A DNA stretch of 54,028 bases from Candidatus Woesearchaeota archaeon (lineage in GTDB: Archaea; Nanobdellota; Nanobdellia; SCGC-AAA011-G17; PNOQ01): positions 2,618 to 56,645 of the forward strand of contig CAYPAI010000002.1 in assembly GCA_964408705.1 (NCBI GenBank). Direction: 5' to 3'. Under the pieces are notes generated by a model. That model searched no databases. It had not been told where the DNA came from and saw nothing but the letters and a program-made list of their open reading frames with translations. The position numbers and the translations under genes were made by a program. Below, piece after piece: positions 1 through 54,028 of the stretch (position 1 is its first letter; every line of letters begins with the position of its first letter).

Positions 1-71
1 AAGAAGATTCATCTGAAGAAGATTCATCTGAAGAAGATTCATCTGAAGAAGATTCATCTGAAGAAGATTCT
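1..71 (+). repeat. 15-nt coding tandem repeat GAAGAAGATTCATCT (EEDSS)n
   Basis: Partial unit 1-14, full units 15-29, 30-44 and 45-59, degenerate unit 60-71. Confidence 0.95.
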
Positions 72-80
72 GAGGAATAA
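1..80 (+). CDS. 3' end of a gene with an acidic Glu/Asp/Ser tail (partial)
   Basis: Frame starting at nt 3 reads EDSSEEDSSEEDSSEEDSSEEDSEE, then TAA at 78-80; the start lies outside the window. Confidence 0.75.
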   Translation, partial: EDSSEEDSSEEDSSEEDSSEEDSEE

Positions 81-189
81 GCAATTAATATCATAATTAA
101 TATTAATTTTTAACTTTTTTATTTTTTATTTTTATTAGCTTAAAGCACTTATGAAAAAAATTATAAACTTATAGTAATATATTATTTTT

Positions 190-360
190 ATGAAAATATT
201 AAATAATTTACCTAAAGATTATACTTTTGATTTACCTTTAGGAAATTTAGATAATGAAAATTTGAATGCTAAAATTATGGTTAGTATTTTTAAAGAGTTA
301 AACTTGAGAATAGCTAAATCTTCGCATAAATGCCCTTGGTGTAAGCATGATCTTAGTTAA
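190..360 (+). CDS. small hypothetical protein, 56 aa, C-terminal CPWC
   Basis: Manually translated: MKILNNLPKDYTFDLPLGNLDNENLNAKIMVSIFKELNLRIAKSSHKCPWCKHDLS; TATA-like TTATAAA about 30 nt upstream; below the ORF-track cutoff. Confidence 0.6.
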   Translation: MKILNNLPKDYTFDLPLGNLDNENLNAKIMVSIFKELNLRIAKSSHKCPWCKHDLS

Positions 361-401
361 CCTTAGTTAGTTTTTTATATTAGTTATTATCTAATTTGAT
401 T

Positions 402-902
402 ATGGGAAGGAAATCTTTATTAAACTCTTCATATCTTGGAAGCATAGTTTTGGGATTGAATGATGCATTGGTTGAATTAACTGGTGCTATTGCAGGTATG
501 ACGTTTGCCTTTCAAAATACTAAAATAATCAGTATTGCGGCAATGATTACAGGATTAGCTGCTGCCCTTTCGATGGGTGTTTCGGAATATTTATCTCAAA
601 AAACTGAAAAAAGTACTCTTGTTTCATATAAGTCTGCATTATATACTGGTTTTTCTTATTTAATTACAGTCATTCTTTTAGTAATGCCTTTTATGTTTGG
701 AAATAATGCATTTTTATCTTTAATATTTACAATAATTATTGCAATATCTATTATCTTTTTATTTACATTATATCTCTCTAGAGTTAGAGGATATGATTTC
801 AAGAAAAGGTTCTTTGAGATGTTTACATTAAGTATGGGAGTTGCATTAATTTCATTTGTATTTGGATTATTAATTAGAAACTTTTTTGGAGTTGATGTAT
901 GA
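402..902 (+). CDS. VIT1/CCC1-family (rubrerythrin-associated type) Fe/Mn transporter
   Basis: LGLNDALVELTGAIAG and AAALSMGVSEYLSQK motifs, multiple TM helices; ATG 402 preferred over TTG 396. Confidence 0.85.
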   Translation: MGRKSLLNSSYLGSIVLGLNDALVELTGAIAGMTFAFQNTKIISIAAMITGLAAALSMGVSEYLSQKTEKSTLVSYKSALYTGFSYLITVILLVMPFMFGNNAFLSLIFTIIIAISIIFLFTLYLSRVRGYDFKKRFFEMFTLSMGVALISFVFGLLIRNFFGVDV

Positions 903-1114
903 TTTTAGAATTATTAAAATATTTTATTTATGGTTGGTTAATTTTACTTCTTGGAATAGTCGTGAATTTTTTAGCTAAAAAAATTAACCTTATTACTTGG
1001 TATGATTTTTTAGTATTTGGTGAAAATTTAGCAATAAAAGATGTTATTTTTTTATTTTTAGTTTATCCTACATTATTTGGAATATTGTTATATTTCTTAA
1101 AAAATTCTTTATAA
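899..1114 (+). CDS. small membrane hypothetical protein
   Basis: 71 aa with 2 TM helices; ATGA overlap with the upstream gene. Confidence 0.7.
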   Translation: MILELLKYFIYGWLILLLGIVVNFLAKKINLITWYDFLVFGENLAIKDVIFLFLVYPTLFGILLYFLKNSL

Positions 1115-1179
1115 ATGGCATTTTAGTAATATTTATAAAATAAAAGCTTCATAATATACTAAAACAAGAGGAGGTGTCA

Positions 1180-1377
1180 ATGTTGGCAAAGAAAACAACA
1201 CTCGATTGGATTACGTTAATATTAGTAATCGTGGGTGGACTTAACTGGGGACTAGTAGGTTTTTTTAGTTTCGATCTTGTAGCTACACTTTTTGGTGGTA
1301 TGGGACTTACTAATATAGTTTATGACTTAGTTGGTTTATCTGCATTATATATGCTATATAAAATGTGTATGAAGTAA
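1180..1377 (+). CDS. DUF378 family membrane protein
   Basis: LVIVGGLNWGLVG...DLVATLFG...VYDLVGLSALY signature; strong SD GAGGAGGTG at 1168-1176 supports ATG 1180. Confidence 0.9.
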   Translation: MLAKKTTLDWITLILVIVGGLNWGLVGFFSFDLVATLFGGMGLTNIVYDLVGLSALYMLYKMCMK

Positions 1378-1382
1378 TAATT

Positions 1383-1412
1383 TACTTCATTTTTTCTTTT
1401 TTTCTTTTTTTA
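1383..1412 (+). terminator. probable archaeal U-rich terminator
   Basis: Long oligo-T tracts directly after the DUF378 stop. Confidence 0.5.
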
Positions 1413-1467
1413 TTAATTTTCAATTAACCAAAATCTTTTTAAATCACATATTTTTGTAAGTTTTATT

Positions 1468-1725
1468 ATGGAAGGCACTATAGTTAATTATAGGGGAAGT
1501 CATAAGACTCAATACCCTAATCAGATGATAATCAAAGTAGATGGTATAAACTCTAAAGAGGGTGCTAAAGGTTTAGTAAAAAAAGAAGTTATTTGGGAAA
1601 CCCCTTCTAAAAAAGAAATGAAAGGAATAATATTAAAAGAACATGGAAATAAAGGTGCTGTAAGAGTTAAGTTTACACCCGGTCTTCCTGGTCAATCTAT
1701 TGGTAGTAAAGTTAAAATAAACTAA
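1468..1725 (+). CDS. rpl35ae: 50S ribosomal protein L35Ae
   Basis: G.IVNYRGS..TQ.PNQMII and HGNKGAVRVKF..GLPGQSIG motifs. Confidence 0.93.
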   Translation: MEGTIVNYRGSHKTQYPNQMIIKVDGINSKEGAKGLVKKEVIWETPSKKEMKGIILKEHGNKGAVRVKFTPGLPGQSIGSKVKIN

Positions 1726-1726
1726 A

Positions 1727-2242
1727 ATGGCAACATTAAGAAAAGCAAAATGTTATAGGAATATTGAAAGGGCTTATACTAGAAAATCTAAATATAAAAA
1801 GAAAGGGTTTGTTAAGTCTCCTACTGCGATTAAGATAGTTAAATATCACATGGGCGATACTACTAAAGATTTTAAAAAAGTTGTAAAATTAGTTTCTAAA
1901 GATAAATATCAAGTTAGGCATAATGCCTTAGAATCTTGTAGAATGCTAATCAATAGGCAATTGATTAAAAAGTTTGGACCTAAAGGATACCATATGTTCA
2001 TCAATATTTTTCCACATCATATCCTAAGAGAAAATAAAATGCTTACTGGGGCAGGGGCAGATAGAATGCAATCAGGAATGAAGCATGCTTTTGGTAAGGC
2101 AATGGGTAGTGCTGCACAAGTAAAAAAAGGAACTACTATATTTACTGTAATGGTAGATAATGAAGAAATTTTTGTTTTAGAACTTATGAAAAAGGTAAAG
2201 AATAGACTTCCTGGTCCTGTTTCTGTTGAAATTGCTAAATAG
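1727..2242 (+). CDS. rpl10e: 50S ribosomal protein uL16 (L10e)
   Basis: QVRHNALESCR, FPHHILRENKMLTGAGADRMQSGMKHAFGK. Confidence 0.97.
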   Translation: MATLRKAKCYRNIERAYTRKSKYKKKGFVKSPTAIKIVKYHMGDTTKDFKKVVKLVSKDKYQVRHNALESCRMLINRQLIKKFGPKGYHMFINIFPHHILRENKMLTGAGADRMQSGMKHAFGKAMGSAAQVKKGTTIFTVMVDNEEIFVLELMKKVKNRLPGPVSVEIAK

Positions 2243-2321
2243 GATTTTGATTATGAGTTATTATCTAGATTGATTTATCAAAAACTTTAAATAATTCTTT
2301 AGTTTTTTTAAATAAGAGAGG

Positions 2322-4631
2322 ATGGTAAATTGTATTTGGATAAAACAGATTTCTAAAGAGGATATCCCTTTAGTTGGAGGCAAAGCTGCTAATTTAGGAG
2401 AAATTGCAAAAAATAATTTTCCAGTTCCTGGAGGATTTGTTGTAACTGCAGAAGCTTATAAGTTATTTTTGGATAAAACAGGGATACAAAAAGAAATTAA
2501 TCAAATTCTAGAAAAAACTGATATTAGTAACACAGATCAATTAAAATCTTCTTCTGAAAAGATACAAAATTTAGTTCTATCTGCAGAGATGCCTACTGAA
2601 ATTAAATTAGATGTTCAAAAATATTATAAAAATATTAATACAGGTACTGGTATTACTACTCTACCTGCTAAGGCTGCAAATTTAATTAATATTGGCAGAG
2701 ATTTGCCATTTATTGCTGCAAGAAGTAGTGCAACTGCAGAGGATCTGCCTGAGGCATCTTTTGCAGGCCAACAAGCTACTTATCTTAATGTTAAAGGACA
2801 AGATAATGTTGTAAAGGCCGTTCATCAATGTTGGGCCTCTCTTTATACTGCAAGAGCAATTTATTATAGGGAAACTAATAATTTTGAACATGCTAAAGTG
2901 TATATTGCAGTCGTTATCCAAAAAATGGTTAATTCTGAGAAGTCTGGAGTTATGTTTACTATTGATCCAGTAACTAATGATGAGACTAAAATTATAATTG
3001 AAGCTGGTTTTGGATTGGGGGATGCAATTGTTTCTGGCGCAATCTCTCCTAATAGATATGTTGTTGATAAAAATAAGTGGTTAATTATGGATAAGAAGAT
3101 GCCTGGCCAAGATTGGATGTTTACGAGGGATATTAATACAGGAAGAACTAAAAAACAAGCATTAAGCGATGATAAATCTAAGAAACAAGTTTTGACTGAT
3201 GGTGAAATTATTGCTTTAGCTAAACTTTCTAGAAAAATTGAGAAACATTATGGAAATCCCCAAGATATAGAATATGCAATCGAGAATAATAGATTATATA
3301 TTGTCCAGACCAGGGCAGTAACTACTCAAAAAAAGGTTGAAGAAGTTAAGGAGATAGTTAAAGAAAAAATTGAGGGTGAAGTTATTCTTAAGGGTTTATC
3401 TGCTTCCCCTGGAGTCGGAATTGGTAATGTTAAGCTTGTTCATGGTTTAGAGGATTTAAATAAAATCGAAAAAAATGATGTTTTAGTTACTAAAATGACA
3501 AATCCAGATATGGTTCCTGCTATGGAAAAAGCTTCTGCCATAGTAACTGACGAAGGTGGATCTACTTGCCATGCTGCAATTGTAAGTAGAGAATTAGGCG
3601 TTCCTGCAGTAGTTGGTACTGAAAAAGCTACAGAGATTTTAGAAGAAAATAAGATTATTAGTGTAGACGGTTCTTCAGGTAAAATTTATTCTGGGAAAGT
3701 TGAAGTTGAAGAACCTAAGGAAGAAATAACAGTTGAAGATATGAATATTGATACAGTTACTAAAATTAAGGTTAATGTAGATCTACCACAGGCCTTAGAA
3801 AGGGCTAAAGCTACTAATCCTGATGGAGTTGGATTAGTCCGATTAGAATTTATGATTGCAGAAAAGGGTGTACATCCTGCCAAATATATTAGAGATGGAA
3901 GACAACAGGAATACACTGACTTTTTGGCTTTTAGATTAAAAAATATTGCTGAAAGTTTTGAGGGAAAACCTGTATGGGTCAGAACTTCAGATATAAGAAG
4001 TGATGAGTATAGGGAGTTAGAAGGCGGGAATATAGATGATAAAGAGTCAAATCCTATGATGGGTTGGCACGCCATAAGGAGAAGTTTAGATGAAAAAGGA
4101 ATACTTAAAGCTGAATTAAACGCAATAAAAAAGTTAAGAGAAGAAGGTATAAATAATATTTCAGTTATGCTTCCGATGGTTACTCATGTTAACCAAGTTA
4201 ATAAAACTAAAGAAATAATGGCGGATTTGGGCTTAGATTGTGATTTGGGTATAATGGTTGAAACCCCTGCAGCAGTTGAGATAATTAGCGACTTAGCAAA
4301 TACTGGGATAAAATTTGCTAGTATTGGATCCAATGATTTAACACAATTTGTACTTGCAGTAGATAGAAATAATGCTAAAGTTCAAAATTTGTATAATGAG
4401 TTACATCCTGCAGTATTAAAGCAAATTAAAAGAGTAATAAAAAACTGTAAAAAATTAGGTGTTAAATCTAGTATTTGTGGCCAAGCTGGATCTAATCCTG
4501 AAATGGTTAAAAAGTTGGTTAGTTTTGGTATAGATTCAATATCTGCTAATATTGATGCAGTAGGTAAAATCAGGAAAGTTGTATCAGATGAAGAAAAAAG
4601 AATTTTATTAGATATTGCTAGAAATAACTAA
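2322..4631 (+). CDS. ppsA: phosphoenolpyruvate synthase
   Basis: VGGKAANLGE, RSSATAEDLPEASFAGQQ, phospho-His motif GGSTCHAAIVSRELG, SIGSNDLTQF. Confidence 0.97.
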   Translation: MVNCIWIKQISKEDIPLVGGKAANLGEIAKNNFPVPGGFVVTAEAYKLFLDKTGIQKEINQILEKTDISNTDQLKSSSEKIQNLVLSAEMPTEIKLDVQKYYKNINTGTGITTLPAKAANLINIGRDLPFIAARSSATAEDLPEASFAGQQATYLNVKGQDNVVKAVHQCWASLYTARAIYYRETNNFEHAKVYIAVVIQKMVNSEKSGVMFTIDPVTNDETKIIIEAGFGLGDAIVSGAISPNRYVVDKNKWLIMDKKMPGQDWMFTRDINTGRTKKQALSDDKSKKQVLTDGEIIALAKLSRKIEKHYGNPQDIEYAIENNRLYIVQTRAVTTQKKVEEVKEIVKEKIEGEVILKGLSASPGVGIGNVKLVHGLEDLNKIEKNDVLVTKMTNPDMVPAMEKASAIVTDEGGSTCHAAIVSRELGVPAVVGTEKATEILEENKIISVDGSSGKIYSGKVEVEEPKEEITVEDMNIDTVTKIKVNVDLPQALERAKATNPDGVGLVRLEFMIAEKGVHPAKYIRDGRQQEYTDFLAFRLKNIAESFEGKPVWVRTSDIRSDEYRELEGGNIDDKESNPMMGWHAIRRSLDEKGILKAELNAIKKLREEGINNISVMLPMVTHVNQVNKTKEIMADLGLDCDLGIMVETPAAVEIISDLANTGIKFASIGSNDLTQFVLAVDRNNAKVQNLYNELHPAVLKQIKRVIKNCKKLGVKSSICGQAGSNPEMVKKLVSFGIDSISANIDAVGKIRKVVSDEEKRILLDIARNN

Positions 4632-4686
4632 TAATAACTAGATAATTATAGAAAAGTTTTTATATTAAAAAAAAATCTCTAGTATT

Positions 4687-5277
4687 ATGAAATATAGATA
4701 TGCGATATTAAATGCCATAAGTTTTGGAATAATATTTGGATTTTTAACTTCAATTTCTACCCAGATTGGCTCAAATATACTATTTGTATCTTCAGTTTAT
4801 ATAAACTCATTAATTTGGGCTTTAGTTGGATTTATGATAGTTATTTTGATTCATTATGTTGCAGATTTTCATAAAAGAGCCCCTTCGCATGTTAATTCAA
4901 ATTTAGTTATGCTTCCTACTGCATTGTTATTAATCTTATTTTTATTCTTAGGATATTTATTTTTTAATGGTTCTTCTAACACAAGTGTTAACTCTTATGT
5001 AATTGATGAAACTATATATTCTCAAAATTCTGAAGAAGATTTATTTGAAGAATCTATTGAAGAAGATTCATCCGAAAAATCTGGGATTTGTCAAGAACAT
5101 AAATTAGTATCATCTTATCATGAAGAAGCTGAATCTTATTATCACGAGGAAATTTGGGAAGATATCCATCCTCCAGAGAGTAATAATTCTTATTATAGGT
5201 GTAATCTTATTGAAGACTGTTTTGACAAATTACCAGATTATGATCAATCTAAACTTAGATGTAATGTCTTAGAATAA
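4687..5277 (+). CDS. hypothetical membrane protein (3 TM plus acidic, Cys-containing C-terminal domain)
   Basis: Hydrophobic N-terminal half; Glu/Asp-rich C-terminal half with 4 Cys. Confidence 0.7.
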   Translation: MKYRYAILNAISFGIIFGFLTSISTQIGSNILFVSSVYINSLIWALVGFMIVILIHYVADFHKRAPSHVNSNLVMLPTALLLILFLFLGYLFFNGSSNTSVNSYVIDETIYSQNSEEDLFEESIEEDSSEKSGICQEHKLVSSYHEEAESYYHEEIWEDIHPPESNNSYYRCNLIEDCFDKLPDYDQSKLRCNVLE

Positions 5278-5336
5278 GTTGTATTCTTGTCATGAATCAC
5301 AAAAGAATTTATAAGTTACGCTTGAATTGATATCTA

Positions 5337-7148
5337 ATGAATAATTTATTTCCATTTGATAAATATAGGGAAAGTCAAGACAGGTTCATAAAAGTTGTTG
5401 AAACTGCTTTAAAACATAAAAAAGATGTTTTAGCCGAAGTACCTACGGGAGTAGGAAAAACTGCAGCAGTTTTGACTCCATCTTTAGAATATGCTCTTAA
5501 GCATAAGAAGAAGGTTTTATTCTTAACTTCAAAACATACTCACCATGGAATAGCTATAGAAACCTTAAAAAAAATAAAAAATAAACATAATATAAATATT
5601 CGAGTTGCTGACTTTATTGGAAAAGTTTGGATGTGCGCTAGGCAAGAAGTTGACCCTAGGAACTCTAGTAATTTTAGAGATTATTGCAAACATCTTGTTG
5701 AAAATAAGGCTTGTAAGTATTATGAAAACTTCCATAATAAATCTAACTTTTTTTCTACAAAGTTCCTACTTGATAATCTAAAAAATAAAATATATCATGT
5801 TGAAGAGTTAATTGAAGAATGTAAAGATTCAAAAGTTTGTCCCTATGAAGCTGCAAATAAAATTGCAAAAGATTCTATAGTTATTATTGCTGATTATTTT
5901 CAAATGTTAGATCCGGGAATTAGGCAAGCTTTTTTGAAAAAATTAAATATTGATATAGAAGATTGTATTGTTGTATGGGATGAAGCTCATAATCTTCCTT
6001 CTAGGGCAAGATCTTTGTTGAGTGATACTATTACTGATTTTGGTTTAGATAGGGCCTTAAATGAATCTATAAAATTTAATTTGGAGTTAGATGAAGCTAT
6101 AATTGAAATAAAAAATAAATTAGAAAAACTTACTGATAAATATAGTGGTAATGAGGTTTTAATTGAAAAAGATGAATTTGGTGAGATAAGTAATGATTTT
6201 ATTGAAGATTTATATCATGCTTCTGAAAAAGTACTAGAAAAACAACCAATTAGTTCTATTAGAGCCTTATCAAAATTTTTAGAACTTTGGAATATTGAAG
6301 GAAAGGAATACTCCAGGATATTGAGTAAGAAAAAAACTAAGCTTGGAAGAATTGTAATTTCTTTAGAAAAAAATTGTCTAGATCCTGCAATACTCTTAAA
6401 TGACGTAGTTGAAGAATCTCACTCTAATATATTTATGAGTGGTACATTATATCCTCTTGATATGTATGAAGATATATTTAATTTAAAATATCCTATGAAA
6501 TTAGATTTTCAAAATCCTTATCCCAAGGAAAATAGGCTAGATTTAGTTCTACCGCTTATTAGTACTAAGTATAGCATGAGGACTGACGATATGTACAAAA
6601 AAATTGCAAAATATTGCAAGGATTTAATTAAAGAAATTAAAGGCAATAAAATATTCTTTTTTCCAAGTTATGATATCTTAACAAGAATTAAACTATGTTT
6701 TGAAGAAGATATACTTTTTGAGGAGCAAGGAATGGATAAAAAGTCTAAGGAGGATTTACTAAATAAGCTTAGATCTTCAAATAATAATGTTTTATTTGCA
6801 GTTAGTGCAGGTAGCTTTGGAGAGGGAATAAATTTAGAAGGAGAAGCTTTATCTGGAGTAGTAATAGTGGGTATACCCTTTGCAAGATTTGATTTAATAT
6901 CTAAAGAATTATCTAGATATTATGATGAAAAATTTGGAAAAGGACAAGACTATGCTTATGTTCTTCCAGCATTTACTAAAGTTTTACAGAATGCAGGTAG
7001 ATGTATAAGAAGTGAAAAAGATAAAGGAGTTATTGTTTATTTAGATGAGAGGTATGCGTGGAGCAATTATTCTAAATATTTTCCAAATTCAGTAAATTTA
7101 AAGAAATCTAGGGATTACGAAATATTGAAAAACTTTTATTCACCTTAA
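5337..7148 (+). CDS. xpd: XPD/Rad3/DinG-family Fe-S DNA helicase
   Basis: Q motif (YRESQ), PTGVGKT, four Cys of the Fe-S domain, DEAHNL, SGTL, QNAGRCIRSEKD. Confidence 0.9.
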   Translation: MNNLFPFDKYRESQDRFIKVVETALKHKKDVLAEVPTGVGKTAAVLTPSLEYALKHKKKVLFLTSKHTHHGIAIETLKKIKNKHNINIRVADFIGKVWMCARQEVDPRNSSNFRDYCKHLVENKACKYYENFHNKSNFFSTKFLLDNLKNKIYHVEELIEECKDSKVCPYEAANKIAKDSIVIIADYFQMLDPGIRQAFLKKLNIDIEDCIVVWDEAHNLPSRARSLLSDTITDFGLDRALNESIKFNLELDEAIIEIKNKLEKLTDKYSGNEVLIEKDEFGEISNDFIEDLYHASEKVLEKQPISSIRALSKFLELWNIEGKEYSRILSKKKTKLGRIVISLEKNCLDPAILLNDVVEESHSNIFMSGTLYPLDMYEDIFNLKYPMKLDFQNPYPKENRLDLVLPLISTKYSMRTDDMYKKIAKYCKDLIKEIKGNKIFFFPSYDILTRIKLCFEEDILFEEQGMDKKSKEDLLNKLRSSNNNVLFAVSAGSFGEGINLEGEALSGVVIVGIPFARFDLISKELSRYYDEKFGKGQDYAYVLPAFTKVLQNAGRCIRSEKDKGVIVYLDERYAWSNYSKYFPNSVNLKKSRDYEILKNFYSP

Positions 7149-7153
7149 TTGAT

Positions 7154-8929
7154 TTATAGTATAAACTCAATATCCTTACCATATATCTTTCTTAAATCTT
7201 CAATAGTTTTTAACTTCAAATTATTTTCTCTTAATAATTGTTTAGTTAATAGAGTATTTTCTAGATCTATAGTATTAGTTTCACTAAGTTTTCCTATATT
7301 TCCTTTTGAATCTAGTTCTGCTTTTTTTATTTGTTTTTTTGTTTTTTTGTTCTCAATTATAAAAATCTTATTATCTAACAGAATTATTTCTCCATTTTTA
7401 TTATTTGCTTTGAATTTTATTTTAGTTTCTTCTATTCCTAAAAACTTTTTTCTTTGTAGTTGTTGAGTTAAAATTCTAATATATGTTCTTAATTGTCTTT
7501 TTATTTTTTCTAATTCTGACTTCGTTATTTTATTCTTTTTAAAATCATTTTTTGTATCTTCAAAAGTTTTGTAATCATCAGATAGACTTTCAGGTAATCC
7601 TTCTTGTTGGCAGAATTTTTTTATACCTAGTCTAAAATTAGTAGTTTTTATCTTTGAGCTTGCAAGAACTTCCTTTGTAACATTAATTACTGCATTACTT
7701 ATCTCCTTGAAACTTTCTTTTTCTCTTTTTCTCTCTATTTGGTTAAATAATTTTTTTATTCTTTTTAAATAATCTTCAACATCTTTCAATAACTTATCAA
7801 CTTCTGCACCAGTTATATTTTTAACTTCCCCATGTTCCATGTCTTTAAAGAATTTTATTATTCTCTCTAGAGTGTTTACATATTTTTGTTCTAAAATCTT
7901 TTCTTTTTTTACAAATATTTCTTTTAATAACTTAACTGTTTCCTTAGGTGTTGGAGGTGCTATACCATGTAGCATTAATGCAGCTTGTGAAGGATTTAAG
8001 GTTGCATAATATAGATCTTCTCCTGCTAGCATTAAGAGCTTTTTTTTAGCACGTTCCAATAGGCTCTCCCCTACATTCATGTGCATATCAATAGATTCTG
8101 GAGAAGGTTTGATTCTTCCCATCTTTAATAATAATCTCCAAGGATTGAAAACTCCTCGATCATATAGAGGTACTCCATCTCTTAAAAATGTGAATATTAC
8201 AGGGTGTGCATCCTTTACAGACTCCCAAAAATCAGTTAGTATATATGTTTGAACATGAAATTGTTTTTTTACACCAGTTATTGCACTTGCCTCTATAGCC
8301 ATTGATTGAATTAATTGTCTAAGTTTTTCCTTTAATTCTCCCCTTGTCATTCTTTTTACATCAGTATCATCAACTACAATATAGACATCAATATCATTTG
8401 ATTTTTCTCCCCTGAATAATGACCCTGCAGCAATATAGCTAACTATATATTTTTCAAACTTTTTTATAGTCATAGTTTTATGGACTTCTGATATTTTTAA
8501 TGCAGATAGGAAATCCATTGGATCATAAATTATTCCAGAGATTGCCATAAGTTGTAATATTTCATATTTGCTATCAAATAAGGATTCTTTTACTTCTGAA
8601 ATTAAGTTTATATCTATCCATAATTCCTTATCTATAGAATTTGCTATTTTTATTAAGTTTCTAGAGATTTTGTCTTTTAGTTTAAAATCTGGTACTTTCT
8701 TAGACTTAGAATCATCTAAAACTACTAAGATGTTTATTTTTTTATTTTCTTTTTCTATCTGGTCATTAGGTATTCCCTTTATTTCGTTTGGATTTATCTT
8801 TTTAGGTGGAAGTAATGCAATACCTATTATATCTTTTTTATGAGATTTGATAGCAATTTTTTTGAATTTTTCAATCTTGTTTTCAAATTCTTTTTGCTTT
8901 TTATTTTTTTGAGAAATCTTTTTATCCAT
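7154..8929 (-). CDS. nucleotidyltransferase (Pol-beta/MNT) domain protein with HEPN-like C-terminal region
   Basis: GSLFRG...DIDVYIVVDD catalytic motif; earlier degenerate copy (INILVVLDD); helical LYYA...AALMLHG segment. Confidence 0.75.
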   Translation of the reverse strand: MDKKISQKNKKQKEFENKIEKFKKIAIKSHKKDIIGIALLPPKKINPNEIKGIPNDQIEKENKKINILVVLDDSKSKKVPDFKLKDKISRNLIKIANSIDKELWIDINLISEVKESLFDSKYEILQLMAISGIIYDPMDFLSALKISEVHKTMTIKKFEKYIVSYIAAGSLFRGEKSNDIDVYIVVDDTDVKRMTRGELKEKLRQLIQSMAIEASAITGVKKQFHVQTYILTDFWESVKDAHPVIFTFLRDGVPLYDRGVFNPWRLLLKMGRIKPSPESIDMHMNVGESLLERAKKKLLMLAGEDLYYATLNPSQAALMLHGIAPPTPKETVKLLKEIFVKKEKILEQKYVNTLERIIKFFKDMEHGEVKNITGAEVDKLLKDVEDYLKRIKKLFNQIERKREKESFKEISNAVINVTKEVLASSKIKTTNFRLGIKKFCQQEGLPESLSDDYKTFEDTKNDFKKNKITKSELEKIKRQLRTYIRILTQQLQRKKFLGIEETKIKFKANNKNGEIILLDNKIFIIENKKTKKQIKKAELDSKGNIGKLSETNTIDLENTLLTKQLLRENNLKLKTIEDLRKIYGKDIEFIL

Positions 8930-8950
8930 GTTATAAAATCGAGTTTATTT

Positions 8951-9012
8951 AATATATAAATCTTTTCATGTATTTTTATTTTTAGGAGTGAACATAGAAA
9001 CTTTTTTAAAAA
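8951..9012. promoter_or_regulatory. divergent archaeal promoters (MNT gene / tRNA-Val)
   Basis: Minus-strand TTTATATA at 8953-8960, about 24 nt before ATG 8929; plus-strand TTTTTAAA at 9003-9010 with purine-rich BRE-like AGAAA, about 27 nt before the tRNA. Confidence 0.55.
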
Positions 9013-9036
9013 GGTTATTATCTATGATTGTACTAA

Positions 9037-9109
9037 GAGCCCGTGGTCTAGTGGTTATGACGACACCCTTACAAGGTGTAGATCGGGAGTTCGATTCTCT
9101 CCGGGCTCA
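9037..9109 (+). tRNA. tRNA-Val (anticodon TAC), no intron, CCA not encoded
   Basis: Acceptor GAGCCCG/CGGGCTC; D-loop AGTGG; anticodon stem ACACC/GGTGT with loop CT-TAC-AA (anticodon 9070-9072); T arm GGGAG-TTCGATT-CTCTC. Confidence 0.97.
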
Positions 9110-9117
9110 TATAAAAT

Positions 9118-9600
9118 ATGGAAAATCGAAATAAAAAAGAAATATTGAATGAGTTAGAGAATAAATTTAACTTAATGAAAAAAGATCTAAAATTAAAAAA
9201 TAATCTAGATGAATTTGATGAAAGATTTTCAGTAAGAGATTTTATCCTGTCTGAAGGTTATGTATCTGATAATTTACCTAGGCAATTTGCAAATAGGGTT
9301 GGAAATTATCTTGATATGTGGGTAAACTATCTACACTCATTAGTCATGCCTAATCCTGGATCTATGATTAACCTTACCGAACATGGGATACTTGATGAAG
9401 ATGATAAATCTAAAATAATAAAACTGATAGATGGGATTATGGAACTAACTACATCTAGTGTTTTAGCTGGATTTACACAAACAAACAAAGATAAGTCCAA
9501 ATATCTTAATAATTGTATGGATTTTTGTGATAATAAACTATCTGTGGGATTAATTCCTATTATAAAAAAAATTAATACTAATTGGAAACAAAAGAGTTAG
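9118..9600 (+). CDS. hypothetical protein
   Basis: 160-aa ORF with normal composition, 8 nt after the tRNA. Confidence 0.7.
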   Translation: MENRNKKEILNELENKFNLMKKDLKLKNNLDEFDERFSVRDFILSEGYVSDNLPRQFANRVGNYLDMWVNYLHSLVMPNPGSMINLTEHGILDEDDKSKIIKLIDGIMELTTSSVLAGFTQTNKDKSKYLNNCMDFCDNKLSVGLIPIIKKINTNWKQKS

Positions 9601-10529
9601 TTCCCTATATATTTTGAGTATATACTTAATGCTCTATTTTTTGTTTTTGCTTTTATCATTACTTTATTTTTAAAAAAAGTTATATCTTTGTAAATGAATG
9701 ACTTTCCTAAATCTTTTGAATTTGAATATTTCTTTTTTAATTGATCATAGTTAAAATTTCCATATATCAAATATGTATCTTGTCCACAAAAAGAAATTAC
9801 TTCTTGTTTATTTTTTCCATTTAAATATTCAAAGTTCTTGTTACAAGCTGGACATTTTTTATTCTTCTTTATTTTAATTTTTTCTAATTTATTTTCTTTT
9901 AAATTTAAAAAAAGTAGATTTCTTTCATAATTATCTTTTATTAATATTTTAATGGTTTCACTTACTTGTAAGGAGGAAATTAATGTAGAAATTGTATTCA
10001 TTACTCCAGAACTTTCACAAGTTTCAAGATTTTTTGTTTCCTTTATAAAGCATCTTAGACATGCTTTTTTAGGGATTATGTTATAGATATATCCTGAGTT
10101 TCTTATAACTGCAGAATAAATCCAAGGTATACTATTTTTTATTGAGTATTCATTTATTAAAAATCTTGTACTTAAATTATCTGTACAATCAATAATTATA
10201 TCTGCTTTTAATAAGTTAACATTGTTATAATCTAAATTATCAAAATATGATATTATATTTATTTTAGAATTTATTTTTTTTAGGTTTTTTTCCATAACTT
10301 CTGACTTAGCTTTACCTATATCTTTTTCTGTAAATAAGTGTTGTCTTTGAAGATTTGATTCTTCAATATAATCTCTGTCTATCAAAATTAGATTATTAAC
10401 TCCTGATCTCGTTAAAAGTTCTGCAGAAGAAGATCCAATTGCACCTAGTCCAACTATTGCAACTGTAGACTTACTTAGTTTTTTTTGTTTTTCTTTTCCT
10501 AAAATTTTTTCTTGTCTTGAATATCTCAT
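9597..10529 (-). CDS. ubaA: E1-like ThiF/MoeB/UbaA adenylyltransferase
   Basis: RYSRQ, GLGAIG, DRDYIEESNLQRQ, DCTDN, CLRC and CPAC Zn sites, catalytic-type Cys in ETCESSG. Confidence 0.9.
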   Translation of the reverse strand: MRYSRQEKILGKEKQKKLSKSTVAIVGLGAIGSSSAELLTRSGVNNLILIDRDYIEESNLQRQHLFTEKDIGKAKSEVMEKNLKKINSKINIISYFDNLDYNNVNLLKADIIIDCTDNLSTRFLINEYSIKNSIPWIYSAVIRNSGYIYNIIPKKACLRCFIKETKNLETCESSGVMNTISTLISSLQVSETIKILIKDNYERNLLFLNLKENKLEKIKIKKNKKCPACNKNFEYLNGKNKQEVISFCGQDTYLIYGNFNYDQLKKKYSNSKDLGKSFIYKDITFFKNKVMIKAKTKNRALSIYSKYIGN

Positions 10530-10755
10530 AGATTTTAGTTACCCTCAAATTTTTTAAGATTTTACTTTTTTGATTATTTTTATTATTTTGAAAAAATAAG
10601 ATATATAATATTGGGATTATACCTAGAGACTGAATAATTATCATGATTGTAAACCATAACTTTTGTTTATTTCTGGCTGCCCTCCATAGCCCCCAAGATT
10701 TCCAGGGTAAAGACCAAGCAATTGCTAAAATTATCCAAATATTATTCCAATCCAT
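10471..10755 (-). CDS. DUF5652-like small membrane protein
   Basis: AWSLPWKSWGLWRAARNKQKLWF...LGIIPILYI pattern; basic C-terminal extension overlaps ubaA by 59 nt. Confidence 0.7.
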   Translation of the reverse strand: MDWNNIWIILAIAWSLPWKSWGLWRAARNKQKLWFTIMIIIQSLGIIPILYILFFQNNKNNQKSKILKNLRVTKIYEIFKTRKNFRKRKTKKTK

Positions 10756-10792
10756 AAGTTTATTTTAAAGTTTATTTTTAAATACTTTACGC

Positions 10793-10990
10793 TTAGCCAC
10801 CTGAAATAACCGATAAAAATTTTACTTCATCTTTATCTTTTAGTTTAGAATCTTCTATAGCTATCTCATTGTTTATAGTTACCAAAAATTCATTTAGATT
10901 TATATCTAACTTATTTGCTAACTCTCTTATAGTTTTAGATTCTATTTCATGATTCTTATTTGTTCTTTCATTATATACTTTTATCTTCAT
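10793..10990 (-). CDS. ubiquitin-like sulfur carrier SAMP (ThiS/MoaD/Urm1 family)
   Basis: 65 aa beta-grasp pattern, LKDKDEVKFLSVISGG with C-terminal diglycine. Confidence 0.92.
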   Translation of the reverse strand: MKIKVYNERTNKNHEIESKTIRELANKLDINLNEFLVTINNEIAIEDSKLKDKDEVKFLSVISGG

Positions 10991-10997
10991 TTTAGTA

Positions 10998-11921
10998 TTA
11001 TTTACTCCTTATTTTTTCTGCATATATACATGTTTGGCACTTTTCTTTTGATGTTGGTTCACCACAGATTTCACAATCTTTTATTCCTTTATTTTCGATA
11101 GTATACTTCTTTTTTAGTTCAGGAAGAATTTCTAAAAAAGATTTTACAATTCCGTTTTTTGATCCTGAATAAACCTCTTCTAAGTTATTTATTAAATCTC
11201 TAAGTTTGGATCTATAATTTAAATGTGCATATGGACATTCATTAAAATCTGTAGATAATTTATTCAAATATGCATAAGTCATTATTTCCTTTTCCGTTAA
11301 AAAGTATAATGGTTTTATTCTCCTTATAAATTTCTTACTACTCGATAAACCATTTATCGGACCTAATCTTGCGGATACTGTTAAATTATTTCTAAATTGA
11401 TTCATCAGTATAGTTTGCGCTTCATCATCTAGGTTATGTCCTGTAGCTAATCTATTTATTTTTAATTCTTTTGCCTTAAAATTTAATAAATATCTCCTAA
11501 AAACACCACAAATACTACAAGGAATAGTATCTGTATTTTTTACAATTTTATCTAAATCCTTTCCAAAAGTTTCCTTATATGATGCTATATATAATTTAAT
11601 ATCATTATCTTTGCAATATTTATTTGCAAAATCTAATGTTTTATCTCTATATCCTTTAATTCCTTCATCTATAGCTATTGCTATTATCTTAGTTGTTCTT
11701 TGTTGTTTTGCTATTTTATTTAATATGTGTAATGTTGTCAGAGAATCTTTGCCACCAGATAATGCAACACCTAATAAATCTCCTTTATTAAAAAGTTTGT
11801 AATTTCTTACTGTCTTTTTTACTTTTCTTTCAAAATAATCTATAAAACATTTCTTACATAAAGTTATATGACTATTTGTTAATTTGATTACAGGTTTTTC
11901 CTTACATTTTTTACAAGTCAT
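10998..11921 (-). CDS. ncsA: tRNA 2-thiouridine synthetase NcsA/TtuA/Ctu1 (TIGR00269 type)
   Basis: N-terminal CxxC...CxxC, PP-loop SGGKDS, CSICGVFRR, GHNLDDEAQT, CPY, C-terminal CxxC...CxxC. Confidence 0.92.
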   Translation of the reverse strand: MTCKKCKEKPVIKLTNSHITLCKKCFIDYFERKVKKTVRNYKLFNKGDLLGVALSGGKDSLTTLHILNKIAKQQRTTKIIAIAIDEGIKGYRDKTLDFANKYCKDNDIKLYIASYKETFGKDLDKIVKNTDTIPCSICGVFRRYLLNFKAKELKINRLATGHNLDDEAQTILMNQFRNNLTVSARLGPINGLSSSKKFIRRIKPLYFLTEKEIMTYAYLNKLSTDFNECPYAHLNYRSKLRDLINNLEEVYSGSKNGIVKSFLEILPELKKKYTIENKGIKDCEICGEPTSKEKCQTCIYAEKIRSK

Positions 11922-13312
11922 TTTATTAATTTAGAAACATATGGACCCTCATCTTTGTAACCTAATTGGTCCCTATAATATTCCTTAACTCCTACCCCGG
12001 ATATTACAATTATTTTTTCACATTTACTTTCTTTTGCAATCTTTTCTACTTCTAACATTAATTTTTTACCTAACCCTTTGTGTTGGGCTTCATTTTTTGA
12101 ATCATCTTCTAATGCTATTTGTTTCCCATAAACATGTAACTCTCTAACAATCAATGTTCTGTCTGTTATCTCTTTTCTGTGTGGCTTGTAAGGAATTCTT
12201 GCCCTGCAAAGGCCCAACAAATAATTTTCAGATTCAAAAGATAAGAAAAATTCCTTACCTCCACTAGCATCATATTTCATTATCTTTAGTTTTGGAGTTT
12301 TAGTTACGTTCTTTTTTGCAAATCCAATTTCCCTACACCTTATACACTTACATTTAAGCCCCATCTTTTTCATTTTTTCTTCTAAATATAATCTAATATC
12401 TGTCCTTATTTTTCCATCGCTAATAGATTTTGGATTAAATTGTCTTAGAACTCTCATTATCCTACAATATTCTGGTACTTCTGATTTCATATGGCAAACT
12501 AAATCTAATAAATCTTCTTCATCATAAAGTTTGAATTCTCCTTTATTATATTGGATCTCCATTGGAGTATCTTTCATTATCTGTAAGGGGTATATTTTTA
12601 ATTGGTCCGGTTTAAAGTCTTGATTTTTAAATAATTCTTTAAATAATCTTAAGTCTTTCTTAATACTTGAACCTGGTAAGCCTGGCATTATATGATATCC
12701 TATTTTAAATCCTGCATCCTTTAATAATTGGGTAGATTTTACTACATCTGAGACAGTATGCCCTCTATTTGTTAAATCATAAACCTTGTCATCAATTAAT
12801 TGTACACCTAACTCAACCCTAGTACAACCTATGTCTAATAATCTGTCTATATGTTCTTCGAATGCCCAATCAGGTTTTGTTTCTATACATAATGCAACAC
12901 ACCTATTTTCTGCAGTTTCATTTATCTTTTTTGCTTCCTCTAAGGATTTTGCCTTAAAACCATTTAACCCATCATAAACTGATTTTGAAAAAGAATATTG
13001 ATAATCTACCGGATATGCCAAAAATGTTCCACCTAAATAAATAACTTCAACTTTACTTGTAGGATGACCCATATTTTTAAATGCGTTTAGTCTTTTTTGA
13101 ACTTGTATGTATGGATCATAAAGTAATTTACTAGCCCTCATTATTGCAGGACTCTGTTTAGTATAACTTTGAGGTGTTCCATCCTTAACCCCTCCTGGGC
13201 AATAAGTACATCGGCCATGTGGGCATGCATAAGGTTTACAAACTACAGTTAAAGGAGTTACTCCAGATTTTGTTCTTACAGGTTTTTTTATTCCAGTTAA
13301 ATTTTGAGTCAT
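11918..13312 (-). CDS. elp3: Elp3 radical SAM/KAT tRNA U34 carboxymethyltransferase
   Basis: CPHGRCTYCPGG, GGTF, ETKPD, VELGVQ, RELHVYG, QHKGLGKKL, ISGVGVKEYY. Confidence 0.96.
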   Translation of the reverse strand: MTQNLTGIKKPVRTKSGVTPLTVVCKPYACPHGRCTYCPGGVKDGTPQSYTKQSPAIMRASKLLYDPYIQVQKRLNAFKNMGHPTSKVEVIYLGGTFLAYPVDYQYSFSKSVYDGLNGFKAKSLEEAKKINETAENRCVALCIETKPDWAFEEHIDRLLDIGCTRVELGVQLIDDKVYDLTNRGHTVSDVVKSTQLLKDAGFKIGYHIMPGLPGSSIKKDLRLFKELFKNQDFKPDQLKIYPLQIMKDTPMEIQYNKGEFKLYDEEDLLDLVCHMKSEVPEYCRIMRVLRQFNPKSISDGKIRTDIRLYLEEKMKKMGLKCKCIRCREIGFAKKNVTKTPKLKIMKYDASGGKEFFLSFESENYLLGLCRARIPYKPHRKEITDRTLIVRELHVYGKQIALEDDSKNEAQHKGLGKKLMLEVEKIAKESKCEKIIVISGVGVKEYYRDQLGYKDEGPYVSKLIK

Positions 13313-13368
13313 TTTATAATAAAAAACCCTTAGATAATGTTTTTAAATATAACTAATTGACTTATTTT
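13313..13368. promoter_or_regulatory. short bidirectional promoter region between elp3 and the Trm9-like gene
   Basis: 56-nt intergenic region with a single central TTTTAAATA element (about 13341-13349) readable as TATA on both strands. Confidence 0.45.
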
Positions 13369-13983
13369 ATGAAAAATCAAAGTAGTGTTTGGGATTCGTT
13401 AGCTGAACAATGGAATAACTTTAGACCTAATCCATTTCCTAAAAAAATATATTTTTTATCTAGAACTTGGGAAAAGGGTAAAATATTGGATATTGGTTGT
13501 GGAAATGGACGTAATTTAGTATCTTTTGCTGAAAAAGACTTTGTTTGTGACGGTGTTGATTTTAGTATGGAGATGGTAAAAAACGCTAAATTGAAATTTG
13601 AAAAATTGGGTTTAAGAAGTAAGTTCCATATTTCTAATATGACTAATTTACCTTTTAAAAATAATAATTTTGATTATCTGATTTGTGTTGCTTCATTTCA
13701 TCATTTGAATAAATTTGACCAAGAAAAAGCTTTGAAAGAATTTAAGCGTATTTTAAAACCTAGTGGAAAAATGTATATTACTGTGTGGAATAAATGGCAA
13801 TCTAGGTTTTTGTTTGGAAAAAAAGAAGTTTTTATTCCTTGGAAAGTTAAAGATAAAATTTACCAAAGATATTATTATTTGTTTAACTATCTTGAGTTTA
13901 AGAATTTATTAAGTAAACATTTTAAAATTGAAGATTCTGAAGGTATTTTTGAAAAAAATATAGAAGTTATTGTTAAAAAATAA
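13369..13983 (+). CDS. class I SAM methyltransferase, Trm9/ALKBH8-like tRNA cm5U methyltransferase
   Basis: LDIGCGNGR motif I, VASFHHL, ITVW, EVFIPW, QRYYYLF and terminal NIEVIVKK match recalled Trm9 motifs (IAVVHHW, IYCW, DVFVPW, YRYYHLY, NWWVVAQKR); ATG 13369 preferred. Confidence 0.75.
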   Translation: MKNQSSVWDSLAEQWNNFRPNPFPKKIYFLSRTWEKGKILDIGCGNGRNLVSFAEKDFVCDGVDFSMEMVKNAKLKFEKLGLRSKFHISNMTNLPFKNNNFDYLICVASFHHLNKFDQEKALKEFKRILKPSGKMYITVWNKWQSRFLFGKKEVFIPWKVKDKIYQRYYYLFNYLEFKNLLSKHFKIEDSEGIFEKNIEVIVKK

Positions 13984-14725
13984 TTCTAGTTGGGCAATGG
14001 TCTGAGCCCATAACTTTTGATAAAATATCTGACTTTTTTATATTCTTCATAAATCTTTTTGAAATACCAAAATAATCTATACGCCAACCTATATTTCTGG
14101 ATCTGGCATTCATCCTATAACTCCAGTAAGTGTACTGCTCTGGCATTTTATTAAATTCTCTAAATGAATCTATAAATCCTGAATCAAATATTCTACTTAT
14201 CCCATTTATCTCTGGTTCTGTGTATCCTGCAGTTTTGTTATAATTTGACTTTGGATGTGCTAAATCTATAGCCTTATGTGCAACATTAAGATCACCACAA
14301 AAAATTACTGGTTTTTTCTTGTCTAATCTTTTTAAATATGAAAGAAAATCTTTATTCCATTTTATCCTATATTTTAATCTCTTAAGTTTTTGGCCAGAGT
14401 TTGGAGTATAAACGTTTACTAAATAAAATTTTTCTAATTCAAGAGTTATAACTCTTCCTTCATTATCGTGTTCTTTCTTTCCTATACCATATTTTACTGA
14501 TTTTGGCTCTTTTTTAGAAAATATTGCCGTACCTGAATATCCTTTTTTTTCTGCAGCATTCCAAAAATGATGTTTATATTGTGAAAGTATTTTATCGACT
14601 TGGTCTGGATGTGCTTTTGTTTCTTGAATACAAATTATATCTGGATTTTCCTTTTCTACAAACTTTTTGAAATTTTTCTTTAATATTGCCCTAATTCCAT
14701 TAACATTCCAAGATATTATTTTCAT
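13973..14725 (-). CDS. xth: exodeoxyribonuclease III / AP endonuclease
   Basis: MKIISWNVNGIRA, QETK, KKGYSG, EGRVIT, GDLNVAH, GWRIDYF, SDHCP; ATG 14725 preferred. Confidence 0.96.
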   Translation of the reverse strand: MKIISWNVNGIRAILKKNFKKFVEKENPDIICIQETKAHPDQVDKILSQYKHHFWNAAEKKGYSGTAIFSKKEPKSVKYGIGKKEHDNEGRVITLELEKFYLVNVYTPNSGQKLKRLKYRIKWNKDFLSYLKRLDKKKPVIFCGDLNVAHKAIDLAHPKSNYNKTAGYTEPEINGISRIFDSGFIDSFREFNKMPEQYTYWSYRMNARSRNIGWRIDYFGISKRFMKNIKKSDILSKVMGSDHCPTRIIF

Positions 14726-14865
14726 TGTGCTAACCATCTAATTGCATAACCAACAGTATTAATTGTGGTTTCTGATCTGTACAAAGCTATAGTAAATGCT
14801 ATTACTAAACATAGTGCCATAATCATAAATCTTACTTTCCTATCAATTATCACATGGTTATGCAT
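14722..14865 (-). CDS. small single-TM hypothetical protein, 47 aa
   Basis: Manually translated: MHNHVIIDRKVRFMIMALCLVIAFTIALYRSETTINTVGYAIRWLAQ; its TGA overlaps the xth ATG. Confidence 0.55.
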   Translation of the reverse strand: MHNHVIIDRKVRFMIMALCLVIAFTIALYRSETTINTVGYAIRWLAQ

Positions 14866-14894
14866 AATATTGTTTTTAAATTTCTAGTATTTAA

Positions 14895-15623
14895 TTATTT
14901 CTTTAATTTATTCACCATATAGTAAGCTACAACTATTAATGGTAAACTAACTAATTGTCCCCAAGTAAGTCCCAACATATAAGTATCTATGACTCTTAAG
15001 TATTCAACGAAAAATCTTAGTGTTGAGTAAATTAAAATAAACAACCAAAAGATAAACCCTCTCTTATATTTTCTTAGATTATATGTTTTAAATAGTATTA
15101 TAAAAATAAATATATTTTTTAGTGATTCATAAATTTGAGTTGGATGTCTTTTTCCTTCTACTCCTTGAAATTCTAAGCCCCAAGGTAGATTTGTTATGGG
15201 TCCATAAAATTCTGAGTTAAGAAAATTTCCTACCCTTCCTAAGGCTAGAGTTAATGCTAAAGGTACGACTAATATATCTGCAAAATCATAAAAATGTATA
15301 TCCTTTTTTTTACAGTAATAGGAAGTTGCTATAATTGCTCCTAAAAATCCCCCATGGAAAACCATTCCTCCATTCCATAATGCTAATATCTGGGATAAAT
15401 TTTCTGAATAAAAATACCAATTTCCTACTACATGGAATATTCTTCCGCCAATTATTGAGAATGGAATTAAATAAATAAAAAAGTCTTGCATATCTTCTTT
15501 TGAAATTTTTCTTGATTTAGCTAAAATTGGTGTAAACCAGTAAGCAAACATAAATCCAACAGCATAAAATATCCCATACCATCTAATTGAAAAATTTCCA
15601 ATCTGGAAAGCTATAGGGTCCAT
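14895..15623 (-). CDS. lgt: prolipoprotein diacylglyceryl transferase
   Basis: RWYG, IGGRIFHV, GGMVFHGG, GRVGNFLNSEFYG (Lgt signature), RHPTQIYE, YSTLRFFVEYLR. Confidence 0.93.
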   Translation of the reverse strand: MDPIAFQIGNFSIRWYGIFYAVGFMFAYWFTPILAKSRKISKEDMQDFFIYLIPFSIIGGRIFHVVGNWYFYSENLSQILALWNGGMVFHGGFLGAIIATSYYCKKKDIHFYDFADILVVPLALTLALGRVGNFLNSEFYGPITNLPWGLEFQGVEGKRHPTQIYESLKNIFIFIILFKTYNLRKYKRGFIFWLFILIYSTLRFFVEYLRVIDTYMLGLTWGQLVSLPLIVVAYYMVNKLKK

Positions 15624-16126
15624 AATCTCTTAATTCTTTCGTTGTTAATAAGGATTGTGCTTAATATCCCTGCTAAAATTGTTATTATTATAAACATATT
15701 TCTGAAATAGGTGAAAGGGTAGTCTTGAATAAGTTTTGAATCTATTGGGAGTAGCCAATTTGTCGAGTTAAATAAAACTAAATGAAAATAATAAAAGAAA
15801 TTCTCAAATAGTATTGCAAATATTATAAAAAATCCAGTAATTAATAACATTAATCTACCTGATAATTCTAGTTCTTTACTTTTTGGTTTTAATACTATTA
15901 GCATAAAAAGTAATAACATATTGAAGGTTATACTTTTTTTAACTAAATCTTTCACTTCATGCATATGTGTTATTTCTTTGTTAGTATAATCATTTGACAA
16001 ATCTTTTCCATTATAAAAAAAATTATTTAAATTTTTGTCCTTATGAATTTCAATTAAAAAAATACTATTCATTATAAGTAAAATTAAAAATAATGGGATA
16101 GTGGTTATGATTAATGTCCTTTTCAT
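15611..16126 (-). CDS. lit: DUF1461/TIGR01906 family, lipoprotein intramolecular transacylase Lit homolog
   Basis: EITHMHEVKDL (H54) and FENFFYYFHLVLFNSTNWLLPIDSKLIQDYPFTYF (H115) family motifs; multi-TM; overlaps lgt by 13 nt. Confidence 0.75.
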   Translation of the reverse strand: MKRTLIITTIPLFLILLIMNSIFLIEIHKDKNLNNFFYNGKDLSNDYTNKEITHMHEVKDLVKKSITFNMLLLFMLIVLKPKSKELELSGRLMLLITGFFIIFAILFENFFYYFHLVLFNSTNWLLPIDSKLIQDYPFTYFRNMFIIITILAGILSTILINNERIKRLWTL

Positions 16127-16144
16127 AAAACTTAGTTATAATTT

Positions 16145-16690
16145 TTATGTTATAATTTTTTCTGTTTTTATGAACTTAATTATTTCTTCTCTAACTTCAC
16201 CTATGCTCATGTATGTTGTATCTAATACTAAGTCATATTGTAGTTCATTCATACAATCTATGTTATAGTATTGACTGTATCTCACTTGATCTGAATTTTC
16301 TCTTTCTATTAGTGATGCTATTGCGTCACCTAAATCTCTAAATTTTTCTTCAGTTCTTTCATCAGTATAAACTCTTTCAGCCCTTGTTCTTAGATGTGCC
16401 TTTAAAAAAATTTTTATTGAATGAGGAATAAAATAATAACTTAATCTTCCATCTACTATAAAATTACTTTCTTTTTTTGATAATTCTTTTTGATACTCAT
16501 CAACTTGTTTATCTGTAAAATCTCTTTTTTCTCCTAACTTATTTAATTCTGCTATTGTTATGTCCCTATCTCTAGCCATCTTTCTTCTAAGGTCACCCAT
16601 AGAATAATGTTTTAGATTCAAAAAACCAGATATTTCTTTTGCTACACTACTTTTTCCTGATCCGGCTTGTCCAGATATAGAGATTATCAT
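16145..16690 (-). CDS. cmk: cytidylate kinase (archaeal type)
   Basis: ISISGQAGSGKS, DKQVD, VDGRLS, KIFLKA, RAERV, LVLDTT. Confidence 0.9.
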   Translation of the reverse strand: MIISISGQAGSGKSSVAKEISGFLNLKHYSMGDLRRKMARDRDITIAELNKLGEKRDFTDKQVDEYQKELSKKESNFIVDGRLSYYFIPHSIKIFLKAHLRTRAERVYTDERTEEKFRDLGDAIASLIERENSDQVRYSQYYNIDCMNELQYDLVLDTTYMSIGEVREEIIKFIKTEKIIT

Positions 16691-16753
16691 TTTTTTATTA
16701 ACAATATATCAATTTAAAAAAATTTATATAGTGAATTTTTATACTTTATTGAT

Positions 16754-17026
16754 ATGGATAAAATAACTAAAAATAAATTAGAGAAATATTTCAATATTAC
16801 TCAAAAAGCCTATGACATGGCTAAGGATAATATAGGTAATAAAAAATATGCAGATGATTTTTTAGATATGATCTCTAGGTATATTTCAGATGCAAAACAC
16901 TTTTATAAAAATAAGGATATGGTTAATGCATTTGCAGCGATAAATTATGCACATGGATGGTTAGATGCTGGTGCACGTGCAGAAATTTTTAAAGTAAATG
17001 ATTCTACCTTATTTACTGTCGATTAA
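16754..17026 (+). CDS. DUF357 family protein
   Basis: YISDAKHF..KDMVNAFAAINYAHGWLDAG. Confidence 0.88.
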   Translation: MDKITKNKLEKYFNITQKAYDMAKDNIGNKKYADDFLDMISRYISDAKHFYKNKDMVNAFAAINYAHGWLDAGARAEIFKVNDSTLFTVD

Positions 17027-17573
17027 ATTTTGGATACCAGTCAGCTAGCATTCTATCTATTTTCATGTGAAAATCAGTTAGTTCCTTATTATTATTAATC
17101 ACTAGGTCTGCCATTCTTGTTACTAAGTGCAATTGTTGATCCGTACTAACTTCACTTTGTTCTAATCTTTCTTTTTGGATAAACTCTTCAAAGGTTATTG
17201 GATCTCCCTTTCTTCCCCTTCTCACAAGTCTATCAAATCTTGATTCAATTGGAGCTATGATATTAATTAAAATAAAATTTTCTCTTTTTTTAAATTCGCT
17301 AACTTCTTCTTTGTTTCTTATTGATGTGATAACATAATCTTTATTTTTTTTAATTTTACTTAAAATTCTTTTAGATAATTCTGCAGAACCATTCTTTCTT
17401 CTTATTTCGTTTCCAGCATCTATCAAATTCTTTCTTGTTGCCCTTTTTTTATTTTTTTTAAGATATTTTCTAATTTCATCAGATAATGATAAATGGGTAA
17501 ATCCTTCTCTTTCTAAAAACCTTGCAAACTCATCTTTTCCAGATCCATAGTATCCCGTTACTCCAAATATCAT
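17013..17573 (-). CDS. P-loop kinase, dephospho-CoA kinase-like (COG0237 type)
   Basis: GVTGYYGSGKD, LSDEIR, SIRNKEEV, RFDRLVRRGR, ADLVINN. Confidence 0.75.
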   Translation of the reverse strand: MIFGVTGYYGSGKDEFARFLEREGFTHLSLSDEIRKYLKKNKKRATRKNLIDAGNEIRRKNGSAELSKRILSKIKKNKDYVITSIRNKEEVSEFKKRENFILINIIAPIESRFDRLVRRGRKGDPITFEEFIQKERLEQSEVSTDQQLHLVTRMADLVINNNKELTDFHMKIDRMLADWYPKFNRQ

Positions 17574-17655
17574 AAAAATGTAACTTCAATAAAGCTTAAA
17601 AGAATACCTAAAATAAGGTAAATTTTAAAAATAGTAAAACTTAGTTTTATTTATA

Positions 17656-18324
17656 ATGAAAAAAGTTGTGATAAGTCTTGGAGGTTCCGTTATAGTTCCA
17701 GATAAGGTAGATTATAACTATTTACTGAAGTTAAAAAAAGCTATTTCTACATTCTATAAAACAAATAAATTGGTAATTATAACTGGAGGAGGTAGTACTG
17801 CAAGAAAGTATATGGATCTAAAAAGATTTGATTATAAAACTAAAAGTTTAATTGGTATAGCTTCTACTAAGTTAAATGCAAGACTAGTTTCTGGAATATT
17901 TAATAAGAAAGAACCAATTCCTGAAACTGTAAATCAGGTTAAGAAATCTCTAAAAAAGTCTAACTTAGTTATATGTGGTGCCTTGGGGATGAAACAAAAT
18001 AGCACTACAGATGGTAACGCTGCAGAAATAGCTGATTCTATAAATGCAAACTTATTCATAAATATGACAAATATCAAAGGTCTTTATGATAAAGATCCTA
18101 ACAAGTATTCTAGCTCAAAATATATTCCTACCATCTCATTTAAGGACTTTAATGAAATTGCAAGCAAAATTAAATTTAAAGCTGGACAACATTTTGTTCT
18201 TGACCAATATGCTGCTAATCTAATCTATAAAAAGAAAATAAAAACCATTATTATTAATCAAAATTTGAATAATCTAAATAAAGTACTAAATGATAAAAAA
18301 TTTATTGGTACTGTAATAAGTTAA
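17656..18324 (+). CDS. pyrH: UMP kinase (archaeal type)
   Basis: VISLGGS, ITGGGSTARKY, TTDGNAA, NIKGLYDKDP, GTVI. Confidence 0.92.
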   Translation: MKKVVISLGGSVIVPDKVDYNYLLKLKKAISTFYKTNKLVIITGGGSTARKYMDLKRFDYKTKSLIGIASTKLNARLVSGIFNKKEPIPETVNQVKKSLKKSNLVICGALGMKQNSTTDGNAAEIADSINANLFINMTNIKGLYDKDPNKYSSSKYIPTISFKDFNEIASKIKFKAGQHFVLDQYAANLIYKKKIKTIIINQNLNNLNKVLNDKKFIGTVIS

Positions 18325-18366
18325 TTAATCAAAAATTATATAATCTTAATAGTATATTAATTTTTT

Positions 18367-18849
18367 ATGAAAACTATCATAGTTACAGGTTCTGTTAGTT
18401 CTGGAAAAACAACACTATCTAAAAAATTATCTAAAAAACTTGAGTTTAAGTATGTAGATATTAATATTTTAATAAAGAATAATAAAATTTATGAAAAATA
18501 TGATAGAAAAAATAAGTGTTATATTGTGGATATCCCTAAACTGAACAAGTTCTTAATTGATTTAATCAATAAATCTGAAGAAAATTTAATATTAGACTCG
18601 CATCTTAGTCATTACTTGCCTAAAAGTTATGTTGATATCTGTATAGTTACAGTGTGTGATATAGATATTCTTAGTAAAAGATTAAAAAAAAGAAAATATT
18701 CTAAAAATAAAATTTCAGATAATCTTGAAGCTGAAATTTTTAAGTATTGTTTACTTGAATCTAAAAAAAATAAACATAATGTTTTAGTTGTGGATGCTTC
18801 TAAAAGAGTAGAGCTGAAAGGAATTCTAAATTTTATAAAAAAAAATTAG
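18367..18849 (+). CDS. atypical adenylate kinase (AK6/Fap7/AdkA family)
   Basis: VTGSVSSGKTT, LDSHLSH, RLKKRKYSKNKISDNLEAEI. Confidence 0.85.
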   Translation: MKTIIVTGSVSSGKTTLSKKLSKKLEFKYVDINILIKNNKIYEKYDRKNKCYIVDIPKLNKFLIDLINKSEENLILDSHLSHYLPKSYVDICIVTVCDIDILSKRLKKRKYSKNKISDNLEAEIFKYCLLESKKNKHNVLVVDASKRVELKGILNFIKKN

Positions 18850-19158
18850 TTATGAACAAAATTCTATCCTGATTTTATTATCTTCTGGACCATAGAAAGA
18901 TACTCTAACCTTGCCAAATTTATAATAATTTGGTGAATAACCCTCAAATAATTCTCTATTCCCATCTATATTTATTATTGCTAAGTCCATGTGTTCAGAT
19001 TCTAAATATACTTTATGATTGTCTTGCATACTTATTTGTTCTCTACTATCTAACTCATATTCACTACACAGTTCAGGAGAATATTCTTCATTTTGATTAA
19101 CTAAGTATAATCCAATTGTAATAGATAATATTAGTGCCATTAAATATTGTTTTTTCAT
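18850..19158 (-). CDS. hypothetical membrane-anchored protein
   Basis: N-terminal hydrophobic anchor with a small soluble domain. Confidence 0.65.
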   Translation of the reverse strand: MKKQYLMALILSITIGLYLVNQNEEYSPELCSEYELDSREQISMQDNHKVYLESEHMDLAIINIDGNRELFEGYSPNYYKFGKVRVSFYGPEDNKIRIEFCS

Positions 19159-19254
19159 ATTTTGATGTTTTAATCTATAAGTTTAAAAAATTTGTTATTA
19201 TCTTAATAAACTTAGAAGTTAATCTTTTAAAGTTATACTTACATAATAAAATTT

Positions 19255-19746
19255 ATGACTCAACTAGTTTTTACCCAAGATAAATCTTTTGAAAATAAAT
19301 TAAATATCAAAACTAGGAAAATAGAATTAATAAAAAGTGGTATGTCTCAAATTAGGAATAAAATACAAAAAGAAGATAATTTAGTTGTAGTGTTGGGTGG
19401 TGAAGATAGTGTCAATAGATTTGCTGTCGAAAATAAAAAAGTTGATATCCTTTTGAGTCCTGAAAATAATAACAAAAGAGATTTTCTATTTTTTAGAAAT
19501 TCTGGACTAAACCAAGTGTTATGTAAGTTTGCGCATAAAAATAATGTTGCAATTGGTTTTAATTTTTCAGATTTATTAGACTTAAACTCTACTCAACGCT
19601 CTAAAGTCTTAGCAAGAATGGCTCAAAATGTTAAATTATGTAAAAAATATGATGTTAAAATGATTTTTTCTACTTTTGCAAATGATAAGTATTATTTGAG
19701 AAGTGATACAATTTTAGCTAGTTTTGCAAAAATATTAGGAATTTAG
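19255..19746 (+). CDS. rnp3: RNase P protein Rpp30 (short form)
   Basis: NRFAVENKKVDILL, GLNQVLCKFAHKNNVAIGFNFS, N..LC.KY; position upstream of pop5-psmA. Confidence 0.88.
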   Translation: MTQLVFTQDKSFENKLNIKTRKIELIKSGMSQIRNKIQKEDNLVVVLGGEDSVNRFAVENKKVDILLSPENNNKRDFLFFRNSGLNQVLCKFAHKNNVAIGFNFSDLLDLNSTQRSKVLARMAQNVKLCKKYDVKMIFSTFANDKYYLRSDTILASFAKILGI

Positions 19747-19792
19747 TGGAAAGATTTATATACATTGTAACTCAAGAGTTAACTTTAAAAAA

Positions 19793-20299
19793 ATGTATGA
19801 CGATATTAAAGTAAATTTTTCAAAACCTATGTTGATTCTTAAAATAAGAGAAGCATATAAGGCACCTTATCATAAAAATAAGTTTATTTCTATGAATAAA
19901 AACAATTGTTCTAGTTTAGCTGAATTCAAAAAGTTTATGCATCAGTTTACTGGAAATTGGTCAAGCGGAAGTTATGATATTCAATTTGTGTTTAAACAGG
20001 GTAACTACACTCAAAATACTATTTATTCTACTCTTGTCAGAATAGATGTTAGAGAGGGTAAAGTTGTAAAACTTTGGAAAAACTCACCATATACAAAAAA
20101 ATTATATTCAATTTGGGAAATTTTTAGAGAATTTAGGAATAAGAAAAAAAATCTTAAGGAAAAACTAGTTAAGAAAGTTGTTAAAAAGAAAGTTGTCAAA
20201 AAGAAACTAGTTAAAAAGAAACCAGTTAAAAAGAAACTAGTTAAAAAGAAACCAGTTAAAAAGAAACCAGTTAAAAAGAAACCAGTTAAAAAGAAATAA
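19793..20299 (+). CDS. hypothetical protein with histone-H1-like Lys-rich tail
   Basis: About 115-aa globular part followed by (VKKKx)8. Confidence 0.7.
   Translation: MYDDIKVNFSKPMLILKIREAYKAPYHKNKFISMNKNNCSSLAEFKKFMHQFTGNWSSGSYDIQFVFKQGNYTQNTIYSTLVRIDVREGKVVKLWKNSPYTKKLYSIWEIFREFRNKKKNLKEKLVKKVVKKKVVKKKLVKKKPVKKKLVKKKPVKKKPVKKKPVKKK
20180..20296 (+). repeat. 15-nt coding tandem repeat GTTAAAAAGAAACCA/CTA (VKKKP/L), about 8 units
   Basis: Units start at 20180, 20195, 20210, 20225, 20240, 20255, 20270 and 20285. Confidence 0.95.
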
Positions 20300-20381
20300 T
20301 AGAAACTTTTATAAAAAAGAATTTATGCACTATATTGTCGATAGAGAGATAGATAAAAGTTATCTTCTCAAGGTTTAAAAT

Positions 20382-20735
20382 ATGAAGCCTTTATTACCAA
20401 GTTTAAGAGAGAAAAAACGGTATGTTGTTTTTGAAATCATAGGGAGTAATTTTCATAAAAAAAAGGCAGAAAAAGATATCATATCTAATATTCTTGGTTT
20501 CATTGGAGAATTAGGATTCTCAAGGGCTAATATAAGATTAATCGATGATTGTTGGGTAAAAAATAAAGGAATAATTAGGGTAAATGTTAAATACTTAGAT
20601 GAATTAAAATTTTCACTAGGTTTGATAAAAAAAATAGATAACAAAAAAGTAATAGTTAATGTTATTGGAGTGTCTGGAATATTAAAAAAGGCTAAAATTA
20701 AATTTATGGAGGAATTAAAGAATGCAACAAAATAG
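20382..20735 (+). CDS. rnp2: RNase P protein Pop5 (Rpp14/Pop5 family)
   Basis: MKPLLPSLREKKRYVVFEI, GIIRV, VIGVSGILKKA. Confidence 0.93.
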   Translation: MKPLLPSLREKKRYVVFEIIGSNFHKKKAEKDIISNILGFIGELGFSRANIRLIDDCWVKNKGIIRVNVKYLDELKFSLGLIKKIDNKKVIVNVIGVSGILKKAKIKFMEELKNATK

Positions 20736-21444
20736 TGCTGCTGCACATCAAATGATGGGATACGATAGATCTAGTATGTTTAGTCCTGATGGTAGGCTTC
20801 TTCAGGTGGAATATGCTAAAAAAACTGTAAAACAAGGTACTTCAATAATTGGTATATCTTGTAAGGAAGGTGTTTTACTTCTTGCAGATAGAAGAACTTT
20901 AGATAAATTGATGGTAGTAGGAAGTGTTGAAAAAGTATTTCAAATAGATGATCATATTGCTTCTGCTGCGGCAGGTATTGTTAGTGATGGTAGAATTTTA
21001 ATAGAAAAAGCACAATTATTGGCTCAGCAACATAGAGTTACTTATGATTCACCAATTGATATATACAGTTTAGTAAAAGAAATATGTAATGTGAAACAAA
21101 CATATACTCAATATGGTGGTGCTAGGCCTTTTGGAGTTTCTTTATTAATTATTGGCGTAGATTCAAAACCAAGATTATTTCTAACAGACCCTACTGGGAT
21201 ACAATGGGAATATAAAGCTACAGCAATTGGTGAATCGGAAGACGAGTTAAAAGAAATTTTATCTAGAGCTTATAAAGAAAATATGAGTTTGGATGATGCT
21301 ACTAACTTGGCTTTAAATTCATTAAAAACGGTACTCTCTAAAAATTTTAGTTTGGATAGATTAGATGGAGGATATATTCGAATTAAGGATAAGAAATTTA
21401 CTAGAATTTCAAAAGATTATCTTAAAAAATGTCTTAAAAAATGA
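20722..21444 (+). CDS. psmA: proteasome alpha subunit
   Basis: [39 protein letters not shown]. Confidence 0.97.
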
Positions 21445-22136
21445 CTGACGTATCATCATCTGTAATTGCAAAATTGAAAAGAAAGGATCACTTATTTGAA
21501 ATTCTTGTAGATTGTGAAAAGGCTATGGATTTTAAGAAAGGTGTTGTTTCTTTAGATGAAGCAGTTGTAACGACAGATATCTTTAAAGATGTAAAAAAGG
21601 GAGAACATGCTTCTGAAAATGACCTTAAAGATATATTTGGAACAGTTGATAACTCAAAAATTATTGAAATAATTCTAAAAGAAGGAGAAATTCAGTTAAC
21701 TACAGAATATAAGAATAAATTAAGAGAGAAAAAAAGAAAAAAAATAATAAATCTTATATCAAGAAATTCTGTTGATCCTAAAACGAATCTACCTCATCCT
21801 CCTCAAAGAATTGAAAACGCTTTGGAAGAAGCTAAAATTAATATAAGTGAGTTTAAAAGTGCAGATGAACAAGTAAAGGATATAGTAAAGAATATAACTC
21901 AAGTATTACCTATAAAATATGAAATTAAAGTTCTTTCTATAAAAATACCTGCAGATGTGACTGGACAAAGTTACCCTATTTTAAAGAGATTTGCAAACAT
22001 TCTTAAAGAGGACTGGCTTAACGATGGTTCATTAAATGTTACTGCAGAAGTTCCAGCTGGACTACAAAATGAACTTTTTGATAAGTTAAACAGTTTAGCA
22101 CAAGGTAGAATAGAAGTTATGGATATTATAAAATAA
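21441..22136 (+). CDS. ribosome maturation factor SBDS/SDO1
   Basis: [41 protein letters not shown]. Confidence 0.96.
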
Positions 22137-22153
22137 TAAGGAGAAAAAATAAA

Positions 22154-22840
22154 ATGAGTAAAATATTAGCAAAAGAAGGAGAAATTGTGGTACCTGGAGA
22201 AGATTTAGCAAAAGGTATTGATTATTTGCCTGGTAAAGGCACATATAGGGAAGGAGAAGAAATTTTATCTTCAGTAATAGGATTATTTAGGTTAGATGGA
22301 AGACTTACAAAAGTTATACCTCTCTCAGGAAAATATATTCCAAAAAGAAATGATATGGTGATTGGAAAAATAGTTGATGTTATGACAGGAGGATGGAGAC
22401 TGGACATAGGTTATCCTTTTAATGCAGGAATATCTCTAAGAGATGCTTCAAGAGATTTTATACCAAATGATGCCAACTTAAGAGATTATTATGATATAGG
22501 AGATTTGGTAGTTGGAAAAATTACAAATATGAAAGGTCCTAAAATAACAGATATTTCTATGACTCTCCCAGGGTGTAGGAAACTTATGGGTGGTAGAATT
22601 ATTAAAGTTGAATCTTCAAGAGTTCCAAGAATTATAGGGAAGGAAGGAAGTATGATATCAATGATTAAAACTTCGACTGGATGTAATATAACTGTTGGAC
22701 AAAATGGTTTGGCTTGGATTTCTGGACCAACTCCAGAAAAAGAACATGAAGCAGTTAAAGCTATATTAAAAGTTAATGACGAAGCTCCTTCAAAGGGGTT
22801 AACTGAAAAAATAAAGAAATTTTTAGAGGGAAAGAAATAA
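22154..22840 (+). CDS. rrp4: exosome RNA-binding subunit Rrp4
   Basis: VVPGE, YIPKRNDMVIG S1 domain, RVPRIIGKEGSMI KH domain, VGQNGLAWI. Confidence 0.95.
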   Translation: MSKILAKEGEIVVPGEDLAKGIDYLPGKGTYREGEEILSSVIGLFRLDGRLTKVIPLSGKYIPKRNDMVIGKIVDVMTGGWRLDIGYPFNAGISLRDASRDFIPNDANLRDYYDIGDLVVGKITNMKGPKITDISMTLPGCRKLMGGRIIKVESSRVPRIIGKEGSMISMIKTSTGCNITVGQNGLAWISGPTPEKEHEAVKAILKVNDEAPSKGLTEKIKKFLEGKK

Positions 22841-22841
22841 A

Positions 22842-23537
22842 ATGGCATATAATAAAAGATTCGACGGTAGAAAATTTGATGAAGTTAGAGAATTAGAAGC
22901 CAAAGTAGGTGTTGTTAAAAGAGCTAATGGAAGTGCAATGTTTAGAATGGGTAAGACTATAGCTATTGCTGCAGTATATGGCCCAAGAGAATTATTTCCT
23001 AGTTTTTTACAAAATCCGACTAAAGGTAGATTAAATTGTGTTTATGATCTTTTGAGCTTTTCAGTGGAAGATAGAAAGAGGCCAGGTCCTTCTAGGAGAA
23101 GTACTGAAGTCTCTTTAGTTATTAGAAACTCACTTGAAGCTTCAGTTGATTTGACAAAATATCCTCTTACAGGGGTAGATATATATGTATATATCACTCA
23201 AGCAGATGCTGGTACTAGAACTGCAGCCATAAATGCTGCTTCATTAGCTTTAGCTGATGCAGGAATACCTATGAAGGATTTGGTAGCTTCTGTTGCAGTT
23301 GGAAAAGTTTCAGATAAAGTTTGTGTTGATCTAGATAAAGAAGAAGAAGATCATTCAGAAGGTGCTACAGATATGCCTGTTGCAATTATGCCTAAGAGTG
23401 GGAAAGTGACATTGCTCCAATTAGATGGAAATATGGCCCAAAAAGAGATAAATGAAGCTTTGAAAATGGCACAAAAAACTTGTAAAGAAATTAACAAAGT
23501 ACAAGTTAAAGCACTAAAGGAGAAATATAAGAAATAA
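22842..23537 (+). CDS. rrp41: exosome catalytic subunit Rrp41
   Basis: DGRKFDEVR, ANGSA, AVYGPRE, RPGPSRRSTE, QADAGTRTA, DMPVA. Confidence 0.96.
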   Translation: MAYNKRFDGRKFDEVRELEAKVGVVKRANGSAMFRMGKTIAIAAVYGPRELFPSFLQNPTKGRLNCVYDLLSFSVEDRKRPGPSRRSTEVSLVIRNSLEASVDLTKYPLTGVDIYVYITQADAGTRTAAINAASLALADAGIPMKDLVASVAVGKVSDKVCVDLDKEEEDHSEGATDMPVAIMPKSGKVTLLQLDGNMAQKEINEALKMAQKTCKEINKVQVKALKEKYKK

Positions 23538-23538
23538 A

Positions 23539-24303
23539 ATGGTAGATTACATTAAAACATTAGTTGATAAGGAAGTTAGAATTGATGGTAGAAAATTTGA
23601 TGAGTATAGAAAACCTGTAAAGATTGAATATGGTGTTTCTAGTAAGGCTGAAGGTTCTGCTAAAGCTATAATTGGTGATACTGAAGTTATAGCAGGTGTG
23701 AAATTTAAAGTTGGTGAACCTTACTCAGATAATCCTGATGAAGGAACTTTGATTACTACTGCAGAATTATTGCCTTTATCCTCTCCAGAGTATCTTCCTG
23801 GACCACCTAAAGAAAATGCTATAGAATTATCTAGGATAATAGACAGAGGGATAAGGGAATCCAAGATGATTGATATGAAAAAATTGTGTATCAGAAGTGG
23901 TGAGTTAGTTTGGACAGTTTTCTTAGATATTTATACTATAAATGATGATGGAAACTTGATAGATGCTGCAGCATTAGCAGCATTAGCAGCACTTAAGTCT
24001 GCAGTTTTACCTAAACTAGAAAATGATCAAATAATGTATGGTCAACTTACTAAAACAAAAGTCCCATTAAATGTTGTTCCAGTAACTTCTACAATTATAA
24101 AGATAGGTGATAAACTTATGGTAGATCCTTGTTTGGAAGAACAAGAAGCAATGCAAGCTAGACTAAGTGTAGGTGTTTCTGAAGAAGGAAATATTCATGC
24201 AATGCAGCTTGGAAGTATTGGAGGATTAACTCCTAATGAAGTTGATCAAGCAATAGGGATGGCAAAAAAAACTACTCGGATTCTAAGGAAGGCATTAAAA
24301 TGA
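23539..24303 (+). CDS. rrp42: exosome subunit Rrp42
   Basis: RIDGRKFDEYR, KAEGSA, GEPYSDNPDEG, IELSRIIDRGIRES, DDGNLIDA. Confidence 0.96.
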   Translation: MVDYIKTLVDKEVRIDGRKFDEYRKPVKIEYGVSSKAEGSAKAIIGDTEVIAGVKFKVGEPYSDNPDEGTLITTAELLPLSSPEYLPGPPKENAIELSRIIDRGIRESKMIDMKKLCIRSGELVWTVFLDIYTINDDGNLIDAAALAALAALKSAVLPKLENDQIMYGQLTKTKVPLNVVPVTSTIIKIGDKLMVDPCLEEQEAMQARLSVGVSEEGNIHAMQLGSIGGLTPNEVDQAIGMAKKTTRILRKALK

Positions 24304-24491
24304 AACTTACACAATATGAAAAGGCAAGAATTATTGGTGCAAGATCACTTCAGATTGCGATGGGTGCACCAATCTTGATTAAAATGAAGAAAGAAGATTA
24401 TGAAAGAGTTATGTATAATCCAATTAGAATAGCTAAAGAAGAACTTGAAAAGAATGTGCTTCCTATTACTATAAAGAAGCCTATGCCTTAA
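24300..24491 (+). CDS. rpoK: DNA-directed RNA polymerase subunit K (Rpo6)
   Basis: LTQYEKARIIGARSLQIAMGAP...ELEKNVLPITI. Confidence 0.95.
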   Translation: MKLTQYEKARIIGARSLQIAMGAPILIKMKKEDYERVMYNPIRIAKEELEKNVLPITIKKPMP

Positions 24492-24498
24492 TCATTTT

Positions 24499-25455
24499 TT
24501 AAATCTTTTTTATTCTTGGAAATTTAATTTTTGTTTGTTCTACTTCTGGCTTTTTTGTATTTTTTCCATCAAATAAACTTGGTTGTTGAATTTCTTCATT
24601 AATTTTTGGTTCTTCTTTTTTAACTGTATCTCTATAACATGCTACATTGTGCAAACAATACATACAGTGATTTCCTCTTCTAAGGCTGAAATCTCCACTA
24701 TCTATTGTTTTTTGAGATCTATCTATTGCATCAGTTAATTCTCTATAGTTTGTATCATTTCTATTTGCTCTAAATGTTTCCCCACTAAGCATGTGGTGGT
24801 ATTCTACAACTATATCTTCTAGTATGTAAGAATCTTTTGATTTTTTTAATTGTTCATCTGTCATTCCAATTTCTTGTCTAAACTTATCACTTTGTTTTGC
24901 TAATGATGTTACGGCTAAAGCATAAACTGTAAATTGATGGTTTGTATGTAAATTAATATCATCAGATTTATTTGGTTTTCTATATCCAGATTTATGATCT
25001 CTTATGACTAACCCATCTCTTATTTCATCTATAAATCCAGTATAAAGTCTTCCCTCTAGGTGAAATTTAAAAGGATATTCTACAAATATCGGGGGTTTAT
25101 CTTTTGAATATTTTTTGTATAATGTTTTACAAACTTCTCCTATCATGTTTTTTAATACATAGGGCTCACCATCATCTCTCCACTTAATATCTTGACCTCT
25201 ACATTTTCCTGTGTTTATATTAAATCTTTGCCACGTTGCTTTAGCTGAATTAGCAAAAGATTCTGCAGACTTATATTTAGGTGTTCCGTCTTTTTTATAG
25301 AATTTTTCTGCTTTTTTATGTAATAAAATTCCTGCAGCCATTACTCCTATTGTTGGAAACTTTTCTTTAGAAACATATTGATACCAATAAGCTTTTTTAC
25401 AAATTTCTATCTTATCTAATCTTGATGCACTCCAAAATATCTCATTGGATTTCAT
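24499..25455 (-). CDS. PD-(D/E)XK nuclease, RecB/AddB/Cas4-like, with putative Fe-S staple
   Basis: WSASRL...C (C12), G..LH, GFIDEI...IRDHKSG, Q..VYAL, C-terminal CMYCLHNVAC. Confidence 0.85.
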   Translation of the reverse strand: MKSNEIFWSASRLDKIEICKKAYWYQYVSKEKFPTIGVMAAGILLHKKAEKFYKKDGTPKYKSAESFANSAKATWQRFNINTGKCRGQDIKWRDDGEPYVLKNMIGEVCKTLYKKYSKDKPPIFVEYPFKFHLEGRLYTGFIDEIRDGLVIRDHKSGYRKPNKSDDINLHTNHQFTVYALAVTSLAKQSDKFRQEIGMTDEQLKKSKDSYILEDIVVEYHHMLSGETFRANRNDTNYRELTDAIDRSQKTIDSGDFSLRRGNHCMYCLHNVACYRDTVKKEEPKINEEIQQPSLFDGKNTKKPEVEQTKIKFPRIKKI

Positions 25456-25480
25456 AATATTGGTAAGTTATATTAACTTA

Positions 25481-25783
25481 TTAAGATATAGGAGTTATAT
25501 CTAAAGAATTTATATTTCCTAAACTTATTACATCTATCTCAAATAAATTATCGCCAAATAATAGCCTTTTCTCAATAGTGTTTGTTCCTTTTGATCCAAA
25601 GATATCTATTCTTGCCTCTATATCTTTAAATCCATTAGTTATTAATATTGAACTTTTCTGAGCGTCATACTCGTAAGTAAACATTCCAGAAGTCTGAATA
25701 TGTGTAGTATCACTAGCTGTGAGAATAAATAATAATAACAAAATTGAAATTATTATTAAGCTTGGCCCTATTATCTTTTTCAT
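25481..25783 (-). CDS. hypothetical membrane-anchored/secreted protein
   Basis: MKKIIGPSLIIISILLLLFIL signal/anchor; ATG 25783 preferred over 25813. Confidence 0.65.
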   Translation of the reverse strand: MKKIIGPSLIIISILLLLFILTASDTTHIQTSGMFTYEYDAQKSSILITNGFKDIEARIDIFGSKGTNTIEKRLLFGDNLFEIDVISLGNINSLDITPIS

Positions 25784-25832
25784 TTTACAATATTTATTAC
25801 TATATAGTAACAAATATTGTTTATAAGTATTT

Positions 25833-25955
25833 CTATTTAAGATAGCCTAGCATAAACCCTTCTTCTTCACTAGAGATCTCATCATTTTCCTCTAATTTAT
25901 CTAAAAACATCTCATTATAGATGTCTTTTTCTTCTAAAAGGTTCTCTTCATACAT
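25833..25955 (-). CDS. small acidic protein, 40 aa (DEISxEExGFMxGY family, copy 1)
   Basis: Manually translated: MYEENLLEEKDIYNEMFLDKLEENDEISSEEEGFMLGYLK; SD GAGGTG upstream; paralog at 49056-49199. Confidence 0.8.
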   Translation of the reverse strand: MYEENLLEEKDIYNEMFLDKLEENDEISSEEEGFMLGYLK

Positions 25956-26167
25956 ATTTTCCACCTCGTTGTTTTTTAACCTAATACTAGAAAATAGTTA
26001 AGACCTAAATTGTTAGTAGAACATCCCTTACCACTATAAATTTAAGTCAAAACCAAAAATCTATAATGTATAAGGTTTATTTGTGATGAATCTGACTAGT
26101 AAGATTTTACTAATTACGTTTTTAATCTTATTAGATTGATTCATGTTTAGTTAAATGGCTTATCTTG

Positions 26168-26212
26168 TATATAAATATTAGTGTGTTTTACTTGAATCGA
26201 AACACTTATATA
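26168..26212. promoter_or_regulatory. back-to-back TATA boxes
   Basis: Minus-strand TTTATATA at 26168-26175; plus-strand CTTATATA at 26205-26212 preceded by CGAAA. Confidence 0.5.
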
Positions 26213-26329
26213 TGGGTCTCCTTGATTAAAACTTAAGTATTATTTATTAGATGAGAGAGAGCACTTGAATAACCATTTAGCTTTTTCTAAAAATATTATA
26301 ATATTATAAGTTAGTACGAGGTATAAAAT

Positions 26330-27616
26330 ATGTTTAACAAATTAGGATTAAGTAACGAGCTTTTTTCAACCATAGAGGGTTTGAAATTTACAAAGCCGAC
26401 AGAGATACAACAAAAATCAATTCCTTATATATTGGAAGGTAAGGATGTAATTGGTGCTTCAGCCACTGGTTCAGGTAAAACTTTGGCCTTTGGTTGCGGT
26501 ATTATAGAGAACACATTATCTAGGAAAGGATTACAATCATTAGTTCTTGTTCCGACTAGGGAGCTTGCAGAACAAGTTAAAGATTCTTTAGTTCAATTGT
26601 CTTATAATAGGAATGTTGATGTTACAGCGATTTACGGAGGGGTTTCAATAAATCCTCAAATTAGGAAATTACGTAAATCTGAAGTTGTTGTTGCAACTCC
26701 TGGAAGACTATTAGATCATCTTGAAAGAAAAACTATTGATCTTTCTAATATTAAAATTTTAGTTATGGATGAAGCAGACAGAATGTTTGATATGGGATTT
26801 ATTGAAGATGTTGAAAAAATTATTCAAAATTGTCCAAAACAGAAACAATCGTTATTTTTTTCTGCAACTTTATCTGGAGAAATGAATTATTTATCAAAAA
26901 AATACATGAAGGACCCAACGATAGTATCTGCCATTAAACATGTTGATCCTAGTAAATTGAAACAAGTTTATTATGATATATCTAAAAATAAAAAATTAAG
27001 TTTAATTATTCACTTATTGAAAGAAGATAAAGTTGGACAAGCAATGGTTTTCTGTAATACCAGAAGAACTACTGATTTTGTAGTTAAAAATCTTAAAAAT
27101 AATGGTGTAAAAGCTACCTCTCTTCATGGTGGTTTATCTCAAAATAGAAGAACTGGCGTTATAAAATCTTTTGATAGAGGAGAAGTATTTGCATTAGTTT
27201 GTACAGATGTTGCAGCTAGGGGATTACACATAGATAATGTATCACACATATATAATTATGAAATTCCTCTAGACCCTAAAGACTATGTCCATAGGATTGG
27301 TAGGACCGCTAGAGCTGGAGAAGAAGGGGAAGCAATTAATTTGTTATCAAATAATGATTTTGATAATTTCTCAAAAGTAATGCATAACTATCGTGATTTT
27401 AAAATATCAAAAGAAGAAACACCATTTGTTAAAGACATTAAGGCTCAAAAAGTAGACCTTCCTTCGAGAAATAGGTCACCAAGAAAAAGAAGTTTCAATA
27501 AGGGTAAACCTTTCAATAAGGGTAAACCTAGTTGGAAAGGTAAATCTTCTTGGAAGAACAAAAGTAATAATAAAAAGCCATTTAGAAGATCTTCACAAAG
27601 ATTAGTGACATATTAA
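26330..27616 (+). CDS. DEAD-box RNA helicase (DeaD/CshA-like)
   Basis: PTEIQ, ATGSGKT, PTRELA, GG, TPGR, DEAD, SAT, ARGL, YVHRIGRTARAG; basic C-terminal tail. Confidence 0.96.
   Translation: MFNKLGLSNELFSTIEGLKFTKPTEIQQKSIPYILEGKDVIGASATGSGKTLAFGCGIIENTLSRKGLQSLVLVPTRELAEQVKDSLVQLSYNRNVDVTAIYGGVSINPQIRKLRKSEVVVATPGRLLDHLERKTIDLSNIKILVMDEADRMFDMGFIEDVEKIIQNCPKQKQSLFFSATLSGEMNYLSKKYMKDPTIVSAIKHVDPSKLKQVYYDISKNKKLSLIIHLLKEDKVGQAMVFCNTRRTTDFVVKNLKNNGVKATSLHGGLSQNRRTGVIKSFDRGEVFALVCTDVAARGLHIDNVSHIYNYEIPLDPKDYVHRIGRTARAGEEGEAINLLSNNDFDNFSKVMHNYRDFKISKEETPFVKDIKAQKVDLPSRNRSPRKRSFNKGKPFNKGKPSWKGKSSWKNKSNNKKPFRRSSQRLVTY
27494..27529 (+). repeat. 18-nt tandem duplication TTCAATAAGGGTAAACCT (FNKGKP x2) in the helicase tail
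   Basis: Two exact adjacent copies, 27494-27511 and 27512-27529. Confidence 0.9.
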
Positions 27617-27930
27617 TTTAAAATTTCTAGAATTAGAGGACCATTTGTTCCTCTTTTATCATCTTCTTCTAATTTGTCTTCTAGTTTATTTACGTTATCT
27701 TTATTATTTTCTTTTTTATTTTCTCGATCTTTCCACCCTTTGTAACAATAAGGTATCTTATCTAAATTTCCTTCTCTTTTTATTTTAACGTACAATCCAG
27801 AATTTTGTTTTTGTAATTGGCCCCTCGTAAGTCCAGGATAATGGGTGTGGTATAAATCTAATCCGCACTTATATCTCGGATTATCTCTAACTTGTGACCA
27901 TTTAATCTTGTATTTAACTTTATTTGCCAA
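27613..27930 (-). CDS. hypothetical protein with a Y..HYPGLTRGQL...SGLY....REG.L..IP motif
   Basis: 105-aa ORF; short helical basic motif. Confidence 0.65.
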   Translation of the reverse strand: MANKVKYKIKWSQVRDNPRYKCGLDLYHTHYPGLTRGQLQKQNSGLYVKIKREGNLDKIPYCYKGWKDRENKKENNKDNVNKLEDKLEEDDKRGTNGPLILEILN

Positions 27931-27959
27931 TTTTATATTGTTCTTTAAAATTATAAAAT

Positions 27960-28118
27960 TTATTTATTATATTTTTTATCATTAAAATTAAACTTTATTC
28001 CCATATCTTCATACTCATTCTGAATAAAAACTTTCCCAAAACTAATTAAATAATCTTTAGTTAGTTTTCCTTTAGTTTTTAGTTCATTAACAATATACTC
28101 TAATTTGTTATTATCCAT
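27960..28118 (-). CDS. small hypothetical protein, 52 aa
   Basis: Manually translated: MDNNKLEYIVNELKTKGKLTKDYLISFGKVFIQNEYEDMGIKFNFNDKKYNK; co-oriented with its neighbours. Confidence 0.45.
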   Translation of the reverse strand: MDNNKLEYIVNELKTKGKLTKDYLISFGKVFIQNEYEDMGIKFNFNDKKYNK

Positions 28119-28150
28119 TTTATTTATCTAATGTTAATTAGTATAAAAGA

Positions 28151-28435
28151 TTAACTAACTTTATCAAATTTTGAATAGTTTAAGTCTAGTTCAGTTCTGA
28201 AAGAACCATAGTCCCTAGATAATTGCTCAAATCCTTCATAAAATTTGCAAGTTTCAACTAAGCCTAATTTCAAATTATTTAGACGGTACATATCATTAGA
28301 AATATTCTTAGCGATATCTTCTAATCTTTCATCATCCACATAAGGTCTTGAAGTTATATTATTGAAATCTTCCTTCATTGATTCTAAATTCTTTGAAAAT
28401 TCTTTAACTAATCTATTATAATTTCCTGCGTCCAT
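28151..28435 (-). CDS. hypothetical protein
   Basis: 94-aa helical ORF. Confidence 0.6.
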   Translation of the reverse strand: MDAGNYNRLVKEFSKNLESMKEDFNNITSRPYVDDERLEDIAKNISNDMYRLNNLKLGLVETCKFYEGFEQLSRDYGSFRTELDLNYSKFDKVS

Positions 28436-28469
28436 TATATTTTTGTTCTTGCTTCATTTAAAAATATTT

Positions 28470-28811
28470 CTAATTTTTAATTTTATTTAAACTTTCTTTA
28501 TCTCTTGCAATAATCGCTATATCTTTGTTAAAAATAATGGGTCTTTGTAAAATTTTGGGATACTTACAGATTAAGCTAATTGTATCATCATCAGATAAAT
28601 TTTTATTTTTAATATATAATTTATATTCTTCTTCATTCTTTCTTATGATGTCTAAAACTTTTAAATTTCCATTTTTTAAAATATTTTTTATATCTTTATT
28701 AGATATCTTTGATTTTAAGTATTCAATAACTTTAAATTTGATATTATTATCTTCTAAGAAACTTTTAGCTATCCTACATTTACTACATCTTGAATTATAA
28801 TATATCTTCAT
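28470..28811 (-). CDS. ArsC/Spx/YffB-family thioredoxin-fold protein
   Basis: KIYYNSRCSKCR, IEYLK, IIRKNE, PKILQRPII. Confidence 0.88.
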   Translation of the reverse strand: MKIYYNSRCSKCRIAKSFLEDNNIKFKVIEYLKSKISNKDIKNILKNGNLKVLDIIRKNEEEYKLYIKNKNLSDDDTISLICKYPKILQRPIIFNKDIAIIARDKESLNKIKN

Positions 28812-28846
28812 AATTTTTAACTAATTAAATTGATATAAAAAACTAA

Positions 28847-29050
28847 CTAACCTTTCTTAGAATAATAATTTCCTTTATATTTAACATAACCATTCTCTTC
28901 CATTTCAAAAACAAATTCCCTCTCTAATTCCCTTTCCCTATCTCTATTCTTTCTTAATTTATAGAACTCATTTACGGAACCAATATGACGTTTAACAGTT
29001 TCTAAACATTGATAATCTAAGTTCTTGTAAATATTATAATCCTTACCCAT
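28847..29050 (-). CDS. hypothetical protein
   Basis: 67-aa ORF. Confidence 0.55.
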   Translation of the reverse strand: MGKDYNIYKNLDYQCLETVKRHIGSVNEFYKLRKNRDRERELEREFVFEMEENGYVKYKGNYYSKKG

Positions 29051-29129
29051 AAAAAATTTCTAATAGTTATTATATAAAAGAGTAACTGAAATAAAAATAT
29101 TTTTAAATAGTTGATTTAATATTGTTAGT

Positions 29130-30113
29130 ATGAAAAAAGAACTTATTATGTTGTGCCTAGGGCTATTTGTGATAACAGGTTGTTTGCAAAATACAGAGTG
29201 TAGTGAATATGACTATTGGGAAAAAAGTTCTAACGAACAACCTTATCCTGGTATAAACTGCCAAAATGGACCTTTGAAGACAGTAGGTACAACTTTCTTT
29301 GTATATAAGGACTATCAGAATGTTGATTATATCTCTAGTGAAAACTCAATAGAAAGGGGTCTTCAGTTAATAAACAGTGTTTGGAACCCTCATGGAATAA
29401 ATTTTAAACTAGATGAAATAATATATGTGGACTCCAAATTTCCAAGTCCTAATGAAGTTCAAGGAGATGATGGCGAAACGACCATCGAGTATGGTGAAGC
29501 AGTTCCAAATTCAGCATTAGGTCCTGAATTTGAAAATGGGTACAATCCAAAAAATGTAAATATTATTTTACTTGCAGATGGTTGGGGTGCATATAGTTTA
29601 TATCCTTGGGCAAAAACAGGACACCATACTACTAAAGTTAGAGCAAGCACTTTAGAGACTAGTTTTATTCCTGCACATGAGCTAGGACATTTTCTTGGTT
29701 TGTACCACACTCACGACAATAGTCAAAGTTTAGAAGAAGATTATACTGGATTAAGTAAAGTTCAGAATGGTTTTTCAATTAGTGGACCTCCTAATTGGGC
29801 CACAGATGCACAAGATTGTTACTTAAATGGAGATTATATTTGTGATACTCATTATGATTGTTATAATTTTTGTGAAGAAATGTTGGGCTGTAGTGGGAAA
29901 TATTTATATGAAAATGAAAAACCAGGAAAGGAACAAAGCAATTATCCTGATTGTGATTCTAGCTATCAACCTCCTCTATACAATTTGATGAGTAGGTATG
30001 GTGGGAGAGAATTTATAACTTCTCAACAAGGTGCTAGAGCAAGATATTATTTGAACTATAGGCTAAATAATGAATTATATGGTAATGTCTTAGAAGAAAT
30101 AGGAGAATATTAA
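29130..30113 (+). CDS. M43 (pappalysin/ulilysin-like) zinc metalloprotease, predicted lipoprotein
   Basis: Lipobox-like VITG-C18; HELGHFLGLYHT metzincin motif; GDYICDT; NLMS Met-turn. Confidence 0.85.
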   Translation: MKKELIMLCLGLFVITGCLQNTECSEYDYWEKSSNEQPYPGINCQNGPLKTVGTTFFVYKDYQNVDYISSENSIERGLQLINSVWNPHGINFKLDEIIYVDSKFPSPNEVQGDDGETTIEYGEAVPNSALGPEFENGYNPKNVNIILLADGWGAYSLYPWAKTGHHTTKVRASTLETSFIPAHELGHFLGLYHTHDNSQSLEEDYTGLSKVQNGFSISGPPNWATDAQDCYLNGDYICDTHYDCYNFCEEMLGCSGKYLYENEKPGKEQSNYPDCDSSYQPPLYNLMSRYGGREFITSQQGARARYYLNYRLNNELYGNVLEEIGEY

Positions 30114-30114
30114 A

Positions 30115-30573
30115 ATGAAAGTTGGAGATAAACTATCAAACTTTTTATTAAAAGATAGAAATGGAGTTATGCACTCATTGAGAGATATAACTTCGGATTA
30201 TATCATTTTATACTTTTATCCGAAAGATAATACCCCTGGGTGCACTATTGAGGCCAATAAATTTAATGAAGATATAAAAAAATTTAGAAAGATGAATGCT
30301 GAAATAATTGGAATATCTGGTGGAAATGAAAAAACAAAAGATAAATTTTGTAATGCTAATAATTTGAAGATATTGTTATTATCTGATACGGACTTTAAAA
30401 TTTCAACTAAGTATGGCCTTTATGGTGAAAAATCATTTATGGGTAGAAAGTATATGGGAATATCAAGAGTTACTTTTATTTTAGATAAAAATAAAAAAAT
30501 AATAAAAATATATGATAAAGTTAAACCACTTACACACTCTAAAGAGGTTTTAAAGTTTATAGAAGATTTATGA
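30115..30573 (+). CDS. bcp: peroxiredoxin Bcp/PrxQ
   Basis: LYFYPKDNTPGCTIEA, IIGIS, LLSD, GISRVTFILD. Confidence 0.94.
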   Translation: MKVGDKLSNFLLKDRNGVMHSLRDITSDYIILYFYPKDNTPGCTIEANKFNEDIKKFRKMNAEIIGISGGNEKTKDKFCNANNLKILLLSDTDFKISTKYGLYGEKSFMGRKYMGISRVTFILDKNKKIIKIYDKVKPLTHSKEVLKFIEDL

Positions 30574-31223
30574 TGACAGATATAGGCAAAGTTTATGATA
30601 TATTGAAGAAAGAAGTGATTAACTATAACGTTCCTGTTGTGAATATAATTCAAGTTCAAACAAAAGATCCATTTAAAGTTTTAATTACAACTATTTTATC
30701 TGCAAGGACAAAAGATGAAGTTACGTACTTAGCTGCAAAAAAATTATTTTCTAAAATTAAAAATATAAAAGATTTAGAAAAAATATCTAAAAAAGATATT
30801 GAAAAATTGATATATCCTGTTGGATTCTATACAACTAAAGCTAAAAATTTAAAATTATTACCTAAAATTCTAAAAAAAGAATTTAATAATATTATCCCCA
30901 ACACTGTTGAAGAACTAATTAAATTACCTGGTGTTGGAAGAAAAACAGCAAACTTAGTAGTTACTATAGCATTTGATAAACATGCAATTTGTGTAGATAC
31001 TCATGTTCATAGGATTATGAACAGATTGGGTTATATTAAAACAAAAACACCACATGAAACTGAGATGAGACTTAGAAAAAAATTACCAAAAAAATATTGG
31101 AAAACAATAAACTCTATTTTAGTTGCATTTGGACAAAATACATGCAAACCAATTTCTCCGTTTTGTAGTAAATGCCCGGTTTATAATGAATGTAAGAGAA
31201 TAAATATAAAAAAATCAAGATAA
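30570..31223 (+). CDS. nth: endonuclease III
   Basis: LITTILSARTKD, HhH LPGVGRKTA, VDTHVHR, C-terminal C-x6-C-x2-C-x5-C Fe-S motif. Confidence 0.95.
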   Translation: MMTDIGKVYDILKKEVINYNVPVVNIIQVQTKDPFKVLITTILSARTKDEVTYLAAKKLFSKIKNIKDLEKISKKDIEKLIYPVGFYTTKAKNLKLLPKILKKEFNNIIPNTVEELIKLPGVGRKTANLVVTIAFDKHAICVDTHVHRIMNRLGYIKTKTPHETEMRLRKKLPKKYWKTINSILVAFGQNTCKPISPFCSKCPVYNECKRINIKKSR

Positions 31224-32900
31224 TACTGCATTAGAAAGTACAACCACATCAAGTACATTATACCCGCCATCACCATTAATATCAAATGAACAACTGCAAG
31301 ATGATGAGAGAACACAATTAACAAGACTTACAACGTCTAACACGTTAGTAGAACCATCTCCATTTAAATCAAAAGTTTGAGATCTTTTAACACAACTCCT
31401 GGAGTTATAAATTTCCGTAGTTGACATTATACAAGCGCCTTCTGAAAATTCATTACACCATTCTTCAATCCAAACTAATTCTGCACCATAATAACTACAA
31501 TCATCTGGATTATTTAAACACCAGGATTCATCGATATTAGGTGTACATCCAGTTGAATTTTCCCAACACCAATAATTACAGTAATGGAAGTCACATCCAG
31601 TTGCCTCATCACAACTTTCATCAGAATAACTACTATTCTCTCCACTTTCAAGAATATCTAAATGAATTGGACATCCGCAATATTCAGAAATACAATTACC
31701 TTCACAATTGAATCCTTCTTGAGCATACTCACAACTTCCATCATCTACTGTAGCATCAGGTTTATAGTTACAAGCAGTAGTGTCTGTACACCCTAAAACC
31801 CCTCCTACACATTCTCCCCAATAATCTACTGAAACCCCCGCTTGTTGGGCATGGCATGCACCCCAATAAGTAATAGCATCACAACCACAAACTGGCTCAT
31901 AAGCTCCACTCTGGGTACATTCCACATTCCAAGTCATACATTCACCAAAATCAGCAGTACATTCATCAAATCTACAAAATTCTTCCAAACCACAATCTAC
32001 ATCATTGCTACAATAAATAATATTTCCTGAACACTGGCCCGCATAATCTACAGACCAACCATTGGAATGAGCATCACAAATATTTCCATAAGTAACACCA
32101 TTACAACCACAAACAGGATCATATTCAGTATTACAATCTACAGGCATAGTTATACATTCGCCATTGGCACCCATACAAGTTCCATCTTGATAATAACAAA
32201 AAGAATCAGCACTACACATAGAGTTATCTAAACAATAGCTGGGTCCTTCTCCACAATCAAATCCCGGTTCTGCATAATGACACAATCCAGGGTATAAAGG
32301 AACACCTGAATCATCATAGTAATAAATAATTTCAGGATCATAATTGCAAGCTTCTTCATCTAGGCAAACAAAGAAATATCCCAATGGAATTGAAGTAAAG
32401 GAAATTGGTAAAATACTCTCTCCATTTTCATTAAAAACTGATATTGGAATCGTTGTTCCACCAATATCAGGACTTATAAAAAATCCACCATCAAAAACAT
32501 AATCATCATTAAGGGGGACATAAAAAAGAATATCATTACTACTTGAAGGAGGAATCAATGGCCCAGTACTGTATCCAGATATAGTATACCCTCCATCTCC
32601 ATATTCACCTACACTCATTGCAAAATCAAATTGTTCTGATAACCCTCCGTACGGTTGGAAAATTTCAAATCCTTCACCTCCCCCAATTAGATTTATTTGA
32701 AAACTACTAATATAATGTTCACAATTATTAATTTTGATAAACATATACTCTGGAAAATTTTCACTTTCATATTCACTCCAATCAAGATCTAATTCTAAAG
32801 AACATTCAAAATCATAACTTCTTTCAGGAGACCTCTCAGGAGAGCATCCAGAACTAATTAAAACAATAATTAAAAATAAACTTAAAATACCTCTTTTCAT
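31215..32900 (-). CDS. Cys-rich surface lipoprotein with Kazal-type domains and C-terminal dockerin-like EF-hand repeats
   Basis: Lipobox-like ISSG-C19; two PVCGC...TY...C.A...G Kazal motifs; two (G)C.D..ACNY repeats; DLNGDG..NVLDVV.L / DINGDG..NVLDVV.L. Confidence 0.8.
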   Translation of the reverse strand: MKRGILSLFLIIVLISSGCSPERSPERSYDFECSLELDLDWSEYESENFPEYMFIKINNCEHYISSFQINLIGGGEGFEIFQPYGGLSEQFDFAMSVGEYGDGGYTISGYSTGPLIPPSSSNDILFYVPLNDDYVFDGGFFISPDIGGTTIPISVFNENGESILPISFTSIPLGYFFVCLDEEACNYDPEIIYYYDDSGVPLYPGLCHYAEPGFDCGEGPSYCLDNSMCSADSFCYYQDGTCMGANGECITMPVDCNTEYDPVCGCNGVTYGNICDAHSNGWSVDYAGQCSGNIIYCSNDVDCGLEEFCRFDECTADFGECMTWNVECTQSGAYEPVCGCDAITYWGACHAQQAGVSVDYWGECVGGVLGCTDTTACNYKPDATVDDGSCEYAQEGFNCEGNCISEYCGCPIHLDILESGENSSYSDESCDEATGCDFHYCNYWCWENSTGCTPNIDESWCLNNPDDCSYYGAELVWIEEWCNEFSEGACIMSTTEIYNSRSCVKRSQTFDLNGDGSTNVLDVVSLVNCVLSSSCSCSFDINGDGGYNVLDVVVLSNAVLS

Positions 32901-32951
32901 ATAATTATAAAGAAATAAATTATTATAAAAGATTATCTATTAAATAATTAA

Positions 32952-33575
32952 ATGAATAATTTAGTAGAACAAATAAAGAATATTAATCTAGATATAAAAT
33001 CTAAAGTAAATCAAAGGATCAAAGAATTTGAATCATTTCAAAATAAAAATACAGAAGAATGGTTTTCTGAATTATGTTTTTGTTTGCTTACTGCAAATTC
33101 TAAGGCTCAAACAGCGATTAATATTCAAAATCAATTAAACTACGAAGGATTTTATAATTTAAAAGAAAGGGAAATAAGTAACGTAATTAAAAAAAATAAA
33201 CATAGATTTCATAACAATAAGGCAAAATATATAGTTGAAGCAAGAAAGCATAGAAAAATTAAGGATATAATAAAAAATAAAGAAGAAAAGGAATCGAGGA
33301 TTTGGCTAGTAGATAATATTAAGGGTTTAGGGTACAAAGAAGCTTCACACTTCTTAAGAAATGTTGGGTACAAAAATTTAGCAATTTTAGATAGACATAT
33401 ATTGAGGTCAATGAAAGAAAATAATCTAATAAAAAGTATACCAAGTACACTAAACAAAAAAAATTATGAAGAAATGGAGTATAAACTACACGAAGTATGT
33501 ACTGAGACAAATCTTTCGATGGCAGAATTAGACATTTACATTTGGTACTTAGAAACTAATAAAGTTCTAAAATAA
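32952..33575 (+). CDS. ogg: 8-oxoguanine DNA glycosylase/AP lyase (archaeal/Thermotoga Ogg type)
   Basis: FSELCFCLLTANS, RFHNNKAKYI, IKGLGYKEASHFLRNVG, AILDRHILR, LDIYIWY. Confidence 0.93.
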   Translation: MNNLVEQIKNINLDIKSKVNQRIKEFESFQNKNTEEWFSELCFCLLTANSKAQTAINIQNQLNYEGFYNLKEREISNVIKKNKHRFHNNKAKYIVEARKHRKIKDIIKNKEEKESRIWLVDNIKGLGYKEASHFLRNVGYKNLAILDRHILRSMKENNLIKSIPSTLNKKNYEEMEYKLHEVCTETNLSMAELDIYIWYLETNKVLK

Positions 33576-33608
33576 ACACTTATAAGCTATATTTAATTCG
33601 ATTTATTT

Positions 33609-34661
33609 ATGAAATTAGATATAGATAAACTAGATATTGGAAAAATTTTAAATTATTCAATAGATCCATTTAACTCATATAAACTATTAAAAAGGGAATT
33701 AAAAGAAGTTTCGAAATCCTTAGAAGAAAGATTTTTTTTTGGCTATGAGTTATTAGATAATTTTCAACAACATGTTAATATCAATAATTATGGTGGAAAA
33801 TTTGCAAATAAGGTGGTAAGAACTAGATATGATCTTCTTGATAACCTAATGAGTAGTAGACCTAAAAATATGGTTTCAAAATTAAAAAAATTTTATAGAA
33901 TTTATCATAAAGGTGAACAAACTCATAATCGGAAGCACCCTTTAAAAAGGACTGGACTAGACACAAAATATATTGAATTATGCCTGTATACTCATAAATG
34001 GAGACAAAAGGTAGAAAAAAAGGATTCAAAAGAAGATCAATCATTTTATCAAATTCTAAAAAATACAAAATTCGATAGATGTAATCTTTTGATTCAGAAT
34101 AATCCTAATCAAAATCATATTTTTCATTCCGTATTTCAAAGGCAAAAATCAAAAAAATCAATAATAGATAAACTAATCAGTAAGACTATGCAAGATATTG
34201 AAACTACTAATATCTATCCAAAGAGATTTTATAATCTGAATTACAATATAAAAGACTTTTTTGCAATGAGAATTTGTAGTCCTCGTTTAGGAAGAAGGGC
34301 TAGAGCTAAAATAAATGAATTAATAACTTATGAAGGGCAGTTGGGTAAGAGAAAAGTTCATAATAATGAGTGGATTTCTATAAATAAGGTCGACTATACA
34401 AAAAATAATGATATAAACATAAACCACATAAAACATTATCTTAGGACTGTAGATTATCCTATTGCTCCTTTAATAGAAGTACAATTCTCAACATTAGAGG
34501 ATATGTTACTTGATGAATTTTTTACTGCATCAGGACATTTACTTAAGGAAAGAAAACGGAAAAGTAAACTAAAAAAGGGAAGAAAGAAAAATAGTGATGT
34601 AGAAGAAATACAAAAAAGAGTAAAAGGTAGGCTTGATATAGTTTTAGACTTCTTAGACTAA
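33609..34661 (+). CDS. RelA/SpoT synthetase-domain (SAS-like) nucleotidyltransferase
   Basis: RQKSKKSIIDK, IKDFFAMRIC, VDY...H and IEVQFSTLEDMLLDEFFTASGH occur in RSH synthetase motif order. Confidence 0.65.
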   Translation: MKLDIDKLDIGKILNYSIDPFNSYKLLKRELKEVSKSLEERFFFGYELLDNFQQHVNINNYGGKFANKVVRTRYDLLDNLMSSRPKNMVSKLKKFYRIYHKGEQTHNRKHPLKRTGLDTKYIELCLYTHKWRQKVEKKDSKEDQSFYQILKNTKFDRCNLLIQNNPNQNHIFHSVFQRQKSKKSIIDKLISKTMQDIETTNIYPKRFYNLNYNIKDFFAMRICSPRLGRRARAKINELITYEGQLGKRKVHNNEWISINKVDYTKNNDININHIKHYLRTVDYPIAPLIEVQFSTLEDMLLDEFFTASGHLLKERKRKSKLKKGRKKNSDVEEIQKRVKGRLDIVLDFLD

Positions 34662-35218
34662 ATTCTATTTGAAACTACTTTCCAATTGATTGAATTGAAA
34701 AATGACTCAATATAGTCTACTCTTTTTAATCCATAATCTGTCATAAATGCGTGTTCAAATACATCCATTACTAATAAAGGATTAGATCCTGCAAGACTTC
34801 CCAAATCATGTTCATTTATCCATAAATTAAATAATTTTTCTGAATCCTTATCATAAGCTAGAATCACCCATCCTATTCCCCTAGTTAAACCAGTTTGTTT
34901 GAAGTCTTTTTCCCAAGCCTCATAAGATCCGAAATTATCAATAATTTTTTTATATAAGTCTTTACTATCATTTAATGGCTGAAAGTCCTTAGTAAGATTA
35001 TCAAAATATAATTCATGGAGCCTCATACCATTAAACTCCCAACCAAACCTTCTTTTAAGTTCACCATATTGGTAAATCTCACAATTTTCTAGAAGGTTAA
35101 TAACATTATTTGTATTTGTAACGTATCCTTGATATAATGTAAAATGATTTTTTAATAATTCATCGCTAAACCCTTCTAATCCTAGTAACTTTTCGTAGTT
35201 CTTTGCTTGATATGTCAT
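34658..35218 (-). CDS. sod: Fe/Mn superoxide dismutase (short, ChrC-like subtype)
   Basis: NHFTLYQGYV, FNGMRLHELYFDNL, GWVIL, DVFEHAF metal ligands. Confidence 0.9.
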   Translation of the reverse strand: MTYQAKNYEKLLGLEGFSDELLKNHFTLYQGYVTNTNNVINLLENCEIYQYGELKRRFGWEFNGMRLHELYFDNLTKDFQPLNDSKDLYKKIIDNFGSYEAWEKDFKQTGLTRGIGWVILAYDKDSEKLFNLWINEHDLGSLAGSNPLLVMDVFEHAFMTDYGLKRVDYIESFFNSINWKVVSNRI

Positions 35219-35249
35219 TTTTTTAATTAAAACGTTATACTATAAAAAA

Positions 35250-36353
35250 TTAACTGTAAATAAAAATCTTATCATTAACTCTTACCCTTTCGGATACTGG
35301 GAACGTAACTAAATCTTGTTTGTTACATTCATTGATTGTATTACGATCTCCATTTCTTAATTCATTGATTTTTTGTTCAAATTTTTTTGTAGTTTTACCT
35401 TCGATCAAAATTTTAGAATCTTTGCTTAATTTATCTATAGTTTTAATTTCTGCAACCCCTTTTTTAACAAAATAGTTTGTTACTATACCTAAAACTTTTT
35501 TATTTCTTATTTTTGGTCTTTGTCTAGATGAACTACTACATAACTTGGAACAATTTTTGTTCATATCGATTTGACAATCTGGGCAACAGATAAATAATCT
35601 ATCACAATCCATATTATGGCAATTAATATATTCGTCAGAACTTAGTTTACAGTAATAGCAAGTTGTGATAGCTTTGTTGGTATAGGCAACCAATCTATCA
35701 TCAAAAACAAACAAATTACCTTCAAAGTTATCATCATTAACATTATTAAGATAGTTTATTATGCCGCCTTTAAGTTGATTTACGTTTCTAAATCCTTTTT
35801 CTCTGAGATATGCGGAAGCCTTTTCACACCTAATTCCACCTGTGCAATACATAACTATCTTCTTATGTTTATCTAAATGTTTACTTTTCTCTGGAAATTC
35901 TCTAAAGTTATTAAGGGATAAAGTTTTAGCACCCTTAAACTTACCAATATTGATTTCATAATCATTTCTTGCATCTAAAAGAATAATATCTTCTTTCTTA
36001 TCTATCATTGATCTTAGTTCTTTGGGTTCAATGTGTTTTCCTGCTTTTCTCAAATCAACATCTCTACCAAATTTAACAACTTCTTTCCTAGATTTAACAA
36101 TTAATTTATGATAAGCGTTTTCCTCACAATTATGTGTCCTAAAAGTTAATTCATCAAAAATATTACAAATATCAGATTTGAATTTATAGATATCTTCCTT
36201 TTTACCTGATACTCCTGCATTAATGCCTTCCTTACCAATGATAATCCTACCTAAAAGATTTAATTCTTCGCATAGTAATCTGATACTATCTCTAAGATCT
36301 TCAGGATGTTTTATATTTTCATACTTATAAAAAGTTATAACAGAATAATCCAT
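35250..36353 (-). CDS. trhO: TrhO/YceA (UPF0176) rhodanese-domain tRNA U34 hydroxylase with extra C-terminal beta-barrel
   Basis: ITFYKY, GRIIIGKEGINA, LDARNDYEINIGKFKGA, YCTGGIRCEKAS, LKGGIINY, FVFDDR, NC.N.DC; tail GIVTNYFVKKGVAEI...RVRVNDKIF. Confidence 0.85.
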   Translation of the reverse strand: MDYSVITFYKYENIKHPEDLRDSIRLLCEELNLLGRIIIGKEGINAGVSGKKEDIYKFKSDICNIFDELTFRTHNCEENAYHKLIVKSRKEVVKFGRDVDLRKAGKHIEPKELRSMIDKKEDIILLDARNDYEINIGKFKGAKTLSLNNFREFPEKSKHLDKHKKIVMYCTGGIRCEKASAYLREKGFRNVNQLKGGIINYLNNVNDDNFEGNLFVFDDRLVAYTNKAITTCYYCKLSSDEYINCHNMDCDRLFICCPDCQIDMNKNCSKLCSSSSRQRPKIRNKKVLGIVTNYFVKKGVAEIKTIDKLSKDSKILIEGKTTKKFEQKINELRNGDRNTINECNKQDLVTFPVSERVRVNDKIFIYS

Positions 36354-36392
36354 TTTGAATAAAAAAATAAATAAATTAGAAGGTAAGATTTT

Positions 36393-36536
36393 TTACATCT
36401 TACCTATCTTGAACATTTTAGTGCTACAATCTGGGCATTCTCCCTTAACACAGTCCCTACCATTAGCCATTTTATCTGCCTTAGCATTGGACATTTCTTT
36501 TTTTCCTTTGCACTTCATACAATATCCTTCAACCAT
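36393..36536 (-). CDS. DUF5679-like small zinc-ribbon protein, 47 aa
   Basis: Manually translated: MVEGYCMKCKGKKEMSNAKADKMANGRDCVKGECPDCSTKMFKIGKM; SD GGAGG upstream. Confidence 0.88.
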   Translation of the reverse strand: MVEGYCMKCKGKKEMSNAKADKMANGRDCVKGECPDCSTKMFKIGKM

Positions 36537-36633
36537 TTTACATTAAAACCTCCAAAAAATACAGTAATATCCTAATTTAAAAGTTTAACTGATTATAAAA
36601 AACACTTTTAAATGGACCCAAATTAGTATAATT

Positions 36634-38073
36634 ATGACATTAGACCTTACAGTTAAGGAATTATACTCAAAACTTAAAAATCAGGCAAAAAAATCAGAGA
36701 TTCATACAGTTTCCATGACAAATAATAGTATAAATCATTATATCTCAAATAATTATAATGAAAAAGATTATTTGAAAGTTGAAGACCTTAATGAAGTAAA
36801 AGATATTAATTTTGTAAACACAACTTCAATGGGAATTTTTGGATCTAATGAACAACCCAGCTATACTTCTTTGAAAGAATATATGGGCTCTCATGAGTTC
36901 AGGGAAAAAGATAATGATGGGGAAGTAGTATTTGTCTATGGAAATAGAAGTAAACTACCTCAAGTATTTGTTATGCATAATCATTTTTTAGGCCCCGGTA
37001 TAGGAGGATTAAGAGAATTTGATTATAAAAAACAATATGGGAAATATTATCTAGATTCAATGCTTATTGATTCATTAAGGTTAGCTGAAGCAATGACTTA
37101 TAAGGGTGCCATTAATGAGACTGCTTCTGGCGGAGGTAAAGCAGCTAGATCAAATAAAAGACTGACACTAGAAGAGAAAGAAAATACAAAACTAGTTGAA
37201 AAATATGATACGTTGAGAAGTCATGCAAATTTAGAACTTGCAACCTCATTAAATATAATAAATGATCTAAGAATAAAGAGGGGAGTTTATCCTTATTTTA
37301 CTGCAGAAGATGTTGGTACAAGTTGCAGCGATTTTGATGAAATGTTTTCAAGAACTAAATATTCTATTTGTAAATCTGTATCTTTTGGAGGTACAGGAAA
37401 TCCTTCTCCCTACACTGCAATAGGTACAGTTTATAGTATGATTGAAGGAGCAAAAAGAGCTTTTGAAATACAAAGTAATCCTTTGGAAGATAAAACAGTT
37501 TTACTTGAAGGCTTGGGGAATTGTGGAATAGAAGTATTGAAACATCTAGTAAATTATAATGCAAATGTGAAAGCAACAGATATACAAAGAACCTCTATAG
37601 AAAGAGCTAAACTTGAATTGGGAGATCATTCAAACAAGGTTGATTTTTTACACTATAATAAAGATAAAATAAAAAAAGACCCATTTATTTTTATAAGGGA
37701 AAATAAGGGAGATATATACTCTCCATGTGCATTAGGTGCAAGAATAAACAAAGAAACTAGAAGATTATTGTATGATAATGGTATAAAACTTATAGCAGGG
37801 AGTGCAAATAATCAACTAACAAATGAAGAACATGATAGCGAGGTACTATTTAGGAGTAAAATCTGGTTCCTACCAGATTATGTTGTTAATGCTGGAGGAT
37901 TGATTAACGCCAGACAAGAACTTCCAGATGTTTTACATAGGATGGATAATGTAGTAAATATGGCAAAGGATAGATCTAAAGTTGTATCAAATATTTTAGA
38001 TGTTAGTATTAAAGAAAAAATACCCCCATTAGAAGCTGTTCAAAGAATAGTAAAAAAAAGATTAAAGGAATAA
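36634..38073 (+). CDS. Glu/Leu/Phe/Val dehydrogenase (LeuDH/ValDH subtype) with N-terminal extension
   Basis: GPGIGGLR, LRLAEAMTYK, GGGKA, TAEDVGT, GLGNCG, SPCALG, AGSANNQL, PDYVVNAGG. Confidence 0.9.
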   Translation: MTLDLTVKELYSKLKNQAKKSEIHTVSMTNNSINHYISNNYNEKDYLKVEDLNEVKDINFVNTTSMGIFGSNEQPSYTSLKEYMGSHEFREKDNDGEVVFVYGNRSKLPQVFVMHNHFLGPGIGGLREFDYKKQYGKYYLDSMLIDSLRLAEAMTYKGAINETASGGGKAARSNKRLTLEEKENTKLVEKYDTLRSHANLELATSLNIINDLRIKRGVYPYFTAEDVGTSCSDFDEMFSRTKYSICKSVSFGGTGNPSPYTAIGTVYSMIEGAKRAFEIQSNPLEDKTVLLEGLGNCGIEVLKHLVNYNANVKATDIQRTSIERAKLELGDHSNKVDFLHYNKDKIKKDPFIFIRENKGDIYSPCALGARINKETRRLLYDNGIKLIAGSANNQLTNEEHDSEVLFRSKIWFLPDYVVNAGGLINARQELPDVLHRMDNVVNMAKDRSKVVSNILDVSIKEKIPPLEAVQRIVKKRLKE

Positions 38074-38074
38074 A

Positions 38075-38845
38075 ATGGAATATTTTAAATTTAAAAAAAT
38101 ATTGAATAATAAAAATATAAATTATTTTATAAATGCAACTAAAGATCCCAATAAAATACATAACCCTAGTTTAGAACATAATCCAATTATTCCCGGATTT
38201 CAGTTAGAATCTATAATGGCAGAATATGGAAACAATATACTGAAAGACAAAAATATTTCCACTAACTTAAATAATATTGAAATGAAATTTAATAATTTTG
38301 TTAGATCTGGAGATAATTTCTCAATAGATTTTAACTATAATGAAATAGATGATAATCTCTGTATGTACGCCGAAGCTTATAATGAAGATACAAAAATAGC
38401 TAGTGCAAAACTAAAATATAATAACAATTTATCAGTTTATTCTGCACCAAAAAATCTCGAGGATACATCTAGAATAGTTGTAAGTAGAAATATTTTAAAT
38501 AATTTTTATAATGGAATATTTGAGGATTATGAATCTAGCAAAGATATAATTGTGGAAAGGAGATTTTCAGATTTACTTCTTCCTAGTATGTGTTCAAAGG
38601 TTATAAGTGGTTCAGTAAAGAAATATCTTGATAAAGATAACACTCCTGTATACTTGAAACATAATTTAAAATTTTATAGTGGTTTAAAGGATATATTAGA
38701 CAACTTCTATATAAAAATAGAAGATTATAAGTCCTTAAGAAAGGATACACTTCATAAAATAAAACTATCTGGATCAAATATAAAAAATAAATTATTTGAT
38801 GCAGATTTGATAATAGGTATTGTAAAAAATAATAAAATTAAGTAA
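38075..38845 (+). CDS. MaoC-like (double) hotdog-fold dehydratase
   Basis: FINATKDPNKIH hydratase motif, IIPGF, MKFNNFVRSGD; second degenerate hotdog repeat. Confidence 0.6.
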   Translation: MEYFKFKKILNNKNINYFINATKDPNKIHNPSLEHNPIIPGFQLESIMAEYGNNILKDKNISTNLNNIEMKFNNFVRSGDNFSIDFNYNEIDDNLCMYAEAYNEDTKIASAKLKYNNNLSVYSAPKNLEDTSRIVVSRNILNNFYNGIFEDYESSKDIIVERRFSDLLLPSMCSKVISGSVKKYLDKDNTPVYLKHNLKFYSGLKDILDNFYIKIEDYKSLRKDTLHKIKLSGSNIKNKLFDADLIIGIVKNNKIK

Positions 38846-38851
38846 ATATTT

Positions 38852-40903
38852 CTATTGTAAAACGCTTACATGGTCTTTTTTATCTAACTTTATTATATTT
38901 TCAACAAAGCTTTCAATTTTGTTCTCATGGCTAACTAAAATTACTTGTTTAATATTTAATGATTCTAATACTATACGTAACCTATCTAACTGAGATTCAG
39001 AAAAACCATCTGTTGGTTCATCCAGAATAATTAAATCTTTAGTTTTAATAGAAGTCATTAAATTATTGATAACTTGATTTAAGGCTAATCTATAAGCTAA
39101 AGCGGCAGCTGTCTTTTCCCCACCTGATAAATGCAAATAATTAGTATCATATCCATTTTGATTTATGATAGGAGTAAAACTTTCATCTATTCTAATCTTT
39201 AACAAATCGTTATCAATAAGAATATTAAACCAGTCACTAAACAACTTATCGAAATCAGAAAATGCCTTTAGCATTATCTTTTTTTCAATTAATTCCATTA
39301 AATTAATAAATTCTTTCTCTAAAAAAAATTGTAGGTCTACCAGTTTGGTTGCATTTATTTTAATTTTTTCCTTTCTTATTATTTCTAGATCTAAGGAATT
39401 AACAAATTTCTTATTAGAAATTATGTCACGTTCAAAACCAACTTTTTCTGATTCTATTTTTCTTAATTTTTCTAATAAACTTTCTAATTCTAACTTTAAG
39501 CCAGAATAAACTTCATTCAGATTAGTAAATTCTAAAATTTCTTTATTTAATTCTTTCAATTCTATATTTAATCTATCAACTTTTTTTAATATTAACATAT
39601 TTTCTTTTTCTAAGTTATTTTTTCTTAACTTTTTTTCTTCAATAGACTTTATTTTTAGTTTTATTAATTCAATTTCTCTTAATTTTTCTCTAAGATTCTC
39701 TAATTCCTTATTTAAATTATCTAAATTTCTTTCTTTTAATTGTAAACTTGAAGAAAAAAAAGTTAGATTAGATTCTGCCCCTAAGATCATCTTATCTTGT
39801 TCAGAAAAAACTCCAGATTTATATTCATCACCAACTAATTGCTTACAAGTTGGGCAGATCTCTAATTCATGAAACTTACCTTTAATATCTTTACTATGTT
39901 CAATTTTAATTTCATAAGTTCTAATTGTATGTTTTATTGCATCTAACTTTCTAGTTAATTTTGAAATTTCTTCTTTTTTAGAATCAATTGACTTAATTAG
40001 TTCTTCAGAATTAAAGACTTTGTCAATATTAGTATTTTTTATTTCTTGTTCTAGATTCTTGGACTCATTTTTATTCCTTTCAATTTGAGATAGGATAGAT
40101 TCTAATCTTGTATTCTTAACTGAAATTTTTGTTTTAAAATCATTTAATTTTATTATTTTATCTTCAATTAGTTTAATTTCTTCTTTTTTAGAATTAATTC
40201 TTTTATTAGACTCCTCGTGCAAAGGGATAAGTTTGTATAGAGATTTCTCTAAAATTTCTATCTTAACTAAAAAATCTTCTTTTGAAACCTTTTTTTCTTC
40301 TAAATCTGAAATCATACCTGATAACTCTTTAATTTTTAATTTTATTTTAGAAACAAAAAATTTAGTGTTATTAATTATTGTTTTATATTTTTCAATTCCA
40401 AAAACTCTTCTTAATATATCTAATCTTTCTGAAGGATTTTCTAAAAGAATATGTTTCATTTCTTCTTGAGGCGTATATACAGTATACCTATAAATTAAAT
40501 CTTTGCTTTTAGTTAAAACTTCTTGAGGGTAATTAAGTAAATTTATTATTTCTTGTTTTAATTCCACTGTACTTAGATCCTTTCTTTCTTTATCTATTTC
40601 TATATAACCTGGATCTTGAATTATAGATTTTTTTCCCCTAGAAAGATTTCTTTTTATCTTTATTTTTTTATTTTTAATTTCAAAACTTAATTCTACTGAA
40701 CCTTTATCTTTTCCATTTCTTAACAAAGATGCTCCTGGTAAAGTTGTCCTTCTAGTGCCGAATAATGCAAATTCAGTAGCTAAGAGAATTGTTGACTTGC
40801 CTGTCCCAATATCCCCACTTAAAAGTATAGATCCTGTTGGAAAATTAATTTCTGTATTTTCATAACTTCTAATATTATTTAATTTAATATTTCTAAGGAT
40901 CAT
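38852..40903 (-). CDS. rad50: DNA double-strand break repair ATPase Rad50
   Basis: NIRSY, GDIGTGKST, Q-loop YTPQEE, CPTC zinc hook, LSGGEK, LILDEPTDG, VSHE. Confidence 0.93.
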   Translation of the reverse strand: MILRNIKLNNIRSYENTEINFPTGSILLSGDIGTGKSTILLATEFALFGTRRTTLPGASLLRNGKDKGSVELSFEIKNKKIKIKRNLSRGKKSIIQDPGYIEIDKERKDLSTVELKQEIINLLNYPQEVLTKSKDLIYRYTVYTPQEEMKHILLENPSERLDILRRVFGIEKYKTIINNTKFFVSKIKLKIKELSGMISDLEEKKVSKEDFLVKIEILEKSLYKLIPLHEESNKRINSKKEEIKLIEDKIIKLNDFKTKISVKNTRLESILSQIERNKNESKNLEQEIKNTNIDKVFNSEELIKSIDSKKEEISKLTRKLDAIKHTIRTYEIKIEHSKDIKGKFHELEICPTCKQLVGDEYKSGVFSEQDKMILGAESNLTFFSSSLQLKERNLDNLNKELENLREKLREIELIKLKIKSIEEKKLRKNNLEKENMLILKKVDRLNIELKELNKEILEFTNLNEVYSGLKLELESLLEKLRKIESEKVGFERDIISNKKFVNSLDLEIIRKEKIKINATKLVDLQFFLEKEFINLMELIEKKIMLKAFSDFDKLFSDWFNILIDNDLLKIRIDESFTPIINQNGYDTNYLHLSGGEKTAAALAYRLALNQVINNLMTSIKTKDLIILDEPTDGFSESQLDRLRIVLESLNIKQVILVSHENKIESFVENIIKLDKKDHVSVLQ

Positions 40904-42119
40904 CCCAAACTTCTCCTAAATTTAGACTTTTGATTAAATTTTTTTCCAATCTTTTCTCAAAGTCATAATTCTTTTCTCCCCCTAATTTCTCTTCAGCTAA
41001 AACTTCTTTTAGATTAGAGAGACTTTCTTTAGTAAATTTTAAGTTTGAATCTTGATTTGAAAACTCTTCAATTAGTTTGTCCTCAACTTTATCAATATCT
41101 GTTGGGTCAATCTCTAGTCCTTCTACTTCTTTATTTTGGAGTTTATTCGTATTTTTTAAAACAATATAAGCATCTTCTAATCTGTCAAATATTTCATTAA
41201 AATTGATATCTGAGACTTTTCCACTAGATAAACTACCTTTAACTCTTAATGTGACTATTTTATCTTTAACATCTATTTTGGAAACTTTCTCTAAAATGAA
41301 ATCTTGAGCTTCTGATGAAGTTTTTTTATCAATCTTAATGTTTATTTTTTCAACCTTCTTGGGCTCAATAAACTCATATCTCAAATCACTTATTTTATTA
41401 TTATTTACTTCAACAATATAAAATCCTCCTCCTCCAAACTTTTCTAACTCCATAAAATTATTTGGAAATGTAGCCCCAGGGTAAGTAATCAAACCATACT
41501 TTTCAGGATTTGAATCAAAAATAACATGAGGGTGTCCTCCTGCATAATAATCAAAACCTTTTGGAAATTTATCCAGATCTATACCTTCAACCATCTCCAT
41601 AAGCTTTGGTTTGTATTCATTTATTATGTGATGGAATAAAAATATTTTGAATCCTTCTTCATGTTCTAAGTTAGATTTATCTAAAATCTCATAGTCTAGT
41701 TTTTCTAAACCTTTTGCCTTCCCATACAGTCCAGCTAGTTTTACCCCTGTTTTATCTATTGTAAAATTTAACTTTAATGTATCTTTTCCCCTTTCAGCCT
41801 TCATTACATTAATAACTAGGCCTGAATTTTCAAAGACATCTAACATTGTCTTTCCTGAAGGACTGAAATCATGACTTCCCGGAATTATGTAGCATTCTAT
41901 TTCACTATCTTTTAATTTTCTAAGAATTAGGCTAACTTCTTTAATCAAGTCTATGTTTGGTAATGCCGTATCAAATAAATCTCCTGAAATAATAACAAAT
42001 GCAACTTTTTCTTCTATACACCTATCTATTCCTAGTCTAAATGATTCTGTGCTCATGATATTTAGCTTATCTTCCTTCCAACCACCTATATGTACATCAG
42101 AAAAGTGTGCAAATTTCAT
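40893..42119 (-). CDS. mre11: DNA repair nuclease Mre11
   Basis: FAHFSDVHIG, SGDLFD, IPGSHD, FHH, AGGHPH, YPG; overlaps rad50. Confidence 0.93.
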   Translation of the reverse strand: MKFAHFSDVHIGGWKEDKLNIMSTESFRLGIDRCIEEKVAFVIISGDLFDTALPNIDLIKEVSLILRKLKDSEIECYIIPGSHDFSPSGKTMLDVFENSGLVINVMKAERGKDTLKLNFTIDKTGVKLAGLYGKAKGLEKLDYEILDKSNLEHEEGFKIFLFHHIINEYKPKLMEMVEGIDLDKFPKGFDYYAGGHPHVIFDSNPEKYGLITYPGATFPNNFMELEKFGGGGFYIVEVNNNKISDLRYEFIEPKKVEKINIKIDKKTSSEAQDFILEKVSKIDVKDKIVTLRVKGSLSSGKVSDINFNEIFDRLEDAYIVLKNTNKLQNKEVEGLEIDPTDIDKVEDKLIEEFSNQDSNLKFTKESLSNLKEVLAEEKLGGEKNYDFEKRLEKNLIKSLNLGEVWDDP

Positions 42120-42190
42120 AAAATGGTAAATGCTAAATTGATATTAAATGTTTCTAAAATATCATAATCTTAATTAATTTTAAAAAATAT

Positions 42191-42565
42191 CTATAATAGG
42201 ATATAATATGTTATTATTGTCGATATTGCTCCTAAAAATACTCCATTTAGTATAAGTTTTCTATCTTGGTCCAAATAAATTGTTGAGCCTAGTAAAAATA
42301 ACCATATAATTCCTGCAAATATTGTAAACTTTTGAACATTGTAAAACAATATACTAAACACCAATACTACTAAACTTCTGGCTAGATGTAAATTTGCTTT
42401 TATAAATAAACTAACTGCAGTGACTATAATCAAAGATATTCCTAGTTGATATGTGTAAATATAATATTCTCCAATCAAAGATCTAGATATTGCTAAAAAG
42501 AAGAAGGGGAGACCTCCTAATGCTAATAAATCTCTAGATACCTCTTTAATAATTTTATTTCTCAT
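42191..42565 (-). CDS. hypothetical multi-pass membrane protein
   Basis: 124 aa, about 4 TM helices. Confidence 0.7.
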   Translation of the reverse strand: MRNKIIKEVSRDLLALGGLPFFFLAISRSLIGEYYIYTYQLGISLIIVTAVSLFIKANLHLARSLVVLVFSILFYNVQKFTIFAGIIWLFLLGSTIYLDQDRKLILNGVFLGAISTIITYYILL

Positions 42566-42601
42566 GCCCTATCATATTAAATGCTAATTTAAAAGATTTT
42601 C

Positions 42602-42775
42602 TTATTGTCCTGTTAGGAAATTTACCATATCTAGCATTTCTTCCCTAACTTCCCTCCTTGCAGAATCATAACACTCTCCACACACAGGTATTCCTGAATT
42701 ATCATAGGTGTAAAATAAACCATTGCATCCACTACAACTAAGTTCTCTTCCAATAAAAAGTTCTTCTTCATACAT
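42602..42775 (-). CDS. small CxxC...CxxC zinc-finger protein, 57 aa
   Basis: Manually translated: MYEEELFIGRELSCSGCNGLFYTYDNSGIPVCGECYDSARREVREEMLDMVNFLTGQ; SD GGAGGT upstream. Confidence 0.78.
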   Translation of the reverse strand: MYEEELFIGRELSCSGCNGLFYTYDNSGIPVCGECYDSARREVREEMLDMVNFLTGQ

Positions 42776-42867
42776 TTTCAATTACCTCCATTGATAACTT
42801 ACTAATAATATAGAGAATTGTTAATATATACTTAACCAATATGTAGTATATGCAATATATTCTTTAT

Positions 42868-42891
42868 TTAAAAAGAAAAAAGAAAAAGAAA
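42868..42891 (-). terminator. probable U-rich terminator of the thioredoxin-fold gene
   Basis: A-tracts on the plus strand (U-tracts on minus) directly after the stop at 42893. Confidence 0.5.
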
Positions 42892-42892
42892 G

Positions 42893-43921
42893 TTATGCGC
42901 CGCATGCTGCGACGTTTGTGCTTCCAGTTGTACTCCATCCAAATCCAGGACTTGGTTGGCCTGCCTCAAGTTGAGTGTTACATTCCTCTGGGGCTTCATT
43001 AAACGCACCACAAATAGTGTTTAATAAACTAACAGAGTCTCTACCAGCTTGAACTTTTTGTCCATTAATAACTACTGTAGGAGATCCTCCAACACCATAC
43101 TTTTCATTATCCTCTTTGTAAATATTGAATAATGGGAATCTTCCGTTCAACCATAAGCTTTGATCGTCAAGATTACTTGTAATCTCATACTCTTGGTCAA
43201 CCCTATCGTAACAATCATTCATTGCTGAAGTATCAATATCTACTTCTGCATAACACCTTTCAGCATTTCCATCTTCAAGGAAACATGTCAAATAATCAAA
43301 GAATTTATCTGATTGTTCAGATTGTATACAATATTGATTAGTTTGTTCCTCTACTTCTCCTGAAGTAGGATGCATAGCGTAATAGACAAATTTGAATTCT
43401 AGGTCTATTTTATCACCTAACAAGTAAGCTACAGGTAACATACCTTTTTCAATTTGAGTACCATAAGGACAATGACTCATTACAAATACTTCAACTTCTG
43501 GTTTATCAGATTTAGTAACTTCTGGTGAAGCCTGTACTTCTTGAGTATTATCACTTGCAACTGTACCACCAGTAACTTCGGTCATAGGTAATGCATTTAA
43601 AAACATTAAACTTGCATCTTGATTTACATATACTGGAGTCTCTTGCCCTTGAACTGTAACTAAAACTTTGTATAGTCCACTTTCAATTGTTACTCCATTT
43701 AATGTAGCTGTAGCTTGTCCTTGTAACAAGCCCGTATTTATAAAATCTAAAGTAGTTTCTCCAACTTCTTCTTCTGACAAACTTAGTCCAGTGTTTGGCA
43801 CTCCGTTAACACCCATAAAAATAAGTACTAATCCTAAGACAAAACTAGAAATCTTCCATTTATTTAACCTTTTTTTAGGTAAAAAAGGTTTATGATCCAT
43901 CTGTTTATTTTCCTCTTCCAT
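42893..43921 (-). CDS. membrane-anchored extracytoplasmic thioredoxin-fold (DsbA/GILT-like) protein
   Basis: N-terminal TM; FVMSHCPYG; VGGSPTVVING cis-Pro loop; several extra Cys; SD GGAGGGAG. Confidence 0.8.
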   Translation of the reverse strand: MEEENKQMDHKPFLPKKRLNKWKISSFVLGLVLIFMGVNGVPNTGLSLSEEEVGETTLDFINTGLLQGQATATLNGVTIESGLYKVLVTVQGQETPVYVNQDASLMFLNALPMTEVTGGTVASDNTQEVQASPEVTKSDKPEVEVFVMSHCPYGTQIEKGMLPVAYLLGDKIDLEFKFVYYAMHPTSGEVEEQTNQYCIQSEQSDKFFDYLTCFLEDGNAERCYAEVDIDTSAMNDCYDRVDQEYEITSNLDDQSLWLNGRFPLFNIYKEDNEKYGVGGSPTVVINGQKVQAGRDSVSLLNTICGAFNEAPEECNTQLEAGQPSPGFGWSTTGSTNVAACGA

Positions 43922-43989
43922 TATCTCCCTCCATATGTTGAGAATATTATTATTTTATCGTAACCACATAATCTTATTTAAACTTTTTG

Positions 43990-44139
43990 TTAATATTTAG
44001 GAAGTAGTTTGTATGTACATAAACCTAAACCAGCTAAAATCACCCAAAATATTGTAACATTTATTAAACCAAAAACAAATGATAAAAAATTACCAATTGT
44101 GATAACTATTAAAATCCAACTTAATGATTTTTTACTCAT
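43990..44139 (-). CDS. small 2-TM membrane protein, 49 aa
   Basis: Manually translated: MSKKSLSWILIVITIGNFLSFVFGLINVTIFWVILAGLGLCTYKLLPKY; ATGA overlap with the RNase J stop. Confidence 0.65.
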   Translation of the reverse strand: MSKKSLSWILIVITIGNFLSFVFGLINVTIFWVILAGLGLCTYKLLPKY

Positions 44140-45479
44140 TTTAATAATGTTTTTTCACCATTTTGAAGAAACCTTAGGTGTTTTCCAGTTTTAAAACCTA
44201 AAACATTTGCTAAATCTTCTATGTGTCCTGTTACTGCTTTTTTATCTCCATGACCAGGGATTACTACTTCTGGTTTAACCATCTTGATCATATCTCTTAT
44301 GTCTTCCCTTGATCCATGGCCTGAAACATGAACATCTTTGAATATCCTTACACCATTATTAGAAAGACTTTTTTCTAATCTTGCCCTATTTTCTAGGTTT
44401 GGTGCTACGGGGATTGTTTTACAAGAAAATATTACGTGGTCATCATGTTGAAACTTAAAAGGTAATTTTCCATCACCTATTCTTGTTAGTATTGCATTTG
44501 GTTCTGCTTGGCTTCCTGTACAAACTACTAAATACTTATCTTTTTTCTTCTCAATTTGATGTAATTTCTTTTCAACTTGCCTAGAATAAGTCATTATCTC
44601 TACATCTTTAGACAAATCTGTTAGCCCTATTGCCTCAGCAGATTTTACATATTTATTTAAAGATCTTCCTAAAAATACAATTTTTCTGTTTAATTTCTTA
44701 CCAAATTCAACCATACTTCTTAATCTTGCAATATGACTGGCAAAACTTGTGACAAACATCGCATGGCCTTTATTATCTGCTCCAAACATTACATCTTTTA
44801 GCATCTCTCTTGCTACAGATTCTGAAGGAGTCTTTCCAGATTTACTAGAGTATAAAGAATCTACTATTAATGCTTTTACATTACCTTGCTCCCCTAATTT
44901 TCTTAATCTTTTGTAATCTGGTTTTCCACCCATTGTAGGTTGATTGTCTAATTTAAAATCATTAGTATACAAAACTACTCCTTCAGGTGTATGTACTGCT
45001 AAACTTGCAGTATCTAATGTAGAATGAGTCATTCTTATGAATTCAACTTTTATGTTTTTAGAAACAGAATAAGTAGAACTAGTTTTTTGAGGTATAAGTT
45101 TATTATTTATCCTAATTTTATCATCTTTTGCTAAAGTTTTTATTACTTCAATAGTATAAGGTGTAGCTACTATTGGTGCCTTATATTTCTTTTCTATATA
45201 TGGTACAGCCCCAACGTGATCAAGATGGCAGTGTGAAGGAATTATTGCTTTTATATTATCTCTAAATGAATCTAAAATAGTATCATCAGGGATTGCTCCA
45301 ATTCTTTGTAGTCCTTTTGTTGTTAAATTTCTCCTATCTCCACCTGATGCATCAAAATCAACAAGACTTGGTAGGTGAAATCCACAATCTAAAATCACAG
45401 CTTCGTCATTATACTTGACCACAGTCATATTTTTTCCAACTTGATCATAACCACCAACACCTATAAGTTCTAAAGACAT
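44136..45479 (-). CDS. rnj: ribonuclease J (beta-CASP metallo-beta-lactamase)
   Basis: GGYDQVGKNM, DCG, SHCHLDHVGA, THST, DFK, FASHIARL, TGSQAEP, HVSGHG, PGHG; ATG 45479 preferred. Confidence 0.93.
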   Translation of the reverse strand: MSLELIGVGGYDQVGKNMTVVKYNDEAVILDCGFHLPSLVDFDASGGDRRNLTTKGLQRIGAIPDDTILDSFRDNIKAIIPSHCHLDHVGAVPYIEKKYKAPIVATPYTIEVIKTLAKDDKIRINNKLIPQKTSSTYSVSKNIKVEFIRMTHSTLDTASLAVHTPEGVVLYTNDFKLDNQPTMGGKPDYKRLRKLGEQGNVKALIVDSLYSSKSGKTPSESVAREMLKDVMFGADNKGHAMFVTSFASHIARLRSMVEFGKKLNRKIVFLGRSLNKYVKSAEAIGLTDLSKDVEIMTYSRQVEKKLHQIEKKKDKYLVVCTGSQAEPNAILTRIGDGKLPFKFQHDDHVIFSCKTIPVAPNLENRARLEKSLSNNGVRIFKDVHVSGHGSREDIRDMIKMVKPEVVIPGHGDKKAVTGHIEDLANVLGFKTGKHLRFLQNGEKTLLK

Positions 45480-45589
45480 GATTAGAAACACTCAACTTCT
45501 TTTATATAACTTTCCAAATAAATAACCGATAGATATATAAATAAAACTCTTTTTCATCAAAATTATAGCGGTGATTTTCTTGGAAAAAG

Positions 45590-46348
45590 ATGAAGGCGAG
45601 CGTAATCATACCAGTATTCAATGCAGAGAGGTATATCTCAAAAACTTTAGATAGTGCTCTAGATCAAAATATTTGTAAGAAAGATTATGAAATTATAGTT
45701 GTTAATGATGGTTCTACAGATAATACTGAAAGAGAAATATATCCATATCTATCAAAAAATGATAATATAAGATATTTTAAACAATTGAATAAAGGTGGAC
45801 CTTCTGCATTAAACACTGGAATTAAAAATTCTAAATCAGACCTTATGCTATTACTAGATGCAGATGATCTCTATTTACCTCATACAATTAAAACTTGTAT
45901 AGAGTATATGGACCAAAATAAAGAAATAGATTTTTTATATTCTCAGCATGTTAGGATAAATCAAAATGGTGAACCTATTAATCTTAGAGAGGGTTTTGAT
46001 TTTGATTTAGATAAACTACTTCATTTTAACTTTATAGGTCATGTAAAAGGTTTTAGAAAATATGTTTTTGACTTAATTGGGGGCTTTGATGAAAATATTA
46101 AAGTAGCTAATGATTATGACTTTACTCTTAGGGCAGCATCAAAAGGTTTCTTTTTTGGAAGAATTCCAGAAGTACTTTACAAGTATAGGATTCATGGAGA
46201 AAATAAATCAATAATTAATGAAAAAGAATCTATAAAAAATGTAGAAAAAATAATCACAAGAGAACTAAAGAATTTGGGGAAGGAGGTTACCTCAGAGTAT
46301 GATAAAAAAGTTGACGATTATCATTACTATAAACATATAAAAGAATGA
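45590..46348 (+). CDS. GT2 (GT-A) glycosyltransferase
   Basis: SVIIPVFN, VVNDGSTD, NKGGPSALN, LDADD, DYDFTLR. Confidence 0.92.
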   Translation: MKASVIIPVFNAERYISKTLDSALDQNICKKDYEIIVVNDGSTDNTEREIYPYLSKNDNIRYFKQLNKGGPSALNTGIKNSKSDLMLLLDADDLYLPHTIKTCIEYMDQNKEIDFLYSQHVRINQNGEPINLREGFDFDLDKLLHFNFIGHVKGFRKYVFDLIGGFDENIKVANDYDFTLRAASKGFFFGRIPEVLYKYRIHGENKSIINEKESIKNVEKIITRELKNLGKEVTSEYDKKVDDYHYYKHIKE

Positions 46349-47499
46349 AAGTTGGAACAATAAGTTTTTACTACCCTCATTTGGGTGGAAGTGGAATTAT
46401 GGCTAGTAAACTAGCTAAAGAGTTAGCCCTAAGGGGTGATAGGTCTGTTGTGGTTAGTTATGAAGATACCAACAATATACCTGAAATGGAGAAAGCAGGT
46501 GTTTATTTATATAGAGCACAAGAAATTGGTTATGACTGTTTTAAATCATTACCCCATACCGAAACCTTAGCATCTAAGGTTGCTAATGTTGTAGAAAAAG
46601 AAAAATTAGATGTTATCCATTCGCATTATTTAATGCCTCATGCAGTAGTTGGAAATATTGTTAAAAAAATGACAGGCATTCCTCATATTATAACTGGCCA
46701 TGGTACAGACATCCATACCATTGGAGATAATCCTGGTTTGAAACCCGTTCTAGAGTGGAGCCTTAGTGAAGCAGATAAAGTTACCTTCGTTTCAGATTAT
46801 CTAAGAAGAAAATGTGAAAATATTTTTAAAACTGATTTCGGAGGAGATGTTGTCCCAAATTATGTAGGAAATGATTTACTCCATAAAAAAGGTAAAACTT
46901 ACAAATTGAGAAAAGAACTTGGAATTCCGAAGGATGCTGTGGTAATATCTCATGCATCTAATTTTAGACCAATCAAGGAAACTATTGAAATAGGGTGGGC
47001 AGCAAAAAAACTATTAAAAAATAAAGAAAATCATGGAAAGGTTTATTTCTTATTTGCCGGTGATTCTTCTGCATCAGATTATATCAGATTAAAACAAGAT
47101 GTTACTTATAATAATTTAGAAGAACATTTTAGATTTTTAGGTAAACAAGATAGCATAGATCCTTTATTACTAGAATCTGATGTTGCAGTTCTTAATTCGA
47201 TAAGAGAAGGATGCCCTTTATTTGTTTTAGAAGCATTATCTTACAAGGTCCCTGTAGCTAGTTCAGCTATGGGAGGGGTTCCAGAAATTGTAAAACATGG
47301 TTATAATGGACTTCTCCATGAAGTTGGAGACCTTGATCATTTTGTAAATAATTTACAATTAATGATAGATGGAAAAGAAATGCGTGAAGAAATGGGTGAA
47401 AGAGGACTCGAAGTTATTCTAGAAGGATATACTAAGGATAAAATAGTTGATAAATATCGATCGATATATAGAACTGCAATAAAAAATAATAAAAAATAA
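46345..47499 (+). CDS. GT4 glycosyltransferase, BshA-like
   Basis: YPHLGGSGIMASKLA, HSHYLMPHA, GHGTDI, HASNFRPIK, EGCPLFVLEA, GGVPEIV. Confidence 0.85.
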   Translation: MKVGTISFYYPHLGGSGIMASKLAKELALRGDRSVVVSYEDTNNIPEMEKAGVYLYRAQEIGYDCFKSLPHTETLASKVANVVEKEKLDVIHSHYLMPHAVVGNIVKKMTGIPHIITGHGTDIHTIGDNPGLKPVLEWSLSEADKVTFVSDYLRRKCENIFKTDFGGDVVPNYVGNDLLHKKGKTYKLRKELGIPKDAVVISHASNFRPIKETIEIGWAAKKLLKNKENHGKVYFLFAGDSSASDYIRLKQDVTYNNLEEHFRFLGKQDSIDPLLLESDVAVLNSIREGCPLFVLEALSYKVPVASSAMGGVPEIVKHGYNGLLHEVGDLDHFVNNLQLMIDGKEMREEMGERGLEVILEGYTKDKIVDKYRSIYRTAIKNNKK

Positions 47500-48446
47500 T
47501 GAAAGTTTGTATTAATATTTTAGAAAATAATGAAAATATTGGACCTGTAATCTTTTCTAGACAATTAGCTTATCAATTAGAAAAATTAAATGTTAAATTA
47601 GTTGATAGAACTCAAAAACATGATATTTTATTAGCTGTGATAAGGGATAATAATATTAGTAATTCTAAAAAGAAAGGTGCCAAAATAGTCCACAGGTTAG
47701 ATGGCATATATCACAATTTAGATCAAGAATATAACAGTATGAACTCAACTATCCAACAAACTTATGAAAAAGCAGATTCAATAATTTATCAATGCAATTT
47801 TGGTAAAAAAATGGTTAAAAAATATTTTGGAAAAACAAACGGGCTAGAATTTGTGATTAACAATGGGGCTGACGAAAATAAGTTTAGTAAAAAGATAAAT
47901 AAAAGAATAGATGACTCTAGAATTTTTTTATGTTCTTCAAAGTGGAGGCCTACAAAACGGTTAGATTCTATAGCTGATGGATTTGAATATTCAAAAATAC
48001 CAAATTCTAAACTTTGGGTCTTAGGTGAACCCGATGTCTCTTCATTACCCAACAATTCTAAAGTTTATGGAGATATTAACCATAAATTTACAAATTATTT
48101 TTATAACAAGTCTGATTTTTTTATTCACTTAGCATATGACGATATATGTCCAAATTCAGTAGTAGAAGCCTTAGTATCCCAACTTCCAGTAATCTGCACT
48201 AGCAATGGAGGAACTAAAGAATTAATTGGAAACTCTGGGGAGATCATTCAAGAATCTGTTTACAATATGGAACCTTATTATAACAAAGATATACCTAAAG
48301 TAAATTATGATGATTTAAGAAATTCTATAGAAAGAGTTATAGAAAAAAGAAATGAGTATGAGTTTCCAAGAGAAGATTTATACATGAGTACTTGTGCTAA
48401 AAATTATTTAAATGCTTTTGAGAGAACATTAGATGAATCTAGTTAA
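47499..48446 (+). CDS. GT4 (GT-B) glycosyltransferase
   Basis: HRLDG, INNGAD, KWRPTKR, DICPNSVVEAL, GGTKELI. Confidence 0.88.
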   Translation: MKVCINILENNENIGPVIFSRQLAYQLEKLNVKLVDRTQKHDILLAVIRDNNISNSKKKGAKIVHRLDGIYHNLDQEYNSMNSTIQQTYEKADSIIYQCNFGKKMVKKYFGKTNGLEFVINNGADENKFSKKINKRIDDSRIFLCSSKWRPTKRLDSIADGFEYSKIPNSKLWVLGEPDVSSLPNNSKVYGDINHKFTNYFYNKSDFFIHLAYDDICPNSVVEALVSQLPVICTSNGGTKELIGNSGEIIQESVYNMEPYYNKDIPKVNYDDLRNSIERVIEKRNEYEFPREDLYMSTCAKNYLNAFERTLDESS

Positions 48447-48476
48447 TTTTATAAATATATTAATCTAACCTATCAT

Positions 48477-48650
48477 ATGTTGGGTTTGATTCAATTTTTT
48501 GGAGGGATTATTTTAATAATTTTTGGTGCCTTAGGGCTTTTTACTCCTTTAATTCCTGGAATAATATTAATAATATCTGGAATAAGTATGATTTTCCATG
48601 TAACTTTAAGAACTATTTTTTCAATTTTTAGACAGAATTTACTATTTTAA
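48477..48650 (+). CDS. small membrane protein, 57 aa (G.LG..TP.IPG type)
   Basis: Manually translated: MLGLIQFFGGIILIIFGALGLFTPLIPGIILIISGISMIFHVTLRTIFSIFRQNLLF; TATA-like TTTATAAA upstream. Confidence 0.65.
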   Translation: MLGLIQFFGGIILIIFGALGLFTPLIPGIILIISGISMIFHVTLRTIFSIFRQNLLF

Positions 48651-48966
48651 GCTTATCCCCTAACTCTAAATTTGAAAAATTTCTTAATTCTAAGATATAT
48701 TTTGATTCTTTATTTGAAGAAACTCTTATGTTAAAAGGGTATGCGTTTTTTATATCAACCACTTGTAATTTGGAATTTAACCATACAATTTGTAAAGGGG
48801 AAAAAACAAATAACATGTGTATGGATGTATTCTTAGAATATAATATTATTGAGTCATATTCTTTAGAAAAATTGAACATAAACCCTATTAGTTTTGAAAT
48901 AAAAGTTTTACAAAGTTTTGAATTTGCTGATATTAAATTTTTTCCTGAATAAATTTGGTAATTCAT
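48628..48966 (-). CDS. DUF192 family protein
   Basis: KLIGFMF, SIHMLFVFSPLQIVWLN, KYILEL. Confidence 0.85.
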   Translation of the reverse strand: MNYQIYSGKNLISANSKLCKTFISKLIGFMFNFSKEYDSIILYSKNTSIHMLFVFSPLQIVWLNSKLQVVDIKNAYPFNIRVSSNKESKYILELRNFSNLELGDKLKIVNSV

Positions 48967-49055
48967 TTATACCTAATGTATATCATCCATTTTAATTTTT
49001 TATATTTTCTAGAATATGGAAATTTTTTTATACCTTAAGTTTTCGTTACTTCAAA

Positions 49056-49199
49056 ATGGAAGATCATAACTACGACAACTTAGAAGAAGATGTCTATAGT
49101 GAAGAAGGTAGGGAATCTGCAGTTGAAGATGACGAAATATCTGCTGAAGAGGACGGATTTATGAAAGGTTATGAGCAAGATTACAAAGAAGATAAGTAA
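49056..49199 (+). CDS. small acidic protein, 47 aa (DEISxEExGFMxGY family, copy 2)
   Basis: Manually translated: MEDHNYDNLEEDVYSEEGRESAVEDDEISAEEDGFMKGYEQDYKEDK; paralog at 25833-25955. Confidence 0.82.
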   Translation: MEDHNYDNLEEDVYSEEGRESAVEDDEISAEEDGFMKGYEQDYKEDK

Positions 49200-49252
49200 A
49201 AAAAAATAAGTAATCTTGATATACAATCGCTCTAGGGGGAGATCTCTCAAAA

Positions 49253-49852
49253 TTATTCTTCTGCAAAATCCTCTAAAGAATATTTAAAATCATTTGAATT
49301 TTTTATTAATCCTTTAGCAAGTAAATACTCTCTTGCCAATATAAGAAATACTAATCCTAAACTTTTCTTACCTTTATTATTGCATGAAACTACTAAATCA
49401 ATATTTTTACACTCATTATTACTATCGCATAGCCCAATTACTGAAATTCCTAGTTTTGATGCATCGGTTACAGCATTTTTATCAGGGATTGGGTCACAAA
49501 TAATTACCATCTTTTTTTCTGTAAAATCTTCTAACTCCACATTAGTTAATCTTCCTGGCCTATATCTTCCAGTTATTCCATCTATTCCAGTTAATTCCGA
49601 AAATTTCTTTACTGGTTTAAATCCATTCTCCCTTCTACAAACAATTACTACTTCGTTAGGTTCATAATTAGACAACATTTTGGATGCCAATCTTAGTCTG
49701 TTATCTATCTCTTCCACATTTAAGATTGAAAGACCATCAGGCCTTACCTTATATATAAATTTAGACATAAATTTAGTCCTAAACTTATTCCCTATGTGTA
49801 ATCCCGATTTAAGATAATCTTCTAGATCAACTAATAAATTATTTTCTGACAT
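49253..49852 (-). CDS. rps2: 30S ribosomal protein uS2
   Basis: YLKSGLHIG, FIYKVRPDGL, GRYRPG.LTN, CDSNN, DLVVSCNNKGKKSLGL. Confidence 0.96.
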   Translation of the reverse strand: MSENNLLVDLEDYLKSGLHIGNKFRTKFMSKFIYKVRPDGLSILNVEEIDNRLRLASKMLSNYEPNEVVIVCRRENGFKPVKKFSELTGIDGITGRYRPGRLTNVELEDFTEKKMVIICDPIPDKNAVTDASKLGISVIGLCDSNNECKNIDLVVSCNNKGKKSLGLVFLILAREYLLAKGLIKNSNDFKYSLEDFAEE

Positions 49853-49937
49853 GATACATCGTCAATTTGAATTATTTATAAAACTTTCCAATTGTATTCA
49901 AAAAGTTTAAAAACATCTCTATTATATTTATTACCTT

Positions 49938-50345
49938 ATGAAAAGAACATACAGATATGTATTAAATCGTCCATGGTTTTCTTCCGGTAGTAATGGTATA
50001 ATTGAAGATTATGTTAGTGATTTAGTTGACGTTGGAATAAAAAATAAATATAATCTTGTTCAAAGGGTTTCTAGCATACTTGGATTAAATAAAAGCATAA
50101 TAAAAGAAAAAGAAGATACTTACTTTAAAACAATTGATACTTTTTGTGAAACTGTTTCTTCCTTCGATGAAGTAGATATATCTTTTTATAATCAGTGTGC
50201 AGATTCAATCGATATAAGGGCAACTAGTGTTAGTAGGGCTTATAAAAAGTTAAAAAGTTTTAACAGGAAACTTAATAGCAATCTCTCAAAAAGTTTAGAT
50301 AAAAGAAACTTAAATCTTTATTTAGATGGTGAATGGAAAAATTAA
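49938..50345 (+). CDS. hypothetical protein
   Basis: 135-aa ORF lying antisense between eno and rps2. Confidence 0.6.
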   Translation: MKRTYRYVLNRPWFSSGSNGIIEDYVSDLVDVGIKNKYNLVQRVSSILGLNKSIIKEKEDTYFKTIDTFCETVSSFDEVDISFYNQCADSIDIRATSVSRAYKKLKSFNRKLNSNLSKSLDKRNLNLYLDGEWKN

Positions 50346-51542
50346 CTAAACATTTAAACTTATTTTTGCTTCTATCTTTCTAAGTTCATTTAGTTTTGAT
50401 GTCCTTTCCTTACCGTAGATTCCACATTTTATTACTGGAATTTCTAATCCTACTGCTAGGTGAGATATTGATGTATCTAAAGTTTCGCCAGACCTATGGG
50501 AGATTATAGAATATATATTATTTTTGTTTAATTCATCAACAAACTTTTTTGTTTCTATCAAACTACCTATCTGATTAGGTTTTACTATGGCAGCATTTAT
50601 TGAATTATTCTTAATTGCTTTTTTTAATCTAGAAACATTAGTTACAATTAAGTCGTCTCCTGTGATCATAACATCATCTTTAAACTTTTTTGTTAGTTTA
50701 GCAAACCCTAAAAAATCTTCTTCATGCAATGGGTCCTCGACATATAGAAGGTTATACTTTTGTATTAACTCTGAAATAAATTCTATTTGTTCATTTTTTG
50801 TTAATCTTTTCTTTTTAGTATCTTTTGAAAAATTTTTATAAACATATTTTTTACCATCCCAAAAACTTGAAGCCGCAACATCTAAGCCTATCCTTATTTT
50901 GAATCCTAATTCTAAAGAAACTTCATTAACAACTTCTGTTAGTAAATCTAATATCTCAGTGTTACTCAAGCTTGAAACCCATGCCCCTTCATCATTCATT
51001 TCATTTTTGAAGTGTGGATCAATTTTTTTTAACTTAATCTTTGTTAGTTTATGAATTTTATTATTTGCATCTATAGACTGTTCTAATTTTTCTGAACCTA
51101 TAGGATATACTAAAAATTCTTGAAAATCTGAGCTACCTTTATGGAAGTGCATACCTCCTCCAACTACATTACCTAATGGCCTTGGAAGTTTTCTTGTGTT
51201 AGAATTTAATAATTTCCACATTAACCCCATGCTGTTTAAAATAGAATATTCTAGTGCTATAACAGTATTACCGCCATGTACTTTCTTATCTACTATTTTC
51301 TCAACTTTCTTTAAATCATTAAAATCTTTCAATTCCAAACCTATTAAATCCTTACAATTATCCAGGAAATTTACTGATTCCTTTACTTCACCTATGAAAT
51401 CTTTAGCTTCATTCTTTCCTTTACTTGCCCCAGAAGGTACACTCGATTCTCCACTTCCCAAATCAGATTTTACCTTAACTTTTATTGTTTCTTGTCCACG
51501 GGAATTCTTAATAACTTTAGATTTAACTCTTTTTATTATCAT
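50346..51542 (-). CDS. eno: enolase
   Basis: VPSGASKG, GNVVGGGMH, QEFL, DEG, GLDVAAS, EDP, GDDL, KPNQIGSL, SHRSGET. Confidence 0.93.
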   Translation of the reverse strand: MIIKRVKSKVIKNSRGQETIKVKVKSDLGSGESSVPSGASKGKNEAKDFIGEVKESVNFLDNCKDLIGLELKDFNDLKKVEKIVDKKVHGGNTVIALEYSILNSMGLMWKLLNSNTRKLPRPLGNVVGGGMHFHKGSSDFQEFLVYPIGSEKLEQSIDANNKIHKLTKIKLKKIDPHFKNEMNDEGAWVSSLSNTEILDLLTEVVNEVSLELGFKIRIGLDVAASSFWDGKKYVYKNFSKDTKKKRLTKNEQIEFISELIQKYNLLYVEDPLHEEDFLGFAKLTKKFKDDVMITGDDLIVTNVSRLKKAIKNNSINAAIVKPNQIGSLIETKKFVDELNKNNIYSIISHRSGETLDTSISHLAVGLEIPVIKCGIYGKERTSKLNELRKIEAKISLNV

Positions 51543-51637
51543 TAATTTAGAATTTTTTTAATGATTTAAATAATTAACTAATAAGGATATTCTAAAAAAG
51601 ATAAAATAATTTAAATGGAACGTTTTCTACTAATACT

Positions 51638-51973
51638 ATGAAACATACTATGGAACTTCCAGATTTAATGATGTTCATTGATGAAAAATTTACAAAGATG
51701 GAGAAATTATGTAAAAGTGATTTACAACTTAATGGAGCATCCTTTAATTATGAGTTTATAGATCCAGTAAAAGATAAGTTAAACAATTTTAGGAATGGAG
51801 AACTATCTTATTATGGTATTGAAGGTTTTAAAGATTATCTTGATCTTTTAGATAATGAATCTCTTAATACAGACTCCCAATACAATAATCTAACTATCCT
51901 TAGTGAAATCAAAAAACTAAAAACAAAAATTAATATCTATAGAAATCCAAAAGATATAAGTGAATACTTCTAA
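51638..51973 (+). CDS. hypothetical protein
   Basis: 111-aa ORF. Confidence 0.55.
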   Translation: MKHTMELPDLMMFIDEKFTKMEKLCKSDLQLNGASFNYEFIDPVKDKLNNFRNGELSYYGIEGFKDYLDLLDNESLNTDSQYNNLTILSEIKKLKTKINIYRNPKDISEYF

Positions 51974-52011
51974 ATAGATATATTTTTAATAATTAAGGTG
52001 TATATTTGAAT

Positions 52012-52263
52012 ATGGTTAAATATAAAATAATTTTTGATAGGGATGCATGCATAGGGGCATTATCTTGTAATGCTGTTTCACCTGATTTTTGGAAACTTTC
52101 AGAAGATGGAAAAGTTGATTTAAAAAACGCAAAATTTAATGAAACTACTGGAAAACATGAACTCATAGTTGATGAAAAAGATTTAAGTTCAAATAAGGAT
52201 GCAGAATCAGTATGTCCTGTTTACGCAATAAAGATAGAAAAAATAAAAGATGATCTTAATTAA
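52012..52263 (+). CDS. monocluster ferredoxin, probably [3Fe-4S]
   Basis: CIGALSC...CP (second Cys position replaced by Ala); SD AAGGTG; ATG 52012 preferred. Confidence 0.85.
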   Translation: MVKYKIIFDRDACIGALSCNAVSPDFWKLSEDGKVDLKNAKFNETTGKHELIVDEKDLSSNKDAESVCPVYAIKIEKIKDDLN

Positions 52264-52510
52264 TAAAATCTCTTCAACAAACTTTAACGTCAAAATTATA
52301 GAAAATAATAGCAATACTAATCATCTGGTAACCTTAACTGATGATTATTATTTTGATATTACAAATAATTCTATATCCAAAAAAGATTTAATAAAAAAAT
52401 CTTTTATATTTTTATTAGAAAGAGAATCTAAGGAATCTATTCTTCCTCAATTTGATTTAAGAGATATTTCAAAGTATTTCCCAGATTATGAAAAAATTAT
52501 TAATAATTAG
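52250..52510 (+). CDS. conserved-type hypothetical protein
   Basis: H.VTL...Y, SF.FLLERESKESIL..FDL..ISKYFP.YE pattern; overlaps the ferredoxin gene. Confidence 0.7.
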   Translation: MILINKISSTNFNVKIIENNSNTNHLVTLTDDYYFDITNNSISKKDLIKKSFIFLLERESKESILPQFDLRDISKYFPDYEKIINN

Positions 52511-52605
52511 AAAATTATATGTTTTTGTAGAGTAGTATATGTTTAATAAGGTTTATATATGTTTTCTAATTCTATAAATATACGTTTTATACTTCGGGGG
52601 GCTAG

Positions 52606-53559
52606 ATGGTAGAACATAGAAAATTAATAAAGTTTGGGGAATCTTCTTTTGTAGTTTCCCTTCCTGCAGCTTGGATTAGAAAGAATGGACTAACTAAAGG
52701 TAGTATAATTTTATTAGATGAAAAAAATCCATCTGAATTAATTCTTTACTTAAATGAAGATACTCATAAATTAGAAGAAAAGGAAGAGGTTATTGATGTA
52801 GATGGGAAGGATAAATTATTAATTTATAGGGAAATAACTTCTGCATACATAAAAGGAATTACAAAACTAATCCTTAAGGGTAAAATGTTGAAAGAAAAAT
52901 CTTTCCACATCAAGTCTACACTAAACAAATTAATGGGTTTCGAAATATTGGAACAAACAAATTCTAGAATAGTTGTAAAAGATTTGTTATCAATTGATAA
53001 TATATCTGTCCATAATGTCATAAGAAAAATATCTATAATAACTGAATCTATGTTAGAAGATTCAAAAAATTTGACAAACTCATCTTCAAACTATAAACAC
53101 CTATACAATAGAGATGAAGATGTTAATAGGTTAGCTTTTCTTGTACTTAGAATTATAAAAATGGGACTTAGGAGCCCTAGCATAGCAAAAACAATAAAGA
53201 TGAGTAATGAAGATATGTTTAACAATTGGAATGTTGTTGAGTGTATCGAAGAAATTGCAGATGAAGCAAAAAGAATAAACAAGTGGGCAACTCATCTTGA
53301 TCTTGATAGAGTTAGAGAAACTGGATTTTTAACATTATATGAAGAGGTAGAATCTTTATACAAGAAATCAATTAAGGCACTATATACTAAAGACAAAAAA
53401 TTAGCTATGTCAGTTACAATGCTTAAAAAAACATTAATGATAAAATGTAACAAAATCCAAAACAAAAATTTATACCCTGATATAAACAGAATTTTAGATA
53501 GGATGAGAACTATGATAATTCATATACGAAATATATCTAGAGAGGTTTATACTTCATGA
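52606..53559 (+). CDS. AbrB-N/PhoU-domain phosphate uptake regulator
   Basis: RKLIKFGESSFVVSLPAAW AbrB motif, AYIKG, GFEILEQ, DEDVNR, EEIADEAK. Confidence 0.9.
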   Translation: MVEHRKLIKFGESSFVVSLPAAWIRKNGLTKGSIILLDEKNPSELILYLNEDTHKLEEKEEVIDVDGKDKLLIYREITSAYIKGITKLILKGKMLKEKSFHIKSTLNKLMGFEILEQTNSRIVVKDLLSIDNISVHNVIRKISIITESMLEDSKNLTNSSSNYKHLYNRDEDVNRLAFLVLRIIKMGLRSPSIAKTIKMSNEDMFNNWNVVECIEEIADEAKRINKWATHLDLDRVRETGFLTLYEEVESLYKKSIKALYTKDKKLAMSVTMLKKTLMIKCNKIQNKNLYPDINRILDRMRTMIIHIRNISREVYTS

Positions 53560-54028
53560 AGCCTATAAATCTAAAGCCACTTACTAAACGAAATTGTGAG
53601 CTTGTGATTTTTGAATATTTAAAAAGATATCTTAATGAGAAATATTCCAGTAAACTTGAACATAGTGGATCTAAATTTAAAATTTTAAAAAATATAACCC
53701 CTGAAGCTATAAAGTTGGAAACATCCAAAGTTATTGTTAAAGAAGATAACCTTGAGGGATTAATTGAAGAAGGATATCAACATGAAGTTAAAGATAATGT
53801 TGCTAGATTTACTGTGTCCTATGTAAACCCTATATCTTTAGAAAAACATAATCTTGATATTTTAGCTAAAACTTCTAAACCTTATAAAGAGGATAGAAAG
53901 GAAAATATTAGGAACGAAAGTGAAGCGTTAAAACTTTGTAATGAAATATACTCACTTGGAAGGAGAAATTCTAAACAAACTATTTTGAGCAAGAATAAGT
54001 TAAATGATGAGTATATTAGGGAAAGTGT
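53556..54028 (+). CDS. hypothetical protein, 5' part only
   Basis: ATGA overlap with the PhoU-domain gene stop; frame open to the window end (MKPINLKPLTKRNCELVIFEYLKR...). Confidence 0.7.
   Translation, partial: MKPINLKPLTKRNCELVIFEYLKRYLNEKYSSKLEHSGSKFKILKNITPEAIKLETSKVIVKEDNLEGLIEEGYQHEVKDNVARFTVSYVNPISLEKHNLDILAKTSKPYKEDRKENIRNESEALKLCNEIYSLGRRNSKQTILSKNKLNDEYIRES

Follow-up and report, generated by a model that had tools for sequence, protein, structure and literature searches.

The window, a stretch of 54,028 nucleotides, carries at positions 33609-34661 (plus strand, ATG start, coordinates including the stop codon) an open reading frame for a 350-aa protein that resembles RSH (RelA/SpoT-type) synthetases and that we call SYN. 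The sequence-only reading had pointed to four motifs in the C-terminal ~190 aa, and VFQRQKSKKSIIDKL, IKDFFAMRIC, VDYTKNNDININHIKH and LIEVQFSTLEDMLLDEFFTASGH are indeed found there, in that order. The E. coli RelA motifs that had been given for comparison are exact and start at residues 249, 274, 308 and 334 of the K-12 protein. SYN is a real gene under purifying selection, with a dN/dS of 0.09-0.17, a GC content equal to that of its flanks (host-like), and 8 close and 36 representative homologs that all have the same length and architecture. The host had been taken for an archaeon, in agreement with the exosome/proteasome superoperon in the window and with closest relatives that are Woesearchaeota MAGs.

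The protein begins with a helical domain (aa 1-150, positions 33609-34058, plus strand), which in the AlphaFold (AF2) model consists of helices 10-18, 28-58, 73-82, 86-101 and 116-136, and in which family alignments show conserved, family-specific residues: DP (P20), G45, RP (84-85) and YTHxWRQ (127-133). This part had been called unrecognised, and it has no Pfam, NCBIfam, PDB sequence or fold match. It is followed by the synthetase/nucleotidyltransferase domain (aa ~155-310, 34071-34538, plus strand), assigned by AF2, Foldseek, hmmsearch and PF04607. H310, part of an HxxxYK-type motif, and a Lys/Arg-rich tail (aa 311-350) close the protein (34536-34658, plus strand). The AF2 model has helices at 310-327 and 329-345, the pI of the tail is 10.35, and H310 is kept in 32 of 37 family members, with Arg in the other 5. 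The whole protein has a pI of 9.8, in a genome of ~28% GC with a Lys-rich proteome.

SYN lies among genes of oxidative-stress defence, as had been read from the sequence. On the plus strand, a Pfam-assigned AhpC/peroxiredoxin (30115-30573) and an Nth-like HhH-GPD glycosylase (30570-31223) open a clade-conserved block (30115-31223 for the pair). The 8-oxoguanine DNA glycosylase gene ogg (32952-33575, plus strand; Pfam Ogg-HhH, E=1e-65) ends 33 nt upstream of SYN, and a Fe/Mn superoxide dismutase gene, sod (34658-35218, minus strand; Sod_Fe_C, E=5e-27), converges on it with a 4-nt overlap of the 3' ends. The AhpC-Nth pair upstream and the convergent overlap with SOD recur in L005, L019, L020, L021 and L022. 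The ogg gene also precedes SYN in L019/L020, is frame-disrupted in L005 and is absent in L021/L022. The block AhpC-Nth-(Ogg)-SYN-SOD is shared by the window, L005, L019/L020 and L021/L022, and is conserved in at least four related genomes. A TATA-box-like element, TTATAAGC (33580-33587, plus strand), lies 22-29 nt upstream of the SYN start codon and recurs, equally spaced, in L005, L019 and L021, though the upstream gene differs; in a genome of ~72% A+T we regard it as a putative archaeal promoter of SYN's own, for a leaderless or short-leader mRNA. Together, the conserved block and the conserved element suggest a link between SYN and the oxidative-stress response in the marine Woesearchaeota clade of the window. 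A scan for sigma-70 promoters and intrinsic terminators, which does not apply to archaea, returned fewer sites than shuffled sequences. In L005 and L019, a ParE/MazE pair is found at a distance of a few kb from SYN.

The assignment of SYN to the RSH synthetases, which had been proposed from its motifs, is borne out by profile and structure comparisons. The A2 profile, built from an alignment of 37 SYN family members, retrieved 11 PDB entries at E<10 in an hmmsearch against 177,635 sequences, and all 11 are RSH synthetases, with YwaC (E=9.1e-4) and RelP (E=7.6e-3) as the best matches and with the RxKxxxSxxxK, DxxGxR and ExQxxT motifs in register. An AF2 model from the same 37 sequences (pLDDT 87, pTM 0.87) has a synthetase core in the order beta-alpha-beta-alpha-beta-beta-beta-alpha. 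In a Foldseek search of the PDB with this model, ranks 1-35 are all RSH synthetases, including RelP (6fgx, E=2e-4, probability 1.00), SAS1 (5ded), RelSeq, CapRel, FaRel2 and an exported SAS; the first other fold, the JHP933 nucleotidyltransferase, follows at E=0.66. The TM-scores of the RSH matches are low (0.2-0.4), with a large RMSD over long alignments, and the core superposes moderately (for example, 4.9 A over 127 columns and 6.7 A over 132). Among BFVD structures, a Tas1-like protein and a RelA/SpoT from a phage occupy the two top ranks.

Pfam gives a weaker signal. PF04607 is the sole recurrent family among SYN members, in 5 of 37, with sub-threshold or weak matches (best E=4.1e-5), and the window protein alone scores 8.1 bits (E=4.4), far below the gathering cut-off of 27. 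An NCBIfam search with this protein returned no match, the A2 HMM gave no meaningful alignment to the synthetase region of E. coli RelA, and an AF2 model from an 8-sequence alignment was unusable (pLDDT 43.7). Several matches were discarded as spurious, namely NLRC4_HD2 in Pfam, CEF1 as the only PDB match of the single sequence in phmmer, and 7o21 and CEF1 as the only PDB matches of the 8-sequence profile. Because profile hits, PF04607 recurrence, fold matches and motif conservation coincide, the RSH resemblance is more than chance. The modelled fold is the RSH synthetase fold, despite the missed PF04607 threshold, and SYN is a previously unrecognised, DPANN-restricted and Pfam-invisible variant of the RSH synthetase family. 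As had been stated, it has no HD domain; a Pfam search of the 350 aa found no HD, TGS or ACT domain, so it is not a long RSH (Rel/RelA/SpoT).

The best profile and fold matches are RelP (YwaC/SAS2) and RelQ (YjbM/SAS1) of Firmicutes (6fgk, 6ewz, 6fgx, 5ded). These enzymes and SYN share the beta-alpha-beta-alpha-beta3-alpha core and the RxKxxxSxxxK, DxxGxR, ExQxxT and HxxxY motifs in the same order and register, at an identity of ~13-16%. In contrast to them, SYN has an additional helical N-terminal domain of ~150 aa and a basic C-terminal tail, has the PKxxGY(R/Q)S loop replaced, falls below the PF04607 threshold, occurs only in archaea (DPANN), and in much of its family carries Gln instead of the catalytic Glu.

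All residues that hold the donor ATP (R178, K180, S184, K188, R221) and the catalytic Mg2+ (D216 and E290, with Q292) in RelP, RelQ and RelSeq are present in the window protein, and most of them are invariant in the family, largely as anticipated from the motifs. The RxKxxxSxxxK motif of RSH enzymes binds the ATP triphosphate and adenine. Its counterpart here, R178-x-K180-x3-S184-x3-K188 (34140-34172, plus strand), is in register with SRVKSFESIVNKL of YwaC/RelP, and K180 is found in 37/37 members, K188 in 36/37, and R178 in 31/37, with K in 5/37. The DxxGxR motif, which in RSH enzymes contributes the Mg2+-binding Asp and an adenine-stacking Arg, reads D216-FFA-M-R221 (34254-34271, plus strand) and aligns with HDIAGVRII of RelP/RelQ. 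D216 is kept in all 37 members, even in those that lack E290, R/K221 in 36 and G219 in 31, the window protein having Ala at the latter position.

The third motif is less constant. E290-V-Q292-F-S-T295 (ExQxRT; 34476-34493, plus strand) aligns with VEIQIRT of RelQ/YjbM and contains the position of the catalytic Glu. The match of this Glu to RelA, claimed from the sequence, holds for the window protein and its clade, yet only 12/37 members overall have it; the position is Gln, Ser, Thr or another residue in 25/37 (Gln in 17/37), and Q292 is kept in 28/37. With the catalytic Glu replaced in so many members, a large part of the family may have altered catalysis or none, and the case for a conserved enzyme is weaker for it. 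The complete set of R178, K180, S184 (S, T or R), K188, D216, R/K221, E290, Q292, T295 and H310 is found in the window protein, in its whole clade and in the members P0006-P0009.

The acceptor side differs from that of the canonical enzymes, in line with the earlier claim that the GY(R/Q)S loop is replaced. The acceptor region ("G-loop") of SYN, D262-Y-TKNNDININHIKH-Y277 (34392-34439, plus strand), aligns in HMMER with DYIQHPKENGYRSLH of RelP. The canonical PKxxGY(R/Q)SxH is replaced across the whole family and reads TKNNDININHIKH in the window. The stacking Tyr of RelP falls on I271, a position with an aliphatic residue in 33/37 members, and just 11/37 retain H273. In this alignment, SYN thus has no (p)ppGpp-specific G-loop with a guanine-stacking Tyr. 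From the family-wide replacement of the loop we infer that the acceptor is not recognised in the way that GDP/GTP is in canonical enzymes. The non-GDP acceptor proposed from the sequence would likewise follow from the replaced loop. As to the identity of the acceptor, we slightly favour a free nucleotide, which would give an alarmone-like product.

SYN had also been described as an orphan. This is correct for the clade of the window, where ogg or an unassigned gene for 167 aa precedes SYN, but not for the rest of the family, since at least six of eight other contexts have a divergent gene for an RSH-type HD hydrolase directly upstream on the same strand. It ends 7-13 nt before SYN in L001, L007 and L009, and homologous genes precede SYN in L013, L014 and L016. 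A profile of this HD partner family, A3, matches the HD domains of (p)ppGpp hydrolases (Lmo0812, 3.7e-4; SpoT, 6.4e-4; also Rel and Mesh1/MESH1). In Pfam, all three orthologs give weak HD_4 (PF13328)/HD matches, with E=0.002-0.012 for HD_4, below the gathering score. R152, H161, H185, D186, E189, D299 and N303 are invariant, and the signature HP...HDxxEE...KLxDxxxN has the metal ligands and an ED-type diad in place. The R...HP / HD..E[DE] / KLxDxxxN signature and the similarity to (p)ppGpp hydrolases identify the partner as an RSH-type hydrolase. In the 54-kb window it is absent, as it is within +/-6-10 kb of SYN in three relatives of the clade. A synthetase without an opposing hydrolase would be unusual.

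Other upstream genes were considered as partners and set aside. The 520-aa (L010) and 496-aa (L015) products, from the two most divergent of these genes, resemble HD proteins only in their motifs, and HMM, Pfam and PDB comparisons gave nothing significant, so both are left unassigned; the 167-aa product in L019 is unrelated and has no counterpart in the window; and a weak A2 match to a small reading frame upstream of SYN in L005 is a low-complexity artefact, this frame being the C-terminal part of the disrupted ogg. In every source, the SYN family and its HD partner are listed as "hypothetical protein", with no precomputed Pfam domain. The A1 search of GTDB species genomes found 4 loci only, and neither family could be extended by word-indexed search with its profile (A2 for SYN, A3 for the HD partner). 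Across deep DPANN divergence (30-37% identity), SYN resides in housekeeping, syntenic chromosomal contexts, and the neighbours in distant relatives include a PUA-domain protein (five contexts), GatD, aIF-2 and Trm1.

The arrangement of most of the family recalls the long bifunctional Rel enzymes (RelSeq N-terminal half, 1vj7 / 24io), which have the same order of HD and synthetase parts and share the R...HP...HDxxE[DE]...KLxDxxxN signature with the HD partner. In contrast to long Rel, the two activities are encoded by separate genes, TGS and ACT regulatory domains are missing, the HD partner has N-terminal and C-terminal extensions of ~140 and ~120 aa, and the clade of the window has no HD gene nearby.

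Together, these data suggest a model in which SYN is a two-domain protein, with a helical N-terminal domain and a divergent RSH synthetase domain, that ancestrally formed a make-and-break pair with the HD hydrolase. On balance we find this reading, with its predicted activity, somewhat probable. Judging by its motifs and the modelled fold, SYN is probably an active pyrophosphokinase. It would move the beta,gamma-pyrophosphate of ATP onto the 3'-OH of a ribose acceptor, and the upstream HD hydrolase would break the 3'-pyrophosphorylated product. Given the upstream HD hydrolase in most of the family, the ancestral HD-SYN unit would resemble the N-terminal half of Rel split into two genes. In the marine Woesearchaeota clade of the window, the HD adjacency would then have been lost, and SYN, with its own TATA-like element, sits inside the AhpC-Nth-(Ogg)-SYN-SOD block. 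A bolder version, which we consider doubtful, holds that DPANN archaea have an ancient, vertically inherited, split Rel-like system, with separate HD and SYN genes that each encode family-specific extra domains, which makes and breaks either a 3'-pyrophosphorylated RNA end or a 3'-pyrophosphorylated messenger other than (p)ppGpp, and that in the clade of the window the synthetase has been uncoupled from its hydrolase and rewired into an oxidative-stress regulon (AhpC-Nth-Ogg-SOD). It would then be the first stress signal of the alarmone type in archaea.

The acceptor might also be RNA. SYN would then pyrophosphorylate an RNA 3' end, such as the 3'-CCA of tRNA, and throttle translation, the HD protein of its relatives would reverse the modification, and in the clade of the window SYN would act as a stress-triggered translational brake. 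The replaced guanine-recognising loop fits this idea, as do the presence of CapRel and FaRel2 among the structural and sequence matches and the translation- and RNA-related neighbours in distant relatives. The pyrophosphorylation of tRNA can be undone by SAH enzymes, and in FaRel2 the tRNA is guided by basic patches (bioRxiv 10.1101/2021.04.30.441581). The very basic character of SYN and of its tail points in the same direction, but a high pI is expected of any protein in a Lys-rich proteome at 28% GC, making this weak evidence. Moreover, the best matches are the housekeeping enzymes RelP and RelQ and not the tRNA-targeting toxSAS, the G-loop Tyr that FaRel2 requires (Y128) has no conserved aromatic counterpart in SYN, and the window shows neither a bicistronic toxin-antitoxin architecture nor an adjacent neutralising gene. 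We consider an RNA acceptor possible, though unlikely.

It is also conceivable that SYN is a catalytically dead or repurposed RSH fold that binds ATP or another nucleotide as a sensor or regulatory subunit, as inactive RelA/SpoT domains do, and that might regulate the HD hydrolase of its relatives. The frequent loss of the catalytic Glu speaks for this, and so does the fact that the invariant residues are the nucleotide-binding ones only. The large conserved N-terminal domain has no catalytic signature, and SYN varies while its HD partner seems fully competent. However, the complete set of active-site residues is kept under purifying selection in the window protein, its clade and P0006-P0009, and the Mg ligand D216 is invariant even where E290 is lost, which makes a dead enzyme rather improbable for the protein studied here.

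The earlier suggestion of an anti-host or anti-virus effector found no support. In its general form, SYN would be a horizontally acquired toxin or defence protein, whether a toxSAS, a CapRel-like anti-virus factor or a weapon that an episymbiont turns on its host. Toxins are common among divergent SAS enzymes (bioRxiv 10.1101/575399), and FaRel2, CapRel and PhRel2, which with their SAH-type (type IV) antitoxins combine a divergent SAS, altered acceptors (the CCA end of tRNA or adenine nucleotides) and a product-reversing hydrolase, are represented among the structural matches of SYN. The HD-then-SYN order resembles the type IV toxSAS/SAH arrangement, and a bi- or tricistronic layout of this kind is formally present in distant relatives, with HD 7-13 nt upstream; the ParE/MazE pair of L005 and L019 could be read in the same way. 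In contrast to toxSAS, SYN has no conserved G-loop Tyr, no overlap with a bicistronic neutraliser in the window or its clade, and no viral, plasmid, mobile or defence context. PADLOC-DB v2 defence models matched neither SYN nor the HD partners, a viral-contig scan found no relatives, and neither a signal peptide nor a secretion-associated neighbour was found. The host-like GC, the purifying selection and the deeply conserved housekeeping synteny within DPANN argue against this reading, and SYN is conserved in the clade of the window, yet stands there alone, with no neutraliser. A role as toxin or defence effector is therefore very unlikely. It is even harder to credit that SYN is a minimal nucleotidyltransferase of another kind (for example MNT/AbiEii/JHP933-like) with converged motifs, as might be thought from the unmet Pfam gathering threshold, TM-scores below 0.5 and JHP933-type proteins lower in the Foldseek list, since all 35 top fold matches and 11/11 profile matches are RSH, other nucleotidyltransferases appear at E>0.6, the RSH-specific RxKxxxSxxxK and HxxxY motifs are present, and the conserved partner is an RSH-type HD.

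A two-domain RSH synthetase with an ancestral hydrolase partner would be of interest in several respects. It adds a DPANN-restricted synthetase family that standard annotation does not see and that is usually paired with an equally invisible RSH-type hydrolase, and in these archaea the two may make and break a pyrophosphate signal that has gone unrecognised. Should the proteins be active, the use of alarmone-like nucleotides by archaea becomes directly testable with two small recombinant proteins, an acceptor specificity beyond ppGpp, ppApp and tRNA-CCA would be added to those of the RSH synthetase domain, and a natural split Rel would bear on the evolution of the bifunctional enzyme. The clade-specific move into the AhpC-Nth-Ogg-SOD block provides a concrete hypothesis, namely oxidative-stress signalling.

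Signalling of the (p)ppGpp type is regarded as essentially bacterial (and plastidial), and reviews state that no archaeon has ever been found to contain (p)ppGpp (PMC10249747). The premise of the sequence-only reading that archaea generally lack such a response is nevertheless too strong as background, as RelA/SpoT annotations have already been reported in DPANN (PMC8407392). Earlier reports of archaeal RSHs comprise divRel of Methanosarcina acetivorans, Mesh1-L and pbcSpo, and "RelA/SpoT" is annotated in 41.7% of Woesearchaeota (PMC3153485; PMC8407392). Like SYN, these proteins belong to the RSH superfamily and include DPANN representatives, but they were found by standard HMM or eggNOG searches and were read as sporadic bacterial transfers. 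The SYN family and its HD partner, in contrast, would have escaped those censuses and are syntenic across DPANN lineages, with a synteny that is conserved down to ~30% identity.

The gene at 33609..34661 (+) starts with ATG and encodes a 350-residue protein, here called SYN, as the sequence-only reading had placed it. The four motif strings read there as those of a RelA/SpoT-like (RSH) synthetase do occur in the order described, all within the C-terminal ~190 residues, and the RelA strings given for comparison are exact against E. coli K-12 relA, starting at residues 249, 274, 308 and 334. By itself, the single sequence is not recognisable as a family member: it scores 8.1 bits against PF04607 (E=4.4, below the gathering score of 27), matches nothing in NCBIfam, and returns only noise from PDB with phmmer. 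The family is small (8 proteins in a 5.8-billion-protein collection, 36 representative clusters among 1.84 billion), and its members, all of 330-400 residues with one common full-length architecture, are called “hypothetical protein” in every source that gives a name. A profile from eight sequences also found only noise in PDB, and AlphaFold gave no usable model from that alignment (pLDDT 43.7).

Three independent lines of evidence, all based on a 37-sequence alignment, converge on an RSH synthetase. When each member was scanned, PF04607 was the sole recurrent Pfam family (5 of 37, best E=4.1e-5). An hmmsearch of all PDB sequences with the alignment profile gave 11 matches with E<10, every one an RSH synthetase, led by YwaC (9.1e-4) and S. 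aureus RelP (7.6e-3) and including YjbM/RelQ, S. pneumoniae and S. mutans small alarmone synthetases (SAS) and FaRel2, with RxKxxxSxxxK, DxxGxR and ExQxxT in register. The AlphaFold2 model was confident (pLDDT 87.0, pTM 0.87), and its best 35 Foldseek matches in PDB were all RSH synthetase domains (RelP, SAS1/RelQ, RelSeq, CapRel, FaRel2, exported SAS; probability as high as 1.00, E as low as 2e-4), and no other fold came before the JHP933 nucleotidyltransferase at E=0.66. In a viral structure library, the best two matches were a Tas1-like protein and a phage RelA/SpoT. TM-scores were low (0.2-0.4), because the long alignments take in helices with different packing. Checks for another fold or for unconserved motif residues, either of which would speak against the sequence-only reading, found neither: the predicted fold is that of an RSH synthetase, and the motif residues are conserved. 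Fold and profile evidence place SYN in the RSH superfamily, though it falls below Pfam's own threshold.

The ATP- and Mg-site positions are the most conserved of the entire family (37-member alignment, window numbering): K180 and D216 are present in 37/37, K188 and R/K221 in 36/37, H310 in 32/37 and Q292 in 28/37, while position 178 is R in 31 and K in 5. G219, present in 31 of 37, is Ala in the window protein, whose donor-ATP/Mg constellation is intact. On the acceptor side, the GY(R/Q)S loop is indeed replaced, as PKxxGY(R/Q)S occurs nowhere in the family; the guanine-stacking Tyr of RelP falls, by HMMER alignment, on I271, a position that is aliphatic in 33/37. Because this G-loop feature is absent, SYN falls outside the (p)ppGpp-specific SAS families. 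The N-terminal ~150 residues, described as unrecognised, have no detectable relatives; they make up a helical domain that carries conserved motifs of its own (DP, G45, RP, YTHxWRQ), and the C-terminal 40 residues form helices rich in Lys/Arg.

In family members 30-37% identical to the window protein, SYN is preceded on its own strand, at a distance of 7-13 nt, by a gene for 423-439 residues (L001 4722-5993; L007 5692-6978; L009 5617-6936). Its profile matches (p)ppGpp-hydrolase HD domains in PDB (Lmo0812 3.7e-4, Acinetobacter SpoT 6.4e-4, further Rel, Mesh1 and MESH1), and HD_4/HD Pfam matches are weak in all three orthologs. The residues of the RSH hydrolase signature do not vary (R152, H161-P, H185-D186-x-x-E189-E, K296-L-x-D299-x-x-x-N303; core motifs HP…HDxxEE…KLxDAIDNT), in a family of ~400-440 residues with big N- and C-terminal extensions around the RSH-type HD core. 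This HD partner is a “hypothetical protein” in NCBI and JGI, without a precomputed Pfam domain. Homologs also lie upstream of P0018, P0009 and P0024 (loci L013, L014, L016), and the partner's place is always directly before the SYN-like gene; for two very divergent members (L010, L015) the gene upstream stays unassigned. Since the partner lies upstream of SYN in distant members, the ancestral unit was apparently an HD gene with a synthetase gene after it, the order of the two catalytic domains in bifunctional Rel.

Distant relatives share a further recurrent neighbour, a PUA-domain gene of ~150 codons (PF13636, faint NIP7 pre-PUA), directly after SYN or one gene further (L001 7622-8080, L009 7960-8418, L012 1905-2360 and L015 6770-7234, all on the minus strand; L016 6188-6640 (+), where its start overlaps the SYN stop). 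It has no counterpart in the window. In distant relatives an Mre11-like gene (45% identical; L001 3068-4273), with no Rad50 beside it, directly precedes the HD-SYN pair. The window has its Rad50/Mre11 pair (38852-42119, minus strand) downstream of SYN, at about 4-7 kb, and this proximity may be residual synteny.

The family was seen only in DPANN-type contexts, with Woesearchaeota MAGs from the Black Sea, the Yap trench, TARA samples and groundwater. One bin (L007, CAZVVW010000003.1) is labelled “uncultured Methanosarcinales archaeon”; as it shares the gene order of the Woesearchaeota locus L001 and its SYN is 75% identical, the label is probably wrong.

SYN had been called an orphan, which holds for the window's clade (the window with L005, L019/L020 and L021/L022) but not for the relatives with an HD gene directly upstream. 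No HD partner homolog and no canonical SAS or small alarmone hydrolase (SAH) was found across the window's 54 kb, nor an HD partner within +/-6-10 kb of SYN in the clade's other members. The clade instead has a conserved block, AhpC - Nth - (Ogg) - SYN - convergent SOD, with flanks that vary between genomes and Ogg intact, frame-disrupted or absent. In the window, the Ogg-type glycosylase noted upstream (Pfam E=1e-65) is on the same strand and ends 33 nt before SYN, and the Fe/Mn superoxide dismutase noted as convergent (34658-35218, minus strand) overlaps the SYN stop codon by 4 nt, an overlap kept in L005, L019 and L021. Only the C-terminal model, Sod_Fe_C, matches this dismutase, so its N-terminal half is divergent. 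A TTATAAGC element 22-29 nt before the SYN ATG is conserved despite differing upstream genes, which would fit an archaeal promoter of SYN's own and a transcript with little or no leader. The dN/dS of 0.09-0.17 within the clade shows purifying selection and indicates a functional gene. At L005, the apparent intergenic gap upstream of SYN (5500-5965) is an ogg whose frame is broken, through pseudogenisation or through misassembly. At L019, the locus of P0001, a 167-codon ORF (9474-9977) between ogg and SYN resembles neither the HD partner nor any window sequence, and a ParE/MazE pair (6021-6505), present in L005 too, lies 3.5 kb upstream.

The observations of the sequence-only reading thus stand, and its interpretation in part. 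We lean towards SYN being an active pyrophosphokinase that makes a free-nucleotide, alarmone-like product. It would move pyrophosphate from ATP onto the ribose 3'-OH of an acceptor bound otherwise than GDP/GTP, and in most of the family a cognate HD hydrolase would remove the product. The main rival, considerably less probable, is pyrophosphorylation of RNA or tRNA 3' ends, as by FaRel2/CapRel; SAH enzymes can also reverse tRNA pyrophosphorylation (bioRxiv 10.1101/2021.04.30.441581). A nucleotide-binding pseudo-enzyme is somewhat less probable still, and a serious rival because 25 of 37 members lack Glu at the catalytic position 290 (Glu in 12, Gln in 17); it is retained in the window's clade and in the nearest outgroups (P0006-P0009). 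A toxin or defence effector is unlikely, given no PADLOC matches for SYN or the HD partner, no relatives among viral contigs, a housekeeping context, and conservation in the window's clade despite the lack of a neutraliser.

RSHs have been reported only sporadically in archaea and ascribed to transfer from bacteria (Atkinson et al., PMC3153485), as has the “RelA/SpoT” annotated in 41.7% of Woesearchaeota in a DPANN comparison (PMC8407392); a 2023 review records no detection of (p)ppGpp in archaea (PMC10249747). As neither the SYN family nor its HD partner carries an annotation or precomputed Pfam domain in any source, both would have gone uncounted in those two censuses. The RSH synthetase domain itself was known; new are the N-terminal domain, the acceptor loop, the split-gene partnership and the DPANN-restricted distribution. 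As a lead into alarmone-like chemistry in archaea, SYN is solid and testable, within the limits set by its candidate activity and uncertain acceptor.

The window is ordinary archaeal chromosomal DNA, with a uniform GC content of 23-33% and genes including PEP synthase, XPD, an Elp3-like radical-SAM protein, Rad50/Mre11 and RNase J. Five consecutive genes at 20722-24303 (+), for a proteasome alpha subunit, an SBDS-like protein, Rrp4, Rrp41 and Rrp42 (the last two paralogs, 27% identity, E=2e-12), read as the archaeal exosome superoperon, which confirms its archaeal origin. Between nth and ogg, in the window genome only, lies a gene for a Cys-rich 561-residue protein (31215-32900, minus strand) that combines a lipoprotein-like signal at the N-terminus (…LISSGCS…), repeats of the Kazal inhibitor type and a dockerin domain at the C-terminus; it is absent from the block in L005, L019 and L021. 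The UPF0176/rhodanese (TrhO-like) protein at 35250-36353 (minus strand) has an extra C-terminal region matching Peptidase_U32_C, an unusual fusion of two families both linked to tRNA U34 hydroxylation. A 479-residue Glu/Leu/Phe/Val-dehydrogenase-like protein (36634-38073, plus strand) matches both domain models weakly and carries an N-terminal extension of ~110 residues.
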